Below, piece by piece: positions 1 through 64,000 of a DNA stretch of 64,000 bases. Origin of the DNA: Gemmatimonadota bacterium (lineage in GTDB: Bacteria > Gemmatimonadota > Gemmatimonadetes > Palauibacterales > Palauibacteraceae). The stretch covers positions 3,520,001-3,584,000 of the forward strand of contig OZ220691.1 in the NCBI GenBank assembly GCA_965116475.1, read 5' to 3'. Under the pieces are notes generated by a model. The model saw only the letters and a program-made list of their open reading frames with translations. It was not told where the DNA came from and did not search any database. How positions within the stretch are numbered: the stretch's first letter is position 1; the number at the start of each line of letters is the position of its first letter. Made by a program: the position numbers and the translations under genes.

Positions 1-1
1 G

Positions 2-697
2 AGATCGGGAGGCATCGGGTGGCTGCGGCCGGACGGGAAGGCACAGGTGTCGGTCGAATACCGGGACGGGGAACCGGCGAGGATCACCACGGTGGTCGTC
101 TCGGCCCAGCACGACGGCGACGTCGCGCAGGAAGAAATCGAGGCGGCGATCCGGGAGGAAGTCATCGGGCCCGTCCTGCCGGACGACCTTTACGACGAAG
201 ACGGGGCGCAGTGCCACATCAACCCGACGGGCCGGTTCGAGATCGGCGGGCCACAGGGCGATGCCGGCCTCACCGGGCGGAAGATCATCGTGGACACATA
301 CGGCGGCGTGGGCCGGCACGGCGGCGGCGCCTTTTCGGGGAAGGACCCGTCGAAGGTCGACCGCTCGGCGGCGTATGCGGCCCGCTGGATCGCCAAGAAC
401 CTCGTCGCGGCGGAACTCGCGCGCCGCGCCGAAGTCCAGCTCGCCTACGCCATCGGCGTCGAGGAGCCGGTCAGTGTGATGGTCGACACCTTCGGCACGG
501 GACGCCGGCCGGACGACGAACTCGCACGGCGGGTGACGGAGGTTTTCGACCTGCGGCCGCGAGCCATCATGGAGCGGCTCGGACTCCGGAAGCCGATCTA
601 CCGCCGGACCGCCGCCTACGGACACTTCGGTCGCGAGCCGGAGGGCGACGCGTTCACGTGGGAGAGAACCGATCGGACCGATGCCCTCGCCGGCTAG
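2..697 (+). CDS. metK: S-adenosylmethionine synthetase, 5'-truncated by window edge
   Basis: Open frame from base 2; motifs [48 protein letters not shown]. Confidence 0.97.
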
Positions 698-715
698 CCA
701 GCGGAGGGGGGTGGA

Positions 716-1255
716 ATGACGGAGTCCGGGATGCGGGAGGTCGCCGTGGCCAGCCTCGGACTCGACAAGACGACGGGCGCCCCCGTCGTCATTCTCAGGG
801 AGAAGGACGGTGAGCGCTTCCTCCCGATCTGGATCGGACCCGGCGAGGCCTCGGCCATCGCGATGGAACTCGCCGGAGTCCAGTTCACGCGCCCCCTCAC
901 GCACGATCTCTTCAACGCCGTGGTGCGCGGGCTTGACAGCACCTTCGTCCGCGTACTCATCACGAAGGTCGTCGACAACACCTACTACGCGTCGCTCGTA
1001 TTCCGGCGAGAGGACGAGTTCATCTCCATCGACGCCCGTCCCAGCGACAGCATCGCGCTGGCGCTTCGCGCCGGGGTCCCGATTCATGCGGCGGAGAGTC
1101 TCCTCGAAGCGAGCGCGTTCGAGATCGAGGAGACCGGAGTGGCCGAGGGAGAGGCGCCGTCTCCCGGGGCCGGGCCATCCCGAGCCCCGGAGGAGCCGCT
1201 GAGCGACTACCTCAAGGGGTTGGATCCTGAGGACTTCGGCCGTTTCGAGCCCTGA
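716..1255 (+). CDS. Bifunctional nuclease family protein (DUF151)
   Basis: LPIWIGPGEASAI, RPLTHDL and DARPSDSIALA motifs. Confidence 0.92.
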   Translation: MTESGMREVAVASLGLDKTTGAPVVILREKDGERFLPIWIGPGEASAIAMELAGVQFTRPLTHDLFNAVVRGLDSTFVRVLITKVVDNTYYASLVFRREDEFISIDARPSDSIALALRAGVPIHAAESLLEASAFEIEETGVAEGEAPSPGAGPSRAPEEPLSDYLKGLDPEDFGRFEP

Positions 1256-1509
1256 AGGGCGCGGCCTGCCGGAACGCCGTTTCCCGCGTGTCGCCGGGAG
1301 CCGACGAGCGGCGCTTCGTCGCCAATAGTGGCCCTCCAAACGTTATTCTGAGGGAAGCTCGGTGACCCGGACGGCCGGTGCGGCGTCCGCTTGCCGTTCA
1401 CGACCCGCGAGCGGACCTTGCCGGGAAGCACCCAACCGCCGCGATACGGCCGGCTCCCGGTCGGCGATCGGTCGCGGGCCGCACAGGCTGGGCATCAGAG
1501 GAGCGGATC

Positions 1510-2646
1510 ATGCGGAGACGTAGCCGGATACAGATTGGCACCCTGGCGGTCCTCGCCGGGTGTGGCGGCTCGAACGGGACGGGCCCGGATGAGCCCGACA
1601 TCGTAACCCCCGAGCGGTCGGAGTTCGCCGTGCTCAACTCCATCTCGGGGACCCTGCAGCAGTTCAACAGGATCGGTGGCGAGATCGTCCCCTTCGGGCC
1701 TGACATCCAGATGGGGGCGGGGTTCACGGGCCGGACCGCGGATTTCATTCAGGATCTGTGGGTGACGGCGTGGGACACTCCGGAGGGGAGCAACGTCCTC
1801 TTCGGGTCATTCTCGACCGACGAACGGACGACGGCCGCGTTTCCGAACAACGCCATCGTGGACCCGGGCAAACCCACCGTGATCTTCGATGCGGGCGGCA
1901 CCGTCGGGGCGCTCATCCCCGCCCGGGCACTGGATGCGGTGTACGTGGCCTTCCCCGGCACTCCGATGGCGCAGATTGCGGTCGAGGCGGTGGGCACCTT
2001 CGTGGAGAGGGTGATCCCGGCGGGGCAGTTCCTGGTCTCCGTCGACGGCAACCTCGACGACGAGGACGGCGGAAGGGAGCCCCTCGGCCCGCCCCGCATC
2101 GTCCTCCACGAGTTCATCAGCGGCAGCTACTTCGATGAGTTGAGGCTTCCGGAAGGCACCGTCGGGGTCACCGAGGCCGTCGTGCTCGAAGACAACATGC
2201 TCCTGCTGGCCGGCGGCGGGGTCGATCCGCTGACCTCCGCCCCGCAGGGGGACGGGAATCTCGTCGAGATCGACATGTCGGCCCGGAGCGTGCAGGACGT
2301 GAACGCCCTCGGCGGAAACGGAATCTCCATGGAAGCCGGGCGCGACGGGCTCGTCTACGTCGTGCGAACGAAGCACGTCGAAGCGGCGGAGACGGACGTG
2401 CTGACGTTCAGTTTTGCGGTTCGGTCATGGGTGAACGGGCCGGAAAACCCGATCCAGCCGCGCGACCGCGACGGCTCGAATCTCAGCTGCCGGGTCGCGG
2501 CCGGATTCCTGGACGGCCAGATCCTCTGCGCCACCTACGTGGCCGCGGGCCAGGGACGCCTCGTTCTCCTCTCGGCCGAGGGCGAGTTCATCGACGAGGC
2601 GCCGATCGGGGCGGGAACGACCGATATTCTGCTTCGACCCGGCTGA
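1510..2646 (+). CDS. Hypothetical lipoprotein, probably beta-propeller-like
   Basis: GAGGAG upstream of ATG 1510; basic N-terminus and lipobox LAGC; beta-rich repeated segments. Confidence 0.7.
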   Translation: MRRRSRIQIGTLAVLAGCGGSNGTGPDEPDIVTPERSEFAVLNSISGTLQQFNRIGGEIVPFGPDIQMGAGFTGRTADFIQDLWVTAWDTPEGSNVLFGSFSTDERTTAAFPNNAIVDPGKPTVIFDAGGTVGALIPARALDAVYVAFPGTPMAQIAVEAVGTFVERVIPAGQFLVSVDGNLDDEDGGREPLGPPRIVLHEFISGSYFDELRLPEGTVGVTEAVVLEDNMLLLAGGGVDPLTSAPQGDGNLVEIDMSARSVQDVNALGGNGISMEAGRDGLVYVVRTKHVEAAETDVLTFSFAVRSWVNGPENPIQPRDRDGSNLSCRVAAGFLDGQILCATYVAAGQGRLVLLSAEGEFIDEAPIGAGTTDILLRPG

Positions 2647-2718
2647 CCGCGTCCGGGCGAGCGCCTCGCAGCTCTCGGCGCCGACGCGGGGTCTTGTCAC
2701 GGACTGCCAGGAGGCCGA

Positions 2719-3450
2719 GTGGGACTCGTAACGACGCGGGCGGTGGTCCTCCAGACGTACAGGTATAGCGAAACCAGCAAGATCCTGCGGCTGATGACGT
2801 GGGAAGTCGGCCCCTGTTCCGCGCTCGCCCGCGGGGCGCTGCGCCCTCGAAGCCGTTTCGGAGGCCTGCTGGAACCCTTCGTGGAAGGGGAGGCGACGTT
2901 CTACAGCCGGCAGGGACGCGATCTGCATACCCTCTCCAACTTCGAACTCCTCCGCGACCGGAGAGGACTCGACCGCTCGATCGAACTCTTCACGATCGCA
3001 TCCGTCCTCTGCGAGCTCGTCATGCGCCTCGCCCCGGAGCACCGCGACGCGGAACTGTACCGAACGCTGACGGAGGGTCTCGACGGACTCCATGGCCGGG
3101 TCCGGAAGGGGGCGGCGACCGGCGGGCTCGAGTACGTCTGGGGTGTGGTCAACGCCCTCGGCTTCCGCCCCGAGATCGAACATTGCGTCGGCTGCCGGAA
3201 TCCCATCGGGGCAGCGGGCGTGCGCTTCGACTTCGAGGCCGGCGGGCTTCGCTGCGGCTCGTGCGGGTCGGTCGGGCCGGGACTCGATCCCGCGGAGCTC
3301 GATGCCCTGCGGCGTCTGGTATCCGGCGGGCCGGCGGAACGGAGCCGCGCCAACGGTCGCCAGGGGCGCTGGGTGGCCGAGTTCATCCGGCACCACGTGG
3401 CCGAGGGGGCACAATTGAAGTCCCTGCCATTCCTCAGTCGGCTGGGCTGA
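2719..3450 (+). CDS. recO: DNA repair protein RecO
   Basis: N-terminal YSETSKI...ARGA..RSRFGGLLEPF; C4 zinc finger CVGC...CGSC. Confidence 0.93.
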   Translation: MGLVTTRAVVLQTYRYSETSKILRLMTWEVGPCSALARGALRPRSRFGGLLEPFVEGEATFYSRQGRDLHTLSNFELLRDRRGLDRSIELFTIASVLCELVMRLAPEHRDAELYRTLTEGLDGLHGRVRKGAATGGLEYVWGVVNALGFRPEIEHCVGCRNPIGAAGVRFDFEAGGLRCGSCGSVGPGLDPAELDALRRLVSGGPAERSRANGRQGRWVAEFIRHHVAEGAQLKSLPFLSRLG

Positions 3451-3480
3451 GCGCCCCGTGAACCGACCGGTGAGCGCACC

Positions 3481-5403
3481 GTGAGCGAGGGCGCAAAGGA
3501 GGGCGTGAGCGAACGGCGCGGGATCGTGATCGGCACGGCCGGCCATGTGGATCACGGCAAGACCGCCCTCGTGCGGGCGCTGACGGGGATCGAGACGGAC
3601 CGCTGGCTGGAGGAGCGGAAGCGGGGACTGACGATCGACCTGGGCTTCGCGCGGCTCGACCTCGATCCCGGCCTGGAGACGGGGATCGTCGACGTCCCGG
3701 GGCATGAGGACTTCCTCAAGAACATGCTCGCCGGCGCCACGGGCATCGACGCCCTCCTCCTCGTCGTGGCGGCGGACGAAGGGCCGATGCCGCAGACGCA
3801 CGAACACCTTGCGATCGCGCGTCTCTTGAACATCCGGCGCGGGGTCGTCGCGCTTACGAAGCGCGACCGGGTGGATGAGGACTGGCTCGAGCTCGCGAGC
3901 GAGACGACCCGGGAAGTGCTGGATGAGGATCCCGCGCGGGCGTCATGGGAGATCGTGCCGGTCTCCGCCCTGACGGGCGACGGGATCGAGCCCCTGCGGG
4001 CCGCGCTGCGCAGATCGACGGCGGGGATCCGCGCGCGCCACGTCGATGACCGTTTTCGCCTCCCGGTCGACCGTTCGTTCTCGATCCGCGGTACCGGTAC
4101 CGTGGTGACCGGCACTGTGTGGAGCGGCGCCGTCCGCGTGGGCGACACCGTGAACGTTTTTCCCGGGGGTGACTCGGCCCGCGTGCGCGCGCTCCAGGTG
4201 CACGAAGACCCTCGTCGGCGCGTCACCGCCGGCCGCCGGTGCGCCGTCGCACTCGTCGGCGTCACGCCGGTCGCGGTGGAGCGGGGCAGCGTGCTCGTGG
4301 ACCCGTCCGAGTGGACGCCGAGCGAGCGTCTCGGCGTCCGGGTACGGGCGCTCGGGAGTCGCGACCGGCCTCTCCACCATGGACAGCGTCTCAGGGTCTA
4401 CCTGGGCACTCGTGAAGTCATGGCCCGGCTCCAAACGGTTGATCGCCGGCCCGTCGCACCCGGGGCGACTGCCTGGGCCGTGCTTGCCCTCGAGGCGCCG
4501 CTCCTCGCGCGGACCCGCGACCGGGCCATCCTCCGCTTCTACTCGCCGGTGACGACGATCGGCGGGATACGCGTGGCGGAACCGAACCCGCCGCCCGACT
4601 GGTCGGCGCGGACGGAAGCCTGGCGGCGGATTCTCGATGGCGCCCCGGCCGAGGCGGTCGGCGCGGCCGTAGCGCTGGAGGGCCTGCGCGGGCTCCCCGT
4701 CGCGACATCATCGATCCGCCTCGGATGGCGAGCTCCCACGCTCGAGACGGCCGCCGAGGAGGCCGGCTGCGTGCGCATCGGCGAGCGCTGGTTCGCCGCC
4801 GATGCGGTGGCGGAGGCCATGGAGGTCGTGGAGGAAAGCATGGCCCGCCTCCACGCCGCGGACCGCCGTGCCCCCGGCGTTTCGAAGGAGGCCGTGCGCT
4901 CGGCGATGGCGCCGGTCTGCGATCTCGCACTGGCGGAGACCGCCCTCCGCCGACTCCTCGCGGATCGTCGCCTCCTCGAGCGCGGCCCGCAGCTCGCGCT
5001 TCCGGGCCATGGGCCCCGCCTCACTCCGCGCGAGGAAGAGGGGCGCCGGCTACTCGCCGGGACGATCGAAGCCGCCGGGCTGCAGCCGCCGCTCGTCACG
5101 GAACTGGGGAAGACGGTGCACCTGGACCGTGCCGTGCTCGATGACCTTCTCCGGCTGCTGCAGGAATCCGGCATGACGAAGGCCGTGACGCCCGAACTGC
5201 ACGTCGCCGCCGGGGCTCTGGAGGCGATGGAGGCGCGGGTGCGAGAGCTGCTCGCCGATGGCGCGCCGGCCCCTCCCGCGCGGTTCAAGGAAGCGTTCGG
5301 GCTCTCCCGGAAGTACCTGATTCCGCTCCTCGAATACCTGGACCGGGAAGGCGTGACCCGTCGAACCGCGGAAGGGAGAGTTCTCGCCCGCCCGCCCGGC
5401 TGA
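3481..5403 (+). CDS. selB: Selenocysteine-specific elongation factor (start may be GTG 3505)
   Basis: [30 protein letters not shown]-terminal winged-helix [14 protein letters not shown]. Confidence 0.96.
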
Positions 5404-5426
5404 GCCGGACGCGGCTCAATCCGGGG

Positions 5427-5783
5427 TCAGCCGACGTGGTAGAGGAAACAGCCGCAGTACTCGCACGATTCGACGCGGAGATTCCGATCCGCCTCGGAGG
5501 CGCGGGCCGTGGACACCGCTACGAAGCAGCCGTAGCAGATGCCGTTGATGACCGGCGCGACGACGCGCGGCGCCTTGTCCGCGATGCGGCGATAGCGCTC
5601 CCGGATACCCCGCGTCAGCCGCTCCGCGAGTTCCTCGACCTTCTCGTCGAGCGATCGGATCGCGTCCTCGATCTTGATGTCGAAGACCTCCGCCTCGAGG
5701 TCCGTCAGCGTTCCATCCGTGAGACCCCGACGCTGCATTCGCAGGTCCTGGATCTCAAGCAGCAGTTCGAGTTGCTGGTCCAC
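5427..5783 (-). CDS. Coiled-coil protein with C4 zinc ribbon (DUF164-like)
   Basis: GTG overlapping the ptsN stop; LLEIQDL start; CYGC...CEYC. Confidence 0.8.
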   Translation of the reverse strand: MDQQLELLLEIQDLRMQRRGLTDGTLTDLEAEVFDIKIEDAIRSLDEKVEELAERLTRGIRERYRRIADKAPRVVAPVINGICYGCFVAVSTARASEADRNLRVESCEYCGCFLYHVG

Positions 5784-6235
5784 TAGAGATCCTTCGCGTC
5801 GAGCAACTCGATGAACTCTTCGGGGCTCGATATGCGGGCAAGCCGTTCCGGCACGTCGGCCTCCTTGCCGAACTGCGCGATCTTGCCGAGCACCGGGAGA
5901 TACTGATTCGAGACCTCCAGCGGCGGCGCGACGATGAGGAAGACGTACCGGACGGGTTTCTCGTCGATCGCCTTGAAGTCGAGACCCGAGAGCTTTCGGC
6001 CGAACGCGACCCTCAACCGGGTCACGACGAGCGAACGGCAGTGGGGGATCGCGATTCCGCGGCCGATCCCGGTCGAACCGAGATTCTCCCGCCGCTTCAA
6101 CATCTTGTAGAGGATTCCTTCGGACTTTCCGTCGAGGCCCATACACGACACGAGTTCCTTCAGGGCCTCATCCTTCGTCTCGGCCGCCAGGTCGAGTTTG
6201 ACGGCGGACGGGACGAACAATTCGCTGAGCTGCAC
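5783..6235 (-). CDS. ptsN: PTS EIIA component (Ntr/Fru-type)
   Basis: RENLGSTGIGRGIAIPH phospho-His motif. Confidence 0.88.
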   Translation of the reverse strand: MQLSELFVPSAVKLDLAAETKDEALKELVSCMGLDGKSEGILYKMLKRRENLGSTGIGRGIAIPHCRSLVVTRLRVAFGRKLSGLDFKAIDEKPVRYVFLIVAPPLEVSNQYLPVLGKIAQFGKEADVPERLARISSPEEFIELLDAKDL

Positions 6236-6427
6236 TTGGATCTATATCTCCTCCCCGCGAGCGCGGGGCGCATATCGAATCAACGGGAACCGGCGCCGCC
6301 GGACCCGGCAAACTCCGAGTATACCCGTGCCGGTTTCCGGCTGTCAAAGAACCTCCGGGGACGCTCCCGGAACTTGCGTTGCACGCCGGGATAAACGACC
6401 GTGTGGGGTTAGCCTTTGCGAGTATCA

Positions 6428-6798
6428 GGGGGCGACACGGCTTCGACGCGTGAACCGGAAGCCGCGGAAGCGTGCCGAGGTGCCCGGGGCCTCGTTAAAC
6501 ACCGGGAAACCTTTAGGTGCCAACGACGGTTTGGCTCTGGCTGCGTAAAACCACGTAGCCCGTCCCCGAGAGGTCCGGGCCCGAGGACCTCCCGACGGAC
6601 GTCGATGAATCGGGCTGGTCACCCCGGCGTGCCGTGAGCCGCGGGTGACGAGAGCACGGCGAGAGCCGCGCGCACGGCTGGTTTCGCAAGGGTTTGTTCG
6701 TGAACCCTCGCGGGACGAGACCTGATCACGGACTACGCACGTAGATGCCGTGGCGGATGGGCTCGCGGACGCGGGTTCGATTCCCGCCGCCTCCACTA
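6428..6798 (+). ncRNA. ssrA: tmRNA; tag peptide (A)ANDGLALAA encoded at 6519-6548
   Basis: 5' GGGGGCGACACGGCTTCGAC; 3' GACGCGGGTTCGATTCCCGCCGCCTCCA; internal tag ORF ending ALAA-stop. Confidence 0.97.
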
Positions 6799-6821
6799 TT
6801 GCCATGAGTGCAGTGCTCCGC

Positions 6822-6861
6822 CCGGGGCGCCTCCCTTTCCGGGAGCGCCTCGGCTTTTTTT
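6822..6861 (+). terminator. Intrinsic terminator after ssrA
   Basis: GC-rich hairpin followed by T7 run. Confidence 0.7.
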
Positions 6862-6896
6862 GCGGCCGGCCCGTCAACGGGTCGAGGAGGTTCCGG

Positions 6897-7364
6897 ATGA
6901 TCGAAGAACTGCAGCGCAAGATCGGGGACGAAGCGGAGACGCTCCTCCACGAGCTGAACGTCATCCTTCCGAAAGAGATCGAGAAGGCCGTCGCCCAGGG
7001 CGATTTGCGGGAGAACTCCGAATACACCGCCGCCCTGGAGCGGCAGGGCTTCGTGCGGGCGCGGCTCGACTACCTGGCGCGCCGAATGTCGCAACTCGGC
7101 GAACTCGATATCGATAACATCCCGACGGACCGGGTCGGGTTCGGTTCGCGGGTCGCGGTGCGCGACCTCGAGGACGACGAGGTCGAATCCTTCAACCTCA
7201 CGATCGGCGACGACGTCGACATTGAAAACAACGACATCTCGATGGAATCGCCCATCGGCCGCGCACTCCTGGGCAGGAGGAAGGGCGAATTCGTGAGCGT
7301 GAGGCTCCCCGCCGGCGCTCGCGAGTTTGAGGTCGTCGATTTCGAGACGCTGCACGACCTCTAG
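6897..7364 (+). CDS. greA: Transcription elongation factor GreA
   Basis: GDLRENSEY and ISMESPIGRALLG motifs; GAGGAGG RBS. Confidence 0.93.
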   Translation: MIEELQRKIGDEAETLLHELNVILPKEIEKAVAQGDLRENSEYTAALERQGFVRARLDYLARRMSQLGELDIDNIPTDRVGFGSRVAVRDLEDDEVESFNLTIGDDVDIENNDISMESPIGRALLGRRKGEFVSVRLPAGAREFEVVDFETLHDL

Positions 7365-7394
7365 CAGTCCGTCGCTCCGGGCCGGGCGCCGGTC

Positions 7395-8375
7395 CTAGAA
7401 GACCCGGATCGGCGGGATGAACCTGCCCGGGTCGGCCCGCACCTCGGCGAGGAACACGTTCAGGTCCACCACGATCTTGAGGAACTCCTCGTATAGCGTC
7501 GCATCGGCGAGGAGTTGCCCGACCGCCCCTTCGCCGTTTTCGATGAGGCTCAGGATGGAGTTGGCCCGGGTCGCCGAGGAAGCGAGCGCGCGATACAGGG
7601 AGTCCGACGCCAGCAGACGCCCAAGCGTCCCTTCGCCCGCCGCCAGCGCCCCCGTCACCGTGTCGAGGCGGGCGGTGGAGGACACGAGGCCATCGTAAAA
7701 CTCCTCATCCACAAGCAGGCGGGCCAGCGAGCCTTCCCCGTCCGCGATCGGACCCAGGACGGCCGCGAGGTTCTCGTTGAGTTCGACGAGGCCGTCGTAG
7801 AGCGCTTCGTCGACGAGGAGGCGCCCAAGCGACCCCTCGCCGCTCGAGACGCGGGCCAGCGTTGCGGAAAGATCGTTCGAGAGCTGCGTGAGACCGAGGA
7901 CGGCGTCGGCCGCCTGCCCGAGGAGTTCGTCGTAGCTCAGCGCCGGCGCCGTTCCGATGGTGTCTCCGGGCACGAGGATGGCCGAATCGGGAGATCCCGG
8001 TTCGATGTCGATGAGACGGTCGCCGAGCAGTCCCTGCGTCCGCACGCGGGCTCTCGAGCCGCGCCGAACCTGCTCCCGGACCTCCACGTTGACCCCGAGC
8101 CAGACCGCGACGGCCGCTTCCGAGTCGCCGCGCTCCTCCGGCGCGATGAACTCCACGCGCTCGACCTGGCCGACGCCCCTCCCGGCCACCTGGACGGGGG
8201 CTCCGGGGCGGAGCCCGGAAGCGGACTCCATCAGCGCGACCAGCTGGTAGCGCTCGCCGAACACGTCCCCGATCCGGCCCACGAACAGCACGCACAACGC
8301 GAGCAGGACGAGGGAGACGATGAGGACGAACCCCACGCGCATCTGATCCCAGGTGATCGGCTCCGATCGTCGCAT
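7395..8375 (-). CDS. MlaD/MCE family substrate-binding protein
   Basis: N-terminal TM helix; SGLRPGAPVQVAG..VGQV; GLLGDRLIDI; repeated GEGSL(G/A)RLL helices. Confidence 0.9.
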   Translation of the reverse strand: MRRSEPITWDQMRVGFVLIVSLVLLALCVLFVGRIGDVFGERYQLVALMESASGLRPGAPVQVAGRGVGQVERVEFIAPEERGDSEAAVAVWLGVNVEVREQVRRGSRARVRTQGLLGDRLIDIEPGSPDSAILVPGDTIGTAPALSYDELLGQAADAVLGLTQLSNDLSATLARVSSGEGSLGRLLVDEALYDGLVELNENLAAVLGPIADGEGSLARLLVDEEFYDGLVSSTARLDTVTGALAAGEGTLGRLLASDSLYRALASSATRANSILSLIENGEGAVGQLLADATLYEEFLKIVVDLNVFLAEVRADPGRFIPPIRVF

Positions 8376-8420
8376 CGTATCCCTGTGCCCCTTGTCTGAC
8401 TCCTCGGCGGCCCGTCGCGG

Positions 8421-9263
8421 TTAGCCGCGGAAGGCCCGAACATAACGGTCTTCCGTGGCATGCATCTCCTCGGGCGTTCCGCTGAAGATAATCTTCCCGT
8501 CCTTCAGGAGCGCGGTCTCGGTCGCGATTCTCGCCGCAGACCGCACATCATGGGTCACGACGACCACGCAGACGTGGAGTTCCCGCCGCAGCTTCAGGAT
8601 CAGTTCGTCGATCCTCCGCGTCGTGATCGGGTCGAGCCCGCTCGTCGGTTCGTCGAAGAGGAGGATGGGCGGCCGATGCACGATCGCCCGCGCGATGGCG
8701 ACGCGTTTGCGCATGCCTCCGGACAGTGCGGACGGGAGCAGCGGGAGGACCACGCCCGGGTCGAGGTCGACGAAGGACAGCACCTCCTCGACCCGCTCCC
8801 GGATTTCGTCGTCCGCCAGCTTCGTATGCTCGTAGAGCGGAAAGGCCACGTTGTCGAACACGTTCAGGGAATCGAACAGCGCCGAGCCCTGGAACACCAT
8901 CCCCATGCGTTCGCGCAGGGCCAGAGCCTCCGGCCGGGACACCGCGCTGATGTCGCGTCCTTCGATGAGGACCTCGCCGCGGTCGGGGAGGAGGAGCCGG
9001 AGCATGAGGCGCAGGATCGTCGACTTCCCGACCCCCGACCCGCCGAGGATGCAGAGGGTCCCGCCGCGCGCGACGCCGAGCGAAACGCCGCGCAGCACCT
9101 CGTGGTGTCCGAACGAGAGCCAAACGTCCCGAAGCTGGACGATGTCGGGCTGCCCGGACCCGCCTCCGTGGGTCTCGAGTTCGCGGCGAATCTCGTCGCG
9201 CAACTCCGCCTCGAAGGCCTCGCTTCCCGGCTCCGGCGCGCCGGCGGGCGTGCGGTCGCTCAT
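8421..9263 (-). CDS. MlaF-like ABC transporter ATP-binding protein
   Basis: GGSGVGKS, LSGGMRKRVAIARA, LLFDEPTSGLDP. Confidence 0.92.
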   Translation of the reverse strand: MSDRTPAGAPEPGSEAFEAELRDEIRRELETHGGGSGQPDIVQLRDVWLSFGHHEVLRGVSLGVARGGTLCILGGSGVGKSTILRLMLRLLLPDRGEVLIEGRDISAVSRPEALALRERMGMVFQGSALFDSLNVFDNVAFPLYEHTKLADDEIRERVEEVLSFVDLDPGVVLPLLPSALSGGMRKRVAIARAIVHRPPILLFDEPTSGLDPITTRRIDELILKLRRELHVCVVVVTHDVRSAARIATETALLKDGKIIFSGTPEEMHATEDRYVRAFRG

Positions 9264-9276
9264 CTCGGATCCTCGC

Positions 9277-10107
9277 TCACCATTGGAACGTGGTCAGCAG
9301 GATCTGCGTGAGGAAGTAATCCATCGCGAGGATGAGGATGGACGAGGTCACCACGGCCCGTGTCGTCGCGCGCCCGACGCCCTCCGTGCCGCCCTCCGCC
9401 CTGAGACCGTGGAAGCAGCTCGTGAGCGCGATGATCCCGCCGAACGCGAAGGGCTTCGCCAGCCCCTGAATCAGGTCGATGGGGATGACCGTGAGCACGA
9501 AGCCGGTCTGCGCGAGGGTTTCCCACACGGAGTTGATATAAAGCTCGGCCGTGAAGTCCAGCGTCAGCACCGCGACGAGGAGCCCGCCCAGAATGGCGAT
9601 GGCATCGCCGATGATCGTGACGACGGGGAGCATCACGAGGGCGGCCAGGAAACGCGGCACCACGAGTTTCCGGATCGGATCCACGCCCATCGTGCGGAGC
9701 GCATCGACCTGCTCCGTAACCCGCATCGCGCCCAGAGCGGCCGCCATGCCGGCCCCCGCGCGGCCGGTGACGATGAGCGCTGTGAGGACGGGGCCGAGTT
9801 CGCGGATCGTACTGGCACCCACCAGGCGGCCGATGTAGACGGTCGCCCCGAAACGCTCCATCTCCACGGCGGCCTGGAGGGCGAGCACCATCCCCGTGAA
9901 GAGGCCCGTCAGCATGACGATGAAGATCGAAGCGACGCCGATCGTGTCCATCTGCTGCACGAGGTCGCCGCGGTAGAAGGGCCGGGACAAACAGGCCCTC
10001 GCCACGCGCACGAAAAGCCTGCAATAGGCCTCGACCGCGAAGGCCATGCGGAGTACGGCATCGCGGGCGAGTCTTGCGGCGGAACGGCGGGCCGAGCCGT
10101 CGGGCAC
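9277..10107 (-). CDS. MlaE family ABC permease (start uncertain: GTG 10107 or ATG 10047)
   Basis: IRELGPVLTALIVTGRAG, MRVTEQVDAL, GGTEGVGRATT. Confidence 0.9.
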   Translation of the reverse strand: MPDGSARRSAARLARDAVLRMAFAVEAYCRLFVRVARACLSRPFYRGDLVQQMDTIGVASIFIVMLTGLFTGMVLALQAAVEMERFGATVYIGRLVGASTIRELGPVLTALIVTGRAGAGMAAALGAMRVTEQVDALRTMGVDPIRKLVVPRFLAALVMLPVVTIIGDAIAILGGLLVAVLTLDFTAELYINSVWETLAQTGFVLTVIPIDLIQGLAKPFAFGGIIALTSCFHGLRAEGGTEGVGRATTRAVVTSSILILAMDYFLTQILLTTFQW

Positions 10108-10307
10108 GATCTTTGGCGCTCTCCGGGGGATCGAAGTATGTTCGCCCGACCGCCAGAACGCGTTCGAACGCAACGACTCGCCTCCAGCGATGAGGCGTAC
10201 GGGCGAGGTTACCGGCTCCCACCGATCCGATGCAAGGCAGCGGCGACCACGCCGCGTCCTGCCCGGTGGCGACGGCCGATCGCCCGCCCCCGAAAGGAGC
10301 CTCGAGC

Positions 10308-10697
10308 ATGCAGACCGGACCGGTCCACACCGACCATGCACCCGCCGCCGTCGGCCCCTACTCTCAGGGATACTGGGCCGGCGAGCTGTTCTACTCCGCA
10401 GGGCAGGTGGGACTGGTCCCGTCCACCGGCCAACTCGTCGGCCCCGATGTCGTCTCCCAGGCGGAGCGCGCGATGACGAACCTCGCGGCCGTGCTGGACG
10501 AGGCGGGGCTGACCTTCGGAGATGTCGTGAAGACGACGATCTTCCTCGCGGACATGGGCGATTTCGGCGCCGTGAACGAGGTCTACGCCCGCCACCTCGA
10601 GCCTCCGTATCCCGCGCGCTCGACGGTGGCCGTGGGCGCGCTGCCCCTGGGGGCCCGGGTCGAGATCGAGGTGATCGCGCGCGCGCCGTCGTCGTGA
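10308..10697 (+). CDS. ridA: RidA/YjgF family enamine deaminase
   Basis: APAAVGPYSQ, VVKTTIFL, PARSTV, LPLGARVEIE. Confidence 0.92.
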   Translation: MQTGPVHTDHAPAAVGPYSQGYWAGELFYSAGQVGLVPSTGQLVGPDVVSQAERAMTNLAAVLDEAGLTFGDVVKTTIFLADMGDFGAVNEVYARHLEPPYPARSTVAVGALPLGARVEIEVIARAPSS

Positions 10698-10730
10698 GAT
10701 CGACCGGAACAACGCACGATGCGGCTGACC

Positions 10731-10826
10731 GGGAGCGGATGGTGACTGGTGTCGCCTGCGGTCTTCAAAACCGTTACGGGGCGTTCGCGCGTCCCGGGTG
10801 GGTTCGATTCCCACACGTTCCCGCCA
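10731..10826 (+). tRNA. selC: tRNA-Sec (anticodon UCA at 10765-10767)
   Basis: 96 nt; anticodon loop CTTCAAA; long variable arm; T-arm GTGGG-TTCGATT-CCCAC; G discriminator plus CCA; selB lies 5 kb upstream. Confidence 0.95.
10811..10826 (+). repeat. att core CCACACGTTCCCGCCA (tRNA-Sec 3' end)
   Basis: Identical 16-mer at 21400-21415. Confidence 0.92.
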
Positions 10827-10876
10827 GATCATTAGCGAAGTGCTCTTATAACAACGATTTACAGATGTTCAAGCGG

Positions 10877-10903
10877 GCGAGTACCCCACCGGGTACCCCA
10901 AAA
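10877..10903 (+). repeat. Left-end GTACCCCA motifs (x2), putative integrase arm-type sites
   Basis: GCGAGTACCCCA and GTACCCCAAAA; the same motif occurs three times at 21216-21266. Confidence 0.65.
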
Positions 10904-10916
10904 GTGGGAGTGTGAC

Positions 10917-11423
10917 GTGTCCGTGAGATCGCCCCTCCAAGACCCTGGGTCTTTCCGTTCATGGATTCAGGAGATGATCGAGGTGACCGGATTGGAGTGG
11001 GAGCCGAAAACGGTCCATGTCGTTCTCGCAGACCTTCCCTTGATCGCGAAGGCGACGTACTTCAACGCGTGGTTGGCGGGCCAGTTCTTCCGCGAAGATG
11101 ATGTGGGGTGGCTCTCGTCGGTGATCAGCGACATCGACCTGGAGTGGTGGCCGTTCGAGGAGAACGACCTTGGCGTTCTCCGACACCAGATCGAAAGCCA
11201 CTACAACGGCCAGTTTCCGCAAATCATGAGTGCTGCGCACGCGGAATGGACTACGTTCGCCGCCGATGTCCGCATGGCCTTCATCGCCTGCTTCACTGAC
11301 CACGGCTGCCGACGTTGCCCACCTTGGTGCCAAGCTCTCCGAGACGAGCTGGAGGCACGTGCGAACCCCAGCAAAGAACCCAATGACTCGGAGGGTGAGC
11401 CGGAAGCGCCGGCCTCTGGATAA
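10917..11423 (+). CDS. Hypothetical protein (element cargo)
   Basis: 168-aa ORF convergent with the structural operon; non-shadow composition; no recognisable motif. Confidence 0.6.
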   Translation: MSVRSPLQDPGSFRSWIQEMIEVTGLEWEPKTVHVVLADLPLIAKATYFNAWLAGQFFREDDVGWLSSVISDIDLEWWPFEENDLGVLRHQIESHYNGQFPQIMSAAHAEWTTFAADVRMAFIACFTDHGCRRCPPWCQALRDELEARANPSKEPNDSEGEPEAPASG

Positions 11424-11427
11424 GGAT

Positions 11428-11838
11428 CTACCCGCGCTTTCGCTGCCGGTCTTCGAGGGCAACCTCAGGATTGAGCCGGCGGCGGTCGATCCCGGCGAAA
11501 GGCCGGGTCTCTCCCGGCTGACGCTGGATGGCCAGCCACAGATCCGCCGCAGCGCGCCCGTACTTCTTCTCCAACCGCCCGCGCTTCAGCGCCAGCCTGG
11601 AGGCCTCCCGGCAGCGAGCGCAGAGACTGAAGTCCGCATCCTCGCGTTCCCGACCGCACCGGCACAGGCCGGCGGCACGGCGTGCTGCGTGGCTCTCGGC
11701 GATCGTGCCTCGATACGTTTCCCGGCAGGTCTTGCAGTAGATCCCGTGGGTGGCCGGAGCGCCGCCGCAGTTCGCACACAACCCATCGCGTTTCCAGCTG
11801 CGTCTCTTGTCCCGCACCCAGTCTGCGGCGTAGCTCAC
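11428..11838 (-). CDS. Cys-rich putative zinc-binding phage protein
   Basis: GTGA overlap with upstream gene; GLCANCG...YCKTC and GLCRCG...LCARC repeats. Confidence 0.7.
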   Translation of the reverse strand: MSYAADWVRDKRRSWKRDGLCANCGGAPATHGIYCKTCRETYRGTIAESHAARRAAGLCRCGREREDADFSLCARCREASRLALKRGRLEKKYGRAAADLWLAIQRQPGETRPFAGIDRRRLNPEVALEDRQRKRG

Positions 11839-12188
11839 CTCGTGCGGGCTGCGAGCCTGGCGGCCTCGCTCTTCACGAGCGCGGTGGCGATGGCCTGACT
11901 GACGGCCTCCACGCCCTCGATGGATGGCTCCAGCCACTCGTACTTGCCCCCCAAGTGCTCGGCGACCTCGAGGAACAGGCCGGGGCGTTTGCCGGCTCCC
12001 ACGCGGGCCAACGTCGTGCTCACAACTTCGTAGGAGATCGAGCGGGCGGTCACACCCGTGTCCCTCGCGATCCGCCTGCGGGCGAACCTGACGACCTCCT
12101 CGGCCAGCTCCTCAACGATCTTCTCGGACATGCGGTCGAGCGCCCGATGGTGCTGCCGGAGGTTGGACTCGAACTTGACCGGCGTCAT
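11835..12188 (-). CDS. HK97 gp10-like neck/tail-completion protein
   Basis: ARRRIARDTGVTARSI...FLE...WLEPSI resembles the gp10 DTG.L..SI/F.E/.L.PA pattern; ATGA overlap. Confidence 0.6.
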   Translation of the reverse strand: MTPVKFESNLRQHHRALDRMSEKIVEELAEEVVRFARRRIARDTGVTARSISYEVVSTTLARVGAGKRPGLFLEVAEHLGGKYEWLEPSIEGVEAVSQAIATALVKSEAARLAARTR

Positions 12189-12619
12189 ATCCCCAGCCTC
12201 TCCCGGATCGCCGCCGCCGAGTAGACGCGCGACCGGAAGACGATCCCGGCGTAACGGTGGCGACCGGCGTCGGCGATGTCCCAGCCGCCGGCGAGGGTGC
12301 GCCACGGGCCGCTCTGCAGGTCGGAGGTTCCAAGGTGGAAGCCGCGGAAGAATCGCTGGATGGCCTCGCGGACTTGGGCGGCGTCTCCCGGATCCCGGAA
12401 GGTCTCGACGGTGACGGCGACGCGGGCCAAGTAGCCCGGACTTTGGTCGATGGTCTCGAGGTCGCGGGAGCCGCCATCCTCCACAATGACGCGGATCTCG
12501 TCGGAGGTCTTCTCGAGTGGGCGCGAGGGCTGGCCGACGATCACGGTCACCACGTAATCCCCCGAGAACGCGGAGTCCAAACCGTCCCGAATCGTGGCCA
12601 GCACCTCGGCCTCAATCAT
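12185..12619 (-). CDS. Putative tail-terminator-like protein
   Basis: 144 aa, position among neck genes, alpha/beta pattern; family call is inference. Confidence 0.45.
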   Translation of the reverse strand: MIEAEVLATIRDGLDSAFSGDYVVTVIVGQPSRPLEKTSDEIRVIVEDGGSRDLETIDQSPGYLARVAVTVETFRDPGDAAQVREAIQRFFRGFHLGTSDLQSGPWRTLAGGWDIADAGRHRYAGIVFRSRVYSAAAIRERLGI

Positions 12620-12956
12620 CGATCTCCAGCCAGACCCGCACCGTGCCGCCGCGCTGAGGCTCGGCCTCGACCACCTTCCAGATCCGATCTCCGGACTCGA
12701 GCGTCACGTCCTCGGCGGTGACGTCACCCGTCCAGTCGCTGGGCATGAGATGGGCGGAGGTCTTCGATCTGGTCTCGCCGCCCGGCTGGGCGTCCTCGAA
12801 GAAGCGCGCCGAGGTGACGATGGCGCGCGTCTCGCGTGCCTCCAGTAGCGTTCCGGACATCTCCCTACCCATGGCGTCCAGCGCACCGCGTTCGCGCCGC
12901 GTGAGGGTCGCGGGGACGCCCAGCGCCTCGATCAGCGCGGGAGCCGGGGCTCTCAT
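12612..12956 (-). CDS. Putative head-closure protein
   Basis: 114 aa, beta-rich; ATLTRR...DAMGRE...DRIWKVV pattern typical of stopper proteins; coupled to portal. Confidence 0.55.
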   Translation of the reverse strand: MRAPAPALIEALGVPATLTRRERGALDAMGREMSGTLLEARETRAIVTSARFFEDAQPGGETRSKTSAHLMPSDWTGDVTAEDVTLESGDRIWKVVEAEPQRGGTVRVWLEIDD

Positions 12957-13984
12957 GCCAGTCCCGCCTTCTCCAGTGCCTCATCCAGAGACAGGCCGCT
13001 CTCGACGAACTGCTTCAGCGCGCGGCCTCGGGCGGCGAGATCGGACGCGGCGAGACCGCCGAAGGAGAACTCCAGCGAGGTCTCCAGCACGCGGGCGATC
13101 TCGTTCTGGACGCGCACTGCGACCGGCGCGACGCCGAGGAAGACGAACTGCCGGTAATCCTCCCTGCGCGTGGTCCCGTCTCCACCCGGCATCACGAGCG
13201 AAGCCGGGACGCCTGCGGCGCTGGCCACGGTCGAGATCGCATCGCGCCTCAGCGCGATCAGCGAGTCCGGAGGGTTCGCGCCCAGCCTGGCTGGCACGAG
13301 ATCGCGCCGTGGCGCTGAACCCGCGTCGCCCCAGCCGCCAGCTACGGTCTCCGTGAGGACGGTGCTCCCCTTGGCGTCTCGGATGTCGTCTCTGAGCGTG
13401 TCGAGATCGCTTGTCTCCGGTCCCTGCGGAACCGGGAGGAGATGGGCCGCCACGCCGCCGGCTTCTTGGCCCAGCCGCATCTCGAGGGCCGAGAGGAGAT
13501 CTCCCGAGAGACCGGCCAAGGGCGACAGGCTGCGCCACGGCTCGGCTGCTCGCGGTGCCCACATGAGGTGGATGACCGAGTCGCGAGGCATCCATCGCGT
13601 CTGGATCTTCGACGGGGCGGACGTGGTGACGTGGTACCGCCACGACGCGGGAGACGGGCCGCCCCAGACCGTCCAACTGCTCGCCACCGACAGCATCGGC
13701 GGGACGTCGAAGGCCAGGACGATCTCTCCCTGCAGGATGAGCTCCCGGCCGACGAGATCCAGCACCTCGGGCGTCACCAGCATCTTGGCGAGTTCGTCGC
13801 CCTCGACCTCGGCCGATGACAGCGCCCTCGCCCAGAGATCGCCGAGCGCCTGTGCGGTCCCGGTCTCGTTGACGCGACCTGCTGGGCTCTCGGAGCCGGA
13901 CGCCGACGCGGCGATCAGAGAGACCAGCGCATCGGTGTACGAACTCCGAACTTCCGCCGTCTTCCGCTGCCACGGGAGCCTCAT
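12953..13984 (-). CDS. Phage portal protein
   Basis: 343 aa; ELILQGEI, DSVIHL, WRSLSPL, VASAAGVPASLV resemble HK97-type portal motifs. Confidence 0.8.
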   Translation of the reverse strand: MRLPWQRKTAEVRSSYTDALVSLIAASASGSESPAGRVNETGTAQALGDLWARALSSAEVEGDELAKMLVTPEVLDLVGRELILQGEIVLAFDVPPMLSVASSWTVWGGPSPASWRYHVTTSAPSKIQTRWMPRDSVIHLMWAPRAAEPWRSLSPLAGLSGDLLSALEMRLGQEAGGVAAHLLPVPQGPETSDLDTLRDDIRDAKGSTVLTETVAGGWGDAGSAPRRDLVPARLGANPPDSLIALRRDAISTVASAAGVPASLVMPGGDGTTRREDYRQFVFLGVAPVAVRVQNEIARVLETSLEFSFGGLAASDLAARGRALKQFVESGLSLDEALEKAGLA

Positions 13985-14286
13985 AGCGCGAGACCTCGGC
14001 GCTTGACCCACTGAGACAGCAAAGACGCCGCGCCAGACGCTCGCAGGGCAGCTCTGGAGGCCGCGACGTACTCGGTCTCCACGTCACCCACCCGGACGCG
14101 CCTGGCGGCCGCTGGGGCGTCTCTTAGGTACGCCGCCACCCGGATCGCGGCTTCGTTCTCCACCGCCGCAGGCGGTTCTCCCTCGCCGGTGTGTTTCTCG
14201 ACAAGACCGGCGGCGACCTCGGCAAGACGCGTTGCGTTGTCACCTCCCCCGAGGGCCGAGGCCACCACCGATCGCTCTACAGCCAT
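13981..14286 (-). CDS. Head-tail connector (gp6-like)
   Basis: 101 aa, helical; A.GLVEKHT...PAAVENEAAIRVAAYL...AASLLSQW; AGGAGG RBS. Confidence 0.7.
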   Translation of the reverse strand: MAVERSVVASALGGGDNATRLAEVAAGLVEKHTGEGEPPAAVENEAAIRVAAYLRDAPAAARRVRVGDVETEYVAASRAALRASGAASLLSQWVKRRGLAL

Positions 14287-15215
14287 ATGCGCCTCCTGCG
14301 GCGGGCCGGGCGCGTGATCTCCAGCGGAGCGAGTTCTCCCGTTTCGCCGGTCACCAGCGCCAGCTCGATTGCGCGGACGTCCATCTCGGAGACGTCGTAG
14401 AGGTCTCCCGCGACCTCGGCCACCGAGGTCTCCTCCGGTGCCCACGGGCGCACGCTCCAGAATCCCGTCTCGGAGGAATCGAGGAAGGCGCGTCCGGCGT
14501 CGTTGTCGGTGATCTGGTCGATCTCGATCCGGAGTTCATCGTCGAGAACCCGGAGCCTCAGTCCGGCACCGGTGGCGGCGACCGGCTCGGAGAATCTTCC
14601 AGACATGAACGCCGTGATCGTCCGCCGTCCCTCGGCTGCCTCGCGGAGCGCTTTGTCCAGCGCCTTCCGCCCGATGCGGATCCGCGCACAGCCGGTCTTG
14701 CACCTGCACGGCAGCTGGCGGCCCAGCGGCACCCGACCGGAGACCCGCGTCCCGCCGATCGTGCGCCGGCGCAGCTCCACCCGGTTCGGAAACACCGGCG
14801 AATCCACCAATCCCAGACCGAGGAGACGTCCGCGCTCGATGACGCGGACTCCGCCCTCGGTCTGCTCGCTCAGCGCATCGAACTCGAGACTCGTGCCCGT
14901 GAGCTTCCCGGCGGCCACCAGCGCTCGGATCTCGGGCGTGATCTGCGCGCGGAACTCCATGCCGCCGGCGGTGGTGTCCCGGAACCGGAGAGAGCCCTCT
15001 GGGTGGAAGCTGGAGTCGATCCCATGTCGGAAGTCGTGCTGGACGTTCAAGAGGACGCGCACCTCGGACGCTGGCCCGAACGCGCCGGGCTCGAACCGCT
15101 CCCCAAGGCCGTGCGGCGTGTTCGCGGGCGGGGCGGTGATCCCGGGATCGAACACCATCCCGGAGATCTCGCCGGCGTCCGCGCTCAGCCCGGAGACGAA
15201 ACGGAACTCGCTCAC
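14277..15215 (-). CDS. HK97-family prohead protease with a second degenerate protease-like domain
   Basis: ERFEPGAF, LNVQHD (His), GTSLEF (Ser), LGLVDSPVF. Confidence 0.75.
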   Translation of the reverse strand: MSEFRFVSGLSADAGEISGMVFDPGITAPPANTPHGLGERFEPGAFGPASEVRVLLNVQHDFRHGIDSSFHPEGSLRFRDTTAGGMEFRAQITPEIRALVAAGKLTGTSLEFDALSEQTEGGVRVIERGRLLGLGLVDSPVFPNRVELRRRTIGGTRVSGRVPLGRQLPCRCKTGCARIRIGRKALDKALREAAEGRRTITAFMSGRFSEPVAATGAGLRLRVLDDELRIEIDQITDNDAGRAFLDSSETGFWSVRPWAPEETSVAEVAGDLYDVSEMDVRAIELALVTGETGELAPLEITRPARRRRRIWL

Positions 15216-15454
15216 CAGAGGGCGAGGATCGTGGCCGTCGAGGAGGCGCGCACCGCCGAGACGGCGACCGGAATCACCATGATCGACGCCGTCACTGTGA
15301 GCGCCGGCGCGTCCGCATCATCGTCCGGCAACCGGATCGTCAGATCGCCGTCGCTGAGGACGATGAACGCCCGCGCCGGGGGATCGAACACGCTCTCCTG
15401 CCCGGCGACGGTCGCCTCGCTCGCCTGCGCCGAGTAGATGGCCCAACGGCTCAA
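15212..15454 (-). CDS. Putative capsid spike-base/decoration protein (RcGTA Rcc01079-like)
   Basis: 80 aa; RAFIVLSDGDLTIR...IPVAVSAVRASSTATILALW; TTG overlaps capsid stop. Confidence 0.6.
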   Translation of the reverse strand: MSRWAIYSAQASEATVAGQESVFDPPARAFIVLSDGDLTIRLPDDDADAPALTVTASIMVIPVAVSAVRASSTATILALW

Positions 15455-16692
15455 GTGACGAACTTCAGCCTGGCGAAGTTGGACGCCCGCGGGAGCTTGA
15501 ATCCCCAGCTGTACTGCAACGTCAGCGAGATCTCATCCGAGGCTGCCTTGGTGTATGGATCTCGAATCAGCCGGCCCTCCCGCCAGACGCACGCGACGCC
15601 GGCGTTCACGATCCCGCGCTTGCGTCCGATGAAAGCGCCGAACTTGCCGTTCGATGTGGCCGTCTCGATGTCGCCGCGCACCATCCAACTGAGGCCGTTC
15701 GCCATCAGGAATTGCCTCAGCGTCATGTTGTCGGCGGCCGAGTTGATGACGGTGGAGTGCCACAACGTGTTCGCGCCGACGGAGGCCACGATCGCCAGAT
15801 CTCCGGGGCTGGCGGCGTGCTTTCCGTCGATCAGCTCGGCGAACTTCACCAGCGTCTCCGGCCCCTTGATCTTGTCCGCCTGCTTGATCGTCTTCTCGAC
15901 CATGTCGGCGGCGGTCTGGAGACCGGTGATGTCGGCGGCGTTCTCGTTCGCCCCGTCGTCTCCCAGGAAGACCGCGCGGTCGATCCCCTCGGCCATCGCC
16001 ATCCGCAGATCGCGCCGGAGCGCCTGCTCGAGGCCGGGGATCCTGTCCGCGTCGACGCCGTTGAACACGGCGCGTGCGCGGTTGCCGGTCGGCTTGATCT
16101 CGGTGACGCCGATCGTCCACGCGGCGTCTGCCGCGTCCTCGGCCCGGCCGCGCTGCGCCGCCGAGGCCCCCGCCGTCGTGACCGGGTAGCTCGCGATCCC
16201 CGGCGCGCAGGAGGCGAACGTCACGCCCAGATGCATCGCGGCGGTGTCAGCGAACAGCCGGTCGATCCATGGGCGCTGGACGACCGTCGACTCGGCGTCC
16301 GTCGAGGCGCGAACCTCGGCTGGCGTCGGCTCGTCGAGAAGGAGCTCCAGCGGGAATGACCGGCGGCCCATGCCGAACGCGTCGTTCAGCTCGCCGGCGG
16401 CTCCGTCCACGCCGCGTCCGTCCATCGCGGCCTCGAAGTAGCCGCCCACGTCCACCCGGCGGCGAATGGCCCGGATCTCGGCCGCCTCGCCGTCCTCCAC
16501 TGTGGGCTCCGGCTCCTCGGCCTGCGCGGCGATCAGCGCCCGGCGCTTGGTCTCGACGGAGCGCAGCTCGGCGGTGAGCTTGTCCACCTCCTGCTGCTGC
16601 TCGTCGGAGAGATCTCCGGCGGTCTGGCCGAGATCGTTGAGTTGCTGCCGGAGCTCGGACGAACGGAGCTCGGCGCGTTGCAGATCGGTCAT
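15451..16692 (-). CDS. Major capsid protein, HK97 fold, with N-terminal coiled-coil scaffold domain
   Basis: 413 aa; helical N-terminal ~100 aa; LRRDLRMAMAEGIDRAVFLGDD, IRDPYT, NFARLK. Confidence 0.85.
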   Translation of the reverse strand: MTDLQRAELRSSELRQQLNDLGQTAGDLSDEQQQEVDKLTAELRSVETKRRALIAAQAEEPEPTVEDGEAAEIRAIRRRVDVGGYFEAAMDGRGVDGAAGELNDAFGMGRRSFPLELLLDEPTPAEVRASTDAESTVVQRPWIDRLFADTAAMHLGVTFASCAPGIASYPVTTAGASAAQRGRAEDAADAAWTIGVTEIKPTGNRARAVFNGVDADRIPGLEQALRRDLRMAMAEGIDRAVFLGDDGANENAADITGLQTAADMVEKTIKQADKIKGPETLVKFAELIDGKHAASPGDLAIVASVGANTLWHSTVINSAADNMTLRQFLMANGLSWMVRGDIETATSNGKFGAFIGRKRGIVNAGVACVWREGRLIRDPYTKAASDEISLTLQYSWGFKLPRASNFARLKFVT

Positions 16693-16810
16693 TCTCTCGT
16701 CCCTTCGCGCGGCCAGGCAGCCACGCTCCTTCCGGGACGAAGAAGGGCCGCCATAGCTCAGTTGGTGCGTTCTCCAATTCGCTAAGGCGACCCCGAAAGG
16801 TCTCCGCAAT

Positions 16811-17062
16811 TTAGGGTCCGGCCAGCTCCTCTACAAGCTGCCTCCAGCCGGCGTCTTCCTCCCGTCGGTGGCGGGCGAAATGGCACGAGACGCAGAGCGT
16901 CCGGAGGTTCGATGGATCGTCGGTGCCGCCGTCTCTCAGTGGCGTCTCGTGGTGGACCTCGAGCCGTCCTGGCTGGCCGCAGTCCCGGCAGCGGTGGCCG
17001 TCTCTCTGGAGGATCTTCCGGCGCAACTGAGCACCGGCGCGGCCTCTCAGACGACGGCGGAT
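16811..17062 (-). CDS. HNH endonuclease (gp74-like, packaging-associated); start uncertain
   Basis: RDGHRCRDCG...LEVHH...GGTDDPSNLRTLCVSCH. Confidence 0.85.
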   Translation of the reverse strand: MRRRLRGRAGAQLRRKILQRDGHRCRDCGQPGRLEVHHETPLRDGGTDDPSNLRTLCVSCHFARHRREEDAGWRQLVEELAGP

Positions 17063-18519
17063 CGAAGTCTCCGAGACGGACGGGACCGACGCCGATGCGC
17101 CTCGGCGACGCACAAGGCCAACGCCACGGCGAGATCGTCTCTGCGCCGGAGGGTGGTACGGCGGATCTTGGCGTTCCCGGCCTCGTCCGTAGCCGTCTTG
17201 GCGTTCGCCAGGCACACCCTCAGGGCGAGATTCGTTGGTGCGGCCAGCCAGTCTGCAGCGGCAAGCCGGAGGCGGCGCAGATCGTTCGCGCCGTCCTTGA
17301 AACCCATCCCGCGCAGCTTCAGCGGCACCGACTGACCGAGCGTGGCCAACGCCTCGCGGATCGAGGCCTCCCGCCACCGGTCGGCTACGATCATCGCCGG
17401 GACGCCCCACCGCTCGAACGCCTCGGTCAGCACACCCCCGACATCGACCTCGAACGTCCCGTGCAGGGACAGCTCCTTCCTGGCTCGCATCTTCTCATAC
17501 AGGGAGCCGACGTTGTGCTCCTTTCCGCGCCGCATGAGGTCTGGATCTCGCGGGAAGACCAGAAAGCCGTCCGCGGCTCCCGTGGCCGGCCAGCAGACGG
17601 CCGCGCCGGTGGCCTGCGTGGTGGAGAGATCGAGACCGAGCACCGGGCGACCCGAGCGCAGCGCAGTCCGTCCCTCGCAGCGCGTCCACGTCCCGGCGGA
17701 CAAGACCTGCTCCTCGGCTACGCCGATCCCGCCGAGGTTCAAGTGGAGCTGCAGGTATCTGGCCAGCGCCTCGGGACTCTCTCTGGCCAGCTTCGCCTGC
17801 TTCTTCACCTCGCGGGCGAGGTGCGGCCAGAACTTCATCGATGGATTCGCTCTGTGCATGGCCGCCGCGCGAAATGGATCCTCGTCTTCCTCGGCCGCGT
17901 AGCAGATCGCCCGCTCCTTCTGGAGTTCGGCCTCGAAGGGATGGCCGGAGCCTGCCGGCGGTCGCGTCCCGGTGTAGATGATCCGCGCCTCCATCTTGGC
18001 CTTCGCCGTGTCGAGCGCGGCGATCATCTCGTCCACCGTTGGCCAGCTCGTGACCTCGTCGCAGACGATGAGCGCGGGCCGCAGACCCATGGCGCGCTTC
18101 GGGTCGCTTCCGATGGCCAACACCCGGCGGCCCGTCTTGAGGTCTCGGATCTCCGAATGCTGGAGGCTGTCGGCGATCCTGTACCGCTTCCGGTCTCCCA
18201 GCTTCACTACCTGCTCCAGATACCGGCGGGTGTCTTGGTAGACGATCCGCGTCTGCCGGTGGCTCGCGGCGACGAGAATGATGTCGGAGCCCTTCGGGGC
18301 TAGCTCCAGAACGGGATCGAAGTACGCTCCCGCCACGATTGACGCCCAAGCGCTTTTTCCGTTGGCGCGGGCCATGCTCAGCGCGAAGTCGCCGGGAGTA
18401 TCGAGACGCTTCCACGCTTTTCTCTGCCACGGCATCGGCTGGAGCGCCCTCCCGGCCATCGGACCGTCCAGAACGGTCAGACCAGATGCCCACCGGGAAA
18501 CCTTCGTCGAGGTCAACAT
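17047..18519 (-). CDS. Terminase large subunit
   Basis: LQPMPWQ, Walker A ARANGKS, Walker B LIVCDE, RANPS, LGLDLS, DDLAVALAL. Confidence 0.9.
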   Translation of the reverse strand: MLTSTKVSRWASGLTVLDGPMAGRALQPMPWQRKAWKRLDTPGDFALSMARANGKSAWASIVAGAYFDPVLELAPKGSDIILVAASHRQTRIVYQDTRRYLEQVVKLGDRKRYRIADSLQHSEIRDLKTGRRVLAIGSDPKRAMGLRPALIVCDEVTSWPTVDEMIAALDTAKAKMEARIIYTGTRPPAGSGHPFEAELQKERAICYAAEEDEDPFRAAAMHRANPSMKFWPHLAREVKKQAKLARESPEALARYLQLHLNLGGIGVAEEQVLSAGTWTRCEGRTALRSGRPVLGLDLSTTQATGAAVCWPATGAADGFLVFPRDPDLMRRGKEHNVGSLYEKMRARKELSLHGTFEVDVGGVLTEAFERWGVPAMIVADRWREASIREALATLGQSVPLKLRGMGFKDGANDLRRLRLAAADWLAAPTNLALRVCLANAKTATDEAGNAKIRRTTLRRRDDLAVALALCVAEAHRRRSRPSRRLRSAVV

Positions 18520-18618
18520 ACCGGAGGCTCTGCTGCAGAAGCGTGACTACGCCAACGGTGTCCGGCGGTCACGGAGGGCTCCGAACAGGGGTCCCCGAGG
18601 AGCTGGGGCGGGCCACAT

Positions 18619-19065
18619 TCATTCGCCCGGCAGGCGCGGTACGTAGACGGCCCATAGCCACGGCGCTCCGTCACGGCGCGCGGCCGTCACGCGATGTCGT
18701 CCAAGCAGCACTTCAACCGGGCGCGAACTATCGTCGCCCAGGACGACGATCGGCGGGCCGTACTGACCACCGGACAGGTTCTGGAGCCGCTTCTCGTCCA
18801 AGCGCGATACGTCGAATTCCATGATGCGAGTCAGCGGTAGCCCTCTCCTTGGGAGCGTCTCCGACATCGCCTCCATGATCCGCGTCTTCGTGTTGGCGAC
18901 AGCCGCCGCCACGTCCGGCCAGTCTTCAGCGGTAGTGTCTTGCTCTTCGAGGAACCACCGCTCCAACCGGCGAAACCAACGGAGCAATTCGTCGGCTTCG
19001 CAGTCTTCACCTTGCAGCCGGTTCTCCACTTGGTCCCGGTATCGGAGGATGCTGGTATTGGACAT
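18619..19065 (-). CDS. Protein with C-terminal ParB/Srx-like domain
   Basis: PPIVV...VLLGRHRVTAARRDG resembles the ParBc G.HR..A motif. Confidence 0.65.
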   Translation of the reverse strand: MSNTSILRYRDQVENRLQGEDCEADELLRWFRRLERWFLEEQDTTAEDWPDVAAAVANTKTRIMEAMSETLPRRGLPLTRIMEFDVSRLDEKRLQNLSGGQYGPPIVVLGDDSSRPVEVLLGRHRVTAARRDGAPWLWAVYVPRLPGE

Positions 19066-19400
19066 CACCCCAGACCGTACTCGTCCCACGCATGGACGAT
19101 CTCGAAGAGCGCACCGATCTCAGACTTCGTGAGCGCCCGGAGGTCGTCCAATCCACCGTCACCTTCGACCGACTTTGGTATCAGACGCCCGAGTTCGCCC
19201 GCCCACTCCAGCAGCTGCGCGACCGACACGCCGTGCCGTTCACAGCGCCCGTACACGTAGTACACCTGCTTCTCGGTTGGTGACTCCGGGTGCAACGCAT
19301 TCTTCGCGATGATCGTCTTATCTGTGGACTCTACCGCATCCCGCCAGCTCCCTGTGGGCTGCCCAGAGCTGCCGTTGTCTCCCTCACGTGTCCCTGTCAT
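19065..19400 (-). CDS. Hypothetical phage protein (111 aa)
   Basis: GAGGAG RBS before ATG; stop overlaps the next start. Confidence 0.6.
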   Translation of the reverse strand: MTGTREGDNGSSGQPTGSWRDAVESTDKTIIAKNALHPESPTEKQVYYVYGRCERHGVSVAQLLEWAGELGRLIPKSVEGDGGLDDLRALTKSEIGALFEIVHAWDEYGLG

Positions 19401-19973
19401 CGATCTCCTCCCTCTCTCCAGTCGCCGGGGCGCACCTCTCCCTATTTTGTTCTCGGCCTCGCCGGTTCTCCCTCTAATTGTCTGAAGCGATGACCGGCCC
19501 GGTGAGGGACAGCAGCAGACCGAGGGCCAGCCCGGGCCGTTGCGAAAGGGAGGCATGGTTTCGTCTCCCACGGTATCCGAGTTGGTGTCTCGGCCTGCTG
19601 AACATGACCTGGCGGAGCCGGGCATAGCAGGCTGTGGGAGCTGCTTCCCTCCGGCCTCTCGACCGGAGCCAGCCGCCTCGCTCTCCCACTTCGACCTCGA
19701 GGCCTCATCTCGGCGCTATTGGCTGGATGCCCTTCCCGGTGCGCCACTCTCTCGCATTCCCGCGCCGGTGGGTGGACCCTCTCCTCCACGGTTCAGCGTT
19801 CCAACGATCCCACGCATAACACGACCGGCCGATTCTCGCCAATGGTTCGGTCAGCGTCGGAGGATGTGAATCATGGATGCAAGAAACCCCGAGACGAGAG
19901 GTCTTTTGGGAGAGCTTCGCCTCGGGGCTTCCTGCACCGGCCCAAGGAAGAATCCTCGAGCGCGTCCACAATC

Positions 19974-21197
19974 TCAGTCGCTTGTCACCGGCGCAACGTA
20001 CTCGGCCCATGCCTCCATCACCGGACGCCGACGCTCGAGGAGATCGCTGCGCTGGTAGGCCCGCACGACGGCGTTTCGCTCGACATGACCGAGGATCGCC
20101 TCGGCCACTGCGAAATCGACGCCCGTATCTTCACACCAACTGCGCATGGAGGTTCGCAAACCGTGCGGCGTGGCCGGGACGTCGAGACGCCTGAGGAGCT
20201 GGAGAAACGCCATCTTGCTGAGGGGCCGATCAGCGCCAGCGCGCGGGCGAGAGGAAGGGAAGACCCAACCGGTCCCGCCCCAGCGCGCCTGGGCGTCTTC
20301 TAGCACCCTCAGGGCGCAATCTGCGAGCGGTACGCGGTGAGACCTACCTGACTTCGTCCGGAGGCTCGGAATCGTCCAGATCGCGTTCTCCAGGTCGATC
20401 TCGTCCCACGTCATCTCTCGGACCTCGCCGGTCCGAACTCCCGTCAGCGCCAAGAACGTGAACGCCGAGCGCGTCACGCGGTCGGCGGTGGACGCCTCGA
20501 CCATCTCGAGCAGGCCGGCGATCTCGCTGTGGTGCAGGGCCGGGTGGTGACGCTTCACGCGGCTGGCGTGACGCGGCAGCACCGTGAGGAGGTGGCGGCC
20601 CGCCGGGTTGTCGGTTCGGTGTCCCATCGCGACGGCCATCTCGAACGTCCTGGCCAGCCGAGCGCGGACCCTCCGGGCGGTCTCCTGCTTCTCCTCCCAG
20701 AAGCCGCGGGCCTGAAGCACCCGCGCCACGTCGGCGGACGTCACCTCGTCAACGCGCATCGCGAGCAGCGGATCGGCGTATCTGGTCACCGAGTTTCGCC
20801 ACTGGCGCTCGCTATCGGGAGACCTCCAGCGGGGTTTCTCCCGGGAGATCACCGCCTCGAAGACCTCGCCCACCGTCGGGACGACCCCCTTCGGCTGCTC
20901 GGTGGCCGGAGGCTTAGCCTTCCGCCGGCGCGGATCCTCTCCGGCTTCGACCGCCGCGAAGTTCCGGAACGCCTGTTCTCGGGCCTCCCTGAGGCTCACC
21001 GCCGGCCACGTTCCCAAGCCGAGGGTGGTTTGCTTGCCGTTGATCTTCACCTTCTGTATCCACCGGCGTCTGGCGGTTCGGTCCGACGTGGGCCGGACGA
21101 GGAGTGAAAGGCCGGCGTATCCGACGGCGTACTTTCGTGGGCCGCCTAGCGTCCCGATCTTCTTCTCGGTGAGGCGCACCAAGGGGCGTTTCGGCAT
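19974..21197 (-). CDS. int: P4-like tyrosine integrase with arm-binding domain
   Basis: LGLGTWPAVSLREAR arm domain; catalytic R (TGVRTGE), K (TKSGR), HGLR, LGH, Y (RAYQRS). Confidence 0.95.
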   Translation of the reverse strand: MPKRPLVRLTEKKIGTLGGPRKYAVGYAGLSLLVRPTSDRTARRRWIQKVKINGKQTTLGLGTWPAVSLREAREQAFRNFAAVEAGEDPRRRKAKPPATEQPKGVVPTVGEVFEAVISREKPRWRSPDSERQWRNSVTRYADPLLAMRVDEVTSADVARVLQARGFWEEKQETARRVRARLARTFEMAVAMGHRTDNPAGRHLLTVLPRHASRVKRHHPALHHSEIAGLLEMVEASTADRVTRSAFTFLALTGVRTGEVREMTWDEIDLENAIWTIPSLRTKSGRSHRVPLADCALRVLEDAQARWGGTGWVFPSSRPRAGADRPLSKMAFLQLLRRLDVPATPHGLRTSMRSWCEDTGVDFAVAEAILGHVERNAVVRAYQRSDLLERRRPVMEAWAEYVAPVTSD

Positions 21198-21215
21198 GGG
21201 GATCTCCGTTCGCTA

Positions 21216-21266
21216 TGGGGTACTCGTGCCTGCGAGTACCCCAAAACATGCCCCAAGTACCCCAAA
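21216..21266. repeat. Right-end GTACCCCA motifs (one inverted, two direct), putative arm-type sites
   Basis: TGGGGTACTCG (21216-26) and CGAGTACCCCA (21233-43) form a perfect 11-bp inverted repeat; GTACCCCAAA at 21257-66. Confidence 0.65.
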
Positions 21267-21399
21267 CTCGCAACTCTAGAGGAGGCATGGAGTTCCGCAT
21301 GAACATCCGACAACAGGTTCCGTATAATACATGATATCAACGAGTTGTGAATCATCCAGAAGTCCAATGAACATCAAGGGATTCGCGATTGTGCGATCA

Positions 21400-21415
21400 C
21401 CACACGTTCCCGCCA
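21400..21415 (+). repeat. att core, duplicated tRNA-Sec 3' end
   Basis: CCACACGTTCCCGCCA identical to 10811-10826, preceded by CGAT as in the tRNA. Confidence 0.92.
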
Positions 21416-21420
21416 CCCTC

Positions 21421-21921
21421 GTGCTTGCGGCCGCGCTTCTGTCCGGGCTGGCCCTGGACCCGTTGCCGCTGCGCGCGCAGGATCCGCCGCCTCCCGTCGT
21501 CCCCGACTCGGCCGCCGCCGAAACGAGCCCTGTCGCCGACACGACGGGCCGGCGCCCGCCCATCTCCCCCCTCGGCGCCTTCGGACGCTCCCTGGTCCTT
21601 CCGGGCTGGGGACAACTGGAGGTCGGACGCCCCGCCCGCGGCGCTTTCTACTTCGCCGCCGAGTCCGTCTTTCTGTTCATGGTCTTCAAGTCCGACGCGC
21701 GGCTCTCCGCCGCGAAGGAGGAGATGCCGCCGAACGAAGAGCGGATCTCCAACCGCACGGGGCAGCGGGAGAACTGGATCGTTCTGGCCGGGTTCTTCGC
21801 CTTCCTGAGCGGCCTCGACGCCTGGGTGTCCACGCAGTTCTGGGACTTCGAGCCCTCGATCGGTCCGCCCGCCGATGGGTCCGTCGGGATCGCGCTCGGT
21901 TTCAAGGTCGATTTCCCCTGA
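21421..21921 (+). CDS. Exported/membrane protein, DUF5683-like (start uncertain)
   Basis: Signal peptide; SLVLPGWGQ motif; LDAWVSTQF. Confidence 0.7.
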   Translation: MLAAALLSGLALDPLPLRAQDPPPPVVPDSAAAETSPVADTTGRRPPISPLGAFGRSLVLPGWGQLEVGRPARGAFYFAAESVFLFMVFKSDARLSAAKEEMPPNEERISNRTGQRENWIVLAGFFAFLSGLDAWVSTQFWDFEPSIGPPADGSVGIALGFKVDFP

Positions 21922-21953
21922 AGGAGACCGGCGGCCCGCCCCGCCGTCGGGAC

Positions 21954-22697
21954 TCAGCCCTCGCCGGGACCGCGGTATGACTCCAGGCGGATCTCGTCCG
22001 CCGTCACGACGGCGAAACTGTTGTGATGGAGCCAGTCCCCGGAGTTGAGGTAGTACCTCCCCGGCGCGAGTTCCGTGACTTCCGGCCGGTGCGAATGCCC
22101 GAACACGACCAGGTCCACATCGTCGTGGGCGGCCAGCACCTCCGCCGCGTGCCGCGCGAGAACCGAAGCCCGGGGCGACTCCTTCGGGGCCCCTCCCGCC
22201 TGGGCCCGCCGCGTCCCGCTGGCGAGCCGCGCGAGCGGGAGTCCGAGGTCGGGGTGGACCCACCGGAAGAGTCCGCGCCCCACCGGACTGCGCGCGGCCC
22301 GGCGCAGAACCCGGTAGCCCCGGTCGGCGGGGCCGAGTCCGTCGCCGTGTGCGATGTACGCCCGCCGCCCCGCGATCCGTCGCCGCGCCGGCTCTTCGAG
22401 GACTTCGACGCCGACTTCGTCGCGGAGAAAACTGCCCCCCCACGCGTCGTGGTTCCCGCCCATGAAGAGGACGGGCATGCCGCGTTCGACGAGTCTTCGC
22501 AGGCGGGCGAGCACGTCGAGTTGACCGCGTGGGATCACCTGGCGGTATTCGAACCAGAAGTCGAACAGGTCGCCGTTGATGAGAAGTTCGTCGCCCCAGC
22601 GGTCCGCCTCTTCGAGGAAGGCGAGAAACGCGCGCGCGTTCTCCTCGGCCACGGCCCCGAGGTGGATGTCGGACACGATGACGGTGCGTTCTGACAT
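21954..22697 (-). CDS. lpxH: UDP-2,3-diacylglucosamine hydrolase
   Basis: SDIHLG, GDLFDFW, GNHD, HGD, GHSH metallophosphoesterase motifs. Confidence 0.85.
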   Translation of the reverse strand: MSERTVIVSDIHLGAVAEENARAFLAFLEEADRWGDELLINGDLFDFWFEYRQVIPRGQLDVLARLRRLVERGMPVLFMGGNHDAWGGSFLRDEVGVEVLEEPARRRIAGRRAYIAHGDGLGPADRGYRVLRRAARSPVGRGLFRWVHPDLGLPLARLASGTRRAQAGGAPKESPRASVLARHAAEVLAAHDDVDLVVFGHSHRPEVTELAPGRYYLNSGDWLHHNSFAVVTADEIRLESYRGPGEG

Positions 22698-22811
22698 GGG
22701 GCCGAAGCTCGGCGCGCCGGGCGCGGCCCGTCAAACCCGGCGGCGGGCTGCGGGGCACCCGTCCCCGCGGAAAGTTCGACACCCGGTGCGTCGCGGGAGC
22801 ATATTGCCCGC

Positions 22812-23255
22812 ATGGAAGCCGCGAACGGAGTCGGAACGACGGAAGTGCGCGTACGGTACGCCGAGACCGACCAGATGGGGCGGGCGCACCACCGCCACTA
22901 CCTCGTATGGTGCGAACTGGGGCGCACGACGCTCATGCGCGAGCGCGGCGTGTCGTACGCCGAACTCGAGCGCGGAGGCCTCTGGCTCCCGGTGTCCCGG
23001 GTCGAAGTCGAATACCGGATCCCGGTCGAGTACGACGAACTCATCCGGATTCACACCCGCGTGGAACGTGTCCGGAGCCGCGAAGTCGTGTTCGCCTACC
23101 GGATCGCGCGCGCCTCCGACGACGCGACGCTGGCGCGCGCCCGCACGGCCCTCGTGTGCACCGACGCGCGGGGCCGCCCGCACCGGTTCCCGGATGCCGT
23201 GAAGCGGCAGCTGCAGGCCCTCCCGGCCGTCGCCGCCCCGCCCGCCGCCACATGA
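22812..23255 (+). CDS. YbgC/FadM family acyl-CoA thioesterase
   Basis: VRVRYAETDQMG motif. Confidence 0.88.
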   Translation: MEAANGVGTTEVRVRYAETDQMGRAHHRHYLVWCELGRTTLMRERGVSYAELERGGLWLPVSRVEVEYRIPVEYDELIRIHTRVERVRSREVVFAYRIARASDDATLARARTALVCTDARGRPHRFPDAVKRQLQALPAVAAPPAAT

Positions 23256-24190
23256 ACCGCGCCCCGATGCGCCGGACTCTCCGGGTACTCCTCCTCCTGT
23301 CCCTGAGCGCCTGCGGCGGCGGTTTCGAGCGCGGGACCTCGCTGCCCGATCCAGAAGATGTCGCGCGGCGGGCGCGCGCGAACTCGGGCACGGAGCAGCC
23401 GATGCACGTCGTCTTCCGGTGGGAATACACCGGCGAGAGCGGGAGTTTCCGCGGCGACGGCGCCGCCCGGGTGAACCCGCCCGACCGCTTCCGCCTCGAC
23501 CTCTTCTCGACGGGGGAGGGAAGCCTCCAGGCCACGCTCGTCGACGGGCTCCTGGCCACGTCGGGCGACCTCGAGGGCGTCGAGCTGCCGCCGACCGTCT
23601 TCCTGTACGCCATGGCGGGCGTGTTCCGCCCCGGCGACATGCCTCCCGCCGCCGGGTCCGAGATCCCCGGGTTCCGCGTCCTCGAGTTCACGGTCGAAGG
23701 AGGCGCGACGCGAAGCTATTATCTTGACGAGGGCCGGCTCACCCGCCTCGAGGAGCGGCGGGCCGGCCGCCGTGAGCGTTGGATCGAGCTCGAGTGGGGG
23801 CGCGACCGCCGCTGGCCCCGGGAGGCCCGGTATCGGGACATCGTCGACTCGAGCGGGGTACGTTGGGAGTTGGTGAGCGCGACGGCTCAAACACAGCCAT
23901 ACGATGAGGAACACTATGTCCTGCCGATTCCGCGCCGGAGCGATGGCCACGATCACGATGCTCGCCGTGCTGGCGGGGTGCTACGGCTTCTCCGGCGGCG
24001 GCGGGCTGCCCAGCCACATGCGCACGGTGTGGGTCGCCCCGATCGAAAACGAGAGCACGCAGTTCGGCATCGCGGAATCCCTGATGGACGAACTCCTCAC
24101 GGCGGCGCGCCAGCGGCTGGGGCTGCGGCTCTCGTCCGAGGAGGAAGCGGACGCGGTCATCACGGCGCAGATCAGGCGCTACGCAGATGA
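23252..24190 (+). CDS. Hypothetical lipoprotein (LolA/LolB-like fold possible); 3' end overlaps lptE
   Basis: ATGA overlap; lipobox LSAC; PPDRFRLDLF. Confidence 0.6.
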   Translation: MNRAPMRRTLRVLLLLSLSACGGGFERGTSLPDPEDVARRARANSGTEQPMHVVFRWEYTGESGSFRGDGAARVNPPDRFRLDLFSTGEGSLQATLVDGLLATSGDLEGVELPPTVFLYAMAGVFRPGDMPPAAGSEIPGFRVLEFTVEGGATRSYYLDEGRLTRLEERRAGRRERWIELEWGRDRRWPREARYRDIVDSSGVRWELVSATAQTQPYDEEHYVLPIPRRSDGHDHDARRAGGVLRLLRRRRAAQPHAHGVGRPDRKREHAVRHRGIPDGRTPHGGAPAAGAAALVRGGSGRGHHGADQALRR

Positions 24191-24428
24191 GGCGGTCAAC
24201 TTCGACGCCGTCGGCGGGGTCGGCGCGGACGTCTTCCAGCGTCGCGTGACCGTCAGCGTGTCCGTGGAGATCCTCGATGTGGCCGAGAACCTCATCATCT
24301 GGGGCAACCAGAGCCTGACCGGGACCGGGGAGTACGAGCCCGGAGGGGAAACCGAAGACCAGGCGCTGGTCGTCGCGCTCGAGAATCTCGTTCAGCAGAT
24401 CGTCGACGGGGCGCAGTCGCAGTGGTAG
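23916..24428 (+). CDS. lptE: LPS assembly lipoprotein LptE family
   Basis: GAGGA RBS; lipobox LAGC-YGFSG; LPSHMRTVWV..IENES; C-terminal W. Confidence 0.75.
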   Translation: MSCRFRAGAMATITMLAVLAGCYGFSGGGGLPSHMRTVWVAPIENESTQFGIAESLMDELLTAARQRLGLRLSSEEEADAVITAQIRRYADEAVNFDAVGGVGADVFQRRVTVSVSVEILDVAENLIIWGNQSLTGTGEYEPGGETEDQALVVALENLVQQIVDGAQSQW

Positions 24429-24591
24429 ACCGACCGGCGTCGACCGCCGGGACGGGATCGGGGCGGGAGCCCCTCGCGCCCGCGCGATCGGTTCGCCATT
24501 CTGTGGTCGATCGTTCACACGGGCCGATAACCTTCACTCAACGTCCGGGCGCCGACATGCCGCTAGCCGCTCGACCCGCCACGCCGAACCT

Positions 24592-25071
24592 GTGACGTAC
24601 ACCGCCGGTCTCGTCGCCATCCTGGCGGCTGTCTGGCTCCTGTTGTCGGGATACCTCGACAAACCGCTGCTCCTGGGGCTGGGCGCGGCGTCGGTGGCGT
24701 TCGTCGTCTTCATTTCGCTCCGCATGCGGATCGTCGATGACGAGGGGCTGCCGATCCAGCTCCCGGCGGGGCTCGTCCGCTACCTGCCGTGGCTCGTCGT
24801 CGAGATCGTGAAGGCGAACGTCGATGTCGCCCTGCGCATCCTGAGGCCGGGCCTGCCCATCCGTCCCCGCGTGATCCGCGTGCGGGCGGGACAGCGCACG
24901 GATGTCGGCCGGGTCATCTACGCCAACTCGATCACGCTCACGCCCGGCACCGTGACGATCGACACGGAGGGCGACCACATCACGGTCCATGCCCTCACGG
25001 ACGAGGCGGCCGAGGGCGTCCTCACGGGCGAGATGGACCGGCGGGTGGCCCGCGTCGAGGGACGCGGATGA
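24592..25071 (+). CDS. mrpE: Mrp/Mnh Na+/H+ antiporter subunit E
   Basis: ANSITLTPGT motif. Confidence 0.92.
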   Translation: MTYTAGLVAILAAVWLLLSGYLDKPLLLGLGAASVAFVVFISLRMRIVDDEGLPIQLPAGLVRYLPWLVVEIVKANVDVALRILRPGLPIRPRVIRVRAGQRTDVGRVIYANSITLTPGTVTIDTEGDHITVHALTDEAAEGVLTGEMDRRVARVEGRG

Positions 25072-25349
25072 TCCTCGCCGCCGTCGTCGCCGCGATCATC
25101 GTCACGATGGGACTCGCGCTCGTGCGGGCCGGGAAGGGGCCGACCGTCTTCGACCGCATCCTCGCGCTGAACATGTTCGGCACGAAGACGGTCCTCCTGA
25201 TTGCCGTAATCGGGTTCGTGACGGGCCGGCCCGATTTCCTCGACCTCGGACTCGTGTACGCCCTCATCAACTTCATCAGCGTCATCGCCGTGCTCAGGTT
25301 CTCCAAGTACGGGAACTTCGCCGATCCGGACCGCGAGAGAACGTCATGA
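25068..25349 (+). CDS. mrpF: Mrp/Mnh antiporter subunit F
   Basis: GPTVFDRILA, LVYALINF. Confidence 0.9.
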   Translation: MILAAVVAAIIVTMGLALVRAGKGPTVFDRILALNMFGTKTVLLIAVIGFVTGRPDFLDLGLVYALINFISVIAVLRFSKYGNFADPDRERTS

Positions 25350-25669
25350 CGCTCGAGATCGTGAGTTCGGTACTCGTGATCGCCGGCGCGACCTTCGCGG
25401 TCATCGGCGGAATCGGCATCGTCCGCCTGCCCGATTTCTTCTGCCGCATCCACGGGGCGGGGATCACCGACACGCTCGGGGCGGGGCTGATTCTCACCGG
25501 GCTCATGTTTCTCTCGCCCCATTGGATCGTGGCGGTGAAGCTCCTCGCGATCCTCGTCCTGCTTTGGACCACGAGCCCCACGGCCACCCACGCCCTCGCC
25601 AACGCGGCGCTCGAAACCGGGCTCCGGCCACACGTCGATGAGACGGAGGAGGCGACATCGAGTTCGTAG
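25346..25669 (+). CDS. mrpG: Mrp/Mnh antiporter subunit G
   Basis: GIVRLPDFFCRIH, TSPTATHALA. Confidence 0.9.
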   Translation: MTLEIVSSVLVIAGATFAVIGGIGIVRLPDFFCRIHGAGITDTLGAGLILTGLMFLSPHWIVAVKLLAILVLLWTTSPTATHALANAALETGLRPHVDETEEATSSS

Positions 25670-26235
25670 CGCTCGAGGTCCAGGTCGTCACGGCGTTGCT
25701 CCTCACGCTGCTGTGCGCGACGGCGGTCGCGGTCGTCCGCATGCGCGGCCTGTTCGCCGCCGTCATGCTGATGGGGATCTACAGCTTCCTCGGCGCCTCC
25801 TGGATGCTCCTGCTCGACGCCCCGGACGTCGCCTTCACGGAGGCCTCGGTCGGCGCCGGTATCTCGACCATCCTCGCGCTCGCCACCCTCGCGCTGACGA
25901 CGCGCAAGGCGAAAGCCCGCGCTCGAAGACCGGTGGTGCCGCTGCTCGTCGTCGCCGTCACCGGGGCCGCCCTCGTCTACGGGACGCTGGACATGCCGCA
26001 CTTCGGCGATCCGGAGGCGCCGGCCAGCAACTACCCGCACCCGTCCTACGTTGAGCGCGCCGAGGACGACATCCACGTGCCCAACGTCGTCACGGCGGTG
26101 CTGGCGAGCTACCGGGGCTACGACACGCTCGGCGAGACGGTCGTGATCTTCACGGCCGGCATCGCCGTGCTGGTCCTCCTGCGGGGGAGCCGCAAACGCC
26201 GGCCCACGGGCGGGGGAGGGGAGGACGCGGGATGA
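25657..26235 (+). CDS. Mrp antiporter MrpA C-terminal-like subunit (DUF4040); start ATC 25657 or TTG 25696
   Basis: APDVAFTEA, NVVTAVLASYRGYDTLGE. Confidence 0.85.
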   Translation: MEFVALEVQVVTALLLTLLCATAVAVVRMRGLFAAVMLMGIYSFLGASWMLLLDAPDVAFTEASVGAGISTILALATLALTTRKAKARARRPVVPLLVVAVTGAALVYGTLDMPHFGDPEAPASNYPHPSYVERAEDDIHVPNVVTAVLASYRGYDTLGETVVIFTAGIAVLVLLRGSRKRRPTGGGGEDAG

Positions 26236-26654
26236 CCGACCACACCGTGCTGCGCGTCGTCAGCAAGCTCCTGCTGCCCTACGTCCTCCTCTTCGCCCTC
26301 TACGTGCAGTTCCACGGCGACTACGGTCCGGGCGGCGGCTTCCAGGCGGGCGTGATCTTCGCGGCCGGCTTCGTGCTCTACGGGCTCATCTTCGGGCTCA
26401 CCGCGGTGCGCCGCGTCGCCCCGGGCCGCATGATCGAACTCGTCATCGCGACCGGCGTGCTCGTCTACGCGGGCACCGGGGTCGCGACGATGCTCATGGG
26501 CGAGAACTTCCTCGACTACGACGCCCTGTCCCCCGCGCACCCATCGACGGGGCAGCACTACGGCATTCTCGTCGTCGAACTCGGGGTCGGGATGACGGTC
26601 GCCGCGGTTATGATCGCGGTCTATTCGACCTTCGCGGGCCGAGGGCGCGCATGA
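26232..26654 (+). CDS. mrpB: Mrp/Mnh antiporter subunit B
   Basis: HGDYGPGGGFQAG motif. Confidence 0.9.
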   Translation: MTDHTVLRVVSKLLLPYVLLFALYVQFHGDYGPGGGFQAGVIFAAGFVLYGLIFGLTAVRRVAPGRMIELVIATGVLVYAGTGVATMLMGENFLDYDALSPAHPSTGQHYGILVVELGVGMTVAAVMIAVYSTFAGRGRA

Positions 26655-27022
26655 CCGGGACCCTCGTCGACGCCGTCCTCGGCCTCTACAACTACTGGGT
26701 CGTCATCTTCCTGATGATGACGGGGTTCTTCATCGTCATCTCGCGCGGTAACCTCATCAAGAAGGTCATCGGGCTCAACATCTTCCAGACCTCCGTCTTC
26801 CTCTTCTACATCACGGTCGGGAAGGTGAGCGGGGGCACGGCGCCGATCACGGCCGACGGACTGGAGGTCTACAGCAACCCGCTGCCGAGCGTCCTCATCC
26901 TGACGGCGATCGTCGTCGGCGTGGCGACGACCTCCGTCGCGCTCTCGCTCGTCGTGCGCATCCGCGAGGCGTACGAGACGATCGAGGAGGATGAGATCCA
27001 GGCGCAGGACGAGATTCGGTGA
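26651..27022 (+). CDS. mrpC: Mrp/Mnh antiporter subunit C
   Basis: NPLPSVLILTAIVVG motif. Confidence 0.92.
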   Translation: MTGTLVDAVLGLYNYWVVIFLMMTGFFIVISRGNLIKKVIGLNIFQTSVFLFYITVGKVSGGTAPITADGLEVYSNPLPSVLILTAIVVGVATTSVALSLVVRIREAYETIEEDEIQAQDEIR

Positions 27023-28509
27023 TGGAGGCGATCCAGGCCCAGTTGCCGGTCCTGCAGGTCGTCATCCCGCTGCTCGCGGCGCCCCTCTGCATTATCCTGC
27101 GGCGGCGCGCGCTGGTGCTCCCGTTCGCGACGGGCGTGTGCTGGCTCACTTTCCTGGTCTCGGTCGTGCTCCTCGGCGATGTACTCGAGGCGGGCGTCAT
27201 CAGCTACGCATTGGGGGGCTGGGCGGCGCCGTGGGGGATCGAGTACCGGGTCGACGCGCTCGCCGCCTTCGTCCTTCTCTTCGTGTCCGGGATCGCGGCG
27301 CTCGTCCTGACCTACGCGCCGCGCAGCCTGACGGACGAGATTCCGGCCAGCCGGCACTATCTCTTCTGCACCCTCTATCTCCTCTGCCTCACGGGGCTGC
27401 TCGGCATCGCGATCACGGGGGACCTGTTCAACGTCTTCGTCTTCCTCGAGGTCTCGGCGCTTTCCTCCTACGCCCTCATCGCCCTCGGGGGCCGCCGGCA
27501 GGCGCTGCCCGCGGCATTCCAGTACCTCGTGATGGGTACGATCGGGGCCACGTTCATCCTCATCGGCATCGGTCTCATGTACCAGATGACCGGTACGCTG
27601 AACATGGCGGACATGGCGGAACGGCTTCCCGCCGCGGAGGGCGTGCGGACCGCACTGGTCGCCTTCGGCTTCCTTACCGTCGGGATCGCGCTCAAGATGG
27701 CGCTCTTCCCGCTCCACGTCTGGCTCCCGAACGCCTACGCGTACGCGCCGTCCGTCGTGAGCGCCTTCATCGCGGCCACGGCGACGAAGGTCTCCGTCTA
27801 CATCCTGCTGCGCTTCATGTTCAGCGTCTTCGGCCTCGAGTTCTCCTTCGAGCAGCTCGGACTCGGACGCGCGCTCATGCCGCTGGCCCTCGCCGGAATC
27901 TTCGTCGCCTCCACGGTGGCGATCTTCCAGCGCAACGTGAAACGCATGCTCGCCTATTCGTCCGTGGCGCAGATCGGCTACATGGTGCTCGGCATCAGTT
28001 TCGCGACCGCGACGGGGCTCACGGGCGGCATCGTCCACCTGTTCAACCATGCGCTCATCAAGGGCGGGCTCTTCATGGCGATGGGGTGCGTGATGCTGCG
28101 GCTGCACTCGGTCGACCTCGATGACATGGCCGGGGTCGGGCGCAGGATGCCATGGACGATGGCTGCGTGGGCGCTCGGGGGTCTGGGCCTCATCGGGGTC
28201 CCGGCGACGGCGGGCTTCATCAGCAAGTGGTACCTCATCGAGGCGGCGCTGGAGGGGAACAGCCTCATCGTCGCCGTCCTCCTGCTCCTCAGCTCGCTCC
28301 TCGCGCTCGCCTATGTGTGGCGCGTGGTGGAGACCGCCTTCTTCCACGAACCGAGTGAGCGGGCACGCGAGGCGCGCGAGGCGCCGCTCTCGATGCTCGT
28401 TCCGACGTGGGTGCTGCTCGGGGCCACGGTGTTCTTCGGCATCTACACGACGTACTCCGCGGGCGTCGCGCGGCAGGCCGCGGAGGCCGTGCTCGGAGGG
28501 CTCCGGTGA
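27019..28509 (+). CDS. mrpD: Mrp/Mnh antiporter subunit D family
   Basis: GDLFNVFVFLE, KMALFPLHVWLPNAY, KRMLAYSS. Confidence 0.9.
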   Translation: MMEAIQAQLPVLQVVIPLLAAPLCIILRRRALVLPFATGVCWLTFLVSVVLLGDVLEAGVISYALGGWAAPWGIEYRVDALAAFVLLFVSGIAALVLTYAPRSLTDEIPASRHYLFCTLYLLCLTGLLGIAITGDLFNVFVFLEVSALSSYALIALGGRRQALPAAFQYLVMGTIGATFILIGIGLMYQMTGTLNMADMAERLPAAEGVRTALVAFGFLTVGIALKMALFPLHVWLPNAYAYAPSVVSAFIAATATKVSVYILLRFMFSVFGLEFSFEQLGLGRALMPLALAGIFVASTVAIFQRNVKRMLAYSSVAQIGYMVLGISFATATGLTGGIVHLFNHALIKGGLFMAMGCVMLRLHSVDLDDMAGVGRRMPWTMAAWALGGLGLIGVPATAGFISKWYLIEAALEGNSLIVAVLLLLSSLLALAYVWRVVETAFFHEPSERAREAREAPLSMLVPTWVLLGATVFFGIYTTYSAGVARQAAEAVLGGLR

Positions 28510-29969
28510 GCGGCACGGTCCCGATCTACTGGGCGCTGCTGATTCCGCTCGCCGGCGCCGTGCTCATCGCGCTGCTCGGCCGCTGGCCCAACGCGCGGGA
28601 AGCCGTCACGCTCGCCACCGGCGTGGCGCTCTTCTGGTTCGTGACATCGCTCGTGCACCACGTCCTCGCGGGGGCGAACCCCGGCGTCGTCCTGGTGTGG
28701 CTGCTCCCCAGCCTCCCGCTGGTGCTGAGGCTGGAGCCTCTCGGCATGCTCTTCGCCCTGGTGGCCTCCGGGCTCTGGATCGTCACCTCGCTGTACTCGA
28801 TCGGCTACATGCGGGGACACGCGGAGGCGCACCAGACGCGGTTCTACGTCTGCTTCGCGGTCTCCATCTGCGCCGCCATGGGCGTCGCGCTCGCGGGCAA
28901 CCTGTTCACGCTGTTTCTCTTCTACGAGGTGCTGACGCTCTCGACCTACCCGCTCGTCTCGCACCACGGGACGCCGAAGGCGATGAAGGGGGCCCGCACC
29001 TACCTGGGGATTCTCGTCAGCACATCCGTCGCCTTTCTCCTGCTCGCCGTGGCGTGGACCTGGGTGCTTGCGGGCACGCTCGACTTCCGCGTCGGCGGGA
29101 TCCTCGCCGGCCGGGCGAGCGACGGCGTGCTCCTCGTCCTGCTCGCGCTCTTCGTCTTCGGGACGGGGAAGGCCGCCGTCATGCCGGTCCACCGCTGGCT
29201 TCCCGCCGCCATGGTGGCGCCGACGCCGGTGAGCGCGCTCCTGCACGCGGTCGCGGTCGTGAAGGCCGGCGTGTTCACGATCATGAAGGTCGTCATCTAC
29301 ATCTTCGGCCTCGACCTGCTGAGCACGTCGGGGATCAGCGTGTGGCTCATGTACGCCGCCGGTTTCACGGTCATCGCGGGCTCGCTCGTCGCCATGGCGC
29401 AGGACAACCTCAAGCGGCGCCTCGCCTACTCCACCGTGAGCCAGCTCTCCTACATCGTCCTCGGGGCGGCGCTCGCCAACGCCTGGGGCGTGGTCGGCGG
29501 CAGCATGCACATCCTGATGCACGCCTTCGGCAAGATCACCCTCTTCTTTTGCGCGGGCGCGATCTACGTCGCGGCGCACAAAACGGAGATCAGCGACATG
29601 CGCGGGCTGGGCCGCGCGATGCCGATCACGATGGTGGCGTTCCTTATCGGGGCGCTCAGCGTGATCGGCGTCCCGCCCCTCGGCGGGAGCTGGAGCAAGT
29701 GGTACCTGGCGCTCGGGGCGCTCGATGCCGGGCAGATCCTCTTCGTCGCCGTCCTCATGGTCAGTTCGCTGTTGAACATCGCATACCTCATCCCGATCCC
29801 CATCCGCGCCTTCTTCTCGAAGCCCGCGGATGGCTCGGGCCCGCCGCGCTTCAAGGAGGCGCCGGCATTCTGCGTCGCGGCACTCTCGTTCACGGCGCTC
29901 GGCTGCATCGTCCTCTTCTTCCTCGCGGACGATGTGTATCGCCTGCTCGTTCCCCTGGGCGGAGGGTAA
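28506..29969 (+). CDS. Mrp antiporter MrpD/MrpA-like membrane subunit
   Basis: HRWLPAAMVAPTPVSALLHA, KRRLAYSTVSQ. Confidence 0.88.
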   Translation: MSGTVPIYWALLIPLAGAVLIALLGRWPNAREAVTLATGVALFWFVTSLVHHVLAGANPGVVLVWLLPSLPLVLRLEPLGMLFALVASGLWIVTSLYSIGYMRGHAEAHQTRFYVCFAVSICAAMGVALAGNLFTLFLFYEVLTLSTYPLVSHHGTPKAMKGARTYLGILVSTSVAFLLLAVAWTWVLAGTLDFRVGGILAGRASDGVLLVLLALFVFGTGKAAVMPVHRWLPAAMVAPTPVSALLHAVAVVKAGVFTIMKVVIYIFGLDLLSTSGISVWLMYAAGFTVIAGSLVAMAQDNLKRRLAYSTVSQLSYIVLGAALANAWGVVGGSMHILMHAFGKITLFFCAGAIYVAAHKTEISDMRGLGRAMPITMVAFLIGALSVIGVPPLGGSWSKWYLALGALDAGQILFVAVLMVSSLLNIAYLIPIPIRAFFSKPADGSGPPRFKEAPAFCVAALSFTALGCIVLFFLADDVYRLLVPLGGG

Positions 29970-29972
29970 GCC

Positions 29973-30293
29973 ATGGCCGCTGACACGCACGGCACGCACG
30001 ACACGGGCGGACAGGCGACGGACCGGGGCCGGCACTACTTCGACGATCCGAAGCGCTGGAAGCGCCTGATCGCGATCCTGATCGGCGTCTGCGCCGTCGT
30101 CTTCGCGCTCGACCTCGTGAACTTCGTCCAGATGCAAATGGGGTGGCCGGAATTGCGCCACCCGGAGCGCGACTGGGAGGGCTTCCCCGAGTTCTACGCC
30201 GTCTACGGCTTCCTCGCCTACACGGCGATCGTCTACACCGCCAAGGCGCTCCGGAAGGGCGTGATGCGGGATGAGGACTACTATGATCGGTAG
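29973..30293 (+). CDS. Small membrane protein of the mrp operon
   Basis: Two TM helices; C-terminal MRDEDYYD; coupled within the operon. Confidence 0.75.
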   Translation: MAADTHGTHDTGGQATDRGRHYFDDPKRWKRLIAILIGVCAVVFALDLVNFVQMQMGWPELRHPERDWEGFPEFYAVYGFLAYTAIVYTAKALRKGVMRDEDYYDR

Positions 30294-32010
30294 CCTGCCT
30301 CCCGCCGCGGTCATGATCCTCGGGGCGCTGCTCGTACCTCTCCTCCGGGGCCGTGCGCGTACGGGATGGGTCCTCCTCCTGCCCGCCGCGAGCCTCGCCG
30401 CCCTCCTCACGCTGGGGGAAGGGGAGTTCGGGCAGGTCTCGATCTTCTCCTACGAGCTGACCCTCGTCCGGATCGACGGGCTGAGCCGGATCTTCGGGTG
30501 GCTCTTCCACATCGCGGCCTTCATCGGGCTGATCTTCGCGCGGCGCGGGGGAAGCGCGCTGGAGGACGCCGCGGCGCTGGTCTACGCGGGCGCCGCGATC
30601 GGAGCGGCCCAGGCGGGCGACCTGATCACGCTCTTCGTGTTCTGGGAGCTGCTGGCGCTGAGTTCCGTCTTCCTCGTGTGGGCGCGCGGCACCGAACGTT
30701 CCTACCGGGCGGGGATCCGCTACCTCATCGTGCAGGTCGGGTCCGGCGTCGTCCTCCTGGCGGGGATCATCGCGCACGCGCGGGCCACGGGATCCGTCGC
30801 CTTCGAGCACCTGGGGACGGGGACGGCGGGGACGAACCTCATCCTGCTCGGGATCGGGATCAAGGCGGCCTTCCCGCTGCTCCACAACTGGCTTACGGAC
30901 GCCTATCCGGAGGCCACCTACAGCGGCGCCGTCTTCCTGAGCGCCTTCACGACGAAGGTCGCCGTCTACGCCCTGGCTCGGGGATACCAGGGCGAGGATC
31001 TGCTGATCTGGGTCGGCGTCGTCATGACGATGTTCCCGATCTTCTACGCCGTGATCGAGAACGATCTGCGCCGGGTGCTCGGCTACAGCATGATCAACCA
31101 GATCGGCTTCATGGTGTGCGGCGTCGGGATCGGCACCGAGATGGCCGTGAACGGGGCGGTCGCGCACGCCTTCAACGACGTGCTCTTCAAGGGGCTCCTC
31201 TTCATGTCGACGGGGGCCCTGCTATACCGCGCGGGGACGACGAAGTGCAGCGAGCTGGGCGGACTCTACAAGAGCATGCCGAAGACGGCAGGCCTGTGCG
31301 TGGTCGGCGCCGCCTCCATCTCCGCCTTCCCCCTCTTCAGCGGGTTCGTGAGCAAGTCGATGGTGATGGCGGCCGCGCTGGAGATGAACCTCGACGTCGT
31401 GTGGCTCTTCCTCCTCTTCGCCTCGGCCGGCGTGCTGCACCACGCGGGGATCAAGATCCCCTTCTACGGCTTCTTCGGGCCCGATTCCGGCATCCGCACG
31501 AAGGAGGCGCCGACGAGCATGCTCATCGCGATGGGGCTGGCCGCCTTCCTGTGCGTCCTCAACGGGTCGTGGCCGACGCTGTTCCTGTATCCGAACCTGC
31601 CGTACGAGGTGACGTACGTACCGTTCACCAAGGCGCACGTGATCAGCCAGCTGCAGCTGCTCTTCTTTGCGGTCCTCGCCTTCGTGTGGCTCCGGCTCAC
31701 CGACCGGGAGCCGCACGAGCTGCCCTCGACGAACCTGGACGCGGACTGGTTCTACCGCCGCTTCGGGAGAGGGGTGGCGCTCGCGGCCGGGGGCGTCGCG
31801 TCCCGGCTGCGGGATGCCGTGGCCGCGCGCACGGTGGCCGCGGCGGGCGGCGCGATCGGATCGGCGCGGCGCTACATGGGGCCGACCGGGGTGCTGGGAC
31901 GCACCTGGCCCACCGGTACCTCCGTCATCTGGGTCGCCATCCTGCTCCTGGTCTTCCTGCTCCTCTACTACGCGAGTACCCCGCTCACGGGCGCCCCGCC
32001 GCCGCCATGA
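30283..32010 (+). CDS. Na+/H+ antiporter subunit D-like protein
   Basis: HNWLTDAYPEAT, FTTKVAVY, LRRVLGYS, HAFNDVLFKGLLF. Confidence 0.88.
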   Translation: MIGSLPPAAVMILGALLVPLLRGRARTGWVLLLPAASLAALLTLGEGEFGQVSIFSYELTLVRIDGLSRIFGWLFHIAAFIGLIFARRGGSALEDAAALVYAGAAIGAAQAGDLITLFVFWELLALSSVFLVWARGTERSYRAGIRYLIVQVGSGVVLLAGIIAHARATGSVAFEHLGTGTAGTNLILLGIGIKAAFPLLHNWLTDAYPEATYSGAVFLSAFTTKVAVYALARGYQGEDLLIWVGVVMTMFPIFYAVIENDLRRVLGYSMINQIGFMVCGVGIGTEMAVNGAVAHAFNDVLFKGLLFMSTGALLYRAGTTKCSELGGLYKSMPKTAGLCVVGAASISAFPLFSGFVSKSMVMAAALEMNLDVVWLFLLFASAGVLHHAGIKIPFYGFFGPDSGIRTKEAPTSMLIAMGLAAFLCVLNGSWPTLFLYPNLPYEVTYVPFTKAHVISQLQLLFFAVLAFVWLRLTDREPHELPSTNLDADWFYRRFGRGVALAAGGVASRLRDAVAARTVAAAGGAIGSARRYMGPTGVLGRTWPTGTSVIWVAILLLVFLLLYYASTPLTGAPPPP

Positions 32011-32447
32011 CGAAGTCGGGCGCGGCGCGGACGGACGGGGCTCGGGATGCGGACGCCCGAGCCCTCATCGAATCCATCCTCGCCGGCTCGGAGGCGATCG
32101 TCGCGCTCGGCGTCACGCTCGAGGAGTTGGGCGAGGACACCGCGGTCCTCAGGATGACCATGCATCCCGACCTTACCCGCGACGGCACGATGTATCACGG
32201 CGGTCCGGTCGCGTCGCTGATCGACATCGCCGGGGACATGGTCGTGGCCGTTCGGGCCGGAGGCGGGGTCCCGACGATCTCGCTGCGGGTCGACTACCTG
32301 CGCCCCTGCACCGGCCCGTACCTGTTGGCCACGGCCCGCCTGCGGCGTCACGGCCGTACGATCTCCGTGTCGGACATCGACGTGCACGACGACAAGGGGC
32401 GCCTCTGCGCGGTCGGACGCGGGACCTACTCATCGCTGGTAGGCTGA
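32007..32447 (+). CDS. PaaI family thioesterase
   Basis: HGGPVASLID, LRVDYLRP. Confidence 0.88.
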   Translation: MTKSGAARTDGARDADARALIESILAGSEAIVALGVTLEELGEDTAVLRMTMHPDLTRDGTMYHGGPVASLIDIAGDMVVAVRAGGGVPTISLRVDYLRPCTGPYLLATARLRRHGRTISVSDIDVHDDKGRLCAVGRGTYSSLVG

Positions 32448-32451
32448 TGCG

Positions 32452-33462
32452 GTGAAAGCGGCCCTGTACGACCGGCACGGCGACGCCGACCAACTCTACG
32501 TGGGCGAGGTCCCCGACCCCGAACCCGCGTCCGGGGAAGCCCTGGTCCGGATCCGGGCCTGCGGGCTGAACGGCTTCGATCCGATGATGCTCGGCGGCAC
32601 CACGGGGCTGCGGGTCCCGCTCCCCATGACGCCGTGCGGCGACGCGGCGGGAGAGATCGCGGGCTTCGAGCCCGGGACGGACGCGGTCGGCCGGCGGGTC
32701 GGGGACCGCGTGCTGGTCGACCCGTTGATCGAGGGCCGCGGCATGCTGGGCGAGAAGACTCCGGGCGCGGCCGCCGAGTACCTGGCCGTTCCCCTCGAGA
32801 ATCTGCTGCCGGTTCCCGACGGCGTCTCGTTCGAGCAGGCCGCCGCCCTGCCCGTCGCGTACGGGACCGCGCTGCGCATGATCGAGGACCGCGCCCGGGT
32901 GCGGCCGGGCGAGACCGTGCTGGTCCTGGGCGCGACGGGCGGTGTGGGCTGCGGCTGCATCCAGCTCTGCAAGCGAATCGGGGCGCGGGTCATCGCCACC
33001 GGCGGTTCCGGATGGAAGCTGGAGCGGCTCCGTACGCTGGGGGCCGATCACGTGCTGCCCTCCGATTCCACCGAACTCGTGCGGCGGGTGGGCGAGATCG
33101 CGGGCCGGCCCCGCTACCACGATCCCGACGCCGGCGGCGTGGATGTGGTGATCAACTACATCGGCGGGACCTCGTGGGCGGTCAGCCTGAAGATGCTGCG
33201 CTTCCAGGGCCGCATGGTCACCTGCGGGGCGACCGCCGGCTACGACCCGCCCACGGACATTCGCTACATCTGGAGCTTCGAGCAGTCGATCATCGGATCG
33301 GACGGGTGGAGCCGCGATGGCCTGGCGCGCCTGCTCGACATGGTGGCGGCCGGCGAACTCGACCCGGTCATCCACGCCGTCAGACCGGTCGATGAGATCC
33401 GCACCGCGATGCGCGAACTGATGGAGCGCGCCGTATTCGGAAAATCGATTCTGACTCCGTGA
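32452..33462 (+). CDS. MDR/zinc-binding dehydrogenase (quinone oxidoreductase-like)
   Basis: AAALPVAYGTA, GATGGVG Rossmann motif, GKSILTP. Confidence 0.88.
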   Translation: MKAALYDRHGDADQLYVGEVPDPEPASGEALVRIRACGLNGFDPMMLGGTTGLRVPLPMTPCGDAAGEIAGFEPGTDAVGRRVGDRVLVDPLIEGRGMLGEKTPGAAAEYLAVPLENLLPVPDGVSFEQAAALPVAYGTALRMIEDRARVRPGETVLVLGATGGVGCGCIQLCKRIGARVIATGGSGWKLERLRTLGADHVLPSDSTELVRRVGEIAGRPRYHDPDAGGVDVVINYIGGTSWAVSLKMLRFQGRMVTCGATAGYDPPTDIRYIWSFEQSIIGSDGWSRDGLARLLDMVAAGELDPVIHAVRPVDEIRTAMRELMERAVFGKSILTP

Positions 33463-34799
33463 ACTATCCGATCGCCCGCAAGATCCCGCGGGCGGTCCTG
33501 GACGCCGAAGCCGACCGGTTGGCGGCGCTCGCCGACGCGCCGCTGCCCCGGAAGCTCGGCGGCTACGCGCGTCTGGCCGGGCCGGGGTTCATGGGGGCGG
33601 CCCTCACGCTCGGCGCCGGTACGCTCACCTCCTCGATGCTGTCGGGCGCCACCTTCGGCTACCGGACCTTGTGGCTCATCTGGCTGAGCGCGGGGCTGGG
33701 CCTGTTCATGATGGCCGCGATGGCCCGTTTCACCTGCAGGGGCGGCTTCCGCGTCATCCCGGTACAGAACCGACGCCATTCATGGGTCATCGGGTCGCTG
33801 ATGACCGGACTCGTCGGCACCGCCGCGGTCGCCGTGATCTTCAACTTCGGCCAGGTGGCGCTCGGCACCCATCTCATCGAGTCGCTGGCGCCGTTCGCCG
33901 GCTTCGCGTTCCCCGCCGAGTACAACTGGCTCATCTACTGTGGGGTCACGAGCGCGCTCATCCTCAGCTACGGGCGCCGGGGAGGCCGGGGGACGCGGCT
34001 CGTCGAGGCGATCATGAAGAGCGGTATCGCCGTCATGATCCTCGCGTTCGGCGCCGTGCTGCTGGTGGTGGGCGTCGACTGGGACGCGGCGGCGCGCGGC
34101 TTCTTCATCCCGTGGCTGCCCCGCGGCGGGGAGGGCCTGGACCTCTTCATCGCGTCGTCCGCCGCCGCCGTGGGTGTCATGGACTGGGTCTTCTTCCACT
34201 ACGCGGGACTCGGTCGGGGCTGGGGGCGGAAGCACGAATCGCTGGCCCGCTTCGACCTGATCGCCGGGCTCTTCCTCCCGTTCGTGGTCATCAACTTCCT
34301 GATGATCGGAGTGTTCGCGGCGACGCTGTTTCCGCAGGGGATCACGCCGGACTCGGCGCCCGAACTGGCGGCCGCGCTCATGCCGCTCCTCGGGCCCAGG
34401 TGGTCGCAGATCCTCTTCTACGCGGGCTTCCTGGCCGTGCCGATCACGACGACGGTCGGGATGAGTCTTGCCGGGGCGATGGCCGTCCACGAGGCCTTCG
34501 GCTGGGAGCCCGACACGTCGTCGTGGCGCTGGAAGGTCAGCGCGCTGCTGCCACAGGTCGCCTTTCTGGCCGCCTGGAACGCCCGTCCGGTCTGGCTCGT
34601 GATCGCGATCGCGGCCTTTCTCTCGCTGGCGAACAACGTTGTCGGATGGTCGATGTACCTGCTGCTGAACGACCGCGAACTCCTCGGCGCGGACCGCTGC
34701 CGGTCCTACCTGTGGAACCTCGGGATCCTGCTCCAGGTGACCCTCCTGAACGCGATCGCCGTCACCTACGTCTTCAACCGGCTGGGGTGGTGGCGATGA
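33459..34799 (+). CDS. NRAMP-related transporter
   Basis: GPGFMGAALTLGAG...GATFGYRTLW; ~11 TM helices. Confidence 0.75.
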   Translation: MNYPIARKIPRAVLDAEADRLAALADAPLPRKLGGYARLAGPGFMGAALTLGAGTLTSSMLSGATFGYRTLWLIWLSAGLGLFMMAAMARFTCRGGFRVIPVQNRRHSWVIGSLMTGLVGTAAVAVIFNFGQVALGTHLIESLAPFAGFAFPAEYNWLIYCGVTSALILSYGRRGGRGTRLVEAIMKSGIAVMILAFGAVLLVVGVDWDAAARGFFIPWLPRGGEGLDLFIASSAAAVGVMDWVFFHYAGLGRGWGRKHESLARFDLIAGLFLPFVVINFLMIGVFAATLFPQGITPDSAPELAAALMPLLGPRWSQILFYAGFLAVPITTTVGMSLAGAMAVHEAFGWEPDTSSWRWKVSALLPQVAFLAAWNARPVWLVIAIAAFLSLANNVVGWSMYLLLNDRELLGADRCRSYLWNLGILLQVTLLNAIAVTYVFNRLGWWR

Positions 34800-35020
34800 G
34801 CGCCGTGGACCGGCTTCTCGAACGACGGACCGGACCCTGGTCTGGCCGGGTATGGGGACTCGTGCTCAACCTGGTTGCCAACGGGGTGGCGCTGTGGGGC
34901 GTCTCGTCGGTCATGCGGACGGGAGGCGGCTGGATGTGGGTCGTCGTCGGCTGCGCCGCCACGGTCGCCTGCATCGCCGTGCTCGTGCGCCCTTCGCGGT
35001 CTCCGGGGTCGGAGGAGTGA
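34796..35020 (+). CDS. Small two-TM membrane protein
   Basis: ATGA/GTGA overlaps with both neighbours. Confidence 0.65.
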   Translation: MSAVDRLLERRTGPWSGRVWGLVLNLVANGVALWGVSSVMRTGGGWMWVVVGCAATVACIAVLVRPSRSPGSEE

Positions 35021-36609
35021 GCGGCGCCGGGCCGAGCGACCGATCGCGCGGCCGCGATGCCAGCCTCGGATACTGGCTCCGCGATGCCGCCGAGGCCTTC
35101 CCCGACCGCGTCGCGCTCATCGACCTCTCGCGGCCCATCCCCCGCGAGGTCACGTACGCCGAACTTGACGAGCGGATGGATCGCGTTGCCAACGTGCTTT
35201 CGGATGCCGGAGTCGGGCCCGGCGACCGCTTTGCGCTGAGCGTCGGCAACCGCTTCGAGTTCGTCGAAATCCTCTTCGGGGGGATGCGCTGCGGGGCGGT
35301 CCCGGTACCCCTCAACTTCAAGCTGTCGGAGGCGTCGCTCGCCCACATCGTCCGGGACGCGGCCTGCCGGGCCGCTTTCGTCGAGACCGCCCTGACCGAA
35401 CGCTCGGCCGCGGTCGTCGAACAGTCGGAGATCGAGAGAAGGTGGGACGTCGGAGACGCCGGCCGGAGGCACGAGCGGGGAAGCGCCGGCTGGCCGGACT
35501 ACGAGCGCGCGCTCGCCGGATCGTCGGCCCGCTTCGACCCCCCGAGACTGGCGGCCGGCCACCCGGCGTTTCAGCCCTACACGTCGGGGTCGACCGGCAA
35601 GCCCAAGGGTGTCGTTCTTTCCCACGAGGGCCAGCTCTGGTGGGTGCGCTGCCTGCGGAAGTACTGGCCGGCCGACCCGGCCGACCGCGCTCTGGTCGCC
35701 GTACCCCTCTACCACAAGAACGCGATGGCCGGAGCCATCAAGCCGCTGCTGCAGGCCGGGGCTTCGGTCGTGGTTCTGCCCGGCTTCTCCCCGAAATCCT
35801 TCCTGCGGGCCCTCAGCGAGTATCGGTGTACGCAGGTGGGCGCCGTCCCCGCCGTGTTCGCGATGGTCCTGGATCGCATGGACCTGATCGCGGAGTTGGA
35901 TTTCTCGGCGCTCCGGAAGGTCACGCTGGGCTCCGCCCCGGTGCAGCCCGAACTGATGCGCGCGGTCGAGCGCGCGTTCGACGTTGAAGTGGGCGAGAGC
36001 TACGGGCTCACAGAGGGCGGACCGGTCATGATCGGACCTGCGACCGACGGACGCCCGACACCCAGGGGAAGCTGCGGCACGGCGTGGCCCGAGGGAGAGA
36101 TCAGGCTCGTGCGCGACGGCCGCGAGGATCCGGAGTACGGAGAGTTGTGGGTCCGGAATCCCGGCGTCACGACCGGCTATCACAACCTGCCCGACGTCAA
36201 CGCGGCCCGGATCCGGGACGGCTGGCTTGCCACGGGCGACCTCTTCTTCCGCGACGGGGAGGGCTTCTACTACTTCCGCGGCCGCACCGACGACATGTTC
36301 AACTCAGGCGGCGAGAACATCTATCCCAAGGAGGTGGAGGACCTGCTGCTCTCGCATCCCGATGTCCGCGACGCGGCCGTCGTGCCCGTGCCCCACGCCC
36401 TCAAGGGCGCGGTCCCGGCCGCGGTGGTCAGCCTCGGAGCGGGGGCTGGCGTCACGGCCGAATCGCTCAAGCGTTACACGCTCGAGCGGGGACCGGCGTA
36501 CGCGCATCCCCGGCGCATCGCGATCGTGCAGGAGCTGCCGCTCACCGGCGTGGGGAAGGTCGACCGGGCGGCGATTCTCGGCGTGCTGGGACACGCCGAC
36601 GGAGGGTGA
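35017..36609 (+). CDS. Class I adenylate-forming enzyme (acyl-CoA ligase)
   Basis: YTSGSTGKPKG, YGLTE, WLATGD, GGENIYP, GKVDR. Confidence 0.92.
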   Translation: MSGAGPSDRSRGRDASLGYWLRDAAEAFPDRVALIDLSRPIPREVTYAELDERMDRVANVLSDAGVGPGDRFALSVGNRFEFVEILFGGMRCGAVPVPLNFKLSEASLAHIVRDAACRAAFVETALTERSAAVVEQSEIERRWDVGDAGRRHERGSAGWPDYERALAGSSARFDPPRLAAGHPAFQPYTSGSTGKPKGVVLSHEGQLWWVRCLRKYWPADPADRALVAVPLYHKNAMAGAIKPLLQAGASVVVLPGFSPKSFLRALSEYRCTQVGAVPAVFAMVLDRMDLIAELDFSALRKVTLGSAPVQPELMRAVERAFDVEVGESYGLTEGGPVMIGPATDGRPTPRGSCGTAWPEGEIRLVRDGREDPEYGELWVRNPGVTTGYHNLPDVNAARIRDGWLATGDLFFRDGEGFYYFRGRTDDMFNSGGENIYPKEVEDLLLSHPDVRDAAVVPVPHALKGAVPAAVVSLGAGAGVTAESLKRYTLERGPAYAHPRRIAIVQELPLTGVGKVDRAAILGVLGHADGG

Positions 36610-37568
36610 ACGCCCCGCTCGTGGTCGGGGCTCGGCGGTCGCCGCTCTCCCGCGCGCAGGCCGCCTGGGTGGGCGAACGGCTGCGCGAACGGTGGCGCGG
36701 GTTGTCCGTCGAATACCGGTTCATCTCCACCGCCGGGGACCGGGATCGCGGGACGCCGCTTCCGGAGATCGGAGGGAAGGGGCTGTTCACCGAAGACCTC
36801 GAACGCGCGCTCCGCGAGGGGGACATCGACGTCGCGGTGCATTCCCTGAAGGACCTGCCGGCGGACCTCCCGAATGGGTTGATGCTGGGGGCGATCCCTT
36901 CCCGTGAAGATGCCCGCGACGTGCTCGTGGTCCGGGATTCCCCGGTCTCCGCGCCGCGGAGCGCCGATGGACGCGACCTCCTGCGACTCCTCCCCTCCGG
37001 GGCACGCGTCGGCACGTCATCGCTGCGCCGCGCCGCGCAGTTGCGCGTCGTCCGCGCCGACCTCGAGCCGCGGCCGATCCGCGGGAATGTCGACACGCGG
37101 CTCCGCAAGCTGGAGGAGGGCCGCTTCGAAGCGCTGGTCCTGGCGGCGGCCGGGCTGCGGCGCCTCGGGCTGTGGCCCCGCGGCGCCCACGCCCTGGATG
37201 AGAGCTGGCTGCCGGCCCCCGGGCAGGGCGCGCTCGGGCTCCAGTGTCGAGCCGGCGAGGATGACATGGCTGCCCGCGTCCGGGCGCTCGACGATCCGGC
37301 CGCCCGAGCGGAGGTGACCGCCGAGCGGGCGCTCCTGGCGGCGCTCGAGGGGGGGTGCCGCGTCCCCATCGCCGCCCGTGCTTCACTGCAGGGGGAGGAT
37401 CTTCTGCTGCGCGCGGCCGTCTACGATGTGGGCGGCGGCCCGCCGCTCGAGGCGGCCGACACGGGGTCGCGCGCTTCGGCCGGCATGCTCGGTCGCCGGT
37501 TGGCGGAACAGTTGCTGGAGGCGGGGGCGTCCGGCCTCGTGGAGCGTGCGCGGCGGGTCAGTCCGTGA
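36606..37568 (+). CDS. hemC: Hydroxymethylbilane synthase
   Basis: GGKGLFT, AVHSLKDLP, GTSSLRR, LEGGC cofactor Cys. Confidence 0.96.
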   Translation: MNAPLVVGARRSPLSRAQAAWVGERLRERWRGLSVEYRFISTAGDRDRGTPLPEIGGKGLFTEDLERALREGDIDVAVHSLKDLPADLPNGLMLGAIPSREDARDVLVVRDSPVSAPRSADGRDLLRLLPSGARVGTSSLRRAAQLRVVRADLEPRPIRGNVDTRLRKLEEGRFEALVLAAAGLRRLGLWPRGAHALDESWLPAPGQGALGLQCRAGEDDMAARVRALDDPAARAEVTAERALLAALEGGCRVPIAARASLQGEDLLLRAAVYDVGGGPPLEAADTGSRASAGMLGRRLAEQLLEAGASGLVERARRVSP

Positions 37569-38202
37569 GGCGCCGCGAACCGTCCCCCTGAAACCCGTAC
37601 ACGAAGGTTACGCAGCCGGGCGTCGCCTGGGGGCAGTAGTAGCTCAGGATCCTCAGCTTCGCGTAGCCCCCCTCCGCCGTCCGGATCACGTACGTTTCAT
37701 CCTTCGGCTCGAGGAGGTGGGAGAAGAACCCATACCGGTACCAGCGTTCGAGTCCGGGCGTCGCGGGGCCATCTTCCAGCCCACCCTCCGTCGTCGCGTA
37801 ACCGGATGCCGGAGCCTCCGTCACGGCCTCCCACCGCGCACTCGTGGCGATGGCCCCACCGGCTCCGGGATACCCGCTCCCGCCGTTCACGACGAGGTGG
37901 TATCGGTTGAGCGCGAGATCCCAGCCCGCGAGGGGCCCGTCGATCGCGCTCCCCTTGTCGAAATCGAAGTGGACCCACCGCGACCCGTCCCGCGCATCGA
38001 CGGTGACGGTGTCCACGACGAACCGGTCCACGGGCGGGCGCGGGGCGACGGGCGTGGGAACGAAGGTGACCGGGTCGGGCCTCACGAACGAGCCGGCGAC
38101 GACGACCACGATGACCAGCAGGAACACGGCACCCGCGGCGTACAGCACAACCGGCCGGCCCCCGCCCACCGGTTCCTCGCGCCTCACCGCCCCCGGTACC
38201 AC
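37558..38202 (-). CDS. HmuY family heme-binding protein
   Basis: WDLALNRY, WYRY..FSHLLEP, YVIRTAEGGYAKLRILSYY; N-terminal anchor. Confidence 0.85.
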   Translation of the reverse strand: MVPGAVRREEPVGGGRPVVLYAAGAVFLLVIVVVVAGSFVRPDPVTFVPTPVAPRPPVDRFVVDTVTVDARDGSRWVHFDFDKGSAIDGPLAGWDLALNRYHLVVNGGSGYPGAGGAIATSARWEAVTEAPASGYATTEGGLEDGPATPGLERWYRYGFFSHLLEPKDETYVIRTAEGGYAKLRILSYYCPQATPGCVTFVYGFQGDGSRRLTD

Positions 38203-38411
38203 GGAGAGTCGTGCCGCGTGCCGCTCAGGAACCTGGCCAGGTTGGCCAGATAGTAGGCCAGCGCCGCCGCCGCGAGCGCAAAGACCACGCCGATCGCCAG
38301 CGCTCCGAGACTCCCGGCGCGCGCGAAGATCCGGAACTCCCAGGCGGCGAAGACGGCGCAGAAGACGATGGCTGTGGCGATGAGAAAGCGGTGAAACCCG
38401 ATGATCGACAT
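38184..38411 (-). CDS. Small two-TM membrane protein
   Basis: MSIIGFHRFLIATAI hydrophobic ORF overlapping the HmuY gene start. Confidence 0.65.
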   Translation of the reverse strand: MSIIGFHRFLIATAIVFCAVFAAWEFRIFARAGSLGALAIGVVFALAAAALAYYLANLARFLSGTRHDSPWYRGR

Positions 38412-38539
38412 GGGATGTTCCGATTCACGGTGGACTTCGGTCCGTCTGCCGAACATCGTACGAAAGCGGGACACGCGCCGAAACGTCGCGTCCGCCCCCT
38501 GTTGACCCTCCACCGGCCCGATTGGAGCTTCCACTCCCC

Positions 38540-39430
38540 ATGAGTTCCGGATTTCGTACCTACCACGACGTGGACGAACTGCGTTCCGATCTCCCGGATC
38601 AGATCGCGGCCGGGGACGAGCGCGTGTCGGTGCGGCTCGCCTCCGTCGCGCGCGTCATCGCCGTGATGAGCGGCAAGGGCGGCGTGGGGAAGAGCCTCGT
38701 CTCCGCCCTCCTCGCGACCGCGCTTGCCCGCCGCGGGGATCGCGTGGGCCTCGTCGACGCGGACCTGAACGGCCCCAGCGTGCCGCGCCTGCTCGGTGTC
38801 GAGCCGGGGCCTCTCGCCGAATCCCGGGACGGGTTCGCGCCGCCGTCCTCGCGCGCCGGGGTCCGCGTCATGTCGATGGCGTTCCTCGTGGAGCCGGACC
38901 GCGCCCTCACATGGCGCGAGCCCGCCGACGCCGGCTTCGTGTGGCGGGGCGCCCAGGAGCGGGGGGCGCTGCGGGAATTCCTGTCGGATGTCGCGTGGGG
39001 GGAGCTGGATGTGCTCCTCGTGGACCTTCCGCCGGGCACCCAGCGGCTCGCCGAACTCCACGCGCTCGTCCCCGGACTCGCGGGCATCCTCGCGGTCACC
39101 ATCCCGAGCGCGGCCTCCCGCGATGCCGTGGCCCGTTCGCTCGATCTCGCCCGGAGACGTGGTCTCCCCCTCCTGGGACTCGTGGAGAACCTGTCGGGGG
39201 TTCGCTGCGACGCCTGCGGAGGGCTCGCGCCTCTGCACGCCGGAGATGCCGGGGCGGAACTGGCGAAACGCTTCCAGACCCGCCTGCTCGCCCGCCTCCC
39301 CTTCGACGCGGCGCTGGGGGCCGCGGCGGATGAGGGGCGGCTCGAGCGGTGGCTGGCCGACGGGGGCGGAACCGCCGTTGCGCTCCGGAGGATGGTCGAC
39401 GCCCTTCGCGCGGCGCCCGTGACGCCATGA
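38540..39430 (+). CDS. Mrp/NBP35 (ApbC) family Fe-S carrier ATPase
   Basis: SGKGGVGKS, DADLNGPS, DLPPGT, VENLS..CDAC. Confidence 0.9.
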   Translation: MSSGFRTYHDVDELRSDLPDQIAAGDERVSVRLASVARVIAVMSGKGGVGKSLVSALLATALARRGDRVGLVDADLNGPSVPRLLGVEPGPLAESRDGFAPPSSRAGVRVMSMAFLVEPDRALTWREPADAGFVWRGAQERGALREFLSDVAWGELDVLLVDLPPGTQRLAELHALVPGLAGILAVTIPSAASRDAVARSLDLARRRGLPLLGLVENLSGVRCDACGGLAPLHAGDAGAELAKRFQTRLLARLPFDAALGAAADEGRLERWLADGGGTAVALRRMVDALRAAPVTP

Positions 39431-39870
39431 AGTTCCTCTGCGTGGACTGCGATCGGCAGATGGCCTTCGACGAGCGGGCCGTACCCGGCGACGGCACGAT
39501 GGCCGCCGTGTTCCGGTGTCCCGCCTGCGGCCGCAAGACGGCGATGCTTGCGAACCCGATGGAGACGCAACTCGTGAGTTCGCTCGGCGTGAAGGTGGGA
39601 GGCCGGACGGTACCGAACGAGAACTTCGAGGGCATTCGCGGCGGCGTGGCGGAGCCGCGCGACGAAGCCCTGTCCCAGCCCCCGTTGACGAAGCCCGGGC
39701 CTGTACGCTGGAACGTGGACGCGGTCGAGCGCCTGGGTCACGTCCCCTCCTTCGTGCGGGGGATGGTGAAGAAGATCTACAACGAATACGCCCTGGAGCG
39801 CGGGATCGAGGAGATGACGCCCGCCGTCATGGACCGGGCCCGGTCCGATCTCGGGCTGGAAGGGATGTAG
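39427..39870 (+). CDS. Zinc-ribbon plus PCP_red-domain protein
   Basis: CVDC...CPAC; C-terminal WNVDAVERLGHVPSFVRGMVKK...MTPAVMDRA. Confidence 0.8.
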   Translation: MKFLCVDCDRQMAFDERAVPGDGTMAAVFRCPACGRKTAMLANPMETQLVSSLGVKVGGRTVPNENFEGIRGGVAEPRDEALSQPPLTKPGPVRWNVDAVERLGHVPSFVRGMVKKIYNEYALERGIEEMTPAVMDRARSDLGLEGM

Positions 39871-39876
39871 GGGGCC

Positions 39877-40167
39877 GTGACGGACGGCGGTGAACGCGTG
39901 GGAGACCCGGGGGAAGGGATGGAGGTTCCGGACCCGTCCGTGGAGCGCGAGGTCCACGGACTCCGCGCCGTCATCGACCGCGACCTGTGCGTCGGCTTCG
40001 GAGACTGCATCGAGGAAGCGCCGGAGGCCTTCGATCTGGACGAGGATGGGGTGGCCGTGTTCACCGCACCGGAGCATGCCTCGCGCAAGCGTTTCGTCGA
40101 GGCGTGCGCGTCCTGCCCGGTCGATGCGATTACCGTCCTCGAAGATGGGATTGAGATCGTTCCGTGA
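39877..40167 (+). CDS. Monocluster ferredoxin, likely 3Fe-4S (start may be ATG 39919)
   Basis: DRDLCVGFGDC...APEAF...CPVDAI. Confidence 0.85.
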   Translation: MTDGGERVGDPGEGMEVPDPSVEREVHGLRAVIDRDLCVGFGDCIEEAPEAFDLDEDGVAVFTAPEHASRKRFVEACASCPVDAITVLEDGIEIVP

Positions 40168-41111
40168 ACGCCGGCTCCGGGCCGAAGCCGCCGCTGGTCA
40201 CGGCGGAGGCGGTCTCCTGGGGCTACCCCGACGGGAGCCCGGCCCTCCGCGATCTCTCGCTCGAAGTCCGGCAGGGAGAACGCCTCGCGCTGCTCGGCCC
40301 GAACGGATCCGGCAAGTCGACCTTCCTCCGCCTCCTCGGCGGCGACGGCGCCCCGGGGATTCGCCGGGACCCCACCGTCGACGATGCCCGACAGCGCTGG
40401 CTCGCCCCCGATCGGCCCGCCCTCCGCACATGGCTCAGCGGGCGCGAGAATGCGGCCGTCCTCCTCGAACTCCACGGCGCCGGACCCGGTGAGGCCCGCG
40501 CCACGGCGGACGCGTGGCTCGCGCGCTTCGGGCTCGAGGCGGACGCGGACCGCCCCGCCGGCGCCTATTCGAGCGGCATGCGGAGGCGGCTTGCCCTCGC
40601 GACCGCATTCGGGGTCGCGGCCCCGCTCCTCCTTCTCGACGAACCGCTGGCCGGGCTCGACCCCGCCGGCCGGGCCGTCTTCGCCGAGGCCCTCGCCGAC
40701 CACCGCGCCGCGGGTGGGACCGCGGTGCTATCCGCCCATGATCCGGCCTTCGCGGCGGCGCACTGCGACCGCGTCGCATTCATCGTCGACGGCCGGTGCG
40801 CCGTCGCCGACACCCCGGCGCGGCTCCTGGAGCGCGTCGGCGTCCGTCCGCGCGTGGAGATCCGGTTTGCCGCCGGACAGAGTCCCGATCCGGACACCCT
40901 CGGCCCCGCCCCGGAGGAGGTGCGCACGACGACCCGGGACGAGAGCACCGTGATCCTCGAGGTCGAGGATCCGAGCCGGGCCCTCCCCGAGACGCTGGCC
41001 TGGGTGCTGCGCGGCGGCGCCTCCGTCGCCTCCGTCGACGTCCGGGAACCGGATCTCGCGGACGCCTTCGCGCTGCTCACGGGCCGACGCCTGAAAGAGC
41101 GCGTCCGGTGA
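40164..41111 (+). CDS. ABC transporter ATP-binding protein (exporter type)
   Basis: GPNGSGKS, YSSGMRRR, LLLDEP. Confidence 0.88.
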   Translation: MNAGSGPKPPLVTAEAVSWGYPDGSPALRDLSLEVRQGERLALLGPNGSGKSTFLRLLGGDGAPGIRRDPTVDDARQRWLAPDRPALRTWLSGRENAAVLLELHGAGPGEARATADAWLARFGLEADADRPAGAYSSGMRRRLALATAFGVAAPLLLLDEPLAGLDPAGRAVFAEALADHRAAGGTAVLSAHDPAFAAAHCDRVAFIVDGRCAVADTPARLLERVGVRPRVEIRFAAGQSPDPDTLGPAPEEVRTTTRDESTVILEVEDPSRALPETLAWVLRGGASVASVDVREPDLADAFALLTGRRLKERVR

Positions 41112-41815
41112 CGATCGGGCGTCTGGCGTGGCGCTCGGCCCTCCGACGGCGGCGGTTGTTCCTGTGGAACGTCGCCGTCCCCCTCCTCCTCCTCACGCCC
41201 GTCGCCCTCAGCGCCGCCGCGGCGCCCCACCGGGTCGCCGTCTTCGGCGTATTCATCGTCTTCTTCGGGGCCTTCGGCTCCTCCATCCCCGCCGTGCGCG
41301 ACGCCCGCGACGGCTGGCTCGATGAGATCCTCCGCACCGGTTACTCCGCGCCCCGCTGGCTCCTCGAGCGCACGCTCGCCGGCACGACGCTTGACGCCCT
41401 CCAGCTCGCGCCCGCGCTTCTCGTGCTCCTGTGGTCGTCCGGCGGCGCCGGCGCGGCCCCCGCCGTGCTCCTGTCCGTCCTCGCGACGCTGTGGTTCGCG
41501 AACCTGCTCGGTCCGCTCGTGGCCGCTGCGGTGCGTTCGCTCGCCGAAGCGGCCCTCGCCTCCGCGGCGCTTTCCCTCCTTCTCCTGCACTTCGCGGGCT
41601 TCTTCCGGACCCCCGGTCCGGGCTGGACCTCCCTCGTCGCCGAGTGGAACCCGTACACGCCGCTTCGGGCCGCGCTCACGGCGGGCACGGGCGGGATGCC
41701 CATGGACGCTTCGGTCTGGCTGCGCAGCCTTCTCGTCGCGGCCGGTCTCACCTTCGGAGCCGCCGTTTTCGCCTCGGATTGGACCCGCCGCCTCCGCTGG
41801 CCGAGGACGCCGTAG
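41108..41815 (+). CDS. ABC-2 type permease
   Basis: ~6 TM helices; GTGA-type overlap with the ATPase; WNPYT. Confidence 0.7.
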   Translation: MTIGRLAWRSALRRRRLFLWNVAVPLLLLTPVALSAAAAPHRVAVFGVFIVFFGAFGSSIPAVRDARDGWLDEILRTGYSAPRWLLERTLAGTTLDALQLAPALLVLLWSSGGAGAAPAVLLSVLATLWFANLLGPLVAAAVRSLAEAALASAALSLLLLHFAGFFRTPGPGWTSLVAEWNPYTPLRAALTAGTGGMPMDASVWLRSLLVAAGLTFGAAVFASDWTRRLRWPRTP

Positions 41816-41868
41816 GGTGGTGTCTCGGAGGTCCCCGGCTATTCGAGCGCCGATGCCTCCGTCCCCGT

Positions 41869-41897
41869 TTGACTTTCCCTATGGGCAGCCGCACCTT
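41869..41897 (+). promoter_or_regulatory. Possible sigma70-type promoter for the USP-to-cytochrome operon
   Basis: TTGACT-N17-CACCTT in the 260-bp intergenic gap. Confidence 0.3.
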
Positions 41898-42074
41898 CTT
41901 GGCGCATAAGCGGGGTTCCGGACCTTCCGGCAGCCCCGAAAACCGTGGACCAGCGTCGCCGAATTCCTCGTCCGTGGCCGATTTGCGCGGGCTGCGTACA
42001 TCCGGGCTTCGCACCCGGGCGAGGTTGGTGCGAGCAGCGTGAACCGGCCGCAGCAAGCCGTCCAGCGGAGCGCC

Positions 42075-44363
42075 ATGTATCGAGAGGTATTCGTCCCGGT
42101 CGATAACTCGCGCGAGTCGGACTGGGCCGTGGACCGAGCCATCGAACTTTGCGCTCGCTCCGGTGGCCGCATCACCGGCTCCCACGTCTACGCCGCACGC
42201 CTCCACGACATCCGGTTCCGCCAGCTCGAGATCGGGCTCCCGGCCCAGTTCCAGGAGCCGGCGGAAATTCGCAGACAACGCAAGATCCACGACAAGCTGA
42301 TCGAGAAGGGGCTTCAGCTCATCTCCGACAGCTTCCTCGACCAGCTCCACCGCCGTTGCGCCGAAGCCGGGGTGACCCTCACGCGGCAGCTCCTCGAGGG
42401 CATCAACTACGAGGAGATCATCAACGAGGCGAACCGCGGCGGCGGGCGCCTCCCGAGCCTCATCGGCTTCGATCCCAACATCGCCCACAACTACGACGGC
42501 AGCGAGAAGCAGCGCACGGACGTCAAGCTGGGCGAGGACGGCCGCCTGCTCGCCGAAGACGAAGAGCAGGAGGAAAAGCTCGCCGGCACCTCCGGCCGCG
42601 ACTACGACCTCGTCACCATCGGCGCCCACGGCCTCGGGCGGCAGGAGCGGAGCCGCCTCGGCGGCGTCGTGGCGCGCGCGCTGCGCGGGATCGAGAAGGA
42701 CGCGCTCATCATCCGCGACGACCGGCCGCTGGAGGGCGGAAAGTGGCTCGTCGGCGTGGACGGCTCGGCCTACGCCTACAAGGGCCTGCGGATCGCGCTC
42801 GACATGGCCCGCGAATACGGCGCCAAGGTCTACATCGCGAGCGCCTTCGACGTGCAGTACCACCACGTCGTCTTCCACAACATCAAGGACGTGCTCTCGG
42901 TCCAGGCCTCGAAGGTGTTCAAGTTCGAGGAACAGGAAGAGCTCCACAACAACATCATCGACAAGGGCCTGCTCCGCCTCTGCAAGGCGAACATCAAGCG
43001 GGCGGAGGTGATGGCGAGCGAGTATCCCGAGGTCGAGATCGAGACCCAGGTGCTCATCGGGAAGCCCTTCGACGCGCTCCTGAAGTGGGCCGACGAGATC
43101 GACCCTTCGCTGCTCGTCGTGGCCCGCCACGGCTCGCACCGCATCGAGGGCACGGACATCGGCTCGCAGGCCGACAACCTCGTCTCCCTCGCCGACACGA
43201 ACATCCTGCTCATCGGGACGGGGAACGTCCGGCCCGAGGAGATCCCCTGGATCGAGGAGGATGGCGAAGCCGGGCTCGAGTGGGCGCCCGAAGCGGAGGT
43301 GAGGATCCTGCGCGTGCCGCCGTTCGCGCTGGGGATCGCGCGCAAGGCCGTCGAGGAGTTCGTCCTCGAGCACTACGGCCCGGGGAGCCGTTACGCGGCC
43401 GCCTTCGTACCAAACCCGAAGGATGAGAAGCAGTACCGGACCTCCCGGCCGGCGGACGGAAACGCTGCGGACGGAAACGCTGCGGACGGCAAAGCCGCGA
43501 CCGGCAACGGGGCCAACGGCACGGCGCAGGTGGCGCGCGACGCCCTCGAGACCGGCGCGGCCCCGTCGATCGCCGAGGTCGGACAGGCCGCCAACGGGCG
43601 CGCCAACGGAGAGAAGGCCGAACTCTGGAACCGCGACCAGTTGCCCGTCGTGACCAACGAACGCCTCGACGAGGCGATCAAGAAGCTCCTTCCGACCCAC
43701 ATGCAGCTCGTGATGGGGATCGGCGATGCGGAGGAACTCGCTCTCGCCGAGGTGAAGGCGGACGAGGCGATGAAGCGGACCGTCGTGGAGACGAGCGACG
43801 CCGACGCCTTCGAGGCCCCGCTCCCCGTCATGGCGAAGTGCCCGGTGACGGACAACCAGATCCCTCGCGACCGCACGGCCGCCGACCCGATCGTCTGGAC
43901 GCACGAGGCGTTCGACCGGCTGGGCCGCGTGCCGCTCATCGCCCGCCCCCTCGCGCGCAACACCGTGGAGCGCTTCGCCCGCGACCAGGGCATGTGGCGC
44001 GTGACGACGCTCGTGATGGATGAGAACAAGGACGCGATGATCGCGGCCGACGAGTTCGACCTCGACACGATGCTCGTGATGTTCAACGAGTTGAAGGCGA
44101 AGCAGGCCCGGGCCGAAGCCGCCGGCGTCGACGGCATGAGCGAGGAGATGAAGCGCTTCATCGAGGAGGCCAAGGCCTCGGGCGTGACGCGCTGTCCGAT
44201 CCGCGACATCGAGCAGCAGGCGGACGACTGTCCCGTCGACTTCAAGATGGTCTCGCCCGACGACGCCCGCGCGGCGGTAGAGAAGTTCGCGCGCACGGAA
44301 CTGGGAGACGAGACGGGAGCGGACACCCCTCCCGCTTCGGAGCAGGGATCTCCCGCGAAGTGA
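42075..44363 (+). CDS. Universal stress protein (two USP domains) with two PCP_red-like domains
   Basis: VFVPVDNS, LVTIGAHG, LVGVDGS, LLVVARHG; WAPEAE...VPPF and WTHEAF...VPLI segments. Confidence 0.85.
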   Translation: MYREVFVPVDNSRESDWAVDRAIELCARSGGRITGSHVYAARLHDIRFRQLEIGLPAQFQEPAEIRRQRKIHDKLIEKGLQLISDSFLDQLHRRCAEAGVTLTRQLLEGINYEEIINEANRGGGRLPSLIGFDPNIAHNYDGSEKQRTDVKLGEDGRLLAEDEEQEEKLAGTSGRDYDLVTIGAHGLGRQERSRLGGVVARALRGIEKDALIIRDDRPLEGGKWLVGVDGSAYAYKGLRIALDMAREYGAKVYIASAFDVQYHHVVFHNIKDVLSVQASKVFKFEEQEELHNNIIDKGLLRLCKANIKRAEVMASEYPEVEIETQVLIGKPFDALLKWADEIDPSLLVVARHGSHRIEGTDIGSQADNLVSLADTNILLIGTGNVRPEEIPWIEEDGEAGLEWAPEAEVRILRVPPFALGIARKAVEEFVLEHYGPGSRYAAAFVPNPKDEKQYRTSRPADGNAADGNAADGKAATGNGANGTAQVARDALETGAAPSIAEVGQAANGRANGEKAELWNRDQLPVVTNERLDEAIKKLLPTHMQLVMGIGDAEELALAEVKADEAMKRTVVETSDADAFEAPLPVMAKCPVTDNQIPRDRTAADPIVWTHEAFDRLGRVPLIARPLARNTVERFARDQGMWRVTTLVMDENKDAMIAADEFDLDTMLVMFNELKAKQARAEAAGVDGMSEEMKRFIEEAKASGVTRCPIRDIEQQADDCPVDFKMVSPDDARAAVEKFARTELGDETGADTPPASEQGSPAK
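43452..43496 (+). repeat. 15-bp in-frame tandem repeat x3 (ADGNA ADGNA ADGKA)
   Basis: GCGGACGGAAACGCT x2 plus a degenerate third copy. Confidence 0.85.
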
Positions 44364-45772
44364 CCGGGGCCCCGCTGGCCGCGGAAGCTGTCGCGAACCG
44401 GAGCCCCGCCGTGCCCGGTCCACTCTGGGACGGCGCCCCCGCCGCCGCCTCTCCGCGGGCCGAACCCGATGTCGCCATCCCGCACGTCGTCGCCTGGAAC
44501 CTGACGCGCCGCTGCAACCTCGCCTGCGCCCATTGCTACATCTCCGCCGGGTCGTGGCACGCGGCCGCGGAGGAACTCGATACCGCGGCCTGCTTCCGCG
44601 TCATCGATCAGATCCTCGAAACGAGCCCGTCGCCGCTCCTCATCCTCAGCGGGGGGGAGCCCCTCGTGCGCTCCGACCTCGAGGAGATCGCGGCCTACGC
44701 CTCGGGGCGCGGCGCCACGGTGACGGTGGGCACGAACGGCACCGGGCTCACCGATGAACGCATCGCGTCGCTGAAGGCGGCCGGCGTCCAGGGCGTCGCC
44801 CTCAGCGTCGACTCCCTCGATCCGCGCTATCACGACCGCTTCCGGCACGGGGAGGGCGCGCTCGAAGACACGCTCGCCGCGGTCGACCGGCTGGCCGAGC
44901 ACCGCCTCGACTTCCTCATCCAGTTCACGGTCACGCGCGGGAACCGGGATGAACTCGACGCCATGGCCGCCTGGGCGGATGCGAAGGGCGCCGTCTGTCT
45001 CAACGTCTACTTCCTCGTCGAGACGGGGCGGGGCGAGGGGATGCGCGGCCTCGCCCCCGCGGAGAACGACGAACTCGTGGCCCGGCTGGCCGAACTCCAG
45101 CGCGACTACCGCGGGCGGCTCATGATCCGCTCCAAGTGCCAGCCCCAACTCATGCGACACGTGTACGAGCGTGATCCCGACTCTCCGCTCCTGAACTACC
45201 GCACGCGCTGCCCCTGCGGCGTCCAGTACTGCCGCATCACGCCCGAGGGCAAGGTGACGCCGTGCCCGTACATGCCGGAGGTGGCCGGCGACCTCTCCGA
45301 CGCCTCCTTCGGCGAGATCTGGCGCGAGGCGACCGTCTTCCGCCTGCTGCGCGACGGCGAACCGGGCGGGAAGTGCGGGCGCTGCGAGTACCGCGCGCTG
45401 TGCGGCGGGTGCCGCGCCCGCGCCTACGCGGTGGACGGAGACCTGCTCGGTCCCGATCCTTCCTGCGCCTACGAGCCGGCGCCCGGCGTCGCGGATGCGA
45501 TCGAGCCCAGCCGGCCCGTCACGTACGGCTCGGCGGCCGAACAGGAGCTTCCGTGGAGCCCGGAGGCCGATGCCCGGCTCAACGCCATTCCCAGCTTCGT
45601 GCGCGGCGTGGTCGCACAGCGGGTGGAGAAGTTCGCGCGCGCGCGCGGCCATGCCCAGGTGACGCTCGACACGATGACCGAGGTCCGCCGCGCCATGCCG
45701 GTGGACTTTTCGAAACGGATGCCCTTCTTCGCCCGGAGTCGGCGGAGCGCGGGACGGGGGGATAAGCGATGA
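44360..45772 (+). CDS. NirJ/AhbCD-like radical SAM-SPASM protein with C-terminal PCP_red domain
   Basis: WNLTRRCNLACAHC, LSGGEPL, SPASM CPCG..C..PC..KCGRC..LCGGCRARAY. Confidence 0.88.
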   Translation: MTGAPLAAEAVANRSPAVPGPLWDGAPAAASPRAEPDVAIPHVVAWNLTRRCNLACAHCYISAGSWHAAAEELDTAACFRVIDQILETSPSPLLILSGGEPLVRSDLEEIAAYASGRGATVTVGTNGTGLTDERIASLKAAGVQGVALSVDSLDPRYHDRFRHGEGALEDTLAAVDRLAEHRLDFLIQFTVTRGNRDELDAMAAWADAKGAVCLNVYFLVETGRGEGMRGLAPAENDELVARLAELQRDYRGRLMIRSKCQPQLMRHVYERDPDSPLLNYRTRCPCGVQYCRITPEGKVTPCPYMPEVAGDLSDASFGEIWREATVFRLLRDGEPGGKCGRCEYRALCGGCRARAYAVDGDLLGPDPSCAYEPAPGVADAIEPSRPVTYGSAAEQELPWSPEADARLNAIPSFVRGVVAQRVEKFARARGHAQVTLDTMTEVRRAMPVDFSKRMPFFARSRRSAGRGDKR

Positions 45773-47541
45773 AGCGCTGGTTGACCCGTGGCGTCGCCAC
45801 CCGCGGCGTGCTGCTCGCCGCCCTCGCACTGGCGGTCGCCCTCCCGCTCCTCGCGCAGGTGCCGGGGCCCGACTACGGCGAGTTCAACTTCCTCGGGCTC
45901 GACCGCCGCGGCGCGGTCTGGATCGCGGCCCAGCTCCACCTGCTGTTCGCGGCCTTCGTGCTCGGCGTGCCGATGTTCGCGGTCGTCATCGAGGCGATCG
46001 GGATGTTCGGCGGGGATGAGAAGTACGACAAGCTCGCCAAGGAATTCACCCGCCTCCTGCTCGTGGCCTACAGCGCGACCGCGATCTGGGGCGCGATCCT
46101 CGTCTTCTTCCTCTCGACGCTCTACCCCCGCTTCTGGGCCTACCTGACGGCGATCTTCGCGCCGTCGATGTGGGTGTACGCGGGCCTCTTCTTCCTCGAA
46201 TCGTTCACGCTCTACCTCTACTACTACGGGTGGGACGCGTGGAAGAAGGGCGCGGCGAAGAAGGCCCACTGGTGCCTGGGGATCATGCTCAACGTCTGGG
46301 GCACGATCGTCATGTTCATCGCGAACGGGTGGCTCACCTACATGATGAGCCCGCCCGAGGGACTCACGGCCGACACGGCCCCGCAGACCGTCCAGCTGTG
46401 GAGCGCGATCAACAACGCGACCTGGATGCCGATCAACATCCATCGGCTGTTGGCGAACGTGGTGTTCGGCGGCGCGGTGGTCGGCGCCTACGCGGCGTAC
46501 CGCTTCCTCACGAGCAAGACCGACGAGGAGCGCGCGCACTACGACTGGATGGGCTACACCGGCAACCTGATCGCGATCGGCGCGCTCATCGTCCTCCCCT
46601 TCGCCGGCTACTGGCTCGGGCGGGAGATCTACGAGTTCAGCCAGCAGATGGGCATCACGATGATGGGCGGCTTCATGAGCTGGCTCTGGATCATCCAGGC
46701 CTTCCTCATCGGCATCCTCTTCCTCGCGGGCAACTACTACCTGTGGATCGGCATGGGACGGATCCCCGGGGCGGAACGGTTCCAGCCCTACATCAAGTGG
46801 ATGCTGCTCGTGCTGGTCCTCGGGGTCATCGTGTGGGCCACGCCGAACACGATGATCGCGGATCGCGATGAGATCGCGGCCATGGGAGGGATCCGGCACC
46901 CGTTCCTGCAGGTGCTCGGGGTGATGAGCGCGAAGAACACGGCCGTCAACCTCATGATCCTGACGACGTTCCTCTCCTTCCTCATGTACCGGAGGGCGAA
47001 CAAGGATCCCGTGGTGCCGTGGGCCCGCGCGGGGACGATGCTGCAGGGCGCGGCCTTCGCGCTGTGCGCCGTCATCGTCGTGTTCTACGGCGTGTACGGC
47101 TACTTCGTGACCGCGATCGTGCGGATCGGCTTCTCCGTCTACCAGGTGCTCGCGGTTCTGGCGACGATCCTGTTCGTCATCGGGATCGACATGGCGATGC
47201 TGCGGGGCGCCAGATCCCGGGGCGAGATCCGGTGGGGGCGGATGCCGGACCGGTCGCAGTACGCGCTGCTCATCCTCGCCGTCACGTTTACGTGGCTCAT
47301 GGGGCTGATGGGCTTCGCGCGCAGCGGGATCCGGCAGCACTGGCACGTCTACGAAGTGATCCGTGACACGAGCGAGCAGGCGTTCACGCCGGCGCTCGGG
47401 CCCGCGGCGACGATCATCAGCATCTGCGTGCTCATCTTCTTCGCGCTCGTCGGCCTCATATTCTGGCTCGGCGGCCTGGCCGAACGCTCCGTCTACCAGG
47501 AAGCCGAGGCGAAGGTGAAGGCCGGGCAGGAGGGGCGATGA
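45769..47541 (+). CDS. Cytochrome bd-like oxidase subunit I homolog (no subunit II in window)
   Basis: QLHLLF (His), FFLES, ANGWLTYMMSP, IHRLLAN (His), GIRQHW. Confidence 0.8.
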   Translation: MKRWLTRGVATRGVLLAALALAVALPLLAQVPGPDYGEFNFLGLDRRGAVWIAAQLHLLFAAFVLGVPMFAVVIEAIGMFGGDEKYDKLAKEFTRLLLVAYSATAIWGAILVFFLSTLYPRFWAYLTAIFAPSMWVYAGLFFLESFTLYLYYYGWDAWKKGAAKKAHWCLGIMLNVWGTIVMFIANGWLTYMMSPPEGLTADTAPQTVQLWSAINNATWMPINIHRLLANVVFGGAVVGAYAAYRFLTSKTDEERAHYDWMGYTGNLIAIGALIVLPFAGYWLGREIYEFSQQMGITMMGGFMSWLWIIQAFLIGILFLAGNYYLWIGMGRIPGAERFQPYIKWMLLVLVLGVIVWATPNTMIADRDEIAAMGGIRHPFLQVLGVMSAKNTAVNLMILTTFLSFLMYRRANKDPVVPWARAGTMLQGAAFALCAVIVVFYGVYGYFVTAIVRIGFSVYQVLAVLATILFVIGIDMAMLRGARSRGEIRWGRMPDRSQYALLILAVTFTWLMGLMGFARSGIRQHWHVYEVIRDTSEQAFTPALGPAATIISICVLIFFALVGLIFWLGGLAERSVYQEAEAKVKAGQEGR

Positions 47542-48374
47542 CGAACCTGAAGATCCTGTTCACGGTCGTGGCGACGCTGGCGGTGTTCACCTTCGTGGCG
47601 AACGTGATCCCGCAGGTGCAGTCGGCGGTCCCCCGGGAGATCGTGCTCAGCGCGGACATGCCGCCGGAGGAGCTGGCGGCGATCGGCGAGGAGATCTACG
47701 CGGGGGCGGGCGGCTGCACGGCGTGCCACGGCCTCGGCACGCGCGCGCCGGACCTCCTCGGCGTGGTGGGCGGCGTGTGCGCGACGCGCGTCCCCGGGCA
47801 GAACTGCAAGGACTATCTGTGGGAGTCTCTGGTCAACCCGACGGCCTACATCGTGGAGGGCTTCGACCCCATCATGATCGACCAGAGCATCGTTTCGTCG
47901 CAGGCCGAGTTGTGGACGCTCGTCGCCTTCCTGCAATCGCAGGGCGGCGAGATCACGGTGAACGCGGACGACTTCGCCGCGGCGCTGGCGGCCGACGACG
48001 CGGCCGCGTCCGCTCCGCCGCCTCCCGTCGTGACCGACCCGAACCAGGTCGACGCGGTCGCGCTGATCACGGCACAGGGCTGCCTCGCCTGCCACGCGCT
48101 CGGCGGGGAGGGCGGCATGGTCGCGCCCCCCTTCGAGGAGTTGCGGGGACAGGATCCCGCCTTCGTCCGCGAGGGGATCGTGGATCCGATGGCGACGATC
48201 AACGAGGAATACTCGACCTTTGCCGGGACGATGCCGACGATCTTCGGCGATCTCATGTCTCCGGTCGAACTCGATGTGCTGGTGGACTTCTTCGTGGGCG
48301 GCTCGGGAGCCGGGGAGGAGGCTCCCGGCGACGCGGCGGAAGTCCCGCCCGACAGCGCGGGAGGTAGCCGATGA
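47538..48374 (+). CDS. Membrane-anchored diheme cytochrome c
   Basis: CTACH and CLACH; N-terminal TM helix. Confidence 0.88.
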   Translation: MTNLKILFTVVATLAVFTFVANVIPQVQSAVPREIVLSADMPPEELAAIGEEIYAGAGGCTACHGLGTRAPDLLGVVGGVCATRVPGQNCKDYLWESLVNPTAYIVEGFDPIMIDQSIVSSQAELWTLVAFLQSQGGEITVNADDFAAALAADDAAASAPPPPVVTDPNQVDAVALITAQGCLACHALGGEGGMVAPPFEELRGQDPAFVREGIVDPMATINEEYSTFAGTMPTIFGDLMSPVELDVLVDFFVGGSGAGEEAPGDAAEVPPDSAGGSR

Positions 48375-49168
48375 AGCGTTACCTGTCCCATCCGTTCTGG
48401 CAGGGCGCGATCGTCATCGTCGTGTCCTACATAGCGTTCGAGTGGGTGATCGGCTACGTGCTCCCGGTGATCGGCGTGGCGAGCGCTCCCGTGCCGAGTT
48501 CGGTCATCCTCCAGTACATGCTCACCGTCCTGGTGGGCATCGTCCTCTACATGAGCGCGGACGAGGCGCGCTGGAAGCGCTTCAAGAAGCCGATCCACGA
48601 GACGATGGTGCAGCCGGACCGCCGGACCGTGCGGGGCATCCTCATGGTGGCGATCCCGGCGATCATCGGCTGGCTCGCCTACGAGCGGGTGAAACCCAGC
48701 TACGCCGCGCCGGCCACGTTGCGCGCCGTCCACCCCGCGCCGCCGAACCAGCTCACCTTCCGCGGCGAGACGATCGAACTCACGGGGCTCGAGAACCCGC
48801 TGCACGAGGAAGGCTCCCTGGAGGAGCACCTGGCGGTCGGGAAGCGGATCTACGTGCGCAACTGCGTGCCCTGCCACGGCGACCTGCTCGACGGACAGGG
48901 CCACTACGCGCCGGCCTTCAACCCGGTGCCCGCCGACTTCACGAGTTCGGGCAACCTGCCCCAGCTCACGGAGAGCTACGTGTTCTGGCGCATCGTCAAG
49001 GGCGGCCCCGGCCTCCCGCGCGAGGGCACGCCGTGGGATTCGGCCATGCCGGCGTGGGAGACGATCCTCGAGCAGGACGAAATCTGGGCGACGATCCTCT
49101 ATCTCTACGACCAGACGGGGTTCACGCCGCGCACCTGGGAGGAAGAAGGGGAAGGGGGGCACGAATGA
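48371..49168 (+). CDS. Membrane-bound monoheme cytochrome c
   Basis: Three TM helices; CVPCHG; SAMPAW axial Met. Confidence 0.88.
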   Translation: MKRYLSHPFWQGAIVIVVSYIAFEWVIGYVLPVIGVASAPVPSSVILQYMLTVLVGIVLYMSADEARWKRFKKPIHETMVQPDRRTVRGILMVAIPAIIGWLAYERVKPSYAAPATLRAVHPAPPNQLTFRGETIELTGLENPLHEEGSLEEHLAVGKRIYVRNCVPCHGDLLDGQGHYAPAFNPVPADFTSSGNLPQLTESYVFWRIVKGGPGLPREGTPWDSAMPAWETILEQDEIWATILYLYDQTGFTPRTWEEEGEGGHE

Positions 49169-50745
49169 GCGCGCCCCGGCGCCGGGCCCGCGGGATGTTC
49201 GCGCTTGGCGGACTCGTCGTCATCGCCGCCGCCGCCGCGCCCCCGCTATCGGGACAGGAAGACGCGGCCGCCGCGGGCAAGGTCGTGTACGACCGCTGGT
49301 GCGCGGAGTGTCACGGCGAAACCGGGCAGGGAGATGGCTCCGCCGCCGCCTCGATGCTGCCCCGGCCCCGGGACTTCACGCAGGCGCTCTACCAGATCCG
49401 GACGACCGGCAGCGGACAGCTCCCGACGGACGCGGACATCCGGTTCGCGATCGAGAACGGGCTCCCCGGGACGACGATGCCGGGCTGGCCCAATCTCACG
49501 GACCAGGAGATCGACGACCTCATCGTCTATCTGAAGAGCTTTTCGCGGTTCTTCGGCCAGGGTCCGGCCCCCGAACCGCTCGACTTCGGGTCCGATCCCG
49601 GCGGCGGTCCCGCGGCGATCGAGGCGGGGGCGGCCGCCTACCTCACGATGCTGTGCGAGGAGTGCCACGGCCTGTCCGGGCGGGGAGACGGGACCTCGGC
49701 GCCGACGCTGGAGGATTGGCGGGGCCTCCCCATTCGCGCGGCCGACCTCACGGAGGCGTGGGTGCTCAACGGCGGCAGCAGCGTCGAGGACATGCACACC
49801 CGGATGTTGACCGGACTGGACGGCACGCCGATGCCGTCGGCGATCGACGCCATGAACTCGGGCGTCGTCTCGCCCGATGAAGTCTGGCAGTTGGCGCACT
49901 ATCTCGCCTCCCTCGGGCCGCGCGAGATACCGCCGCTGCGCGAGGTGATCCGCGTGGGCCGCGCCGAAGGCGGGCTCCCCGCCGACGGCGGAGAGGAGGC
50001 GTGGGCGGGCGTCGAGGCCTTCTACTTCCCGATGTCGGGCCAGGTCGTCCAGGTGCCCCGCAACTTCGCGCCGACGGTCGACGGGCTCTGGGTGCAGGGG
50101 CTGCACGACGGGAACGACATGGCGCTGCGCGTCCAGTGGAACGACCCATCGAACAGCCCGGACCCGAACTGGGACGAGTGGCAGGACAAGATCACGACCG
50201 CGCTCGACCTCGATGGCGCGGAACCGATCGCCCTCGACAGCGCCGGCGCACCGACCGTGCGACCCCCGGATGCGGTGCTCCTCCAGTTCCCCTTCGAGCT
50301 GCCGGAGGGCACCGACCGGCCGTACTTCCTGATGGGGGACGCCCGCGAACCGGTCTACGTCTGGACGTGGGATTCGGAGACCGGTCTCGGCGCGGGCCGC
50401 GGCCGCGGCCTGGACTCCGTCGAACCGCTCGCGGAGGACCCGGTAACGGGGGAAGCGACGTGGGAGGAGGGGCGCTGGACGCTCTATCTGCGCCGTCCGA
50501 TCGAGCTCGAAAGCGACGGTCTCGACTTCGTCGAGGGCACGCCGACGCCCATCGCTTTCCAGGCGTGGGACGGGTCCAGCGCCGAGGTCGGGAAGCGCAG
50601 CTCCGTGAGCACGTGGTACTACATTCTTCTCGAACCTCCGGCATCCAGCACGGTCGTCGTTACGCCCCTGCTGGCCATGCTCTTGACGGGGGCCTTCGGT
50701 CTCGTTCTCGTGCGCCGGGCCCAGGACCGCCGGAGGGATGGCTAA
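49165..50745 (+). CDS. Diheme cytochrome c fused to EB_dh/DOMON-like heme-b domain
   Basis: CAECH, CEECH; LRVQWNDP, DAVLLQFP, PYFLMGD, AFQAWDG..E.GKRS; C-terminal TM helix. Confidence 0.82.
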   Translation: MSAPRRRARGMFALGGLVVIAAAAAPPLSGQEDAAAAGKVVYDRWCAECHGETGQGDGSAAASMLPRPRDFTQALYQIRTTGSGQLPTDADIRFAIENGLPGTTMPGWPNLTDQEIDDLIVYLKSFSRFFGQGPAPEPLDFGSDPGGGPAAIEAGAAAYLTMLCEECHGLSGRGDGTSAPTLEDWRGLPIRAADLTEAWVLNGGSSVEDMHTRMLTGLDGTPMPSAIDAMNSGVVSPDEVWQLAHYLASLGPREIPPLREVIRVGRAEGGLPADGGEEAWAGVEAFYFPMSGQVVQVPRNFAPTVDGLWVQGLHDGNDMALRVQWNDPSNSPDPNWDEWQDKITTALDLDGAEPIALDSAGAPTVRPPDAVLLQFPFELPEGTDRPYFLMGDAREPVYVWTWDSETGLGAGRGRGLDSVEPLAEDPVTGEATWEEGRWTLYLRRPIELESDGLDFVEGTPTPIAFQAWDGSSAEVGKRSSVSTWYYILLEPPASSTVVVTPLLAMLLTGAFGLVLVRRAQDRRRDG

Positions 50746-50775
50746 AGCAACGGTGAAGCAACGGTGAAGCAACGG
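50745..50775 (+). repeat. 11-bp tandem repeat AAGCAACGGTG x~2.8
   Basis: Directly visible right after the stop codon. Confidence 0.85.
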
Positions 50776-50829
50776 GTAAGGGCTCTCAACAGCCGATAGC
50801 GCAACAGCTTCTTGTACGGAGGTAAGTCA

Positions 50830-51690
50830 ATGCGATCGCATTTCTGGAACCGCTCGGCCGCCCTGCTGGCCGTCGCGGCGATGGCCGCCTGTGGCGGCGG
50901 CGGCGGATCGTCCGAAGGTGCCGCGGACGACGCGGGCGAGGCGGCCCCGGCCGCGGCGGCGGTGGATCCGTCCACGGTGGGGACGATCTCGGGCATGGCC
51001 AACTTCGGAGGGATGGTCCCGACGATGGAGGCCATCGACATGTCGGCCGAGGCGGATTGCGCCGCCGGCTACGGCGCGGACGGGCCCATGGCCCAGAGCG
51101 TCCTCGTGTCCGAAGGCGGCCTCGCCAACGTGTTCGTCTACCTGAGCGAAGGCGTCTCCGGCGCGCCGGCCGCGTCCGGCGCCGCGGCGCTCGACCAGGT
51201 GAACTGCCGCTACACGCCGCACGTGCTCGGCGTGCAGAGCGGTCAGGACATCGAGATCTCGAACAGCGACAATCTGCTCCACAACATCAACGCCACGCCG
51301 ACCGAGAACCGCGGCTTCAACATCAGCCAGCCGCGGGCGGGGATCACGAGCACGCAGCGCTTCCAGGTGGCGGAGGTGATGGTGCCGGTGCGCTGCGACG
51401 TGCACGGCTGGATGCAGGCGTACATCGGTGTCGTCGACCACCCGTACTTCGCGGTGACGGGCGCCGACGGGAGGTTCTCGATCGCCGACGTTCCCGCCGG
51501 TGACTACACGCTGACGGCGTGGCACGAGGAGTTCGGCACGATGACGACGAACGTGACCGTCATGGCGGGCGAGATGGCCGTGGCCACCTTCGACTACAAC
51601 GCCGAGATGATGGGCGCCGATGTCCCGCTGGGCGAGGCGCTCGTCCTCGGGCACGGTACGAACCGCATCCGGGTGGAGCGCACCCAGTAA
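50830..51690 (+). CDS. Lipoprotein with cupredoxin-like and carboxypeptidase-regulatory-like domains
   Basis: Lipobox MAAC; LDQVNCRYTPHV, LHNIN, CDVHGWM, VPAGDYTLTAWHE. Confidence 0.78.
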   Translation: MRSHFWNRSAALLAVAAMAACGGGGGSSEGAADDAGEAAPAAAAVDPSTVGTISGMANFGGMVPTMEAIDMSAEADCAAGYGADGPMAQSVLVSEGGLANVFVYLSEGVSGAPAASGAAALDQVNCRYTPHVLGVQSGQDIEISNSDNLLHNINATPTENRGFNISQPRAGITSTQRFQVAEVMVPVRCDVHGWMQAYIGVVDHPYFAVTGADGRFSIADVPAGDYTLTAWHEEFGTMTTNVTVMAGEMAVATFDYNAEMMGADVPLGEALVLGHGTNRIRVERTQ

Positions 51691-51790
51691 CTCCGGGGGC
51701 GGGACCCGGCGGCCCGAACGGCCGTCCGGTCCCGCTCGCGTTGCCGTTCATCCGAAGGGCTCATCTGGCTCATCTGGAAGGAGATCGCTC

Positions 51791-52462
51791 GTGGATTGGG
51801 CGCTGCCCCCGAACTATTCGACATTCGGCGTCGTGATCGACCAGCTGTTCTGGATCATCCTCGTCATCACCGGCATCGCGTTCCTCCTCGTGGAGGGCGG
51901 GATCGTCTGGTTCTGCGTCAAGTACCGGGGACGCGAAGGGGCGAGAGCGCACTACACGCACGGATCGAACCGGCTGGAGATCATCTGGACGGTGATCCCC
52001 GCGATCATCATCGCGATCCTCGGCGCCTATTCGGCGGTCGTGTGGAACGACATCAAGGGAAGCTCCAACCGTCCTGCCGACGCCCTCGAATTCCTCGTCG
52101 TCGGCAAGCAGTTCGAGTGGAACATCACCTACCCCGGAGTCGATGAGACGCTGGGGACGGGCGACGACTTCACGGTCCGCAACCAGTTCCATTTCCCGGT
52201 GAACGAGGACATCACGATCCTGCTCGAGTCCGAGGACGTGATCCACTCCTTCTTCATCCCCGAACTCCGCGTGAAGCAGGACGCGGTGCCGGGCATGACC
52301 ATCCCGGTGTGGTTCGACGCGACCCAGACCGGGAACTTCGAGATCGCGTGCGCCGAGCTTTGTGGCCTGGGCCACTACTACATGATGGCGAGCGTGACCG
52401 TGCACAGCGCGGCGGACTTCGACGCCTGGCAGGCCAGCCAGGCGCCGGCCGCCGCCCAGTGA
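51791..52462 (+). CDS. coxB: Cytochrome c oxidase subunit II
   Basis: LEIIWTVIP, DVIHSF, CuA motif CAELCGLGHYYM. Confidence 0.94.
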   Translation: MDWALPPNYSTFGVVIDQLFWIILVITGIAFLLVEGGIVWFCVKYRGREGARAHYTHGSNRLEIIWTVIPAIIIAILGAYSAVVWNDIKGSSNRPADALEFLVVGKQFEWNITYPGVDETLGTGDDFTVRNQFHFPVNEDITILLESEDVIHSFFIPELRVKQDAVPGMTIPVWFDATQTGNFEIACAELCGLGHYYMMASVTVHSAADFDAWQASQAPAAAQ

Positions 52463-52477
52463 TCGAGAAAGGCTGAT

Positions 52478-54244
52478 ATGGCGACGATCGTAGCGGAGGC
52501 GACCGGGCAGGCGATCCTGCACGAGGAGCACGAGCAGTCCTTCCTGCGCAAGTACATCTTCTCGACCGACCACAAGGTCATCGCGATCCAGTTCCTGATC
52601 TACACGCTGTTCTTCCTCATGATCGGCGGACTGCTGGCGATGCTCATGAGGTACCAGATCGCGTGGCCGGCGCGGGGCGAGCTGCCGCTGGGCGGGATCT
52701 TCCCCGAGAGCATGGTCGCGAGCGGGTACATCCTGCCGGAGTTCTACAATGCGCTCGTCACGATGCACGGCTCGGTGATGGTCTTCCTCGCCATCATGCC
52801 GATGCTCGTGGGCGTGTGGGCGAACTACCTCATCCCGCTCCAGCTGGGCACGCACGACATGGCGTTCCCGCGGCTCAACATGCTCTCCTTCTGGGCCATG
52901 GTGCCCGCGGGCATCCTCACGCTGGCGAGTTTCTTCGTCGTCGGAGGCGCGGCGGGGGCCGGCTGGACGCTGTACGCGCCGCTGAGCGCCCGCCCCGACC
53001 TGTCCGGCGTCGGACTCGGGCAGATCCTGTGGCTGGCCGCGCTCGTCTTCATCGGGCTCTCATCGATTCTCGGATCGGTGAACTACATCACCACGACGAT
53101 CAACATGCGCGCCCCGGGCATGACCTGGATGCGCATGCCGCTCACCATCTGGTCGCTGTTCATCACGGCCATCCTCGCGCTGCTTGCGATGCCCGTCCTG
53201 TCGGCGGCCGGGATCATGCTCATCTTCGACCAGACCATCGGGACGAGCTTCTTCCTCCCGGAGGGCGGGGGACAGCCGCTCCTCTGGCAGCACCTGTTCT
53301 GGTTCTTCGGCCACCCGGAGGTCTACATCCTCATCCTCCCGGCCATGGGCTTCACCTCCGAGATCCTCTCCGTGGGTTCGCGGAAGCCGGTGTTCGGCTA
53401 CAAGGCGATGGTCCTGGCGCTCGTCTCGATCGCCTTCCTCGGGTTCATCGTGTGGGGTCACCACATGTTCCAGAGCGGGATGAACCCGATGCTGGGACTC
53501 ACGTTCACGGTCTCGACGCTCTTCATCGCCGTGCCCTCGGCGATCAAGACGTTCAACTGGATGGGCACGATGTGGCGCGGGAACCTCCAGCTCCACTCGG
53601 CGATGCTGTTCGCGATCGGGTTCGTGGCGATGTTCGCGATCGGAGGCCTGTCGGGCGTCTTCATGGCCTCGACGCCGGTCGACATCTACATCCACGACAC
53701 GTACTTCATCGTGGCGCACATCCACTACGTGCTCTTCGGCGGAAGCCTCTTCGCGCTCTTCGGGGCGATCTACTTCTGGTATCCGAAGATGTTCGGACGG
53801 ATGATGAACGAGACGCTGGGCAAGATCCATTTCTGGCTCACGTTCGTCTTCTTCAACCTGGTCTTCTTCCCGATGCACGGCGTGGGGATGGTGGGGATGA
53901 TGCGGCGCATCTACGACTCCACCGGCTACGCGCACCTGCAGGGGATCGAGGACACGAACGCGCTCATCACGTGGTCGGCGTTCGGGCTCTTCGCATCCGG
54001 CTTCCTGTTCGCGTTCAACTTCTTCTGGAGCCTGAAGAAGGGGAGGAAGGCCGAGGCGAATCCGTGGAACGCGACGACGCTGGAGTGGCAGACGCCCTCG
54101 CCGCCGAAGCACGGCAACTGGGAGGAAGTCCCGGTCGTCTACCACGGTCCGCACGAGTACAGCCACCCGGATGTGGAGGACAAGGACTGGCTGGCGCAGA
54201 ACGAACGGCCGGATGTCGTGAGCCCGGCCGCCGGCAGCCACTAA
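52478..54244 (+). CDS. coxA: Cytochrome c oxidase subunit I (A1 type)
   Basis: STDHK, WFFGHPEVY, WGHHMF, HDTYFIVAHIHYV. Confidence 0.96.
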   Translation: MATIVAEATGQAILHEEHEQSFLRKYIFSTDHKVIAIQFLIYTLFFLMIGGLLAMLMRYQIAWPARGELPLGGIFPESMVASGYILPEFYNALVTMHGSVMVFLAIMPMLVGVWANYLIPLQLGTHDMAFPRLNMLSFWAMVPAGILTLASFFVVGGAAGAGWTLYAPLSARPDLSGVGLGQILWLAALVFIGLSSILGSVNYITTTINMRAPGMTWMRMPLTIWSLFITAILALLAMPVLSAAGIMLIFDQTIGTSFFLPEGGGQPLLWQHLFWFFGHPEVYILILPAMGFTSEILSVGSRKPVFGYKAMVLALVSIAFLGFIVWGHHMFQSGMNPMLGLTFTVSTLFIAVPSAIKTFNWMGTMWRGNLQLHSAMLFAIGFVAMFAIGGLSGVFMASTPVDIYIHDTYFIVAHIHYVLFGGSLFALFGAIYFWYPKMFGRMMNETLGKIHFWLTFVFFNLVFFPMHGVGMVGMMRRIYDSTGYAHLQGIEDTNALITWSAFGLFASGFLFAFNFFWSLKKGRKAEANPWNATTLEWQTPSPPKHGNWEEVPVVYHGPHEYSHPDVEDKDWLAQNERPDVVSPAAGSH

Positions 54245-54268
54245 ATCGCATGGAAGGGAACTGACGAG

Positions 54269-54883
54269 ATGGCACACGCCGCGACCGCAGGCCGGGTCCC
54301 CGAGAGAGGGCTCGATGTCTACACCCAGAAGGTGGGCATGTGGGTGTTTCTGTGCTCGGAGGTGATGTTCTTCGCGGGCCTCATCGGCTCGTACGTGGTG
54401 CTCCGTTTCGGGGCATCCGATACCTGGGCGGAGCCGAACGAGGTACTGGCGGTCCCCATCACCGCGTTCAACACCTTCCTCCTCATCTGCAGTTCGGTGA
54501 CGATGGTGAAGGCCTTCGCGGCCGCGCAGATGGGAGACCAGAAGGGGATCAAGCTCTGGCTCCTGTCGACGACGATCCTCGGAGCCACCTTCCTGGGCGT
54601 GCAGGTGTTCGAGTACACCGAACTCGTGCTGCACCAGTCGTGGCAGGGGAGCCACGGGTTCACGCCGGCGTCCGGGCTGTACGGGGCCACCTTCTACACG
54701 ATGACGGGCTTCCACGGCTTCCACGTCCTCCTCGGTGTGATCTGCCTCGCCTGGGCCACGATCCGCGCCTGGCGGGGCCACTGGGGCGCGGACAACACCC
54801 ACGGGATCGAGGTGCTCGGCCTCTACTGGCACTTCGTCGACCTCGTGTGGATCATCCTGTTCACGATCGTCTACCTCATCTAG
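54269..54883 (+). CDS. coxC: Cytochrome c oxidase subunit III
   Basis: FLCSEVMFF, TGFHGFHV, YWHFVDLVW. Confidence 0.94.
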   Translation: MAHAATAGRVPERGLDVYTQKVGMWVFLCSEVMFFAGLIGSYVVLRFGASDTWAEPNEVLAVPITAFNTFLLICSSVTMVKAFAAAQMGDQKGIKLWLLSTTILGATFLGVQVFEYTELVLHQSWQGSHGFTPASGLYGATFYTMTGFHGFHVLLGVICLAWATIRAWRGHWGADNTHGIEVLGLYWHFVDLVWIILFTIVYLI

Positions 54884-54926
54884 CCAGACACCTGGGGCTG
54901 TTGGCCGAGAGATACGGAGCGAACGA

Positions 54927-55232
54927 ATGAGTGAAGCCGGAGGACACGCGGCGGGCGCCGCGGACGATCACGGGCACGAGCACCCGAAGTACATGCTCAT
55001 CTGGCTGTACCTGGCCATCCTCACGGCCCTCGAGGTGGGGGTGGTCTACCTCGATATTCCGAAGTGGATGATCGTTACGTCGCTGCTCATCATGGCGGGG
55101 TGGAAGGCGCTGCTCGTCGCGCTCTACTACATGCACCTGAAGTTCGAACCCAACCGTTTGCGGCTGGTGGCGCTGGCGCCGCTTCCGGCCGTGGCCATCA
55201 TGATCATCGCGATCATGATGGAGTACGTGTAG
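54927..55232 (+). CDS. Cytochrome c oxidase subunit IV
   Basis: LTALEV, KALLVALYYMHLKFE. Confidence 0.88.
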   Translation: MSEAGGHAAGAADDHGHEHPKYMLIWLYLAILTALEVGVVYLDIPKWMIVTSLLIMAGWKALLVALYYMHLKFEPNRLRLVALAPLPAVAIMIIAIMMEYV

Positions 55233-55245
55233 GCGCGACCCCGTC

Positions 55246-56169
55246 GTGGAGGCCGGAACGCTGCTCAAGACGCGCGGAGTCCCGCGCGCGGGGATCTCGA
55301 GACGGGTGCGCTCGCTGCGGGCGACGCTTCCCGCATACGTCGAACTGACGAAGCCACGCATTACGGCGCTCGTCGTCGCGAGCGCGGCCGCCGGCTTCCT
55401 TCTTGGCGCGGCGAGTTTCGACTTCGCCCTCTTCGCGCAGGCCATGGCCGGCGTGGCGCTCGTCGCCTCCGGGACGAGCGCGATGAACCAGGTGCTGGAA
55501 CGGGATGTGGACGCGCTCATGGGGCGCACGCGCGCGCGGCCGCTGCCGGCCGGCCGGATCGCGACGCCGCCGGCCGCGGTCGTCTCCGGGGTTCTGGCCG
55601 CGGCGGGGATCGTCTGGCTGTGGATCGCGGTCAATCCGATCACGGCGGGACTCGCGCTCGCCACGTTCGTCTCCTACGACTTCGTCTACACGCCGCTCAA
55701 GCGCGTCCACTCCCTCTCCACCATCGTGGGCGCAGTGCCCGGGGCGCTGCCGATTCTCGGGGGCTGGACCGCCGCCACCGGGCAGTTCGGTCCCGGCGGA
55801 TGGGCGCTGTTCGCGATCCTCTTCGTCTGGCAACTGCCACATTTTCTCGCCCTCGCGTGGCTGCTCCGCGACGACTACCAGGCCGCGGGGCTTCGCATGC
55901 TCTCCGTCGGCGACTTCGAGGGCCGCCGGACGCGTCACCAGGCGCTGCTCTACGCGCTCACTTTGATCCCGGTGAGTCTCCTCCCGAGCGTTCTCGGCCT
56001 CACGGGCGTCGTCTACTTCGCGGTCGCGCTCGGACTCGGGGGGTGCTTCCTGTGGACCGCGCTCCGGTTCGCCCGCTCCGCGACGCCGGCGCACGCCCGG
56101 GGTTTGTTCCGGGCCTCGATCCTGTATCTTCCACTGCTGATGGCCGTGCTCGTCCTCGACAAGCTGTAG
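55246..56169 (+). CDS. cyoE: Protoheme IX farnesyltransferase (heme o synthase)
   Basis: LTKPRI, ERDVDALMGRTRARPLP, WQLPHFLAL. Confidence 0.93.
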   Translation: MEAGTLLKTRGVPRAGISRRVRSLRATLPAYVELTKPRITALVVASAAAGFLLGAASFDFALFAQAMAGVALVASGTSAMNQVLERDVDALMGRTRARPLPAGRIATPPAAVVSGVLAAAGIVWLWIAVNPITAGLALATFVSYDFVYTPLKRVHSLSTIVGAVPGALPILGGWTAATGQFGPGGWALFAILFVWQLPHFLALAWLLRDDYQAAGLRMLSVGDFEGRRTRHQALLYALTLIPVSLLPSVLGLTGVVYFAVALGLGGCFLWTALRFARSATPAHARGLFRASILYLPLLMAVLVLDKL

Positions 56170-56174
56170 CAGCC

Positions 56175-56417
56175 GTGCCGAACACTCTCGCCGTCCTCGC
56201 GGCGGCCCCGCAGATGCAGCATACGCCGGACGAACAGGCGGGATTCCTCCTGATGTTCGTGTTCATGGCGGCGATGCCCTACCTGCTGCTCGTCGTCATC
56301 GGGGGCGGGATCTTCCGGGCGCGCCGCCGGCAGCGCCAGCGGGAGGTCGAGAGAGCGCTGGAGGAACAGCGCGAATGGGAGGCGGCCCGCGCCGTCGACC
56401 CGGACTCCGCGTGCTGA
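56175..56417 (+). CDS. Small single-TM protein
   Basis: GTG 6 nt after the cyoE stop; hydrophobic helix followed by a basic segment. Confidence 0.55.
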   Translation: MPNTLAVLAAAPQMQHTPDEQAGFLLMFVFMAAMPYLLLVVIGGGIFRARRRQRQREVERALEEQREWEAARAVDPDSAC

Positions 56418-56462
56418 GCCCATGCTGACTCCGATGTTGACCCCATGCTGAGCCCATGCTGA
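56412..56462 (+). repeat. Degenerate ~11-bp tandem repeat TGCTGAGCCCA x~4.5
   Basis: Spans the stop of one gene and the start of the next. Confidence 0.75.
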
Positions 56463-57418
56463 CGCTGAGGCGGAGGATCCGGGCCGGGCTCGTCGGAGGG
56501 CTGCTGGGCGGTTTCGTCCTCGCGGTGCTCTTCTACTTCTACGATCTCGGGCAGGGGACGCCGCTCCAGACCCCCGCCTTCCTCTGGGGGGCCATCATCA
56601 GCCGTGCCGAGGTCGAAGCGTCCGCCGGCGTCATCGTGGGGTTCACGTTCATCCACTTCACGGCCTGGGCCGGGCTCGGGATGCTGGCCGCGGCGCTCGT
56701 TCAGTGGGCGGGCCTCCCGCGCAACGTGTTCATCGGCGCGCTTTACGGGCTCTTCGTGTGTTCCCTCGTGTTCTACGTCGGACTCATCCGGGCGCCCGCC
56801 GGACTCGTGATCTCCGCGCCGGGATGGCCGGCGGTCTTCTTCGGGAACGCGCTCGCCGGGGTCGTGATGTTCACTCACATGCACTGGGTGAGTTCGGAGC
56901 CCGGCATCGTGGGGATGATGAACTTCCTCCAGACGCACAGGGTCACGCGCCACGGCATCTACGCGGGGCTCCTCGGCGCCCTCGTCGTCGCGCTCTGGTT
57001 CCTCATCATCGACACCATGCTCCGGCAGCCGCTCTATACGCCGGCAGCGCTGGCGACCGTCCTCTTCCGCGGTGCCCCCACGCCGGCCGCGGTCGAGATC
57101 TCCCTCGCGCCCGTCCTCGGATACACGCTCGCCCACTTCGCCTTCTTCGTGCTGTTCGGCGTCGCGGTGTCCGGCCTCGCGCGACAGGTGTCCAGGTTCC
57201 CGCCCCTGGCCCTCGGCATCATCGTGCTGTTCGTCATCTTCGAGGTCTTCTTCATCGCCATGGTCGCGATGCTGGGCGGCTGGATCCTCGAGGAACTCGC
57301 CTGGTGGTCGATTCTGGTCGGGAACGTTTTCGCGGCGCTCGTCATGGGCGGATACCTCTGGAAGGTCTACCCGGAGTTCGCGGAGAGTCTCACGGCGGAG
57401 AGCCTTTGGGCGGACTGA
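56456..57418 (+). CDS. Integral membrane protein with internal duplication
   Basis: Two similar ~155-aa halves, each with D...P..TP and a conserved HF. Confidence 0.75.
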   Translation: MLTLRRRIRAGLVGGLLGGFVLAVLFYFYDLGQGTPLQTPAFLWGAIISRAEVEASAGVIVGFTFIHFTAWAGLGMLAAALVQWAGLPRNVFIGALYGLFVCSLVFYVGLIRAPAGLVISAPGWPAVFFGNALAGVVMFTHMHWVSSEPGIVGMMNFLQTHRVTRHGIYAGLLGALVVALWFLIIDTMLRQPLYTPAALATVLFRGAPTPAAVEISLAPVLGYTLAHFAFFVLFGVAVSGLARQVSRFPPLALGIIVLFVIFEVFFIAMVAMLGGWILEELAWWSILVGNVFAALVMGGYLWKVYPEFAESLTAESLWAD

Positions 57419-58044
57419 ACCCGCCCCCGGTCCTCGTCGCCACGCGCAGCACCCACAAACTCCGCGAAATCCGCGGCCTCCTCGCCGACCTTCCCGTGCG
57501 GTTGCTCGGCCCGGAGGATCTCGGCCTGCCTGAACACGAGGAAGAGGACGACCTCGAACCCTTCGACACCTTCGCGCGCAACGCTTTGTCCAAGGCGAAG
57601 TACTTTCACCGCCGGTCCGGCCTCCCCGTGCTCGCGGACGATTCCGGGCTCTGCGTGGACGCGCTCGGGGGCGGCCCGGGCGTGCGGACGCGGCGCTTCG
57701 CTCCCCCCGACCGGGTCGCGCGCTGGGGACGGGACGAAGCGAACAACCGCTGGCTGCTCGAGCGGCTGGAAGACGTGGACGCGGGACGCCGCGGGGCGCA
57801 CTATCGTTGCGCGGTTGCGCTCACGGACGATCTGCGGCACGAAGTCGTGGAGGGCGTCGTGCGCGGCCGGATCGCGCGCCGACCCAGCGGCTCGGGAGGC
57901 TTCGGCTACGACCCGCTCTTCGTGCCGGAGGGCCACGACCGCCCCTACGCCGAACTGCCGGACGCGGTGAAGACGGCGACGAGTCACCGTGCGAAGGCGA
58001 TTCGGCAGGCGAGGGGATGGATCGAAAGGGAAGTCCTGCGGTGA
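57406..58044 (+). CDS. rdgB: Non-canonical purine NTP pyrophosphatase (RdgB/HAM1)
   Basis: VATRSTHKLRE, LADDSGL, GFGYDPLF, SHR; GGAG-N5-TTG start. Confidence 0.93.
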   Translation: MGGLNPPPVLVATRSTHKLREIRGLLADLPVRLLGPEDLGLPEHEEEDDLEPFDTFARNALSKAKYFHRRSGLPVLADDSGLCVDALGGGPGVRTRRFAPPDRVARWGRDEANNRWLLERLEDVDAGRRGAHYRCAVALTDDLRHEVVEGVVRGRIARRPSGSGGFGYDPLFVPEGHDRPYAELPDAVKTATSHRAKAIRQARGWIEREVLR

Positions 58045-58061
58045 CGAAGTCCTGCGGTGAC
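58030..58061 (+). repeat. 16-bp perfect tandem duplication GAAGTCCTGCGGTGAC x2
   Basis: Directly visible; duplicates the rdgB stop region. Confidence 0.9.
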
Positions 58062-58076
58062 CTTGCGCACGTTCAA

Positions 58077-58150
58077 TCGGGGCGGCCGGATTTGAACCGG
58101 CGACCCCCTGCTCCCAAAGCAGGTGCGCTACCGGACTGCGCCACGCCCCG
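58077..58150 (-). tRNA. tRNA-Pro (UGG), CCA not encoded
   Basis: CGGGGCGTGGCGCAGTCCGGTAGCGCACCTGCTTTGGGAGCAGGGGGTCGCCGGTTCAAATCCGGCCGCCCCGA. Confidence 0.96.
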
Positions 58151-58207
58151 AAGTCCCGAAAGATGGACCGACCGGGGGGCCGAAGCCACCCCGGCCTCGG
58201 AGAGGAC

Positions 58208-61200
58208 ATGAAGTTGCGCGCGGCCTTCGCGCGGGGGGGCGGGGCGGGCAAGCTGTTCGCCATGATGGGGCTGGCGGCGCTTGTGCTCTTCGTCATCGGG
58301 ATCCTGCGTCCCCTGCGCAGCGCCTTCGCGCTCTCGGGCCTCGCCGCGGGCGATTTCTACCAGGTGTACTTCATCAGCGCGGCGGTCGTGGTCGTCGCCC
58401 CCTTCTACAACTTCCTCTCGGACCGCATCTCGTGGCGCCGCCTCATCCCCCTGACGGCGGCGTTCTTCGCCCTCAGCATGGTTGCCTTCCGCCTTCTCTA
58501 CCAGCCGGGGGAGGCCTGGTTCGGGCTGGTCTTCTACGGATGGTACGACGTGCTGGCGGCCTCGCTCGTCACGCACTTCTACATCGCGACGCAGGTCTTC
58601 TACAACGCCCGCGATGCGAAACGCGCCTATCCCATCGTCATCGCCTCGGGTTCGGCCGGGGCCACGCTCGGAGCGCTCCTCACGACCGTCTTCACCTCGG
58701 GCGGCGGCCCGTCCGAGAACCTGCTGCTGGTGGCCGGGGCCGCGCTCCTCGTGCTGGCGGGCGGCCTCGCCCTCGTCTGGTCGCGGGAGCCTCCGGAGCC
58801 GCCGTCGGAGTACGCGCACGCGGAAGATCCCGAACTCGAGCGCAGCGACCTGCGGCGCATGGCCGCGAATCCGCAGGTGCGGCTCATCGCGGCCACCGTG
58901 CTCCTGACGATCGTCGTCAAGCAGTTCATCGACTACCAGTACAACACGCTCACGCGCGAGGTCTTCACCGATCTGGGCGCGATCGCCGGCTTCCTTGCCT
59001 TCGTCGACGTCCTCACGCAGTGGCTGCCGATCGTCGTCCTCCTCGCGCTGCGTCCCGTTCTGCGCCGCTGGGGGGCCGCGGTGGCCGTCATCATCTTCCC
59101 CGTGGCCGTGATCCTCGCGACCGGGGCGCTCGCCGCCGCCGTGTGGCTGTCCACCGCCGCGCTCGCCGTCGCCGTCGGGGCCCGGACGACGGAGAAGACG
59201 TTCCGCTATTCGGCCGAGCGCACGGGCCGCGAGATCCTCTATGTCCCTGTCCCGGAGGACATCAAGCTCAAGGCGAAATCCTACATCGACGTCGCGGTGG
59301 AGAAGGGGCTGGGGAAGGCGCTTTCGGGGGTGCTCATCGCGATCCCTTCGCTGGCGCTCGCGGGCCTTTCGATCATGGGCCGGCTCATCATCCTCGGGGT
59401 TGTTGGCGTGGCCCTGGCGGGCGTCCTGCTGTTCGCCTTCCTCAGGGTGCGAAAGTCGTACGTCGCGAGTCTCGCCCAGTCCTTCGAGGGGCGCTTCGCG
59501 AGCCTGCGCGGAACGTTCGTGTCGATGGCGGACGTGGGCGCGCTGGCTCTGGCGCGGGAGGCGCTCGAGGATGAGCGGCCGCTGAAGGTCGCCTTCGCCT
59601 TCGACGTGCTGCGCGGCGCCACGCCGGAGGATATCGAGGCGCTCTCGCCCGAACTGTACCGCCTCCTCGAGCACGAGAACCCCGGCCTTCGGGCACGGGC
59701 GCTGCGATCGCTGTCGCGCGCCCCCGGCCTCTCGAACGAGGCCGCCGTGCGGGCCCGGCTCGAGGATCCGGATTCGGCCGTGCGGCGCGCCGCGGCCCGG
59801 CTCCTCGCGCTGAAGGCGGCGCCGCGCGCCCGCGATGTCCTCATCCCGCTCCTCGACTCGGACTCGACGAACGCCCGCTCGGCCGCGCTCGACTGCCTGT
59901 TCAGCGACTTCGGCGCGGCGCGGGCCGAACGCATCGCGACCCCGCGCTTCGAACACCTGCTGCGGGAACACGAGCGGGGGACGCTCGAAGGCCCCGCCGC
60001 CCGCGAATTGGCGATGGCGGCGGGGCTCGTCCCCGGTCATCCGGCGGTGGAGCGCGTCCTCCTCGAACTCATCTCGGATCCGCGCGAGGAGGTCGCGGCG
60101 GCGGCCGCGCGCAGCGCCTCCCGGCTTCCGCAGCCGGAGCTCGTGCAGGCGGCCATCGCGTCCCTGGCGCTCCCACGGACCCGGAGTGCGGCTCGCGACG
60201 GCCTCGCGGGACGGGGAGAGGAAATCGTCAAGCCGCTCCTTGCGGCGCTTTCCGACCCGGCCGGCGACCCCTGGGTACGCCGGGGCGTGGCGAGCGTGCT
60301 CGGCGAGATCGCGACGCCCGCGACGATCGATGCCCTCATCACGTCCTACCTGCTGCCTGAGACCGAACAGGCCCTCGACGACCAGGCCCTCGTGTCGCTC
60401 CACCGGCTGCGCACCAGTCACGACCACCTCACGTTCCCGGAGGGGAGGGTGCTCGAGGCCGTGGAGCGCGAGGTCCAGGCGTCCCGGCGCTACGCCCGCG
60501 CGGCCTCCGCGCTCGAGGGTGTGCCGGCGTCGATGCCCGGAGCGCTGCTCCTCCGGGCGCTCGAAGAGGCGAGGAGAGACCGGCGGGCGAGTGTCTTCCG
60601 GTGGCTTGGGCTCGTGTACCCCGAACAGCCGATGCGGCGCAGCTATCTGGCCCTTGAGAGCGGACAGCCGCGGCGCCGCGCGAATGCGCTGGAGTGGATC
60701 GAGACGACCGTCGGGCACCGCACCTTCCTGGACCTCAGGCCGGTGCTCGCGGAGGAGATCCCCGAGGGGCCCTCGCGCGAGGCGGGGGATGTGCTGCGGG
60801 AGCTGTGGGACGATGAGGACGCCTGGATCGCGAGGTGCGCGCTCTGGACATCCTTCGAAACCGACCCCGGTGCGATGGGAGAAACCCTCCACGGTTTCAC
60901 GCCGGCGGAACCGGCGCTGGCGCTGGTCGCCCGCCGGCTGGCGCGACGGGTGGCGACCTCCGCGCGGGAGCCGGGAGACGAACGAGATGAGGAAGAGATG
61001 GAACTGATCGAAAAAGTGTTCCGCCTGCAGAACGTGGATCTCCTTTCGGGCGTGGAGAGCCGGCAACTCGCGCTCCTCGCCTCCATCGCGAGGGAGGTCG
61101 AGGTACGGCCGGACGCCATCTTCATCCGCAGGGGGGAGCCGACGGACGCCCTTTACCTCGTGATCCACGGCGACGTTTCGCTCGAGGGGGAGGGGGAGGG

Positions 61201-61411
61201 ATCGATCTCCATCACGGACGGAGAGGCGTTCGGAACGTGGGCGCTGATCGACGAACACCCGAGCGTCGTCGAGGCGCGCGCCGTCGCGCCCACCCGCGTG
61301 CTGCGCATCACCCGGGAGGATTTTCGAGACCTCCTCATCGACCATCCGGAACTCGGCCTCGACCTGCTCCGGGGGCTCGCGAGTCGCGTTCGCGGCCTGG
61401 CGATGACATGA
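58208..61411 (+). CDS. Npt/NTT (ATP:ADP antiporter)-family transporter fused to HEAT repeats and a C-terminal cNMP-binding domain
   Basis: ~12 TM helices with AKRAYP, FIDYQY, REILYVPVP..KLKAKSYID; HEAT-like repeats; GEAFGTWAL..HPSVVEA cNMP fold. Confidence 0.82.
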   Translation: MKLRAAFARGGGAGKLFAMMGLAALVLFVIGILRPLRSAFALSGLAAGDFYQVYFISAAVVVVAPFYNFLSDRISWRRLIPLTAAFFALSMVAFRLLYQPGEAWFGLVFYGWYDVLAASLVTHFYIATQVFYNARDAKRAYPIVIASGSAGATLGALLTTVFTSGGGPSENLLLVAGAALLVLAGGLALVWSREPPEPPSEYAHAEDPELERSDLRRMAANPQVRLIAATVLLTIVVKQFIDYQYNTLTREVFTDLGAIAGFLAFVDVLTQWLPIVVLLALRPVLRRWGAAVAVIIFPVAVILATGALAAAVWLSTAALAVAVGARTTEKTFRYSAERTGREILYVPVPEDIKLKAKSYIDVAVEKGLGKALSGVLIAIPSLALAGLSIMGRLIILGVVGVALAGVLLFAFLRVRKSYVASLAQSFEGRFASLRGTFVSMADVGALALAREALEDERPLKVAFAFDVLRGATPEDIEALSPELYRLLEHENPGLRARALRSLSRAPGLSNEAAVRARLEDPDSAVRRAAARLLALKAAPRARDVLIPLLDSDSTNARSAALDCLFSDFGAARAERIATPRFEHLLREHERGTLEGPAARELAMAAGLVPGHPAVERVLLELISDPREEVAAAAARSASRLPQPELVQAAIASLALPRTRSAARDGLAGRGEEIVKPLLAALSDPAGDPWVRRGVASVLGEIATPATIDALITSYLLPETEQALDDQALVSLHRLRTSHDHLTFPEGRVLEAVEREVQASRRYARAASALEGVPASMPGALLLRALEEARRDRRASVFRWLGLVYPEQPMRRSYLALESGQPRRRANALEWIETTVGHRTFLDLRPVLAEEIPEGPSREAGDVLRELWDDEDAWIARCALWTSFETDPGAMGETLHGFTPAEPALALVARRLARRVATSAREPGDERDEEEMELIEKVFRLQNVDLLSGVESRQLALLASIAREVEVRPDAIFIRRGEPTDALYLVIHGDVSLEGEGEGSISITDGEAFGTWALIDEHPSVVEARAVAPTRVLRITREDFRDLLIDHPELGLDLLRGLASRVRGLAMT

Positions 61412-61417
61412 TCCGAC

Positions 61418-61903
61418 ATGGATGAGATCAAGCCGGACGGCGGCACCGTGATGGTCGTCGACGACGAGGACATGGTCGTGGACGCCATTCAGGGATTCCT
61501 GGAGCTGGAAACCGACCATCTCGTGCTCCCCTTCACATCCGTGCGCGACGCGCTCGCCCACCTCGAGGAGGAACCGGTCCACGCGATCGTGGCCGACCTG
61601 ATGATGCCCGAACTCGATGGGGTGCAGTTCCTGACGCGAGCCCGCCGGCTGAGGCCGGAGGCGACCCGGATCCTGCTCACGGGCTACGCTGACAAGGAAA
61701 ACGCCATCCTCGGGATCAACGAGGCCGGACTCTACCAGTACCTCGAGAAGCCGTGGAACAACGACGCGCTGGCCTTCGCCATCCGCAACGGCGTCGAGCG
61801 AAGCCGCCTCTTTCGCGCGCTGACCGAACGCATCGCCGAACTCGAGGCGGCCAACGACGAACTCGCCGGGCTCCGGCAGCGCTGGATACAGGCTTTTCTG
61901 TGA
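61418..61903 (+). CDS. Response regulator (receiver plus coiled coil)
   Basis: VVDDE, ADLMMPELDG, LLTGY, EKPW. Confidence 0.92.
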   Translation: MDEIKPDGGTVMVVDDEDMVVDAIQGFLELETDHLVLPFTSVRDALAHLEEEPVHAIVADLMMPELDGVQFLTRARRLRPEATRILLTGYADKENAILGINEAGLYQYLEKPWNNDALAFAIRNGVERSRLFRALTERIAELEAANDELAGLRQRWIQAFL

Positions 61904-62697
61904 GCGACCCGCGACTCGAGCCGACAGCCCGGGAGATCACGCAGGCCCGACTGGCGACGCTCGGCATGCTGGTCGCGGGGATCGCCCACGAACTCAACAC
62001 CCCGCTGGGCGCGCTGAACAGCAACCACCACGTCATCGAGCGCGCGCTCCTCAAGCTGGGGGAGATCCTCGAGGACGAGGTCGTCACGCCGGACGAACTC
62101 GACGAGGTCCGGAGGGTCGTGCGGGCCACGGAATCGGTGCTGCGAACCAATGGCATCGCGGTGGAACGCATGGTGAATCTCGTGCGGAACCTGCGGAACT
62201 TCGGCCGGCCCACGACCTCCGAGCCTCGCCCCGTGGACCTGCACGAGGGGATCGAGGGCACGCTGGCCCTGCTCGGACACGAGCTGAGGGAGATCGAGGT
62301 CGTCCGCGACTTCGGGGACCTGCCGCCGGTCGTGTGCCATCCGAACCGCATCAACCAGGTGTTCATGAACCTCGTGCACAACGCGGCCCAGGCCATGCAC
62401 GACGGTGGCGTACTCACGATCCGGACGCGCACGGAAGGGGACCACGCGCATGTCCGCGTCGCGGACACGGGCCGGGGCATCCCGCACGACGTCATCGATC
62501 AGATCTTCGAGCCCGGCTTCACCACCAAGGGCGAGCGGATCGGGATGGGGCTGGGTCTCGCGATCACACTCCAGATCGTGCACCAGCACGGAGGAGACAT
62601 CGCGGTGGAGAGCGAACCGGGACGCGGGACGACGTTCGACGTAGCCATCCCGCTCCGGCAGCCCATGGGTCCCGCACGGAAGGAGGCTTCGGCATGA
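61900..62697 (+). CDS. Histidine kinase lacking a sensor domain
   Basis: AGIAHELNTP, QVFMNLVHNA, DTGRGI, FTTK..GMGLGL. Confidence 0.92.
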   Translation: MSDPRLEPTAREITQARLATLGMLVAGIAHELNTPLGALNSNHHVIERALLKLGEILEDEVVTPDELDEVRRVVRATESVLRTNGIAVERMVNLVRNLRNFGRPTTSEPRPVDLHEGIEGTLALLGHELREIEVVRDFGDLPPVVCHPNRINQVFMNLVHNAAQAMHDGGVLTIRTRTEGDHAHVRVADTGRGIPHDVIDQIFEPGFTTKGERIGMGLGLAITLQIVHQHGGDIAVESEPGRGTTFDVAIPLRQPMGPARKEASA

Positions 62698-63692
62698 CGC
62701 GATGCGCCGATCCGTTACGCGCCCTTGTCCTCGTCGCGGCGCTGGCCGCAGTTGCGGCGCCGGCTCCCGCGGCGGCTCAGGACGCCAATTTTCTTCTCCC
62801 CATCGCCGAGATCGAACGGATCCTGCGCGAGGGCGAAATCCAGGTCCTCGACGTACACCCGTCCCGCGGTCTTCCCGGCGAGCGCACGTATCGCGTGACG
62901 CTGCAGTCCGGCGACCACGTGCTCCAGGTCAAGTACGCCCCGGCCGCCGAGGGGGCGGACGAGTTCAACAACCGGCCCCGCTACGAGCTCGCGGCCTACG
63001 ACGTCCAGTCCCTTTTCCTCGACGAACGGGAAATGGTCGTCCCTCCGACCGCGATCCGCGCGTTCCCGCTCGATGTGGTCCGGGCCACGGTCGCCGGGAC
63101 GGGAGACGCGGCCACTCCACCGGAGCCGACGTTCGACGAGTGGCCCATGACGCTCGTCGCGCTCCAGTACTGGATGTTCAACGTCGACCTTCCGGAGGAG
63201 CTGCCGGACGAAGACCGAATCGAGGAAGACGAGGCCTACGAGCGCCTGCTCGGGAACTTCAACCTGCTCACCTACATCATCCGCCACAGCGACTCGAACG
63301 AGGGGAACTTCGTGCAGTCGATGGACCCCGCCTGGCCGCGCGTGTTCAGCGTCGACAACGGCGTGGCGTTCGCCAGCGAGGAGAGCAACCGCGGCACGCG
63401 CTGGCGCAATCTCCAGCTCGACCGCTATCCGGCCTCCGCGATCGACCGGCTGCGCGGCCTCTCGGTCGAAGAGCTGCAGGCCCAACTCGGGGTCCTCGTC
63501 CAGCTCGAGCTGCGGGGCGGAAACTTCGTGGAGGTGGAGCCGACGGAGAACCTCGACCCCGGCCGCGGGGTCCGCCGCGACGGGGAGCGGATCCAGCTCG
63601 GTCTCACGGAGTCCGAGATCCGGGCCATGCACCGGCGCATCGTCCGCCTCCTCGAGCGGGTGGACGAAGGCCGCTACGAGTTGATCCCCTGA
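62694..63692 (+). CDS. Secreted protein with atypical kinase-like (FAM20/PI3-4K/HipA-like) motifs
   Basis: Signal peptide ending AAA-Q; VKY, RYELAAY, VPPT, HSDSNEGN, VDNGVAF. Confidence 0.62.
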   Translation: MTRCADPLRALVLVAALAAVAAPAPAAAQDANFLLPIAEIERILREGEIQVLDVHPSRGLPGERTYRVTLQSGDHVLQVKYAPAAEGADEFNNRPRYELAAYDVQSLFLDEREMVVPPTAIRAFPLDVVRATVAGTGDAATPPEPTFDEWPMTLVALQYWMFNVDLPEELPDEDRIEEDEAYERLLGNFNLLTYIIRHSDSNEGNFVQSMDPAWPRVFSVDNGVAFASEESNRGTRWRNLQLDRYPASAIDRLRGLSVEELQAQLGVLVQLELRGGNFVEVEPTENLDPGRGVRRDGERIQLGLTESEIRAMHRRIVRLLERVDEGRYELIP

Positions 63693-63706
63693 GGCGTCGG
63701 CGTTGG

Positions 63707-64000
63707 ATGTCCGGTCTGCTGGGCGTTGCCGTCGCCGGCGCGGGGGCGGGCTGGACCGGCTCCATGCCCGCTCCCGGCGACGCGACGCCGGCGGCCGGAC
63801 AGCCTCCGCGGCCGGGGCAGCCCGGCTGGCACGTCGCGGGGGAGTACGGACTCTACGTCGCGTTCGCCGACGCCGGCCTCGAAGTCCGCTGGCTGACGGA
63901 GAAGGAGGGGCCCGGCCTGGTCCGGGCGATCGTGGACGGACAGGTCGTCGATGAGCAGAGGACGGACCCGGGATACGCGCACACGGCTCGCCTGCGGGTA
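63707..64000 (+). CDS. Hypothetical protein, 3'-truncated by window edge
   Basis: Frame open from ATG 63707 to the end of the window with host-like codon usage. Confidence 0.5.
   Translation, partial: MSGLLGVAVAGAGAGWTGSMPAPGDATPAAGQPPRPGQPGWHVAGEYGLYVAFADAGLEVRWLTEKEGPGLVRAIVDGQVVDEQRTDPGYAHTARLRV

Follow-up and report, generated by a model that had tools for sequence, protein, structure and literature searches.

What kind of genetic element carries a complete set of phage head genes, and no recognisable gene for a tail, behind the tRNA-Sec gene of a Gemmatimonadota bacterium? The segment that raises this question occupies 10.6 kb of the window, as we call the whole 64,000-nucleotide stretch of DNA analysed. 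It is apparently an intact, integrated phage satellite of the capsid-forming kind, and it belongs to a large, apparently undescribed group of ~10-kb elements present in several phyla, which probably borrow tails from other phages. We consider it fairly probable that the element represents a new lineage of satellites that form their own capsids and borrow their tails.

The element spans positions 10827-21415 (10,589 bp), directly behind a tRNA-Sec gene (10731..10826, + strand; ARAGORN; Rfam RF01852, 79.7 bits). Its 16-bp att core, CCACACGTTCCCGCCA, occurs in two identical + strand copies, attL being the last 16 nt of tRNA-Sec (10811-10826) and attR a duplicate of the tRNA-Sec 3' end (21400..21415), and it sits inside a 25-nt repeat with 88% identity. 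In all 11 of the same-genus genomes fetched (loci L067-L077) the insertion site is empty and the right flank (21416 onward) abuts the end of the tRNA, so that 10827-21415 is a precise 10,589-bp insertion, with the size, exact repeat and target gene put forward in the initial annotation. The integrase, described there as intact, is a tyrosine recombinase of the P4/CP4-57 type with an arm-binding domain (19974..21197, - strand; Pfam Phage_integrase, Phage_int_M and Arm-DNA-bind_3; PHROGs). Two direct copies of an arm-type motif, AGTACCCCA and GGTACCCCA, are located 54-74 bp inside attL (10880..10900, + strand), and three copies of AGTACCCCA, one of them inverted, 136-184 bp inside attR (21216..21264); the motif has 7 matches with at most one mismatch in the 64-kb window, 5 of which flank the att cores. 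A promoter-like site (21351-21324, - strand) is found between the arm motifs and the attR core region. Integration into the 3' end of tRNA-Sec was the work of the P4-type integrase, whose arm-type sites lie to either side of the core. Contigs from two sequencing runs, which cannot reveal rare forms, contain the integrated form only, at chromosomal depth; an attP circle, an empty site of this element, packaged DNA or a helper phage did not come to light.

A translationally coupled module on the - strand extends from the gene of the large terminase (TerL) to that of a gp10-like neck protein and includes genes for an HNH nuclease, the capsid, a spike-base-like protein, a protease, the adaptor Ad1, the portal and a head closure protein. 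Start/stop overlaps (TTGA, GTGA, ATGA) span it from the capsid gene through the final gene of the operon, and Pfam, PHROGs and NCBIfam profiles back the gene identities, in line with the tightly coupled head/neck operon previously proposed. Several long ORFs begin later than first listed; the coordinates used here are the refined ones. All ORFs of the element are full length and coupled. TerL (17047..18519; phrog_9, E 2.5e-44; PF20441, PF03354) is 24-25% identical to the TerL proteins of HK022, a Gordonia phage and an Arthrobacter phage, and its 3' end is overlapped over 67 nt by the gene of the 100-aa HNH endonuclease (16811..17113; PF01844, E 3.3e-12; phrog_589, E 2.4e-20). The 413-aa major capsid protein (15451..16692; phrog_617, E 2.2e-5) is of the HK97 family and has a coiled-coil N-terminal region; PF05065 is matched by 12 of 40 members of its family, and a sequence-based comparison of the capsid profile with solved structures gave no match. 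An 80-aa protein (15212..15454) resembles the head-spike base of RcGTA (Rcc01079 family; NF048002, E 6.9e-5), with 23.1 bits against a cut-off of 28, and its identification as a putative spike base is a lead only. The prohead protease (14277..15215) consists of an S78/HK97-type N-terminal domain (TIGR01543, E 0.0063) and a C-terminal extension of ~160 aa that is common to five relatives; its homologs match PF04586. The portal protein has 343 residues (12953..13984; PF04860, E 3.8e-10; phrog_12; TIGR01537).

The neck genes, also on the - strand, are the most divergent part of the element relative to the related loci, in keeping with an influence on tail compatibility, as had been suggested for the tail-side genes among them. 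The 101-aa head-tail adaptor Ad1 (13981..14286; gp6-like) is assigned through family-level PHROG matches: the window protein itself matches none of the PHROG head-tail adaptor families, and in an alignment of 24 Ad1 members (21 of the 26 homologs found among related loci, the window protein and three proteins at the corresponding position in L016, L025 and L030) four such families match 6, 5, 2 and 1 members, a single member possibly matching several. The head closure protein Hc1 (12612..12956; phrog_82, E 2.8e-5) is followed by a 144-aa protein of no recognised family (12185..12619), a neck component by position, homologs of which are absent from the 56 related loci. The HK97 gp10-like protein of the Ne1/Tc1 class (11835..12188; PF04883, E 9.1e-5; phrog_5, E 1.7e-4; ATGA overlap) belongs with the neck or tail-completion proteins rather than with tail tubes. 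Weak scores underlie several assignments in the operon (Hc1, 2.8e-5; gp10-like protein, 9e-5; protease, 0.006; spike base, below cut-off).

As the initial annotation had it, no tail, tape-measure, baseplate, lysis, primase/helicase, AlpA or small-terminase family is recognisable in the ORFs of the element, all of which were searched against Pfam, PHROGs, NCBIfam and PADLOC. From the absence of tail and lysis genes we infer that tails and lysis must be helper-derived. No firm function can be given to six of the ORFs (111, 144, 148, 168, ~136 and 80 aa), and a regulator, an initiator or a small terminase may be hidden among them. Directly upstream of terL lies a gene in the usual position of a small terminase. 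Its 148-aa product (18619..19065, - strand) combines an N-terminal three-helix bundle with a C-terminal ParB/sulfiredoxin-fold domain harbouring a DGRHR motif (predicted structure, pLDDT 93), and it matches ParB, Srx, PadC and Noc (E about 2e-3) and viral ParB/Srx proteins (E 1.2e-4). The neighbouring 111-aa orphan protein (19065..19400, - strand), whose gene has a GGAGG ribosome-binding site and an ATGA overlap with the next gene, is the first past a 573-bp non-coding region (19401..19973, - strand), a candidate control, origin or packaging region without Rfam match; a hairpin with 20-nt arms lies at 19878-19936, immediately past the integrase stop. A single homolog of the 111-aa protein, 81% identical and encoded on a 9,996-bp contig, was found among 5.8 billion proteins. 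At the other end, the last gene of the operon encodes a Cys-rich, double zinc-ribbon-like protein of ~136 aa (11428..11838, - strand; weak DZR matches, E 0.02); its gene begins at a GTG that shares bases with the stop codon of the gp10-like gene (GTGA), and the open frame extends to 11937. Convergent with the operon is a 168-aa ORF (10917..11423, + strand), whose codon-position GC pattern is better than that of the overlapping - strand ORF; it has no match in Pfam, PHROGs, NCBIfam or PADLOC and is possibly a cargo gene.

The element might thus be a satellite and yet not replicon-less, if the 111-aa, zinc-ribbon or 168-aa protein, or the ParB/Srx protein together with the 573-bp region, were an unrecognised initiator or regulator, in which case only tails and lysis would be borrowed. 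We give this version serious weight, at somewhat below an even chance. About half of the relatives examined have highly diverse replication genes at the same place (AAA_25/DnaB helicases, primase-helicase, Replicase+PriCT_1, VapE, O-like or HTH_36 initiators), and the replication module of the family is often swapped and difficult to recognise, with small winged-helix initiators of 140-230 aa in L019, L021, L034 and L038; the non-coding stretch is also unusually long for a 10.6-kb element. However, even with E values of up to 5 allowed for Pfam and up to 1 for NCBIfam, the candidate ORFs match no family, and the intergenic region contains scattered 8-16-nt repeats only, none of them iteron-like. 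The proposal of a distinct minimal family devoid of AlpA and replicon did not hold at the family level: the same core operon is accompanied by AlpA or HTH_17, an excisionase-like HTH, in six relatives (L010, L019, L021, L028, L030, L048) and by replication genes in 12, beside the integrase. The absence of AlpA and a replicon is limited to this member and certain others, unless the genes are present there and escaped recognition.

Head-only clusters of phage genes are commonly explained as decaying prophages whose genes for tail, lysis and replication are gone, and IS insertions or a missing TerL are seen in some relatives (L034, L044, L049). For this element we find such an origin very improbable, given the uniformity of its relatives. 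Thirteen tRNA-anchored ones with intact att sites are 9.3-11.96 kb long (13.2 kb where an IS21 is included), and the core gene order is kept in three loci of the same genus and in most of the 54 loci from genomes. The capsid family comprises at least 1,183 relatives, and contigs of 8.3-11.6 kb carry 36 of the best 120 capsid matches, by our count. Free relatives of unit length, circular or concatemeric, measure 9.6-10.2 kb: one contig (G017:C2) repeats a 9,605-bp unit 2.24 times, a second (L064) has a 99-bp terminal overlap with TerL spanning the junction, and a third (L013) is 9,576 bp long. Neutral evolution had been named as a sign of decay; capsid, portal and TerL are instead under purifying selection (dN/dS 0.13-0.27; the pairs used have a dS of at most about 1.03 and share the TerL type), and the full-length, coupled ORFs described above also speak against decay. 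Nor are the homologs longer, complete prophages: no longer, tail-bearing relative was seen in the non-core ORFs of L010, L013, L064 and two same-genus elements (Pfam and PHROGs), and tail, lysis and TerS families are absent from 131 non-core ORFs of 17 repeat-bounded relatives (Pfam; the 13 tRNA-anchored ones and 4 on weaker repeats) and from 114 non-core ORFs of relatives (PHROGs). The view of a compact, intact, capsid-forming and tail-less satellite-like element, rather than a deletion remnant, is therefore upheld. A small terminase was recognised in no family member examined, so that the packaging mechanism can be described by inference alone.

A domesticated, GTA-like head module working for its host had also been considered. 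The element and RcGTA share a small HK97-type head, as predicted here, and possibly an Rcc01079-like spike base, to judge from the weak profile match. RcGTA is non-mobile, encodes a tail and encapsidates DNA of its host. By contrast, the element brings an integrase, att and arm sites of its own and has free unit-length relatives; it is missing from the corresponding site of its congeners, and a capsid relative was found in just 2 of the 24 other same-genus genomes searched. Its gene order is unlike that known to us from RcGTA, and the attributes of a gene transfer agent (non-mobility, vertical inheritance, packaging of host DNA) are not those of the element. We therefore deem a host-serving module extremely improbable. 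In RcGTA, the Rcc01079 spike base is described as located on the pentons (PMC7296036).

In gene content, the closest likeness is to capsid-forming PICIs (cf-PICIs) such as EcCIEDL933 and KpCIDSM30104, which are also small integrative elements (~10-15 kb) with an integrase, their own HK97-type capsid, portal, protease, TerL, HNH, head-tail adaptor and connector, and no tail or holin genes. With AlpA and replication genes in many relatives, the family has the cf-PICI architecture. The order TerL-HNH-capsid-protease-adaptor-portal-closure of the element differs from the cf-PICI order HNH-TerS-TerL-portal-protease-capsid, and the element has an additional gp10-like neck or tail-completion gene. 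The SatelliteFinder definition, as given in the 2023 survey, uses 11 core components (PMC10085698). Eight are present here, namely integrase, HNH and TerL, portal, prohead protease and capsid, with Ad1 (by family) and Hc1 (phrog_82), compared with nine in the weakest class published in that survey (PMC10085698). The forbidden tail and holin components are absent. Missing are a regulator (AlpA, MerR, Stl) and a primase-replicase, neither of which gave a match in Pfam, PHROGs or NCBIfam, and a small terminase, for which no family match was obtained in the element (Pfam, PHROGs) or in the 114 non-core ORFs of relatives. The survey lists cfPICIs in Proteobacteria and Firmicutes only (PMC10085698).

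Other satellites resemble the element in part. Like satellite P4, it has a P4-type integrase with an arm-binding domain and tRNA-type integration; P4 differs in that it encodes a primase but neither capsid nor portal nor terminase. The P4 genome is of similar size (~11 kb), which would fit a T=4 head, and P4 takes the capsid protein of its helper P2, only resizing the head. To our knowledge, PICMIs of Vibrionaceae have no replication genes of their own. They are marine satellites of similarly reduced gene content, described as encoding no capsid or capsid-remodelling genes and using helper capsids (PMC10803314), whereas the element encodes an entire head. The concatemeric contig G017:C2 is reminiscent of marine VEIMEs, reported to harbour an integrase, AlpA and primase/helicases, to form concatemers and to integrate at tRNA genes, the vast majority of them without capsid-like structural genes (10.1101/2022.07.26.501625).

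In the satellite reading that we favour, products of the coupled operon would, after excision, assemble into a small procapsid of the HK97 type: the capsid protein with its coiled-coil N-terminal region, the S78 protease, the portal and possibly a penton spike base. TerL and the adjoining HNH nuclease would load one ~10.6-kb genome, Ad1 and Hc1 would close the head, and the 144-aa and gp10-like proteins would form the tail-facing neck. A helper phage would supply tails and lysis, and perhaps replication also, and the divergent neck genes would determine which tails fit. In the reports on cf-PICIs, tail-less capsids take up phage tails, adaptor and connector setting the compatibility (10.1101/2025.02.11.637232), and these two are the variable part (PMC10085698; 10.1101/2025.02.11.637232). 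In the closed 3.62-Mb genome, phrog_9 finds only the TerL of the element and phrog_2 finds none; with no second large terminase, the helper is not resident.

A genome without helper is also what one would expect of a self-sufficient minimal virus that has no conventional tail, or assembles one from unassigned small proteins. The free circular relatives, the spike-base-like head decoration and the lack of any tblastn match for capsid and portal in 50,697 phage records, by which the lineage is not merely a stripped-down known phage, could be read in that way. Yet the longest unassigned ORF encodes 168 aa, there is no lysis gene, and Ad1, Hc1 and gp10-like proteins are known to link heads to separately built tails, which makes a helper-free virus quite improbable. 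We know of no tail-less bacterial virus with an HK97 fold.

A bolder and rather unlikely reading is that these ~10-kb elements are self-encapsidating 'mobile heads', independent of known phages and not tied to one helper, that would produce heads filled with DNA but lacking tails and whose own neck/tail-completion proteins would act as a universal adaptor catching the tails of unrelated phages. It would account for the occurrence of one capsid family in six or more bacterial phyla, many members apparently originating from the same marine or sponge communities. As tail-borrowing satellites, the element and its relatives would take the capsid-forming strategy into Gemmatimonadota, Chloroflexota, Acidobacteriota and other environmental phyla. 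The different gene order, the lack of a recognisable small terminase, the element's own neck genes and the phage-unmatched capsid are consistent with a possible further independent origin of the build-head/borrow-tail lifestyle. With a conserved head core and swapped terminase, replication and neck modules, the family forms a large natural series suited to the study of what fixes tail compatibility and packaging specificity, and its members probably serve as vehicles for gene transfer in marine symbionts that are uncultured and lack genetic tools. The hosts of the relatives include Gemmatimonadota, Chloroflexota, Acidobacteriota and others, and the capsid tree mostly follows host phylum (4 label changes, for a minimum of 3), thus giving no support for frequent cross-phylum transfer.

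The element is integrated at tRNA-Sec and carries a complete, translationally coupled set of head, packaging and neck genes. The tRNA-Sec gene occupies positions 10731-10826 of the window (ARAGORN and Rfam) and is the sole match of the element in Rfam. An exact copy of its last 16 nt is present at 21400-21415, as part of a longer repeat (25 nt, 88% identity). For the empty-site comparison, the left flank was searched in 36 genomes of the same genus, and 11 loci with flanks (L067-L077) were compared on both sides. In all 11, the right flank of the window (21416 onward, 85-91% identical) begins one base past the tRNA end, and therefore 10827-21415 is a precise insertion of 10,589 bp. The arm-type motif AGTACCCCA occurs seven times in the 64-kb window at no more than one mismatch. 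Five of these occurrences, including all four exact copies, are no more than 74 bp from attL or 184 bp from attR, which is the pattern of attP arm-type sites. Contigs, the only form in which we used two sequencing runs from two studies (X1 and X2), contain the element in integrated form, at the same depth as its flanks. They harbour neither an attP joint nor a same-species attB joint, which is not a test of excision since contigs cannot show rare forms. Loose contig ends at 10826 in these runs do not match the right flank of the window.

The remaining genes of the window are housekeeping genes, including metK, recO, selB, greA, mla, mrp and cytochrome oxidase genes. As selB (3481-5403) is found 5 kb upstream of tRNA-Sec, the element is placed in the selenocysteine locus; a tmRNA gene with the tag ANDGLALAA is present at 6428-6796. 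As called, the first host ORF past attR (21331-21921, plus strand) seems to have its start within the element. Its likely start in the empty site is a GTG at about 21420, and the insertion may have altered its upstream region. The same genome codes for a second integrase (about 2,673,401-2,674,507), 39% identical to that of the element, which may mark another island.

All genes of the element but one are on the minus strand. The integrase (19974-21197, minus strand) harbours arm-binding, central and catalytic domains, and behind its gene come a hairpin and 573 bp without a convincing ORF. Also on the minus strand are two coupled small genes, the first of which has a GGAGG site and codes for a 111-aa orphan and the second for a 148-aa protein, then the gene of the large terminase TerL (phrog_9, E 2.5e-44), overlapped by that of a 100-aa HNH protein. 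The string that completes this strand codes for the capsid, an 80-aa protein, the protease, the head-tail adaptor Ad1, the portal, the head closure protein Hc1, a 144-aa protein, a gp10-like protein and a zinc-ribbon protein, with coupling through TTGA, GTGA and ATGA overlaps. A 168-aa ORF with no assigned function adjoins attL, convergent with the operon.

The capsid matches phrog_617 (E 2.2e-5), and PF05065 is matched by 12 of 40 family members; its profile had no match at E ≤0.01 among PDB sequences. The protease has a weak TIGR01543 match in the element and PF04586 in homologues, and the portal, Hc1 and gp10-like proteins correspond to PF04860, phrog_82, and PF04883 and phrog_5, respectively. 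For Ad1, we built a 24-member alignment from the window protein, 21 of the 26 related-locus homologues and the three proteins at the corresponding position in loci L016, L025 and L030. PHROG head-tail adaptor families match 6, 5, 2 and 1 of the 24 members, one member possibly matching several, and the window protein itself has no PHROG match. The 80-aa protein matches the spike-base family NF048002 of the gene transfer agent RcGTA at E 6.9e-5, below the cut-off, so that a spike-base-like identity is only a lead. The RcGTA member of that family assembles into pentamers located on the capsid pentons (PMC7296036). The initial annotation had called the element tail-less and replicon-less, and its ORFs have no match to tail, lysis, small terminase (TerS), AlpA, replication or defence families; six accessory ORFs had no match in PADLOC either.

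A tblastn search of 50,697 phage records yielded no match for the capsid or the portal, and TerL is 24-25% identical to the terminases of HK022, Gordonia and Arthrobacter phages. We found at least 1,183 capsid relatives in a collection of 5.8 billion proteins; the best 120 of these are 53-84% identical, and 36 of those 120 are on contigs of 8.3-11.6 kb (counted from the table). The nearest relatives are a 6,801-bp contig with an 84% identical capsid and a 9,996-bp contig with an 81% identical 111-aa protein. With one genome scanned per species, we found 54 loci, many of them within megabase chromosomes, in Alpha- and Gammaproteobacteria, Gemmatimonadota/Longimicrobiales, Acidobacteriota, Chloroflexota, Binatia and Syntrophobacterales. 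A scan of viral contigs yielded nothing with the single capsid protein and two loci with the capsid alignment. Within the genus, a capsid relative was found in only 2 of the 24 other genomes searched, both distant. Our literature search, on phage satellites of sponge symbionts, Palauibacter and capsid-forming PICIs (cfPICIs) in these phyla, with subscription journals outside its scope, found no description of the family, which is thus apparently undescribed.

Most loci share one arrangement, in which 2-3.5 kb separate the integrase from TerL and HNH, followed by capsid, protease, adaptor and portal. At 13 loci, direct repeats coincide with the end of a tRNA gene (Leu, Thr, Lys, Pro, Met, Arg, Ser or Ala), and these elements span 9,302-11,958 bp, or 13,231 bp for one with an IS21; the repeats are less certain at four further loci. 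The narrow size range, about 9.3-11 kb, is consistent with a small head setting the upper limit of genome length. The T=4 head of satellite P4 holds 11.6 kb. In a capsid tree of 50 rows, hosts cluster by phylum, with four label changes for a minimum of three, and Chloroflexota form one clade (support 98). The family is therefore widely distributed, but frequent cross-phylum jumps are not shown. The window capsid is on a long branch (best identity 58%), and the two elements of the same genus form a distant sister clade.

In the 56 related loci, homologues were found for the capsid, portal, TerL, HNH, protease and Ad1 proteins. No phmmer homologue (E ≤0.01) was found there for the 111-, 148-, 80-, 144- and 168-aa proteins, an overlapping 167-aa minus-strand ORF, Hc1 or the gp10-like protein, and the zinc-ribbon protein had two weak matches (E 3.5e-4 and 5.3e-4). 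Selection on the capsid, portal and TerL is purifying, with dN/dS values of 0.13-0.27 for pairs of the same TerL type with dS up to about 1.03. In three pairs of loci (L032/L033, L012/L034 and L017/L054), the capsids are 72-89% identical and the TerL proteins only 28-37% (89% and 28% for L032/L033), indicating that terminase modules are exchanged within the family.

We scanned the non-core ORFs of the relatives, 131 with Pfam and 114 with PHROGs. AlpA, HTH_17 or excisionase genes were found in 6 relatives and replication genes in 12, the other classes being adaptor, head-closure and tail-completion/Neck1 proteins and IS transposases. No tail tube, tape measure, sheath, baseplate, fibre, holin, endolysin or small terminase was found by these scans. 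Tail-side neck genes recur among these tail-less elements. Two loci have extra tail-completion/Neck1 genes (L010:15944-16591, minus strand, and L019:7558-8037, plus strand), with Phage_tail_S (P2 gpS-like, E 7.6e-27) and phrog_222 matches, one of them upstream of TerL. In three loci, a small P-loop gene (AAA_16/AAA_33-like; L010:11213-11695, L037:11221-11736 and L044:11268-11702) comes straight after the capsid gene, in the position of the 80-aa spike-base-like gene of the window.

A search of 1.84 billion representatives yielded 26 relatives of the 148-aa protein. The protein has an invariant P..G.HR..A pattern, and its profile matches SbnI and ParB in the PDB. A poor single-sequence fold (pLDDT 57.7) was replaced by an alignment-based model (pLDDT 93), composed of a three-helix bundle and one domain. 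Foldseek searches with the domain yielded ParB, sulfiredoxin, PadC and Noc (E about 2e-3, probability 1.0), as well as viral ParB/sulfiredoxin proteins (E 1.2e-4). On this predicted fold, the protein is not a typical small terminase.

By analogy with what these protein families do in HK97-like phages, a small procapsid would be assembled, TerL and HNH would mediate cos-type packaging, Ad1 and Hc1 would close the head, and a tail would dock via the 144-aa and gp10-like proteins. Judging from the genes that are absent, tails and lysis would be provided by another phage, and perhaps replication and induction as well. The closed 3.62-Mb genome has no paralogue of any element protein; phrog_9, which served as positive control, finds only the TerL of the element, and phrog_2 finds nothing. 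A helper, if needed, is therefore not resident. Pfam searches of the same genome (TMP, Terminase_6N, TerL_ATPase, Phage_capsid and sheath) returned nothing, but they are insensitive here, as they also missed the TerL and capsid of the element. A 19-kb contig of a same-genus genome (G017:C3), with a split phrog_2 TerL, was rejected as a helper: next to that TerL, a single large ORF has named matches, and it appears to be chromosomal (xanthine-dehydrogenase-like).

Published cf-PICIs shed heads that are filled with DNA but have no tail and that then pick up phage tails, the fit being decided by adaptor and connector (10.1101/2025.02.11.637232); the neck-gene divergence of the element is in line with such tail choice. 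Under the cfPICI model of SatelliteFinder, the element has 8 of 11 core components by function and lacks all forbidden ones. In the published survey, which reports cfPICIs only in Proteobacteria and Firmicutes and three origins of their capsid and TerL from phages, the weakest class has 9 of 11 (PMC10085698). The missing components are the regulator, primase-replicase and TerS, the first two being present in relatives. Unlike VEIMEs and PICMIs, which for the most part have no capsid genes, the element encodes a capsid. We class it as probably functioning like a cf-PICI, rather than as a proven member of any published family.

Some relatives were found as free forms. A 21,563-bp contig of a same-genus genome (G017:C2, loci L006/L007) consists of a 9,605-bp unit repeated 2.24 times in tandem, with 99.6% identity at this lag. 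Its core order is unchanged, and it codes for a VapE-like helicase but not for an integrase. It represents an episomal or concatemeric relative from the distant sister clade (capsid 28% identical). The 10,194-bp IMG/VR contig L064 has a 99-bp exact terminal overlap, with TerL continuous across the junction, and carries a Replicase+PriCT_1 gene; L013 is a stand-alone contig of 9,576 bp. In L064, in which no protease was detected, a 764-aa open frame (3484-5778) without family match begins with an adaptor-like segment; the frame may have been mis-called, or it may encode a large fusion protein. The 7,885-bp contig L052, with a 98-bp terminal overlap and a very divergent capsid of the same family, may be an even smaller circular relative.

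Follow-up and report, generated by a model that had tools for sequence, protein, structure and literature searches.

Passages of Murali et al. (bioRxiv 10.1101/2021.01.16.426971) describe an OR-N family of the cytochrome bd superfamily with a CydA-like subunit and no CydB. In the main nitrite oxidisers and in a manganese oxidiser, its bd-like complexes are the proposed terminal oxidase or electron-input complex; they were still uncharacterised in 2024 (PMC10839748). In the bd-like_3/alt_NxrC_2 cluster of Nitrospira, Nitrospina and anammox bacteria, the genes run in a diheme, monoheme, alt-NxrC-like order (passages of PMC6606698 and PMC3578206), and the passages cited here describe Nitrospira as having bd-like oxidases and no canonical heme-copper oxidase (PMC6606698). 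Within the passages used here, these OR-N and bd-like_3/alt_NxrC_2 sources (bioRxiv 10.1101/2021.01.16.426971, PMC6606698, PMC3578206) make no mention of helper genes.

The locus described here comes from a Gemmatimonadota genome close to Ca. Palauibacter and carries a block of the same kind, in which a CydA-like gene with no CydB partner is followed by cytochrome genes in an order identical to that of NITMOv2_3643-3640 in N. moscoviensis. The bd-like/cytochrome c/alt-NxrC block itself is already known from Nitrospira; our literature search found no published account of this helper system. The features are given below in coordinates of the window, that is, the whole 64,000-nucleotide stretch of DNA that was analysed.

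36606..37568, + strand: hemC (TIGR00212, 292.7 vs 164), a neighbour in close relatives only
37558..38202, - strand: HmuY-family membrane-anchored protein (PF14064, 56.7 bits), accessory
38540..39430, + strand: Mrp/NBP35 P-loop ATPase paralogue, 296 aa (PF10609, 210 bits), core
39427..39870, + strand: Zn-ribbon/rubredoxin-like (CxxC...CxxC) and PCP_red protein, 147 aa (PF08369, 44.1 bits), core
~39709, + strand: PCP_red copy of the Zn-ribbon protein
39877..40167, + strand: single-cluster ferredoxin, 96 aa (PF13370, 41.4 bits), core in Gemmatimonadota
40164..41815, + strand: ABC-2 exporter ATPase and permease (PF00005, PF01061), accessory
42075..44363, + strand: tandem USP with two PCP_red copies and three Cys-Pro motifs, 762 aa (PF00582 twice, PF08369 twice), core
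~43281, + strand: first PCP_red copy of the USP
~43896, + strand: second PCP_red copy of the USP
44360..45772, + strand: radical SAM/SPASM enzyme of 470 aa, an AhbD/NirJ2-like paralogue carrying PCP_red at its C-terminus (PF04055, PF13186, PF08369), core
~45554, + strand: PCP_red copy of the radical SAM enzyme
45769..47541, + strand: CydA-like subunit, putative client
47538..48374, + strand: diheme cytochrome c, putative client block
48371..49168, + strand: monoheme cytochrome c, putative client block
49165..50745, + strand: protein with diheme c and DMSO-reductase-type heme b domains, alt-NxrC-like, putative client block

The conserved core of the helper system consists of the ferredoxin, the dedicated Mrp paralogue, the Zn-ribbon protein with PCP_red, the tandem USP with PCP_red and the AhbD-like radical SAM enzyme with PCP_red. 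On balance, and by a slender measure, we think it probable that the helper genes encode a kit dedicated to tailoring heme and delivering it to the OR-N-type bd-like complex, a proposal built on domains, gene coupling, co-inheritance and conserved residues, from which activity, ligand and contacts are predicted. The genes fall into two coupled runs, mrp-znPCP-fdx-abcA-abcP and usp-rSAM-bd-cytA-cytB-cytC, separated by a 259-base gap. Every junction of the second run is a 4-base overlap, including the one by which the helper run overlaps the start of the bd-like block, and we count the overlaps among the usp, radical SAM and bd-like genes in favour of a dedicated kit. The initial annotation had described one cluster upstream of the cytochrome genes; the helpers do lie there, in two runs, but HmuY falls outside the operon, since its gene is on the minus strand, divergent from the operon and convergent with hemC. 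A promoter scan of the locus returned no sigma-70-like sites, and terminators occur at chance level. Contigs of four metatranscriptome runs from related strains cover 26-30 of 30 bins, and some span the usp-rSAM and rSAM-bd junctions, which, for contigs with no silent control, is not proof of a single transcript. The plasmid collection searched contained no match to the locus.

Pfam upheld the identities first given to the Mrp/NBP35 ATPase, the single-cluster ferredoxin, the ABC-2 exporter pair, HmuY and HemC. Their membership in the system is less uniform. Mrp, the Zn-ribbon protein and the ferredoxin are each present in 56 of 56 loci with 9 kb of upstream sequence, and in all 29 distant ones, whereas the exporter is found in 40 of the 56 (13 of 29 distant), HmuY in 35 (8 of 29) and hemC in 26 of 27 close loci and 2 of 29 distant ones. 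This patchy presence rules out the latter three as core, contrary to their original inclusion as system parts. The exporter ATPase also falls below the CcmA model (TIGR01189, 98.2 vs 131.6).

The bd-like block (45769..50745) is likely the client of the helper genes and is present in all 60 loci with 11 kb of downstream sequence. Its CydA-like gene is the only one in the genome and encodes no CxxCH. As in OR-N2 subunits, the N-terminal half is CydA-like and retains the first His ligand, His57, which is invariant in 69 rows and corresponds to His21 of 5doq. A crude hydropathy scan gives 12 hydrophobic segments, the OR-N2 criterion being 14 transmembrane helices. Many His and Met residues besides the classic ligands are also invariant. 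Nitrite oxidoreductase was not found in the genome.

Across a sample of 201 Gemmatimonadota genomes, orthologues of the radical SAM enzyme and of the bd-like subunit occupy an identical set of 58, and PCP_red is present in all 58, so that the co-occurrence with the bd-like module anticipated at the outset is complete (58/58). Because these genes form one operon in kin genomes within Gemmatimonadota, the 58 are not 58 independent events. Nine PCP-positive genomes have no bd-like gene, and four of these were inspected. G087 carries a bchB within a photosynthesis cluster, and G159 has a PCP-tail match only; G048 (98% complete, 40 contigs) holds a divergent kit copy cut by the contig and G176 a copy cut at a contig end, and no bd-like block was found in either, which we count against a dedicated kit. 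Among 80 metagenome loci chosen by distant USPs, 52 retain the USP-radical SAM pair, many of them sharing gene order and sizes with NITMOv2_0500-0496 of N. moscoviensis. In Nitrospira-type loci the pair lies apart from the bd-like genes, and no bd-like gene occurs inside the flanks of any of the 80 loci, many of these flanks being short. Named USP relatives belong to Nitrospinota, Ca. Manganitrophus and Nitrospirota, all reported carriers of OR-N enzymes, and this match of lineages counts in favour of a dedicated kit.

The feature that first drew attention to the locus was the set of four PCP_red copies on three proteins. All three proteins exceed the PF08369 cut-off of 32.5 bits (44.1, 53.9 and 56.8 for the Zn-ribbon protein, the USP and the radical SAM enzyme), and a six-frame search of the whole 3.62-Mb, 96% complete genome gave only four matches, all at this locus and exactly where the initial annotation had placed them (39709, 43281, 43896 and 45554). 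The USP score is a total over two stretches; its first copy alone reaches 22.4 bits, below the cut-off (E 5.9e-4), and is without the Arg present in the other three, a further point against a dedicated kit. The predicted Zn-ribbon protein superimposes on the solved PCP_red structure 2kru (Z 8.1, rmsd 2.4 Å, 58 residues), as do residues 603-665 of the predicted USP model (Z 6.8). A likeness of the PCP model to AAA+ lid helices was set aside (Z 4-5 only, the chance range). The passages of the DPOR literature cited here give the PCP_red tail no role in BchL binding and state no function for it. The analogy first drawn between Mrp and BchL thus proves loose, with Mrp scoring 20.7 bits on the BchL model TIGR01281 (cut-off 345). 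The BchB body is likewise absent: TIGR01278 matches only at model positions ~455-512 (32 bits vs 490). Scores so far below the cut-offs, together with the six-frame search, which found no BchB-type PCP tail elsewhere in the genome, rule out a remnant of the chlorophyll pathway.

The Mrp paralogue is, judging by its sequence, likely the Fe-S carrier for the radical SAM enzyme. It has the family features (PF10609, a GKGGVGKS P-loop and a CxxC kept in 53 of 57 aligned rows) and scores below both the ApbC model NF008669 (144.7 vs 348) and the MrpORP model NF041136 (213.2 vs 450); a second, ordinary Mrp with 36% identity to it is encoded elsewhere in the genome. The Zn-ribbon protein, in which C5, C8, C31 and C34 are invariant across 93 rows, adjoins Mrp in the metagenome loci L144, L159, L163 and L171 too. 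The ferredoxin is a likely electron donor.

The radical SAM enzyme has both expected domains (PF04055, 93.3; PF13186, 32.2), with cysteines conserved in 73 rows. Its best models are TIGR04545 (AhbD, 270.2 bits) and TIGR04055 (NirJ2, 269.8 bits), with a cut-off of 500, ahead of TIGR04051 (NirJ, 174.9, cut-off 515) and of the classic peptide maturases (at most 141 bits; mycofactocin 141, PqqE 118); relatives in L095 and L096 reach 340.8 and 315.4 bits on TIGR04545. Nearest to heme enzymes, it is by the curated model not the plain AhbD that the initial annotation had named as the alternative (270.2 vs 500). The enzyme is followed by HemY in L167 and L171 and by a near-true AhbD (499.4 vs 500) in L095, and the operon is flanked by ChdC-family, HemE, ferrochelatase, HemY and HemA genes in G058, G030 and G149. 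The best models, these neighbours and the surrounding heme genes together provide the heme link. The genome itself encodes HemE and ferrochelatase as well as a ChdC-like protein (245 vs 253), the siroheme decarboxylase AhbAB/NirDLGH (PF17805) was not found in it, and a ChdC-family gene occurs in 53 of 58 module genomes (34 of 143 others), so the enzyme should not be the routine last step of heme synthesis.

It might nonetheless be an oxygen- and peroxide-independent coproheme decarboxylase with AhbD/ChdA activity, a low-oxygen backup for ChdC that would provide every respiratory protein with ordinary heme b while the remaining genes service its Fe-S clusters. The step from coproheme to heme b can be carried out by either AhbD or ChdC, the latter of which requires peroxide (PMC7242693). 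The enzyme scores best on the AhbD model, and heme b genes surround the operon. L148 has an AhbD-type enzyme (459.5 bits) that also carries a PCP tail; it comes after the USP and fills the radical SAM slot, which fits plain heme b synthesis and counts against a dedicated kit. In five of the 58 module genomes no ChdC-family gene was found, which would suit such a backup, and the low scores of the ChdC-family proteins beside the operon in L176 (135 vs 235 on ChdC models) suggest that some flanking members may not be decarboxylases. We nevertheless consider such a backup rather unlikely: the enzyme scores about half the AhbD cut-off, L095 carries it side by side with a near-true AhbD, and a quick tree, in which no characterised references were included, splits 53 PCP-type rows from 2 AhbD-like rows with support of 100. 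A general backup would also not be expected to match the bd-like gene in 58 of 58 genomes.

That the enzyme modifies a protein instead, for example by cross-linking the bd-like subunit or attaching heme to it covalently, with the USP as a metal or protein chaperone, seems to us distinctly improbable. Peptides are frequent substrates of SPASM enzymes, the bd-like subunit has the many invariant His and Met noted above, and CopD-like membrane genes come after the pair in L151 and near it in L159. PqqE and SkfB are the closest solved structures, but no AhbD structure was among the solved hits to compete with them; heme-enzyme models score about twice as high as PqqE and mycofactocin models, and HemY and AhbD are the neighbours.

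A dedicated kit also draws on the USP, which we regard from its conserved residues as a likely heme carrier. Structure search upheld the tandem fold (Rv2623, Z 28.6), and the predicted model (pLDDT 80.7) places helices at 41-98 and 260-315, in two inserted hairpins bearing His44/His72 and His263/His291. These residues are kept in 131/131, 132/132, 133/133 and 132/132 rows with a residue and lie on an internal repeat, which we count in favour of the kit. Glu residues close by the His pairs mean that they could bind metal ions instead of heme, a point against a heme carrier, and fold searches gave no match for the hairpins beyond the USP body. ATP-binding USPs carry the motif G-x2-G-x9-G-S/T; domain 1 has it with G at S/T and domain 2 has A at the first G, the family consensus being nearer to the motif. 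At 50% identity the subfamily comprises over 200 clusters (233, fragments counted, at E up to 1e-30); relatives have 0 to 6 PCP copies, often alongside rubredoxin-like domains. This variability, the tandem USP fold and three Cys-Pro motifs conserved in Gemmatimonadota, which we take to be heme-regulatory motifs, would also suit a sensor of heme or redox state acting on the complex or the enzyme, making the set regulatory rather than biosynthetic. We give this slightly less credence again than protein modification: the domain search found no DNA-binding or kinase domain, and the presence of an enzyme with its own Fe-S carrier and ferredoxin speaks for chemistry.

It is highly improbable that the bd-like block replaces complex III and that the helpers mature a whole supercomplex with the A1 oxidase: coxBACD shares the operon in 60 of 60 loci, bc1-type cytochrome b was not found in this genus, and the block has been suggested to act as an alternative complex III (passages of PMC3578206), but ActD, the marker of alternative complex III, occurs in 192 of 201 genomes including the source genome, which rules out the block as a substitute for that complex; Nitrospira has the pair and is described in the cited passages as lacking such an oxidase (PMC6606698); and a full-length coxA orthologue is present in G065, G124 and G151, where the USP and bd-like block were not found, so the A1 oxidase needs no kit.

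We propose the following working mechanism for a dedicated kit. The Mrp paralogue and the Zn-ribbon adaptor would load the Fe-S clusters of the radical SAM enzyme, which the ferredoxin would reduce. The propionates of coproheme or heme b would then be the target of the enzyme's radical chemistry, by analogy with that of AhbD and NirJ on their own substrates. The two His pairs of the USP may bind one or two hemes in a bundle of both inserted hairpins, perhaps gated by nucleotide, and the USP would hold the heme and hand it to the CydA-like subunit, with the PCP_red copies serving as contact modules between the kit proteins. Of the heme pathway with PCP_red for the bd-like complex that was originally suggested, the PF08369 assignment, the co-occurrence and the non-AhbD enzyme stand; the membership of the exporter, HmuY and hemC does not; PCP_red as a docking tag for the Mrp ATPase and the special heme are its putative elements. 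A bolder version, which we find doubtful but worth stating, is that the enzyme makes an undescribed heme which serves as cofactor in the active site of OR-N complexes, among them the one proposed as terminal oxidase in Nitrospira and Nitrospina, that the USP represents a new class of nucleotide-gated heme chaperone, and that PCP_red is a general docking module for enzyme, chaperone and Fe-S loader. If OR-N complexes need their own heme kit, the locus shows which genes to co-express for active enzyme and offers a direct assay for a possibly new heme. It would also give a first function to this USP subfamily, and to PCP_red beyond chlorophyll synthesis. For cloning, this heterotroph-type operon is the cleanest unit: a single gene run holds kit and client, and no nitrite oxidoreductase was found.

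Several components resemble described proteins and depart from them. PCP_red belongs to the same family and three-helix fold as the C-terminus of DPOR BchB/ChlB and the stand-alone structures 2KRU and 2L09, but sits here on a Zn ribbon, a USP and a radical SAM enzyme rather than on a nitrogenase-like body; unlike in DPOR, relatives have up to six copies or consist of nothing but copies. Mrp shares the deviant Walker A and CxxC of Mrp/ApbC/NBP35 carriers, yet differs from them in its own N-terminal helix, PPGTQR in place of PPGTGD and scores below both equivalog cut-offs. The radical SAM enzyme has the CxxxCxxC and SPASM motifs of AhbD, NirJ2, NirJ and AhbC, whereas 270 rather than 500 bits, CxHCY for CxHCR and the PCP tail set it apart, and no AhbAB/NirDLGH-type genes were found. 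The USP has the fold of Rv2623, TTHA0350 and UspE (Z 24-29) at 16-25% identity, to which it adds a hairpin with two invariant His per domain and the PCP and Cys-Pro tail. Finally, in contrast to the OR-N and Nitrospira clusters, the bd-like block, the helper genes and an A1 heme-copper oxidase all belong to a single operon at this locus.

The whole-genome search confirms the four PCP_red motif copies in three proteins reported by the initial annotation, at window positions 39709, 43281, 43896 and 45554, and these are the genome's only PF08369 matches. All three proteins clear the Pfam cut-off, with 44.1 bits for the Zn-ribbon protein, 56.8 bits for the radical SAM enzyme and 53.9 bits, spread over two stretches, for the USP. 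Structure models fit the PCP_red fold (2kru; Z 8.1 for the Zn-ribbon protein, Z 6.8 for the USP part), and the hits of the PCP model (window 39700-39870) after 2kru and 2l09 are mostly AAA+ ATPase lids at Z 4-5, a level that chance can give. An Arg is invariant in three of the window's four copies and could, as a lead only, act in trans on a nucleotide. The initial annotation proposed, as its central idea, that PCP_red would dock on the ATPase as a tag; the accessible portions of two DPOR accounts (PMC13474568, PMC12022308) assign the PCP_red tail no ATPase-docking role. Proteins consisting solely of three or four PCP_red copies adjoin the USP-radical SAM pair or Mrp in three fetched loci (L140:11659-12756, L144:17075-18037, L158:14217-15221).

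The genes lie in two coupled runs separated by 259 bases: mrp, znPCP (the Zn-ribbon protein), fdx, abcA and abcP, and then usp, rSAM, the bd-like gene, cytA, cytB and cytC, with a four-base overlap at each junction of the second run. A carboxypeptidase-regulatory-like lipoprotein gene, coxBACD and cyoE follow cytC, and the HmuY gene is on the opposite strand to the operon. The order bd-like, diheme, monoheme, alt-NxrC is that of N. moscoviensis NITMOv2_3643-3640, a block described in the available text of PMC6606698 and PMC3578206 as conserved across Nitrospira, Nitrospina and anammox bacteria, with function unknown. By its features the membrane block would belong to the OR-N family described in the accessible part of bioRxiv 10.1101/2021.01.16.426971. 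No nitrite oxidoreductase-type enzyme was found among this genome's four molybdopterin-domain matches. Relatives at 95% identity are Ca. Palauibacter, Gemmatimonadota.

The helper set and the bd-like block are inherited together. In one sample of 201 Gemmatimonadota genomes, orthologues of the bd-like gene (E < 1e-260) and the radical SAM enzyme (E < 1e-130) occur in the identical 58, all of which carry PCP_red; since the carriers are related to one another and the genes form a single operon, the 58/58 match does not amount to 58 independent events. Within this phylum, the co-occurrence expected at the outset is present. PCP_red occurs in nine further genomes, four of which were inspected: G087 has it in bchB, G159 shows a tail match only, and G048 and G176 have copies of the kit. 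The kit copies of G048 and G176 are cut at contig ends, and a search of these genomes found no bd-like block; the G048 copy (L080, G048:C4:1-9644) is divergent (36-47% identity), with toxin-antitoxin-like and Fic-like genes intervening. G056, G123 and G082 each have a second, more distant bd-like block (L084:8755-14209, L085:9047-14530, L086; identity about 50%) that adjoins no helper genes, the kit lying elsewhere in those genomes.

Gene content was counted in 79 USP-fetched loci (out of 457 matches, the best 80 were taken; apart from one without a name they are labelled Gemmatimonadota), upstream on the 56 with 9 kb upstream and downstream on the 60 with 11 kb downstream. Mrp, Zn-PCP and ferredoxin are in 56/56, and rSAM, the bd-like block and coxBA in 60/60. 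The ABC pair is found in 40/56 (13/29 distant loci), HmuY in 35/56 (8/29) and hemC in 28/56 (2/29). One further small gene was tallied:
Window 38184-38411, minus strand: 75-aa membrane protein with no Pfam match, in 27/27 close and 3/29 distant loci

Beyond the phylum, among 80 metagenome loci with distant USPs (the best 80 of at least 520), rSAM follows USP in 52, Mrp is near USP in 6 and Zn-PCP in 5, and no bd-like gene was found within the fetched flanks, many of them short. More than 30 of the 52 belong to one clade, the N. moscoviensis NITMOv2_0500-0496 type (compared through supplementary Table 1 rows): in the three loci opened (L112, L117, L135), upstream gene order and sizes equal those of NITMOv2_0500-0497, and a 0496-type gene is clearly present too in two. 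For USP relatives, taxa were sought for 30 of 150 representatives, and most of these had none; the named ones belong to Nitrospinota, Ca. Manganitrophus, Nitrospirota, SAR324, Mariprofundaceae and Dehalococcoidia, the first three being OR-N carriers according to the source text available. Nitrospira-type loci also carry, 5' of USP, a second protein of 542 aa, whose N. moscoviensis counterpart has a radical SAM annotation, and a membrane gene after the USP-rSAM pair:
L112:8211-9842 and 13586-14098; L151:13562-14008: 542-aa protein and CopD/DUF4149-like gene

We lean, by a narrow balance, toward a putative dedicated kit that would tailor heme and deliver it to the bd-like complex; that the enzyme makes a new heme is a rather doubtful proposal. 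The enzyme, with a radical SAM motif and SPASM domain, scores 270 on the AhbD and NirJ2 models (cut-off 500) and 175 on NirJ. The accessible text of PMC7242693 gives iron tetrapyrrole side chains as the substrates of AhbD, AhbC and NirJ, and assigns the last heme b step to AhbD or peroxide-dependent ChdC. A plain anaerobic heme b synthase of general use is an unlikely identity for the enzyme. In locus L148, the slot after USP is taken by a PCP-tailed enzyme of the AhbD type (459.5), which counts against a new activity of the PCP enzyme. A near-true AhbD (499.4) directly follows the PCP enzyme in L095, as does HemY in L167 and L171. This genome encodes HemE and ferrochelatase, plus a ChdC-like protein that narrowly misses its cut-off (245 vs 253); a search of it for AhbAB gave nothing. 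A ChdC-family gene is present in 53/58 module genomes, which have both kit and bd-like block, vs 34/143 others (the only count, denominators aside, that genome G153 enters); it often adjoins the operon together with genes for HemE, ferrochelatase, HemY or HemA, and those ChdC-family neighbors score well below ChdC models. Some variants, adjoining the operon, hemE and ferrochelatase and under ChdC cut-offs, are fusions:
L176:10575-11651, L180:10687-11763, L177:10903-11967: ChdC/chlorite-dismutase-family domain fused to Rieske [2Fe-2S] domain
On mycofactocin and PqqE models the enzyme scores at most 141, and a protein-modifying activity is improbable.

The USP has a tandem USP fold (Rv2623 Z 28.6, predicted model), with a helical hairpin inserted in each domain (residues 41-98 and 260-315; high-confidence model). 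The hairpins repeat one another within the protein, each having two His spaced by 28 residues. Wherever an aligned row covers these positions, His44, 72, 263 and 291 are kept (131-133 rows, with identities as low as about 30%). Two His pairs over four helices are the pattern of bis-His heme bundles; a metal site is possible instead. Among 34 relatives scanned, PCP copies number 0 to 6, often with rubredoxin-like and sometimes PNPOx-like or methyltransferase domains. The relatives P0149, P0193, P0152 and P0182 have an additional domain, at the N-terminus (PNPOx-like in P0149) or, as a methyltransferase domain, at the C-terminus (P0182). It is quite improbable that the kit is a sensor. The USP tail (window 43836-44240) has three Cys-Pro motifs, KCP, TRCP and CPVDF, kept in 78 Gemmatimonadota rows, and the radical SAM enzyme ends in the similar MPVDF.

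The kit Mrp, of which Zn-PCP is a constant neighbor, retains its P-loop and CxxC; it falls below the ApbC cut-off and shares only 36% identity with this genome's other, ordinary Mrp, as would be expected of a dedicated paralogue. Maturation of a complex III substitute and the A1 oxidase is a very remote reading, since ActD, a marker of alternative complex III, is already in 192/201 genomes, three genomes have full-length coxA orthologues without USP or bd-like block, and the USP-rSAM pair occurs in Nitrospira, reported in the available text of PMC6606698 to be without canonical heme-copper oxidase. The last two findings tie the kit to the bd-like block instead of the A1 oxidase.

Elsewhere, the operon at window 24592-32010 presumably encodes a cation-proton antiporter of the multisubunit Mnh/Mrp type, which has no relation to the Mrp ATPase. 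An integrated element (about 10800-21400) has portal-, capsid-, terminase- and integrase-like genes. A SelB-like gene lies at 3481-5403, and a formate dehydrogenase-like gene (G000:C1:1748817-1751495, this genome) has one in-frame TGA, likely selenocysteine.

The membrane block is already known. We did not find the helper set in full-text literature, including the accessible part of PMC8115632; few subscription papers were covered, and the OR-N preprint's supplement on operon contexts may mention these genes. Despite being a member of no known family tested, the kit resembles cofactor-maturation cassettes, and it would work much as the nir genes do for heme d1.

Follow-up and report, generated by a model that had tools for sequence, protein, structure and literature searches.

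A bd-like membrane subunit encoded with cytochromes c and a cupredoxin ahead of an aa3 oxidase in a Gemmatimonadota genome: a candidate terminal reductase

A conserved respiratory gene cluster

A 64,000-nucleotide stretch of a Gemmatimonadota genome (here called the window) contains, between 38.5 and 56.2 kb, a single conserved respiratory gene cluster. Five proteins are encoded in its core (45769-51690): a membrane subunit of the bd-like type, three membrane-bound cytochromes c and a lipoprotein cupredoxin. On the reading we favour, at about an even chance, this core is a terminal reductase that takes its electrons from cytochrome c and cupredoxin and probably reduces O2; the adjacent aa3 oxidase would draw on the same periplasmic electron wire. 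By homology, the bd-like subunit is a Gemmatimonadota copy of the published OR-N (N1/N2-type, 14-helix) 'bd-like oxidase', an already known family. The host genome is one contig of 3.62 Mb, 96% complete, and relatives 93-94% identical are 'Candidatus Palauibacter' according to their source names. The genes of the cluster are as follows.

38522-39430, + strand: ParA/NUBPL (Mrp/NBP35-like) P-loop NTPase (Pfam PF10609, 210 bits)
39349-39870, + strand: small Cys-rich (CxxC...CxxC) protein with C-terminal PCP_red domain (Pfam PF08369, 43.8 bits)
42039-44363, + strand: cytoplasmic protein with tandem Usp and two PCP_red domains (Pfam Usp 100 bits, PCP_red 53.8 bits)
44360-45772, + strand: radical SAM/SPASM enzyme with C-terminal PCP_red domain (Pfam Radical_SAM, SPASM, PCP_red); 73/73 loci
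45769-47541, + strand: bd-like (OR-N, N1/N2-type) CydA homologue (Pfam PF01654 Cyt_bd_oxida_I, 76.8 bits)
47538-48374, + strand: membrane-anchored dihaem cytochrome c (CTACH and CLACH), one TM helix; 67/67 loci
48371-49168, + strand: monohaem cytochrome c (CVPCH), about four TM helices; 62/62 loci
49165-50745, + strand: dihaem cytochrome c (CAECH, CEECH) with EB_dh domain and C-terminal TM anchor; 58/58 loci
50812-51690, + strand: lipoprotein cupredoxin with type-1 copper site, between the cytochromes and cox; 53/54 loci
51620-52462, + strand: COX2 with CuA site, lacking a fused cytochrome c (Pfam COX2, COX2_TM; TIGR02866, 175 bits)
52478-54244, + strand: A-type COX1 (Pfam COX1, 507 bits; GHPEV at residue 278)
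54269-54883, + strand: COX3 (Pfam COX3, 90.5 bits)
54927-55232, + strand: COX4 (Pfam COX4_pro, 62 bits)
55246-56169, + strand: UbiA-family prenyltransferase in the position of haem O synthase CtaB (Pfam UbiA, 173.7 bits)

Four ATGA overlaps (at 45769, 47538, 48371 and 49165) link the bd-like gene with the radical SAM gene before it and the three membrane cytochromes c after it, and a GTGA junction lies at 44360. The gene order is repeated in every related Gemmatimonadota locus that reaches far enough, showing that the arrangement is not due to chance; 80 loci were compared overall, and locus counts such as those above refer to the related loci whose sequence reaches the gene concerned. Contigs from RNA libraries (4 runs, 3 studies) match the cluster at 90-99% likeness and span the rSAM/bd and cupredoxin/cox2/cox1 junctions, with DNA carry-over possible. 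An earlier note on this DNA had described the bd-like gene, the cytochromes and the cox operon, and every testable detail of that observation (ORFs, domains, junctions, motifs and genome searches) was confirmed. The copper lipoprotein at 50812-51690, the conserved upstream accessory set and the genomic ACIII and caa3 were absent from that note.

The bd-like subunit retains haem ligands and lacks the Q-loop

The bd-like subunit (590 aa) consists of an N-terminal helix and 13 TM helices, and has neither CxxCH (the haem c motif) nor a Q-loop. Its AF2 model (pLDDT 91) was compared with CydA 7ose_A (Z 35.4, rmsd 3.4, 347 aligned; VIA) and with ActF/ActC (Z 22.6, rmsd 3.4, 320 aligned). The alignment equates His57 with CydA His19/His21 and His225 with CydA His186, in line with the two retained haem-ligand histidines noted earlier. 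Both are found in 46/48 family members, Met386 in 40/48 and Glu144 in 39/48. His167 is also conserved, as are two extra periplasmic histidines, His377 and His526 (40/48 each). The E.GRQPW motif is indeed replaced: AEYGRQPW of E. coli CydA aligns with RSGIRQHW, with Ser519 at the Glu445 position. The canonical di-haem site is altered at Glu99 (Tyr137 in 45/48) and at Glu445 (Ser519 in 40/48), so a third haem may be absent or differently bound. A further conserved cluster, predicted to lie on the cytoplasmic side, comprises Glu75, His167 (47/48), Tyr258-Asp259-Trp260 (Asp259 45/48), Tyr324 (48/48), Trp326 and Arg409 (45/48), and, like the altered di-haem site, counts against a terminal reductase.

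Canonical cytochrome bd (CydAB; qOR1-3; E. coli 6rx4, Geobacillus 5doq) has the same subunit I fold (Z 32-35), and the window protein has equivalents of its His19, His186, Glu107 and Arg448. In contrast to canonical bd, the window protein has no CydB and no Q-loop, carries Tyr for Glu99 and Ser for Glu445, and adds four helices as well as the N-terminal helix; identity is 13-18%. The absence of cydB reported for the window extends to the 96%-complete single-contig genome, which gave no PF02322 match and one PF01654 match only, and the protein falls outside the canonical CydA grouping.

The OR-N family (N1/N2) was placed in the cytochrome bd superfamily by Murali, Gennis & Hemp (bioRxiv 10.1101/2021.01.16.426971), in the main text of which neither 'radical SAM' nor Gemmatimonadota occurs. 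In the parts of the literature available, OR-N proteins are read as putative cytochrome-c-oxidising O2 reductases. Examples are the 'bd-like oxidase' of Nitrospira (NIDE0901-like), that of Nitrospina and 'TO_1' of Ca. Manganitrophus. The window subunit is 39% identical over 539 residues to a protein sourced as Nitrospira sp. / Ca. Manganitrophaceae, which bears out the earlier comparison with bd-like/cytochrome c clusters of Nitrospira and Nitrospina. Like the proteins of Nitrospirota and Nitrospinota, it is a CydA homologue of 14 helices with no quinol site, no subunit haem c and no CydB, retains the His19 equivalent and has genes for cytochromes c and for a haem b (EB_dh) protein of the periplasm beside its own. 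It differs in the attached A1-type aa3 operon, a feature of all the Gemmatimonadota loci that none of the other sampled phyla shares, and in the cupredoxin lipoprotein and AhbD/NirJ-like radical SAM set of its cluster.

A membrane cytochrome c is predicted to dock in place of the Q-loop

The three membrane cytochromes, coupled by ATGA overlaps, proved as first described. Their CxxCH motifs give the core five haems c, and an EB_dh domain adds one probable haem b. This domain, in the 49165-50745 product (Pfam 48 bits; NCBIfam TIGR03477 82.8 bits), is type II DMSO-reductase gamma-like; the protein matched PDB entry 6h5l_B with E 2e-48, and its alignment with 2ivf_C covers the FLMGD Met. No other gene in the genome has an EB_dh match, and the window has no nxr-like gene, as the note had stated.

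In three of 150 representative relatives (P0122, P0125 and P0134), the bd-like protein carries a homologue of the 47538-48374 cytochrome as a C-terminal fusion, a Rosetta-stone arrangement. In the 4-TM monohaem cytochrome, CxxCH, Met226 and His121 are invariant (24/24 sequences). A complex model of this cytochrome with the bd-like subunit gave an ipSAE of 0.74, a mark attained by 116/157 solved complexes and 2/215 mismatched pairs, compared to 0.00 for the best of three controls. The docking runs share at least 55% of contacts, with a partner pLDDT of at least 78. The modelled interface is formed by bd-like residues 293-381, which include the inserted helices and the loop bearing Glu368 and His377. 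In this prediction, the 4-TM cytochrome docks where family-specific helices and a loop stand in for the Q-loop.

The cupredoxin domain of the lipoprotein sits inserted within a CarboxypepD_reg β-sandwich. Its AF2 model (pLDDT 82) aligns with plastocyanin (Z 12.1, rmsd 1.6, 85 residues), and the type-1 copper ligands His157, Cys195, His198 and Met201 are invariant in 55/55 sequences, and also in 30/30. Every carrier in the core belongs to a periplasmic type: cytochrome c, haem b or copper.

Associated oxidases, ACIII and upstream genes

From its sequence, the operon at 51620-55232 is an A1-type aa3 oxidase. As claimed, it is a full cox operon in which subunit II has no fused cytochrome: COX2 carries the CuA motif C-x3-C-x3-H-x2-M (CAELCGLGHYYM) and no CxxCH. 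The COX2 gene probably begins close to 51.8 kb. A UbiA-family gene lies behind cox4 in many related loci, but not all. A full ACIII is also encoded in the genome, as is a second oxidase, of caa3 type, whose COX1 is 45% identical to that of the window. ActD is present in 57/58 sampled bd-like-positive Gemmatimonadota genomes. In one genome, G137 (100% complete, one contig), the COX1 adjoining the module is the only COX1 match.

The upstream set (NUBPL-like ATPase, three PCP_red-domain proteins and AhbD/NirJ-like radical SAM enzyme) accompanies the module in three phyla. The NUBPL-like NTPase, probably an Fe-S cluster carrier serving the radical SAM enzyme, precedes the module in 56 related loci, among them the Acidobacteriota loci L092 and L093. 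The Cys-rich PCP_red protein is conserved in 56 loci; its true start is probably at 39427, where it would overlap the NTPase gene by ATGA. The Usp/PCP_red gene is upstream of the bd-like gene in all 64 Gemmatimonadota loci reaching its position and downstream of the module in L092 and L093. The radical SAM enzyme is by homology a paralogue of two haem-modifying enzymes, the haem b synthase AhbD and NirJ of haem d1 biosynthesis. These are its best NCBIfam matches (AhbD 270.2 bits, NirJ2 269.8 bits), covering the whole catalytic core (residues 43-373), and several homologues are named 'AdoMet-dependent heme synthase' by JGI. In contrast to AhbD/NirJ, it has an added PCP_red domain, and both scores are about half the equivalog cut-offs of 500 bits. 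Five bd-negative genomes contained no orthologue; the best match in them was 29-33% identical. Since the genome also encodes ChdC/HemQ, this enzyme is not the sole route to haem b.

In three loci outside Gemmatimonadota, no cox genes follow the module

In the Gemmatimonadota loci with reach, cox2 (54/54), cox1 (51/51) and cox3 (50/50) always lie downstream. Outside the phylum, no cox genes follow the module in the three loci with reach (L088, L092, L093), and the sole cox-like match there is a partial cox2 that lies on the other strand, at the distal edge of L093. Conservation of the cox linkage therefore holds within Gemmatimonadota, but not in these three loci. The Myxococcota locus L088 has two copies of the module, its own cupredoxin included, with cox not nearby. 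In Acidobacteriota (L092, L093), it stands behind ActA/ActB-like genes, in the usual place of the oxidase, and the operon contains no NrfD gene. The available part of PMC12342949 reports the same placement for OR-N5. Since NrfD is missing there and the bd-like fold is ActF/ActC-like, the bd-like subunit could replace a quinol-handling subunit.

In operons of ACIII with a downstream oxidase (act-cox), a cytochrome c oxidase is likewise joined to a copper protein and a haem wire in the periplasm; ACIII-auracyanin in Chloroflexus is an example of such logic. The likeness extends to the membrane subunit (ActF/ActC, Z 20-23) and to the ActA/ActB-like genes of Acidobacteriota. The window cluster differs from ACIII in having no NrfD, ActD or Fe-S subunit, and a separate complete ACIII is present in the genome.

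Alternative readings

The invariable position before a bona fide oxidase in Gemmatimonadota, by analogy the pattern of donor-acceptor pairs such as ACIII-caa3, counts against a terminal reductase, as does G137, whose adjacent COX1 is the only COX1 match. Both would suit an electron-input module, the first proposal of the earlier note, in which the bd-like subunit and cytochromes oxidise quinol or gather membrane electrons and pass them through cytochromes c and cupredoxin to CuA of aa3, as a third kind of complex III in a supercomplex. The window COX2 without a cytochrome c domain, when the genome's other A-type oxidase has one, the resemblance to NrfD-like ActF and the Acidobacteriota operons point the same way. 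We nevertheless consider such a role unlikely. There is no Q-loop and no recognisable quinol site; the equivalent of His19, which in the available literature is the ligand of the O2-binding haem in E. coli, is nearly always kept; and ACIII, in this genome and in nearly all bd-like-positive genomes sampled, leaves no gap for an input module to fill. Together with the cox-free Myxococcota copies, these observations leave a 'non-bc1, non-ACIII module feeding the oxidase' unsupported as first choice, and we rank a terminal reductase above it.

A second O2 reductase would be redundant beside aa3 and is hard to rationalise. The substitutions at Glu99 and Glu445 and the extra His377 and His526 suggest a remodelled site, and the closest named relative is 'Ca. 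Palauibacter denitrificans'. The same cytochrome c/copper wire might then serve reduction or detoxification of NO, nitrite-derived species or peroxide. This seems somewhat less probable still, since no linked nir, nor or nos was found in the 80 loci (tblastn with window proteins; Pfam scans of three loci), and the available literature is confined to O2 reduction and, by analogy, possible detoxification. Conservation on the predicted cytoplasmic face, and the cytoplasmic PCP_red/radical SAM set found with the module in three phyla, would fit a non-catalytic transmembrane conduit or sensor, whose haems link the periplasmic wire with the cytoplasm, where the PCP_red/Usp proteins or the radical SAM enzyme, for instance, could be the partner. 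However, His257 is kept in only 34/48, making a cytoplasmic-side bis-His haem doubtful, and such a function has no known precedent in the cytochrome bd superfamily. We regard it as improbable, the least favoured of the four.

Proposed role of the core

A terminal reductase, which the earlier note had offered as its second option, fits better than an input module, although it is unproven. For it speak the CydA fold and ligands, the missing Q-loop and CydB, the C-terminal fusions, the docking model, the invariant copper ligands, the periplasmic carrier types, the RNA-library contigs (DNA carry-over being possible), the presence of ACIII, the cox-free modules outside the phylum and the OR-N literature, as far as available. 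From gene content, homology, folds, conserved ligands, synteny, fusions and the supported docking model, we infer the following electron-flow steps, substrate and role of the radical SAM set. Electrons from the quinol pool would first reach ACIII, whose genes lie elsewhere in the genome, and then high-potential periplasmic carriers. The 4-TM monohaem cytochrome, occupying in the model the place of the quinol-binding Q-loop of canonical CydA, would hand them to a low-spin haem on His225/Met386 (b558 equivalent), and this to the haem on His57, the putative substrate reduction site, with protons arriving by a pathway through Glu144 (Glu107-equivalent). O2 is, by extrapolation, the most likely substrate. 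The NUBPL-like ATPase, PCP_red proteins and radical SAM enzyme would most likely serve the complexes by haem synthesis, tailoring or delivery. Under this reading, the core would correspond to the 'bd-like oxidase' (TO_1 / OR-N) known from Nitrospirota and Nitrospinota. The aa3 oxidase, without a cytochrome c domain of its own, would probably be fed by the same carriers, so that electrons on the one periplasmic wire would have two exits within the operon.

A bd-like gene, three cytochromes c and a cupredoxin gene precede an A1-type oxidase

The window has a G+C content of 69%, and the genes of the cluster form a run on the + strand with high GC3. ORF and domain analysis gave the following features.

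38522-39430, +, NUBPL/Mrp-like ATPase, further upstream
39427 (probable start), small Cys-rich PCP_red protein, with another ATGA overlap with the preceding gene
42039-44363, +, tandem-Usp protein with two PCP_red domains
44360-45772, +, radical SAM/SPASM protein with a PCP_red domain
45769-47541, +, bd-like subunit, 590 aa, Pfam Cyt_bd_oxida_I (PF01654) 76.8 bits, no CxxCH
47538-48374, +, dihaem cytochrome c, one TM helix, two CxxCH
48371-49168, +, monohaem cytochrome c (4-TM cytochrome), about four TM helices, one CxxCH
49165-50745, +, cytochrome c-EB_dh, two CxxCH, EB_dh domain, C-terminal TM helix
50812-51690, +, cupredoxin lipoprotein, between the cytochromes and cox
51620-55232, +, cox genes (COX1, COX2, COX3)

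The earlier observation of a bd-like gene coupled by ATGA overlaps to three membrane cytochromes is real and was carefully made, and this analysis confirmed it. ATGA overlaps were found at the radical SAM/bd-like junction, at the bd-like/cytochrome junction and at both cytochrome/cytochrome junctions, and the Usp/radical SAM pair upstream is joined by a GTGA overlap. The COX2 protein contains the CuA ligands and no CxxCH, in agreement with the statement that it lacks a fused cytochrome c. COX1 contains GHPEV, which we take to be a marker of type A1, and COX3 was also found. Judged by its sequence, which carries all of the features tested, 51620-55232 is an A1-type haem-copper cytochrome c oxidase.

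Several other genes in the window were recorded. A multisubunit Mrp/Mbh-like cation/proton antiporter set (24592-32010, +), some 14 kb ahead of the respiratory genes, comprises MnhE, MbhD/E, MnhB, a 4L-like subunit and three Proton_antipo_M subunits. A gene of the HmuY-like haem-binding lipoprotein family (37558-38202, -) is divergent from the NUBPL-like gene and was found near the cluster in 21 related loci by tblastn. The 320-aa product of 56456-57418 (+) is a multi-TM protein that matches nothing in Pfam or NCBIfam; its gene lies after cox/ctaB in many related loci, with 34-95% identity. Beyond it, a 1082-aa protein (58163-61411, +) has an MFS transporter domain as well as HEAT repeats and a cyclic-nucleotide-binding domain, with a response regulator and a histidine kinase downstream.

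The bd-like subunit is an OR-N protein

Sequence and profile alignments of the bd-like subunit to CydA reach only the N-terminal five to six helices and the RQ.W motif. The AF2 model (pLDDT 91, pTM 0.88) has an N-terminal helix (residues 8-28) and 13 long helices, 14 in all. It superposes on CydA chains over its whole length (Z 32-35, 347-361 residues), for example on 7ose_A with a VIA Z of 35.4 and an rmsd of 3.4 over 347 aligned residues. The NrfD-like ActF/ActC chains of alternative complex III (ACIII) match at Z 19-23 over ~320 residues, and PsrC superposes at Z 14.9. By chain order, the predicted additions to the nine-helix CydA core are helices 303-356 and 419-477. The model places the first of these additions (303-356), together with loop 357-385, between the equivalents of TM6 and TM7, the place of the Q-loop in CydA, and the quinol-binding Q-loop itself was found neither in the alignments to CydA nor in the model.

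The alignments place His57 at His19/His21 of CydA and His225 at His186. In a profile of 48 family members compared with E. coli CydA, Tyr137 lies at Glu99, Glu144 at Glu107 and Arg522 at Arg448. The canonical E.GRQPW motif was described in the earlier note as altered, and it is: RSGIRQHW aligns with AEYGRQPW of E. coli, with Ser519 at Glu445. Thus the canonical Glu99 and Glu445 of the di-haem site are absent, and the residues aligned there, Tyr137 and Ser519, are kept in 45/48 and 40/48 members. Because Met386 begins the helix after the inserted region of the model, it would be the equivalent of Met393; the roles of Glu445 and Met393 in CydA are taken here as generally assumed. Among the same 48 members, Tyr324 is kept in 48, His167 in 47, His57, Glu75, His225 and Lys389 in 46 each, and Glu368 and Arg518 in 45 each. 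Arg522 is kept in 42, His377, Met386 and His526 in 40 each, Glu144 in 39 and His257 in 34. Some of the conserved residues lie on the predicted cytoplasmic face.

There is no haem c motif (no CxxCH in 590 residues), which sets the protein apart from OR-C. The bd-like subunit shows every testable feature of OR-N, the bd-like branch of the cytochrome bd superfamily, namely the CydA fold, no quinol site, no haem c, a retained His19 and 14 helices, and it is of N1/N2 type, a designation in which N1 and N2 are not separated. It does not group with canonical CydA, and the genome has no cydB elsewhere; the earlier note had named the opposite outcome as counting against its reading. As described by Murali, Gennis and Hemp (bioRxiv 2021), OR-N proteins are CydA homologues without the quinol site, encoded in operons with alternative electron donors; N1 and N2 have 14 helices, His19 is always kept, and OR-N2 often lacks a second CydA-like gene. 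The single CydA-like gene of the source genome fits this OR-N2 description, within an assignment that does not separate N1 from N2.

The earlier note had pointed to similar bd-like/cytochrome c clusters in nitrite oxidisers, and this family is indeed already described as OR-N. In PMC10839748, PMC12342949, PMC10579370 and PMC5029188, OR-N proteins are putative, uncharacterised cytochrome-c-oxidising terminal oxidases of Nitrospirota/Nitrospinota. According to PMC9040806, the bd-like protein TO_1 of Ca. Manganitrophus is accompanied by a periplasmic cytochrome b, and TO_3 and TO_4 contain ACIII-like parts. Over 539 residues, the bd-like subunit shares 39% identity with a protein whose source is given as Nitrospira sp./Ca. 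Manganitrophaceae. In a quick tree, the Gemmatimonadota bd-like sequences formed one group (support 100) apart from the Nitrospira/Manganitrophaceae clades, with 17/45 branches open and the deep branches unresolved. No literature linking bd-like proteins with Gemmatimonadota was found, and the main texts searched, as far as they were available, did not mention the copper subunit, the haem-type radical SAM set or the aa3 fusion.

Predicted donors of the bd-like subunit

When the bd-like subunit was modelled in complex with the 4-TM monohaem cytochrome, the ipSAE was 0.74, and the best of three controls gave 0.00. The mark applied to ipSAE is reached by 116/157 solved complexes and 2/215 mismatched pairs, a calibration that is rough here, as our own alignments were used. 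The runs agreed in at least 55% of contacts, with a partner pLDDT of at least 78. The predicted interface comprises residues 293-381 of the bd-like subunit and, on the cytochrome, helices 27-68 and the invariant Arg118/His121-Pro-Ala-Pro-Pro stretch. The model supports binding of the 4-TM cytochrome to the bd-like subunit. Fusion of a dihaem cytochrome homologue to the C-terminus of the bd-like protein was seen in 3/150 representative relatives (P0122, P0125 and P0134).

The first cytochrome, with two haems, matches the dihaem protein 7zs0_A (E 6e-17), and the dihaem part of the third matches PDB 6h5l_B (E 2e-48). The EB_dh part of the third aligns with the ethylbenzene dehydrogenase gamma subunit, 2ivf_C, placing the Met of FLMGD on Met108 and a Lys two positions off Lys201; Met108 and Lys201 are presumably the haem b ligands of 2ivf_C.

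The product of 50812-51690 had no Pfam cupredoxin match, and a PDB sequence search returned nothing meaningful. His157, Cys195, His198 and Met201 are invariant in 55/55 homologues, and the ligand set (His...Cys-x2-His-x2-Met) is likewise invariant in a set of 30/30 that includes both Myxococcota copies. The AF2 model (pLDDT 82) has a cupredoxin fold at residues 122-208, of which 85 align with plastocyanin 1b3i_A at Z 12.1 (rmsd 1.6); amicyanin 1aac_A is matched at Z 11.2, and the strands on either side resemble the transthyretin-like domain of carboxypeptidase D (Z 10.6). The invariant ligands and the plastocyanin/amicyanin fold mark the product of 50812-51690 as a type-1 copper protein. A paralogue, 41.6% identical over 226 residues, is encoded on the same contig at G000:C1:2336941-2337618 (-).

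The source genome encodes a complete ACIII

The window lies within a single contig of 3.62 Mb, and the genome is 96.3% complete. The bd-like gene is its only PF01654 match. The earlier note had reported no cydB, and this holds for the whole of the 96.3%-complete, one-contig genome, where PF02322 has no match. A search of the genome for bc1, ACIII and nxr, as that note had proposed, recovered ACIII and neither of the others. No bc1-type cytochrome b (PF00033) was found in the genome. A complete ACIII is encoded at C1 1.245-1.253 Mb, with ActA-like c7, ActB, NrfD-like ActC, ActD and a monohaem c; the following ORF, without a match in Pfam, may encode ActF. The genome therefore does not lack a quinol:cytochrome c oxidoreductase. 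Within the window cluster there is neither cytochrome b/Rieske nor ActC with ActB and ActD.

The only EB_dh domain in the genome is that of the cluster cytochrome, and the four PF00384 (molybdopterin) matches all lie outside the window and away from the c-EB_dh gene; hence no nxr is present. The absence of nxr genes from the window had been stated before, and no type II DMSO-reductase alpha/beta genes adjoin EB_dh. Among molybdopterin genes elsewhere, G000:C1:1750227-1751495 (locus L007; 248 bits) contains one in-frame TGA and may encode a selenocysteine enzyme such as formate dehydrogenase, and G000:C1:2883939-2889644 (L012:7939-13644) encodes a Fe-S/NrfD fusion, then a molybdopterin subunit, then a TorD/NarJ-type chaperone.

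Three COX1-family genes were found in the source genome. The second oxidase, ~34 kb upstream of the window, has a subunit II with a fused cytochrome c, and its COX1 is 45% identical to that of the window. The third, distant haem-copper oxidase family gene is at G000:C1:2829759-2831989 (L014:7759-9989; COX1 84 bits), with a dihaem cytochrome c before it.

The module is conserved beyond Gemmatimonadota and the cox linkage is not

Relatives of the bd-like subunit number in the thousands: at least 7723 of 8000 scored candidates pass E 0.001, and 235 cluster representatives match at E 1e-30 or better. The best 120 relatives are 76-99% identical, and the closest, by source name, are from Candidatus Palauibacter and other Gemmatimonadota. 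We surveyed loci in one genome per species, using an 8-sequence alignment as the query. The survey confirmed 593 relatives, and 80 loci were analysed, 75 from Gemmatimonadota and five from other phyla. Neighbours were counted as loci where they were found over loci whose contig reaches the expected place.

Conservation of neighbouring genes (found/reached)
Tandem-Usp protein, 64/64
Radical SAM protein, 73/73
Dihaem cytochrome c, 67/67
4-TM cytochrome c, 62/62
Cytochrome c-EB_dh, 58/58
Cupredoxin lipoprotein, 53/54 (missing in the Gemmatimonadota locus L046)
cox2, 54/54
cox1, 51/51
cox3, 50/50

A NUBPL-like gene was found in 56 loci, and so was a small PCP_red gene. Across Gemmatimonadota loci, the bd-like subunits are 70-98% identical.

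Of the five loci from other phyla, three extend far enough for comparison: L088 from Myxococcota and L092 and L093 from Acidobacteriota. L088 contains two divergent module copies (L088:3403-16454), each with its own cupredoxin and cytochromes; one copy has a PCP_red protein, and there is no cox in the locus. The second L088 bd-like protein is 49% identical to that of the window over 448 residues. The module in L092 and L093 is directly preceded by genes for ActA-like and ActB-like proteins and for a monohaem c, and Usp-PCP_red and NUBPL-like genes lie downstream. L093 also contains genes for a GNAT protein, a small PCP_red protein and a radical SAM-PCP_red protein. A ferrochelatase gene and a flavin amine-oxidase (HemY-like) gene are divergent from the ActA/ActB-like genes (L092:4115-9118, L093:2741-9130). 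In both loci the operon lacks an NrfD gene and no cox comes after the module; the sole cox-like match is a partial cox2 that lies at the end of L093, on the other strand.

These outside-phylum loci indicate a core unit of the bd-like subunit, the three cytochromes and, where found (Gemmatimonadota, Myxococcota), the cupredoxin. The haem-type cytoplasmic set accompanies this unit across phyla, and the linkage to cox is a Gemmatimonadota feature. A lack of conserved cox linkage had been named as evidence against the earlier reading; the linkage is conserved in Gemmatimonadota (cox1 51/51), but no cox follows the modules of L088, L092 and L093.

The bd-like gene is present in 58/200 high-quality Gemmatimonadota genomes, from 29/98 genera, and ActD in 192/200, tallies that include the unpublished genomes G178, G053 and G093. 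Only one of the 58 bd-like-positive genomes, G181, lacks an ActD match. The presence of ActD in 192/200 sampled genomes rules out the module as the only quinol:cytochrome c link. Five complete bd-negative genomes have three to five COX1-family matches each, some under the Pfam cut-off. In G137, a bd-positive genome that is 100% complete on one contig, COX1 has a single match, the gene beside the module.

RNA-library contigs from four runs (three studies; sponge or marine metagenomes) match the cluster at 90-99% likeness and cover 30, 28, 29 and 23 of its 30 bins. Single contigs span the radical SAM/bd-like and cupredoxin/cox2/cox1 junctions. These data, which carry no transcript ends, strand or level and come from libraries that may contain DNA, are compatible with transcription of the cluster in relatives.

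The upstream genes form a haem-type set

Against NCBIfam, the radical SAM protein scores highest with AhbD (270.2 bits) and NirJ2 (269.8 bits), for which the cut-offs are 500. With a score below the equivalog cut-off, its sequence marks it as an AhbD/NirJ-related paralogue and not the equivalog. No orthologue was found in five complete bd-negative Gemmatimonadota genomes, where the best matches are 29-33% identical, and ChdC/HemQ is present in the source genome. Together, these two results rule out a housekeeping haem synthase. A search for PF08369/PCP_red/PCP reductase found nothing relevant in titles and the openings of abstracts.

Possible function of the module

We give even chances to the reading that the bd-like module is a terminal reductase that takes electrons from cytochrome c and cupredoxin, most likely for the reduction of O2, and shares periplasmic carriers with the adjacent aa3 oxidase. 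This reading draws on the retained b558-type and His19-type haem ligands, on the loss of the quinol site and the modelled docking of a cytochrome in its place, on modules that stand without cox in other phyla, and on the presence of ACIII. Electrons would pass from periplasmic cytochrome c/cupredoxin to the bd-like subunit and most likely onto O2, and the aa3 oxidase next door would draw on the same carriers. The earlier note proposed that the bd-like subunit and its cytochromes instead feed that oxidase. Such an input module would be in keeping with the invariable cox linkage inside Gemmatimonadota, the ActAB-like genes without NrfD in Acidobacteriota and the resemblance of the bd-like fold to NrfD-like subunits; given the modules without cox and the ACIII, we consider it rather unlikely.

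A reductase for a substrate other than O2 we judge improbable. That the bd-like subunit is a transmembrane conduit to the cytoplasmic PCP_red/radical SAM proteins, the set that travels with it, seems to us very unlikely. A broader proposal is rather doubtful: the radical SAM protein, the three PCP_red proteins and the NUBPL-like ATPase would make or insert a tailored haem specifically for OR-N, and the bd-like subunit and aa3 would form a hybrid supercomplex with two reducing sites and a shared cytochrome c/cupredoxin wire. If true, it would account for the presence of the cytoplasmic set alongside the module in Gemmatimonadota, Acidobacteriota and partly Myxococcota, and the tailored haem would give a first handle on how a bd-type catalytic haem is made.

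To our knowledge, no OR-N bd-like complex has been purified, and none was found in the titles and abstract openings of the best literature matches from 2021 on. In organisms that oxidise nitrite or manganese, OR-N complexes are regarded as the main oxidases. Gemmatimonadota, which include heterotrophs that should be easier to grow than nitrite oxidisers, carry the OR-N module as a compact, highly conserved operon. The predicted docking site of the donor cytochrome in the Q-loop place and the dedicated blue-copper subunit offer experimental handles, and the linked haem-type radical SAM system could tell which haem the bd-like enzyme uses.
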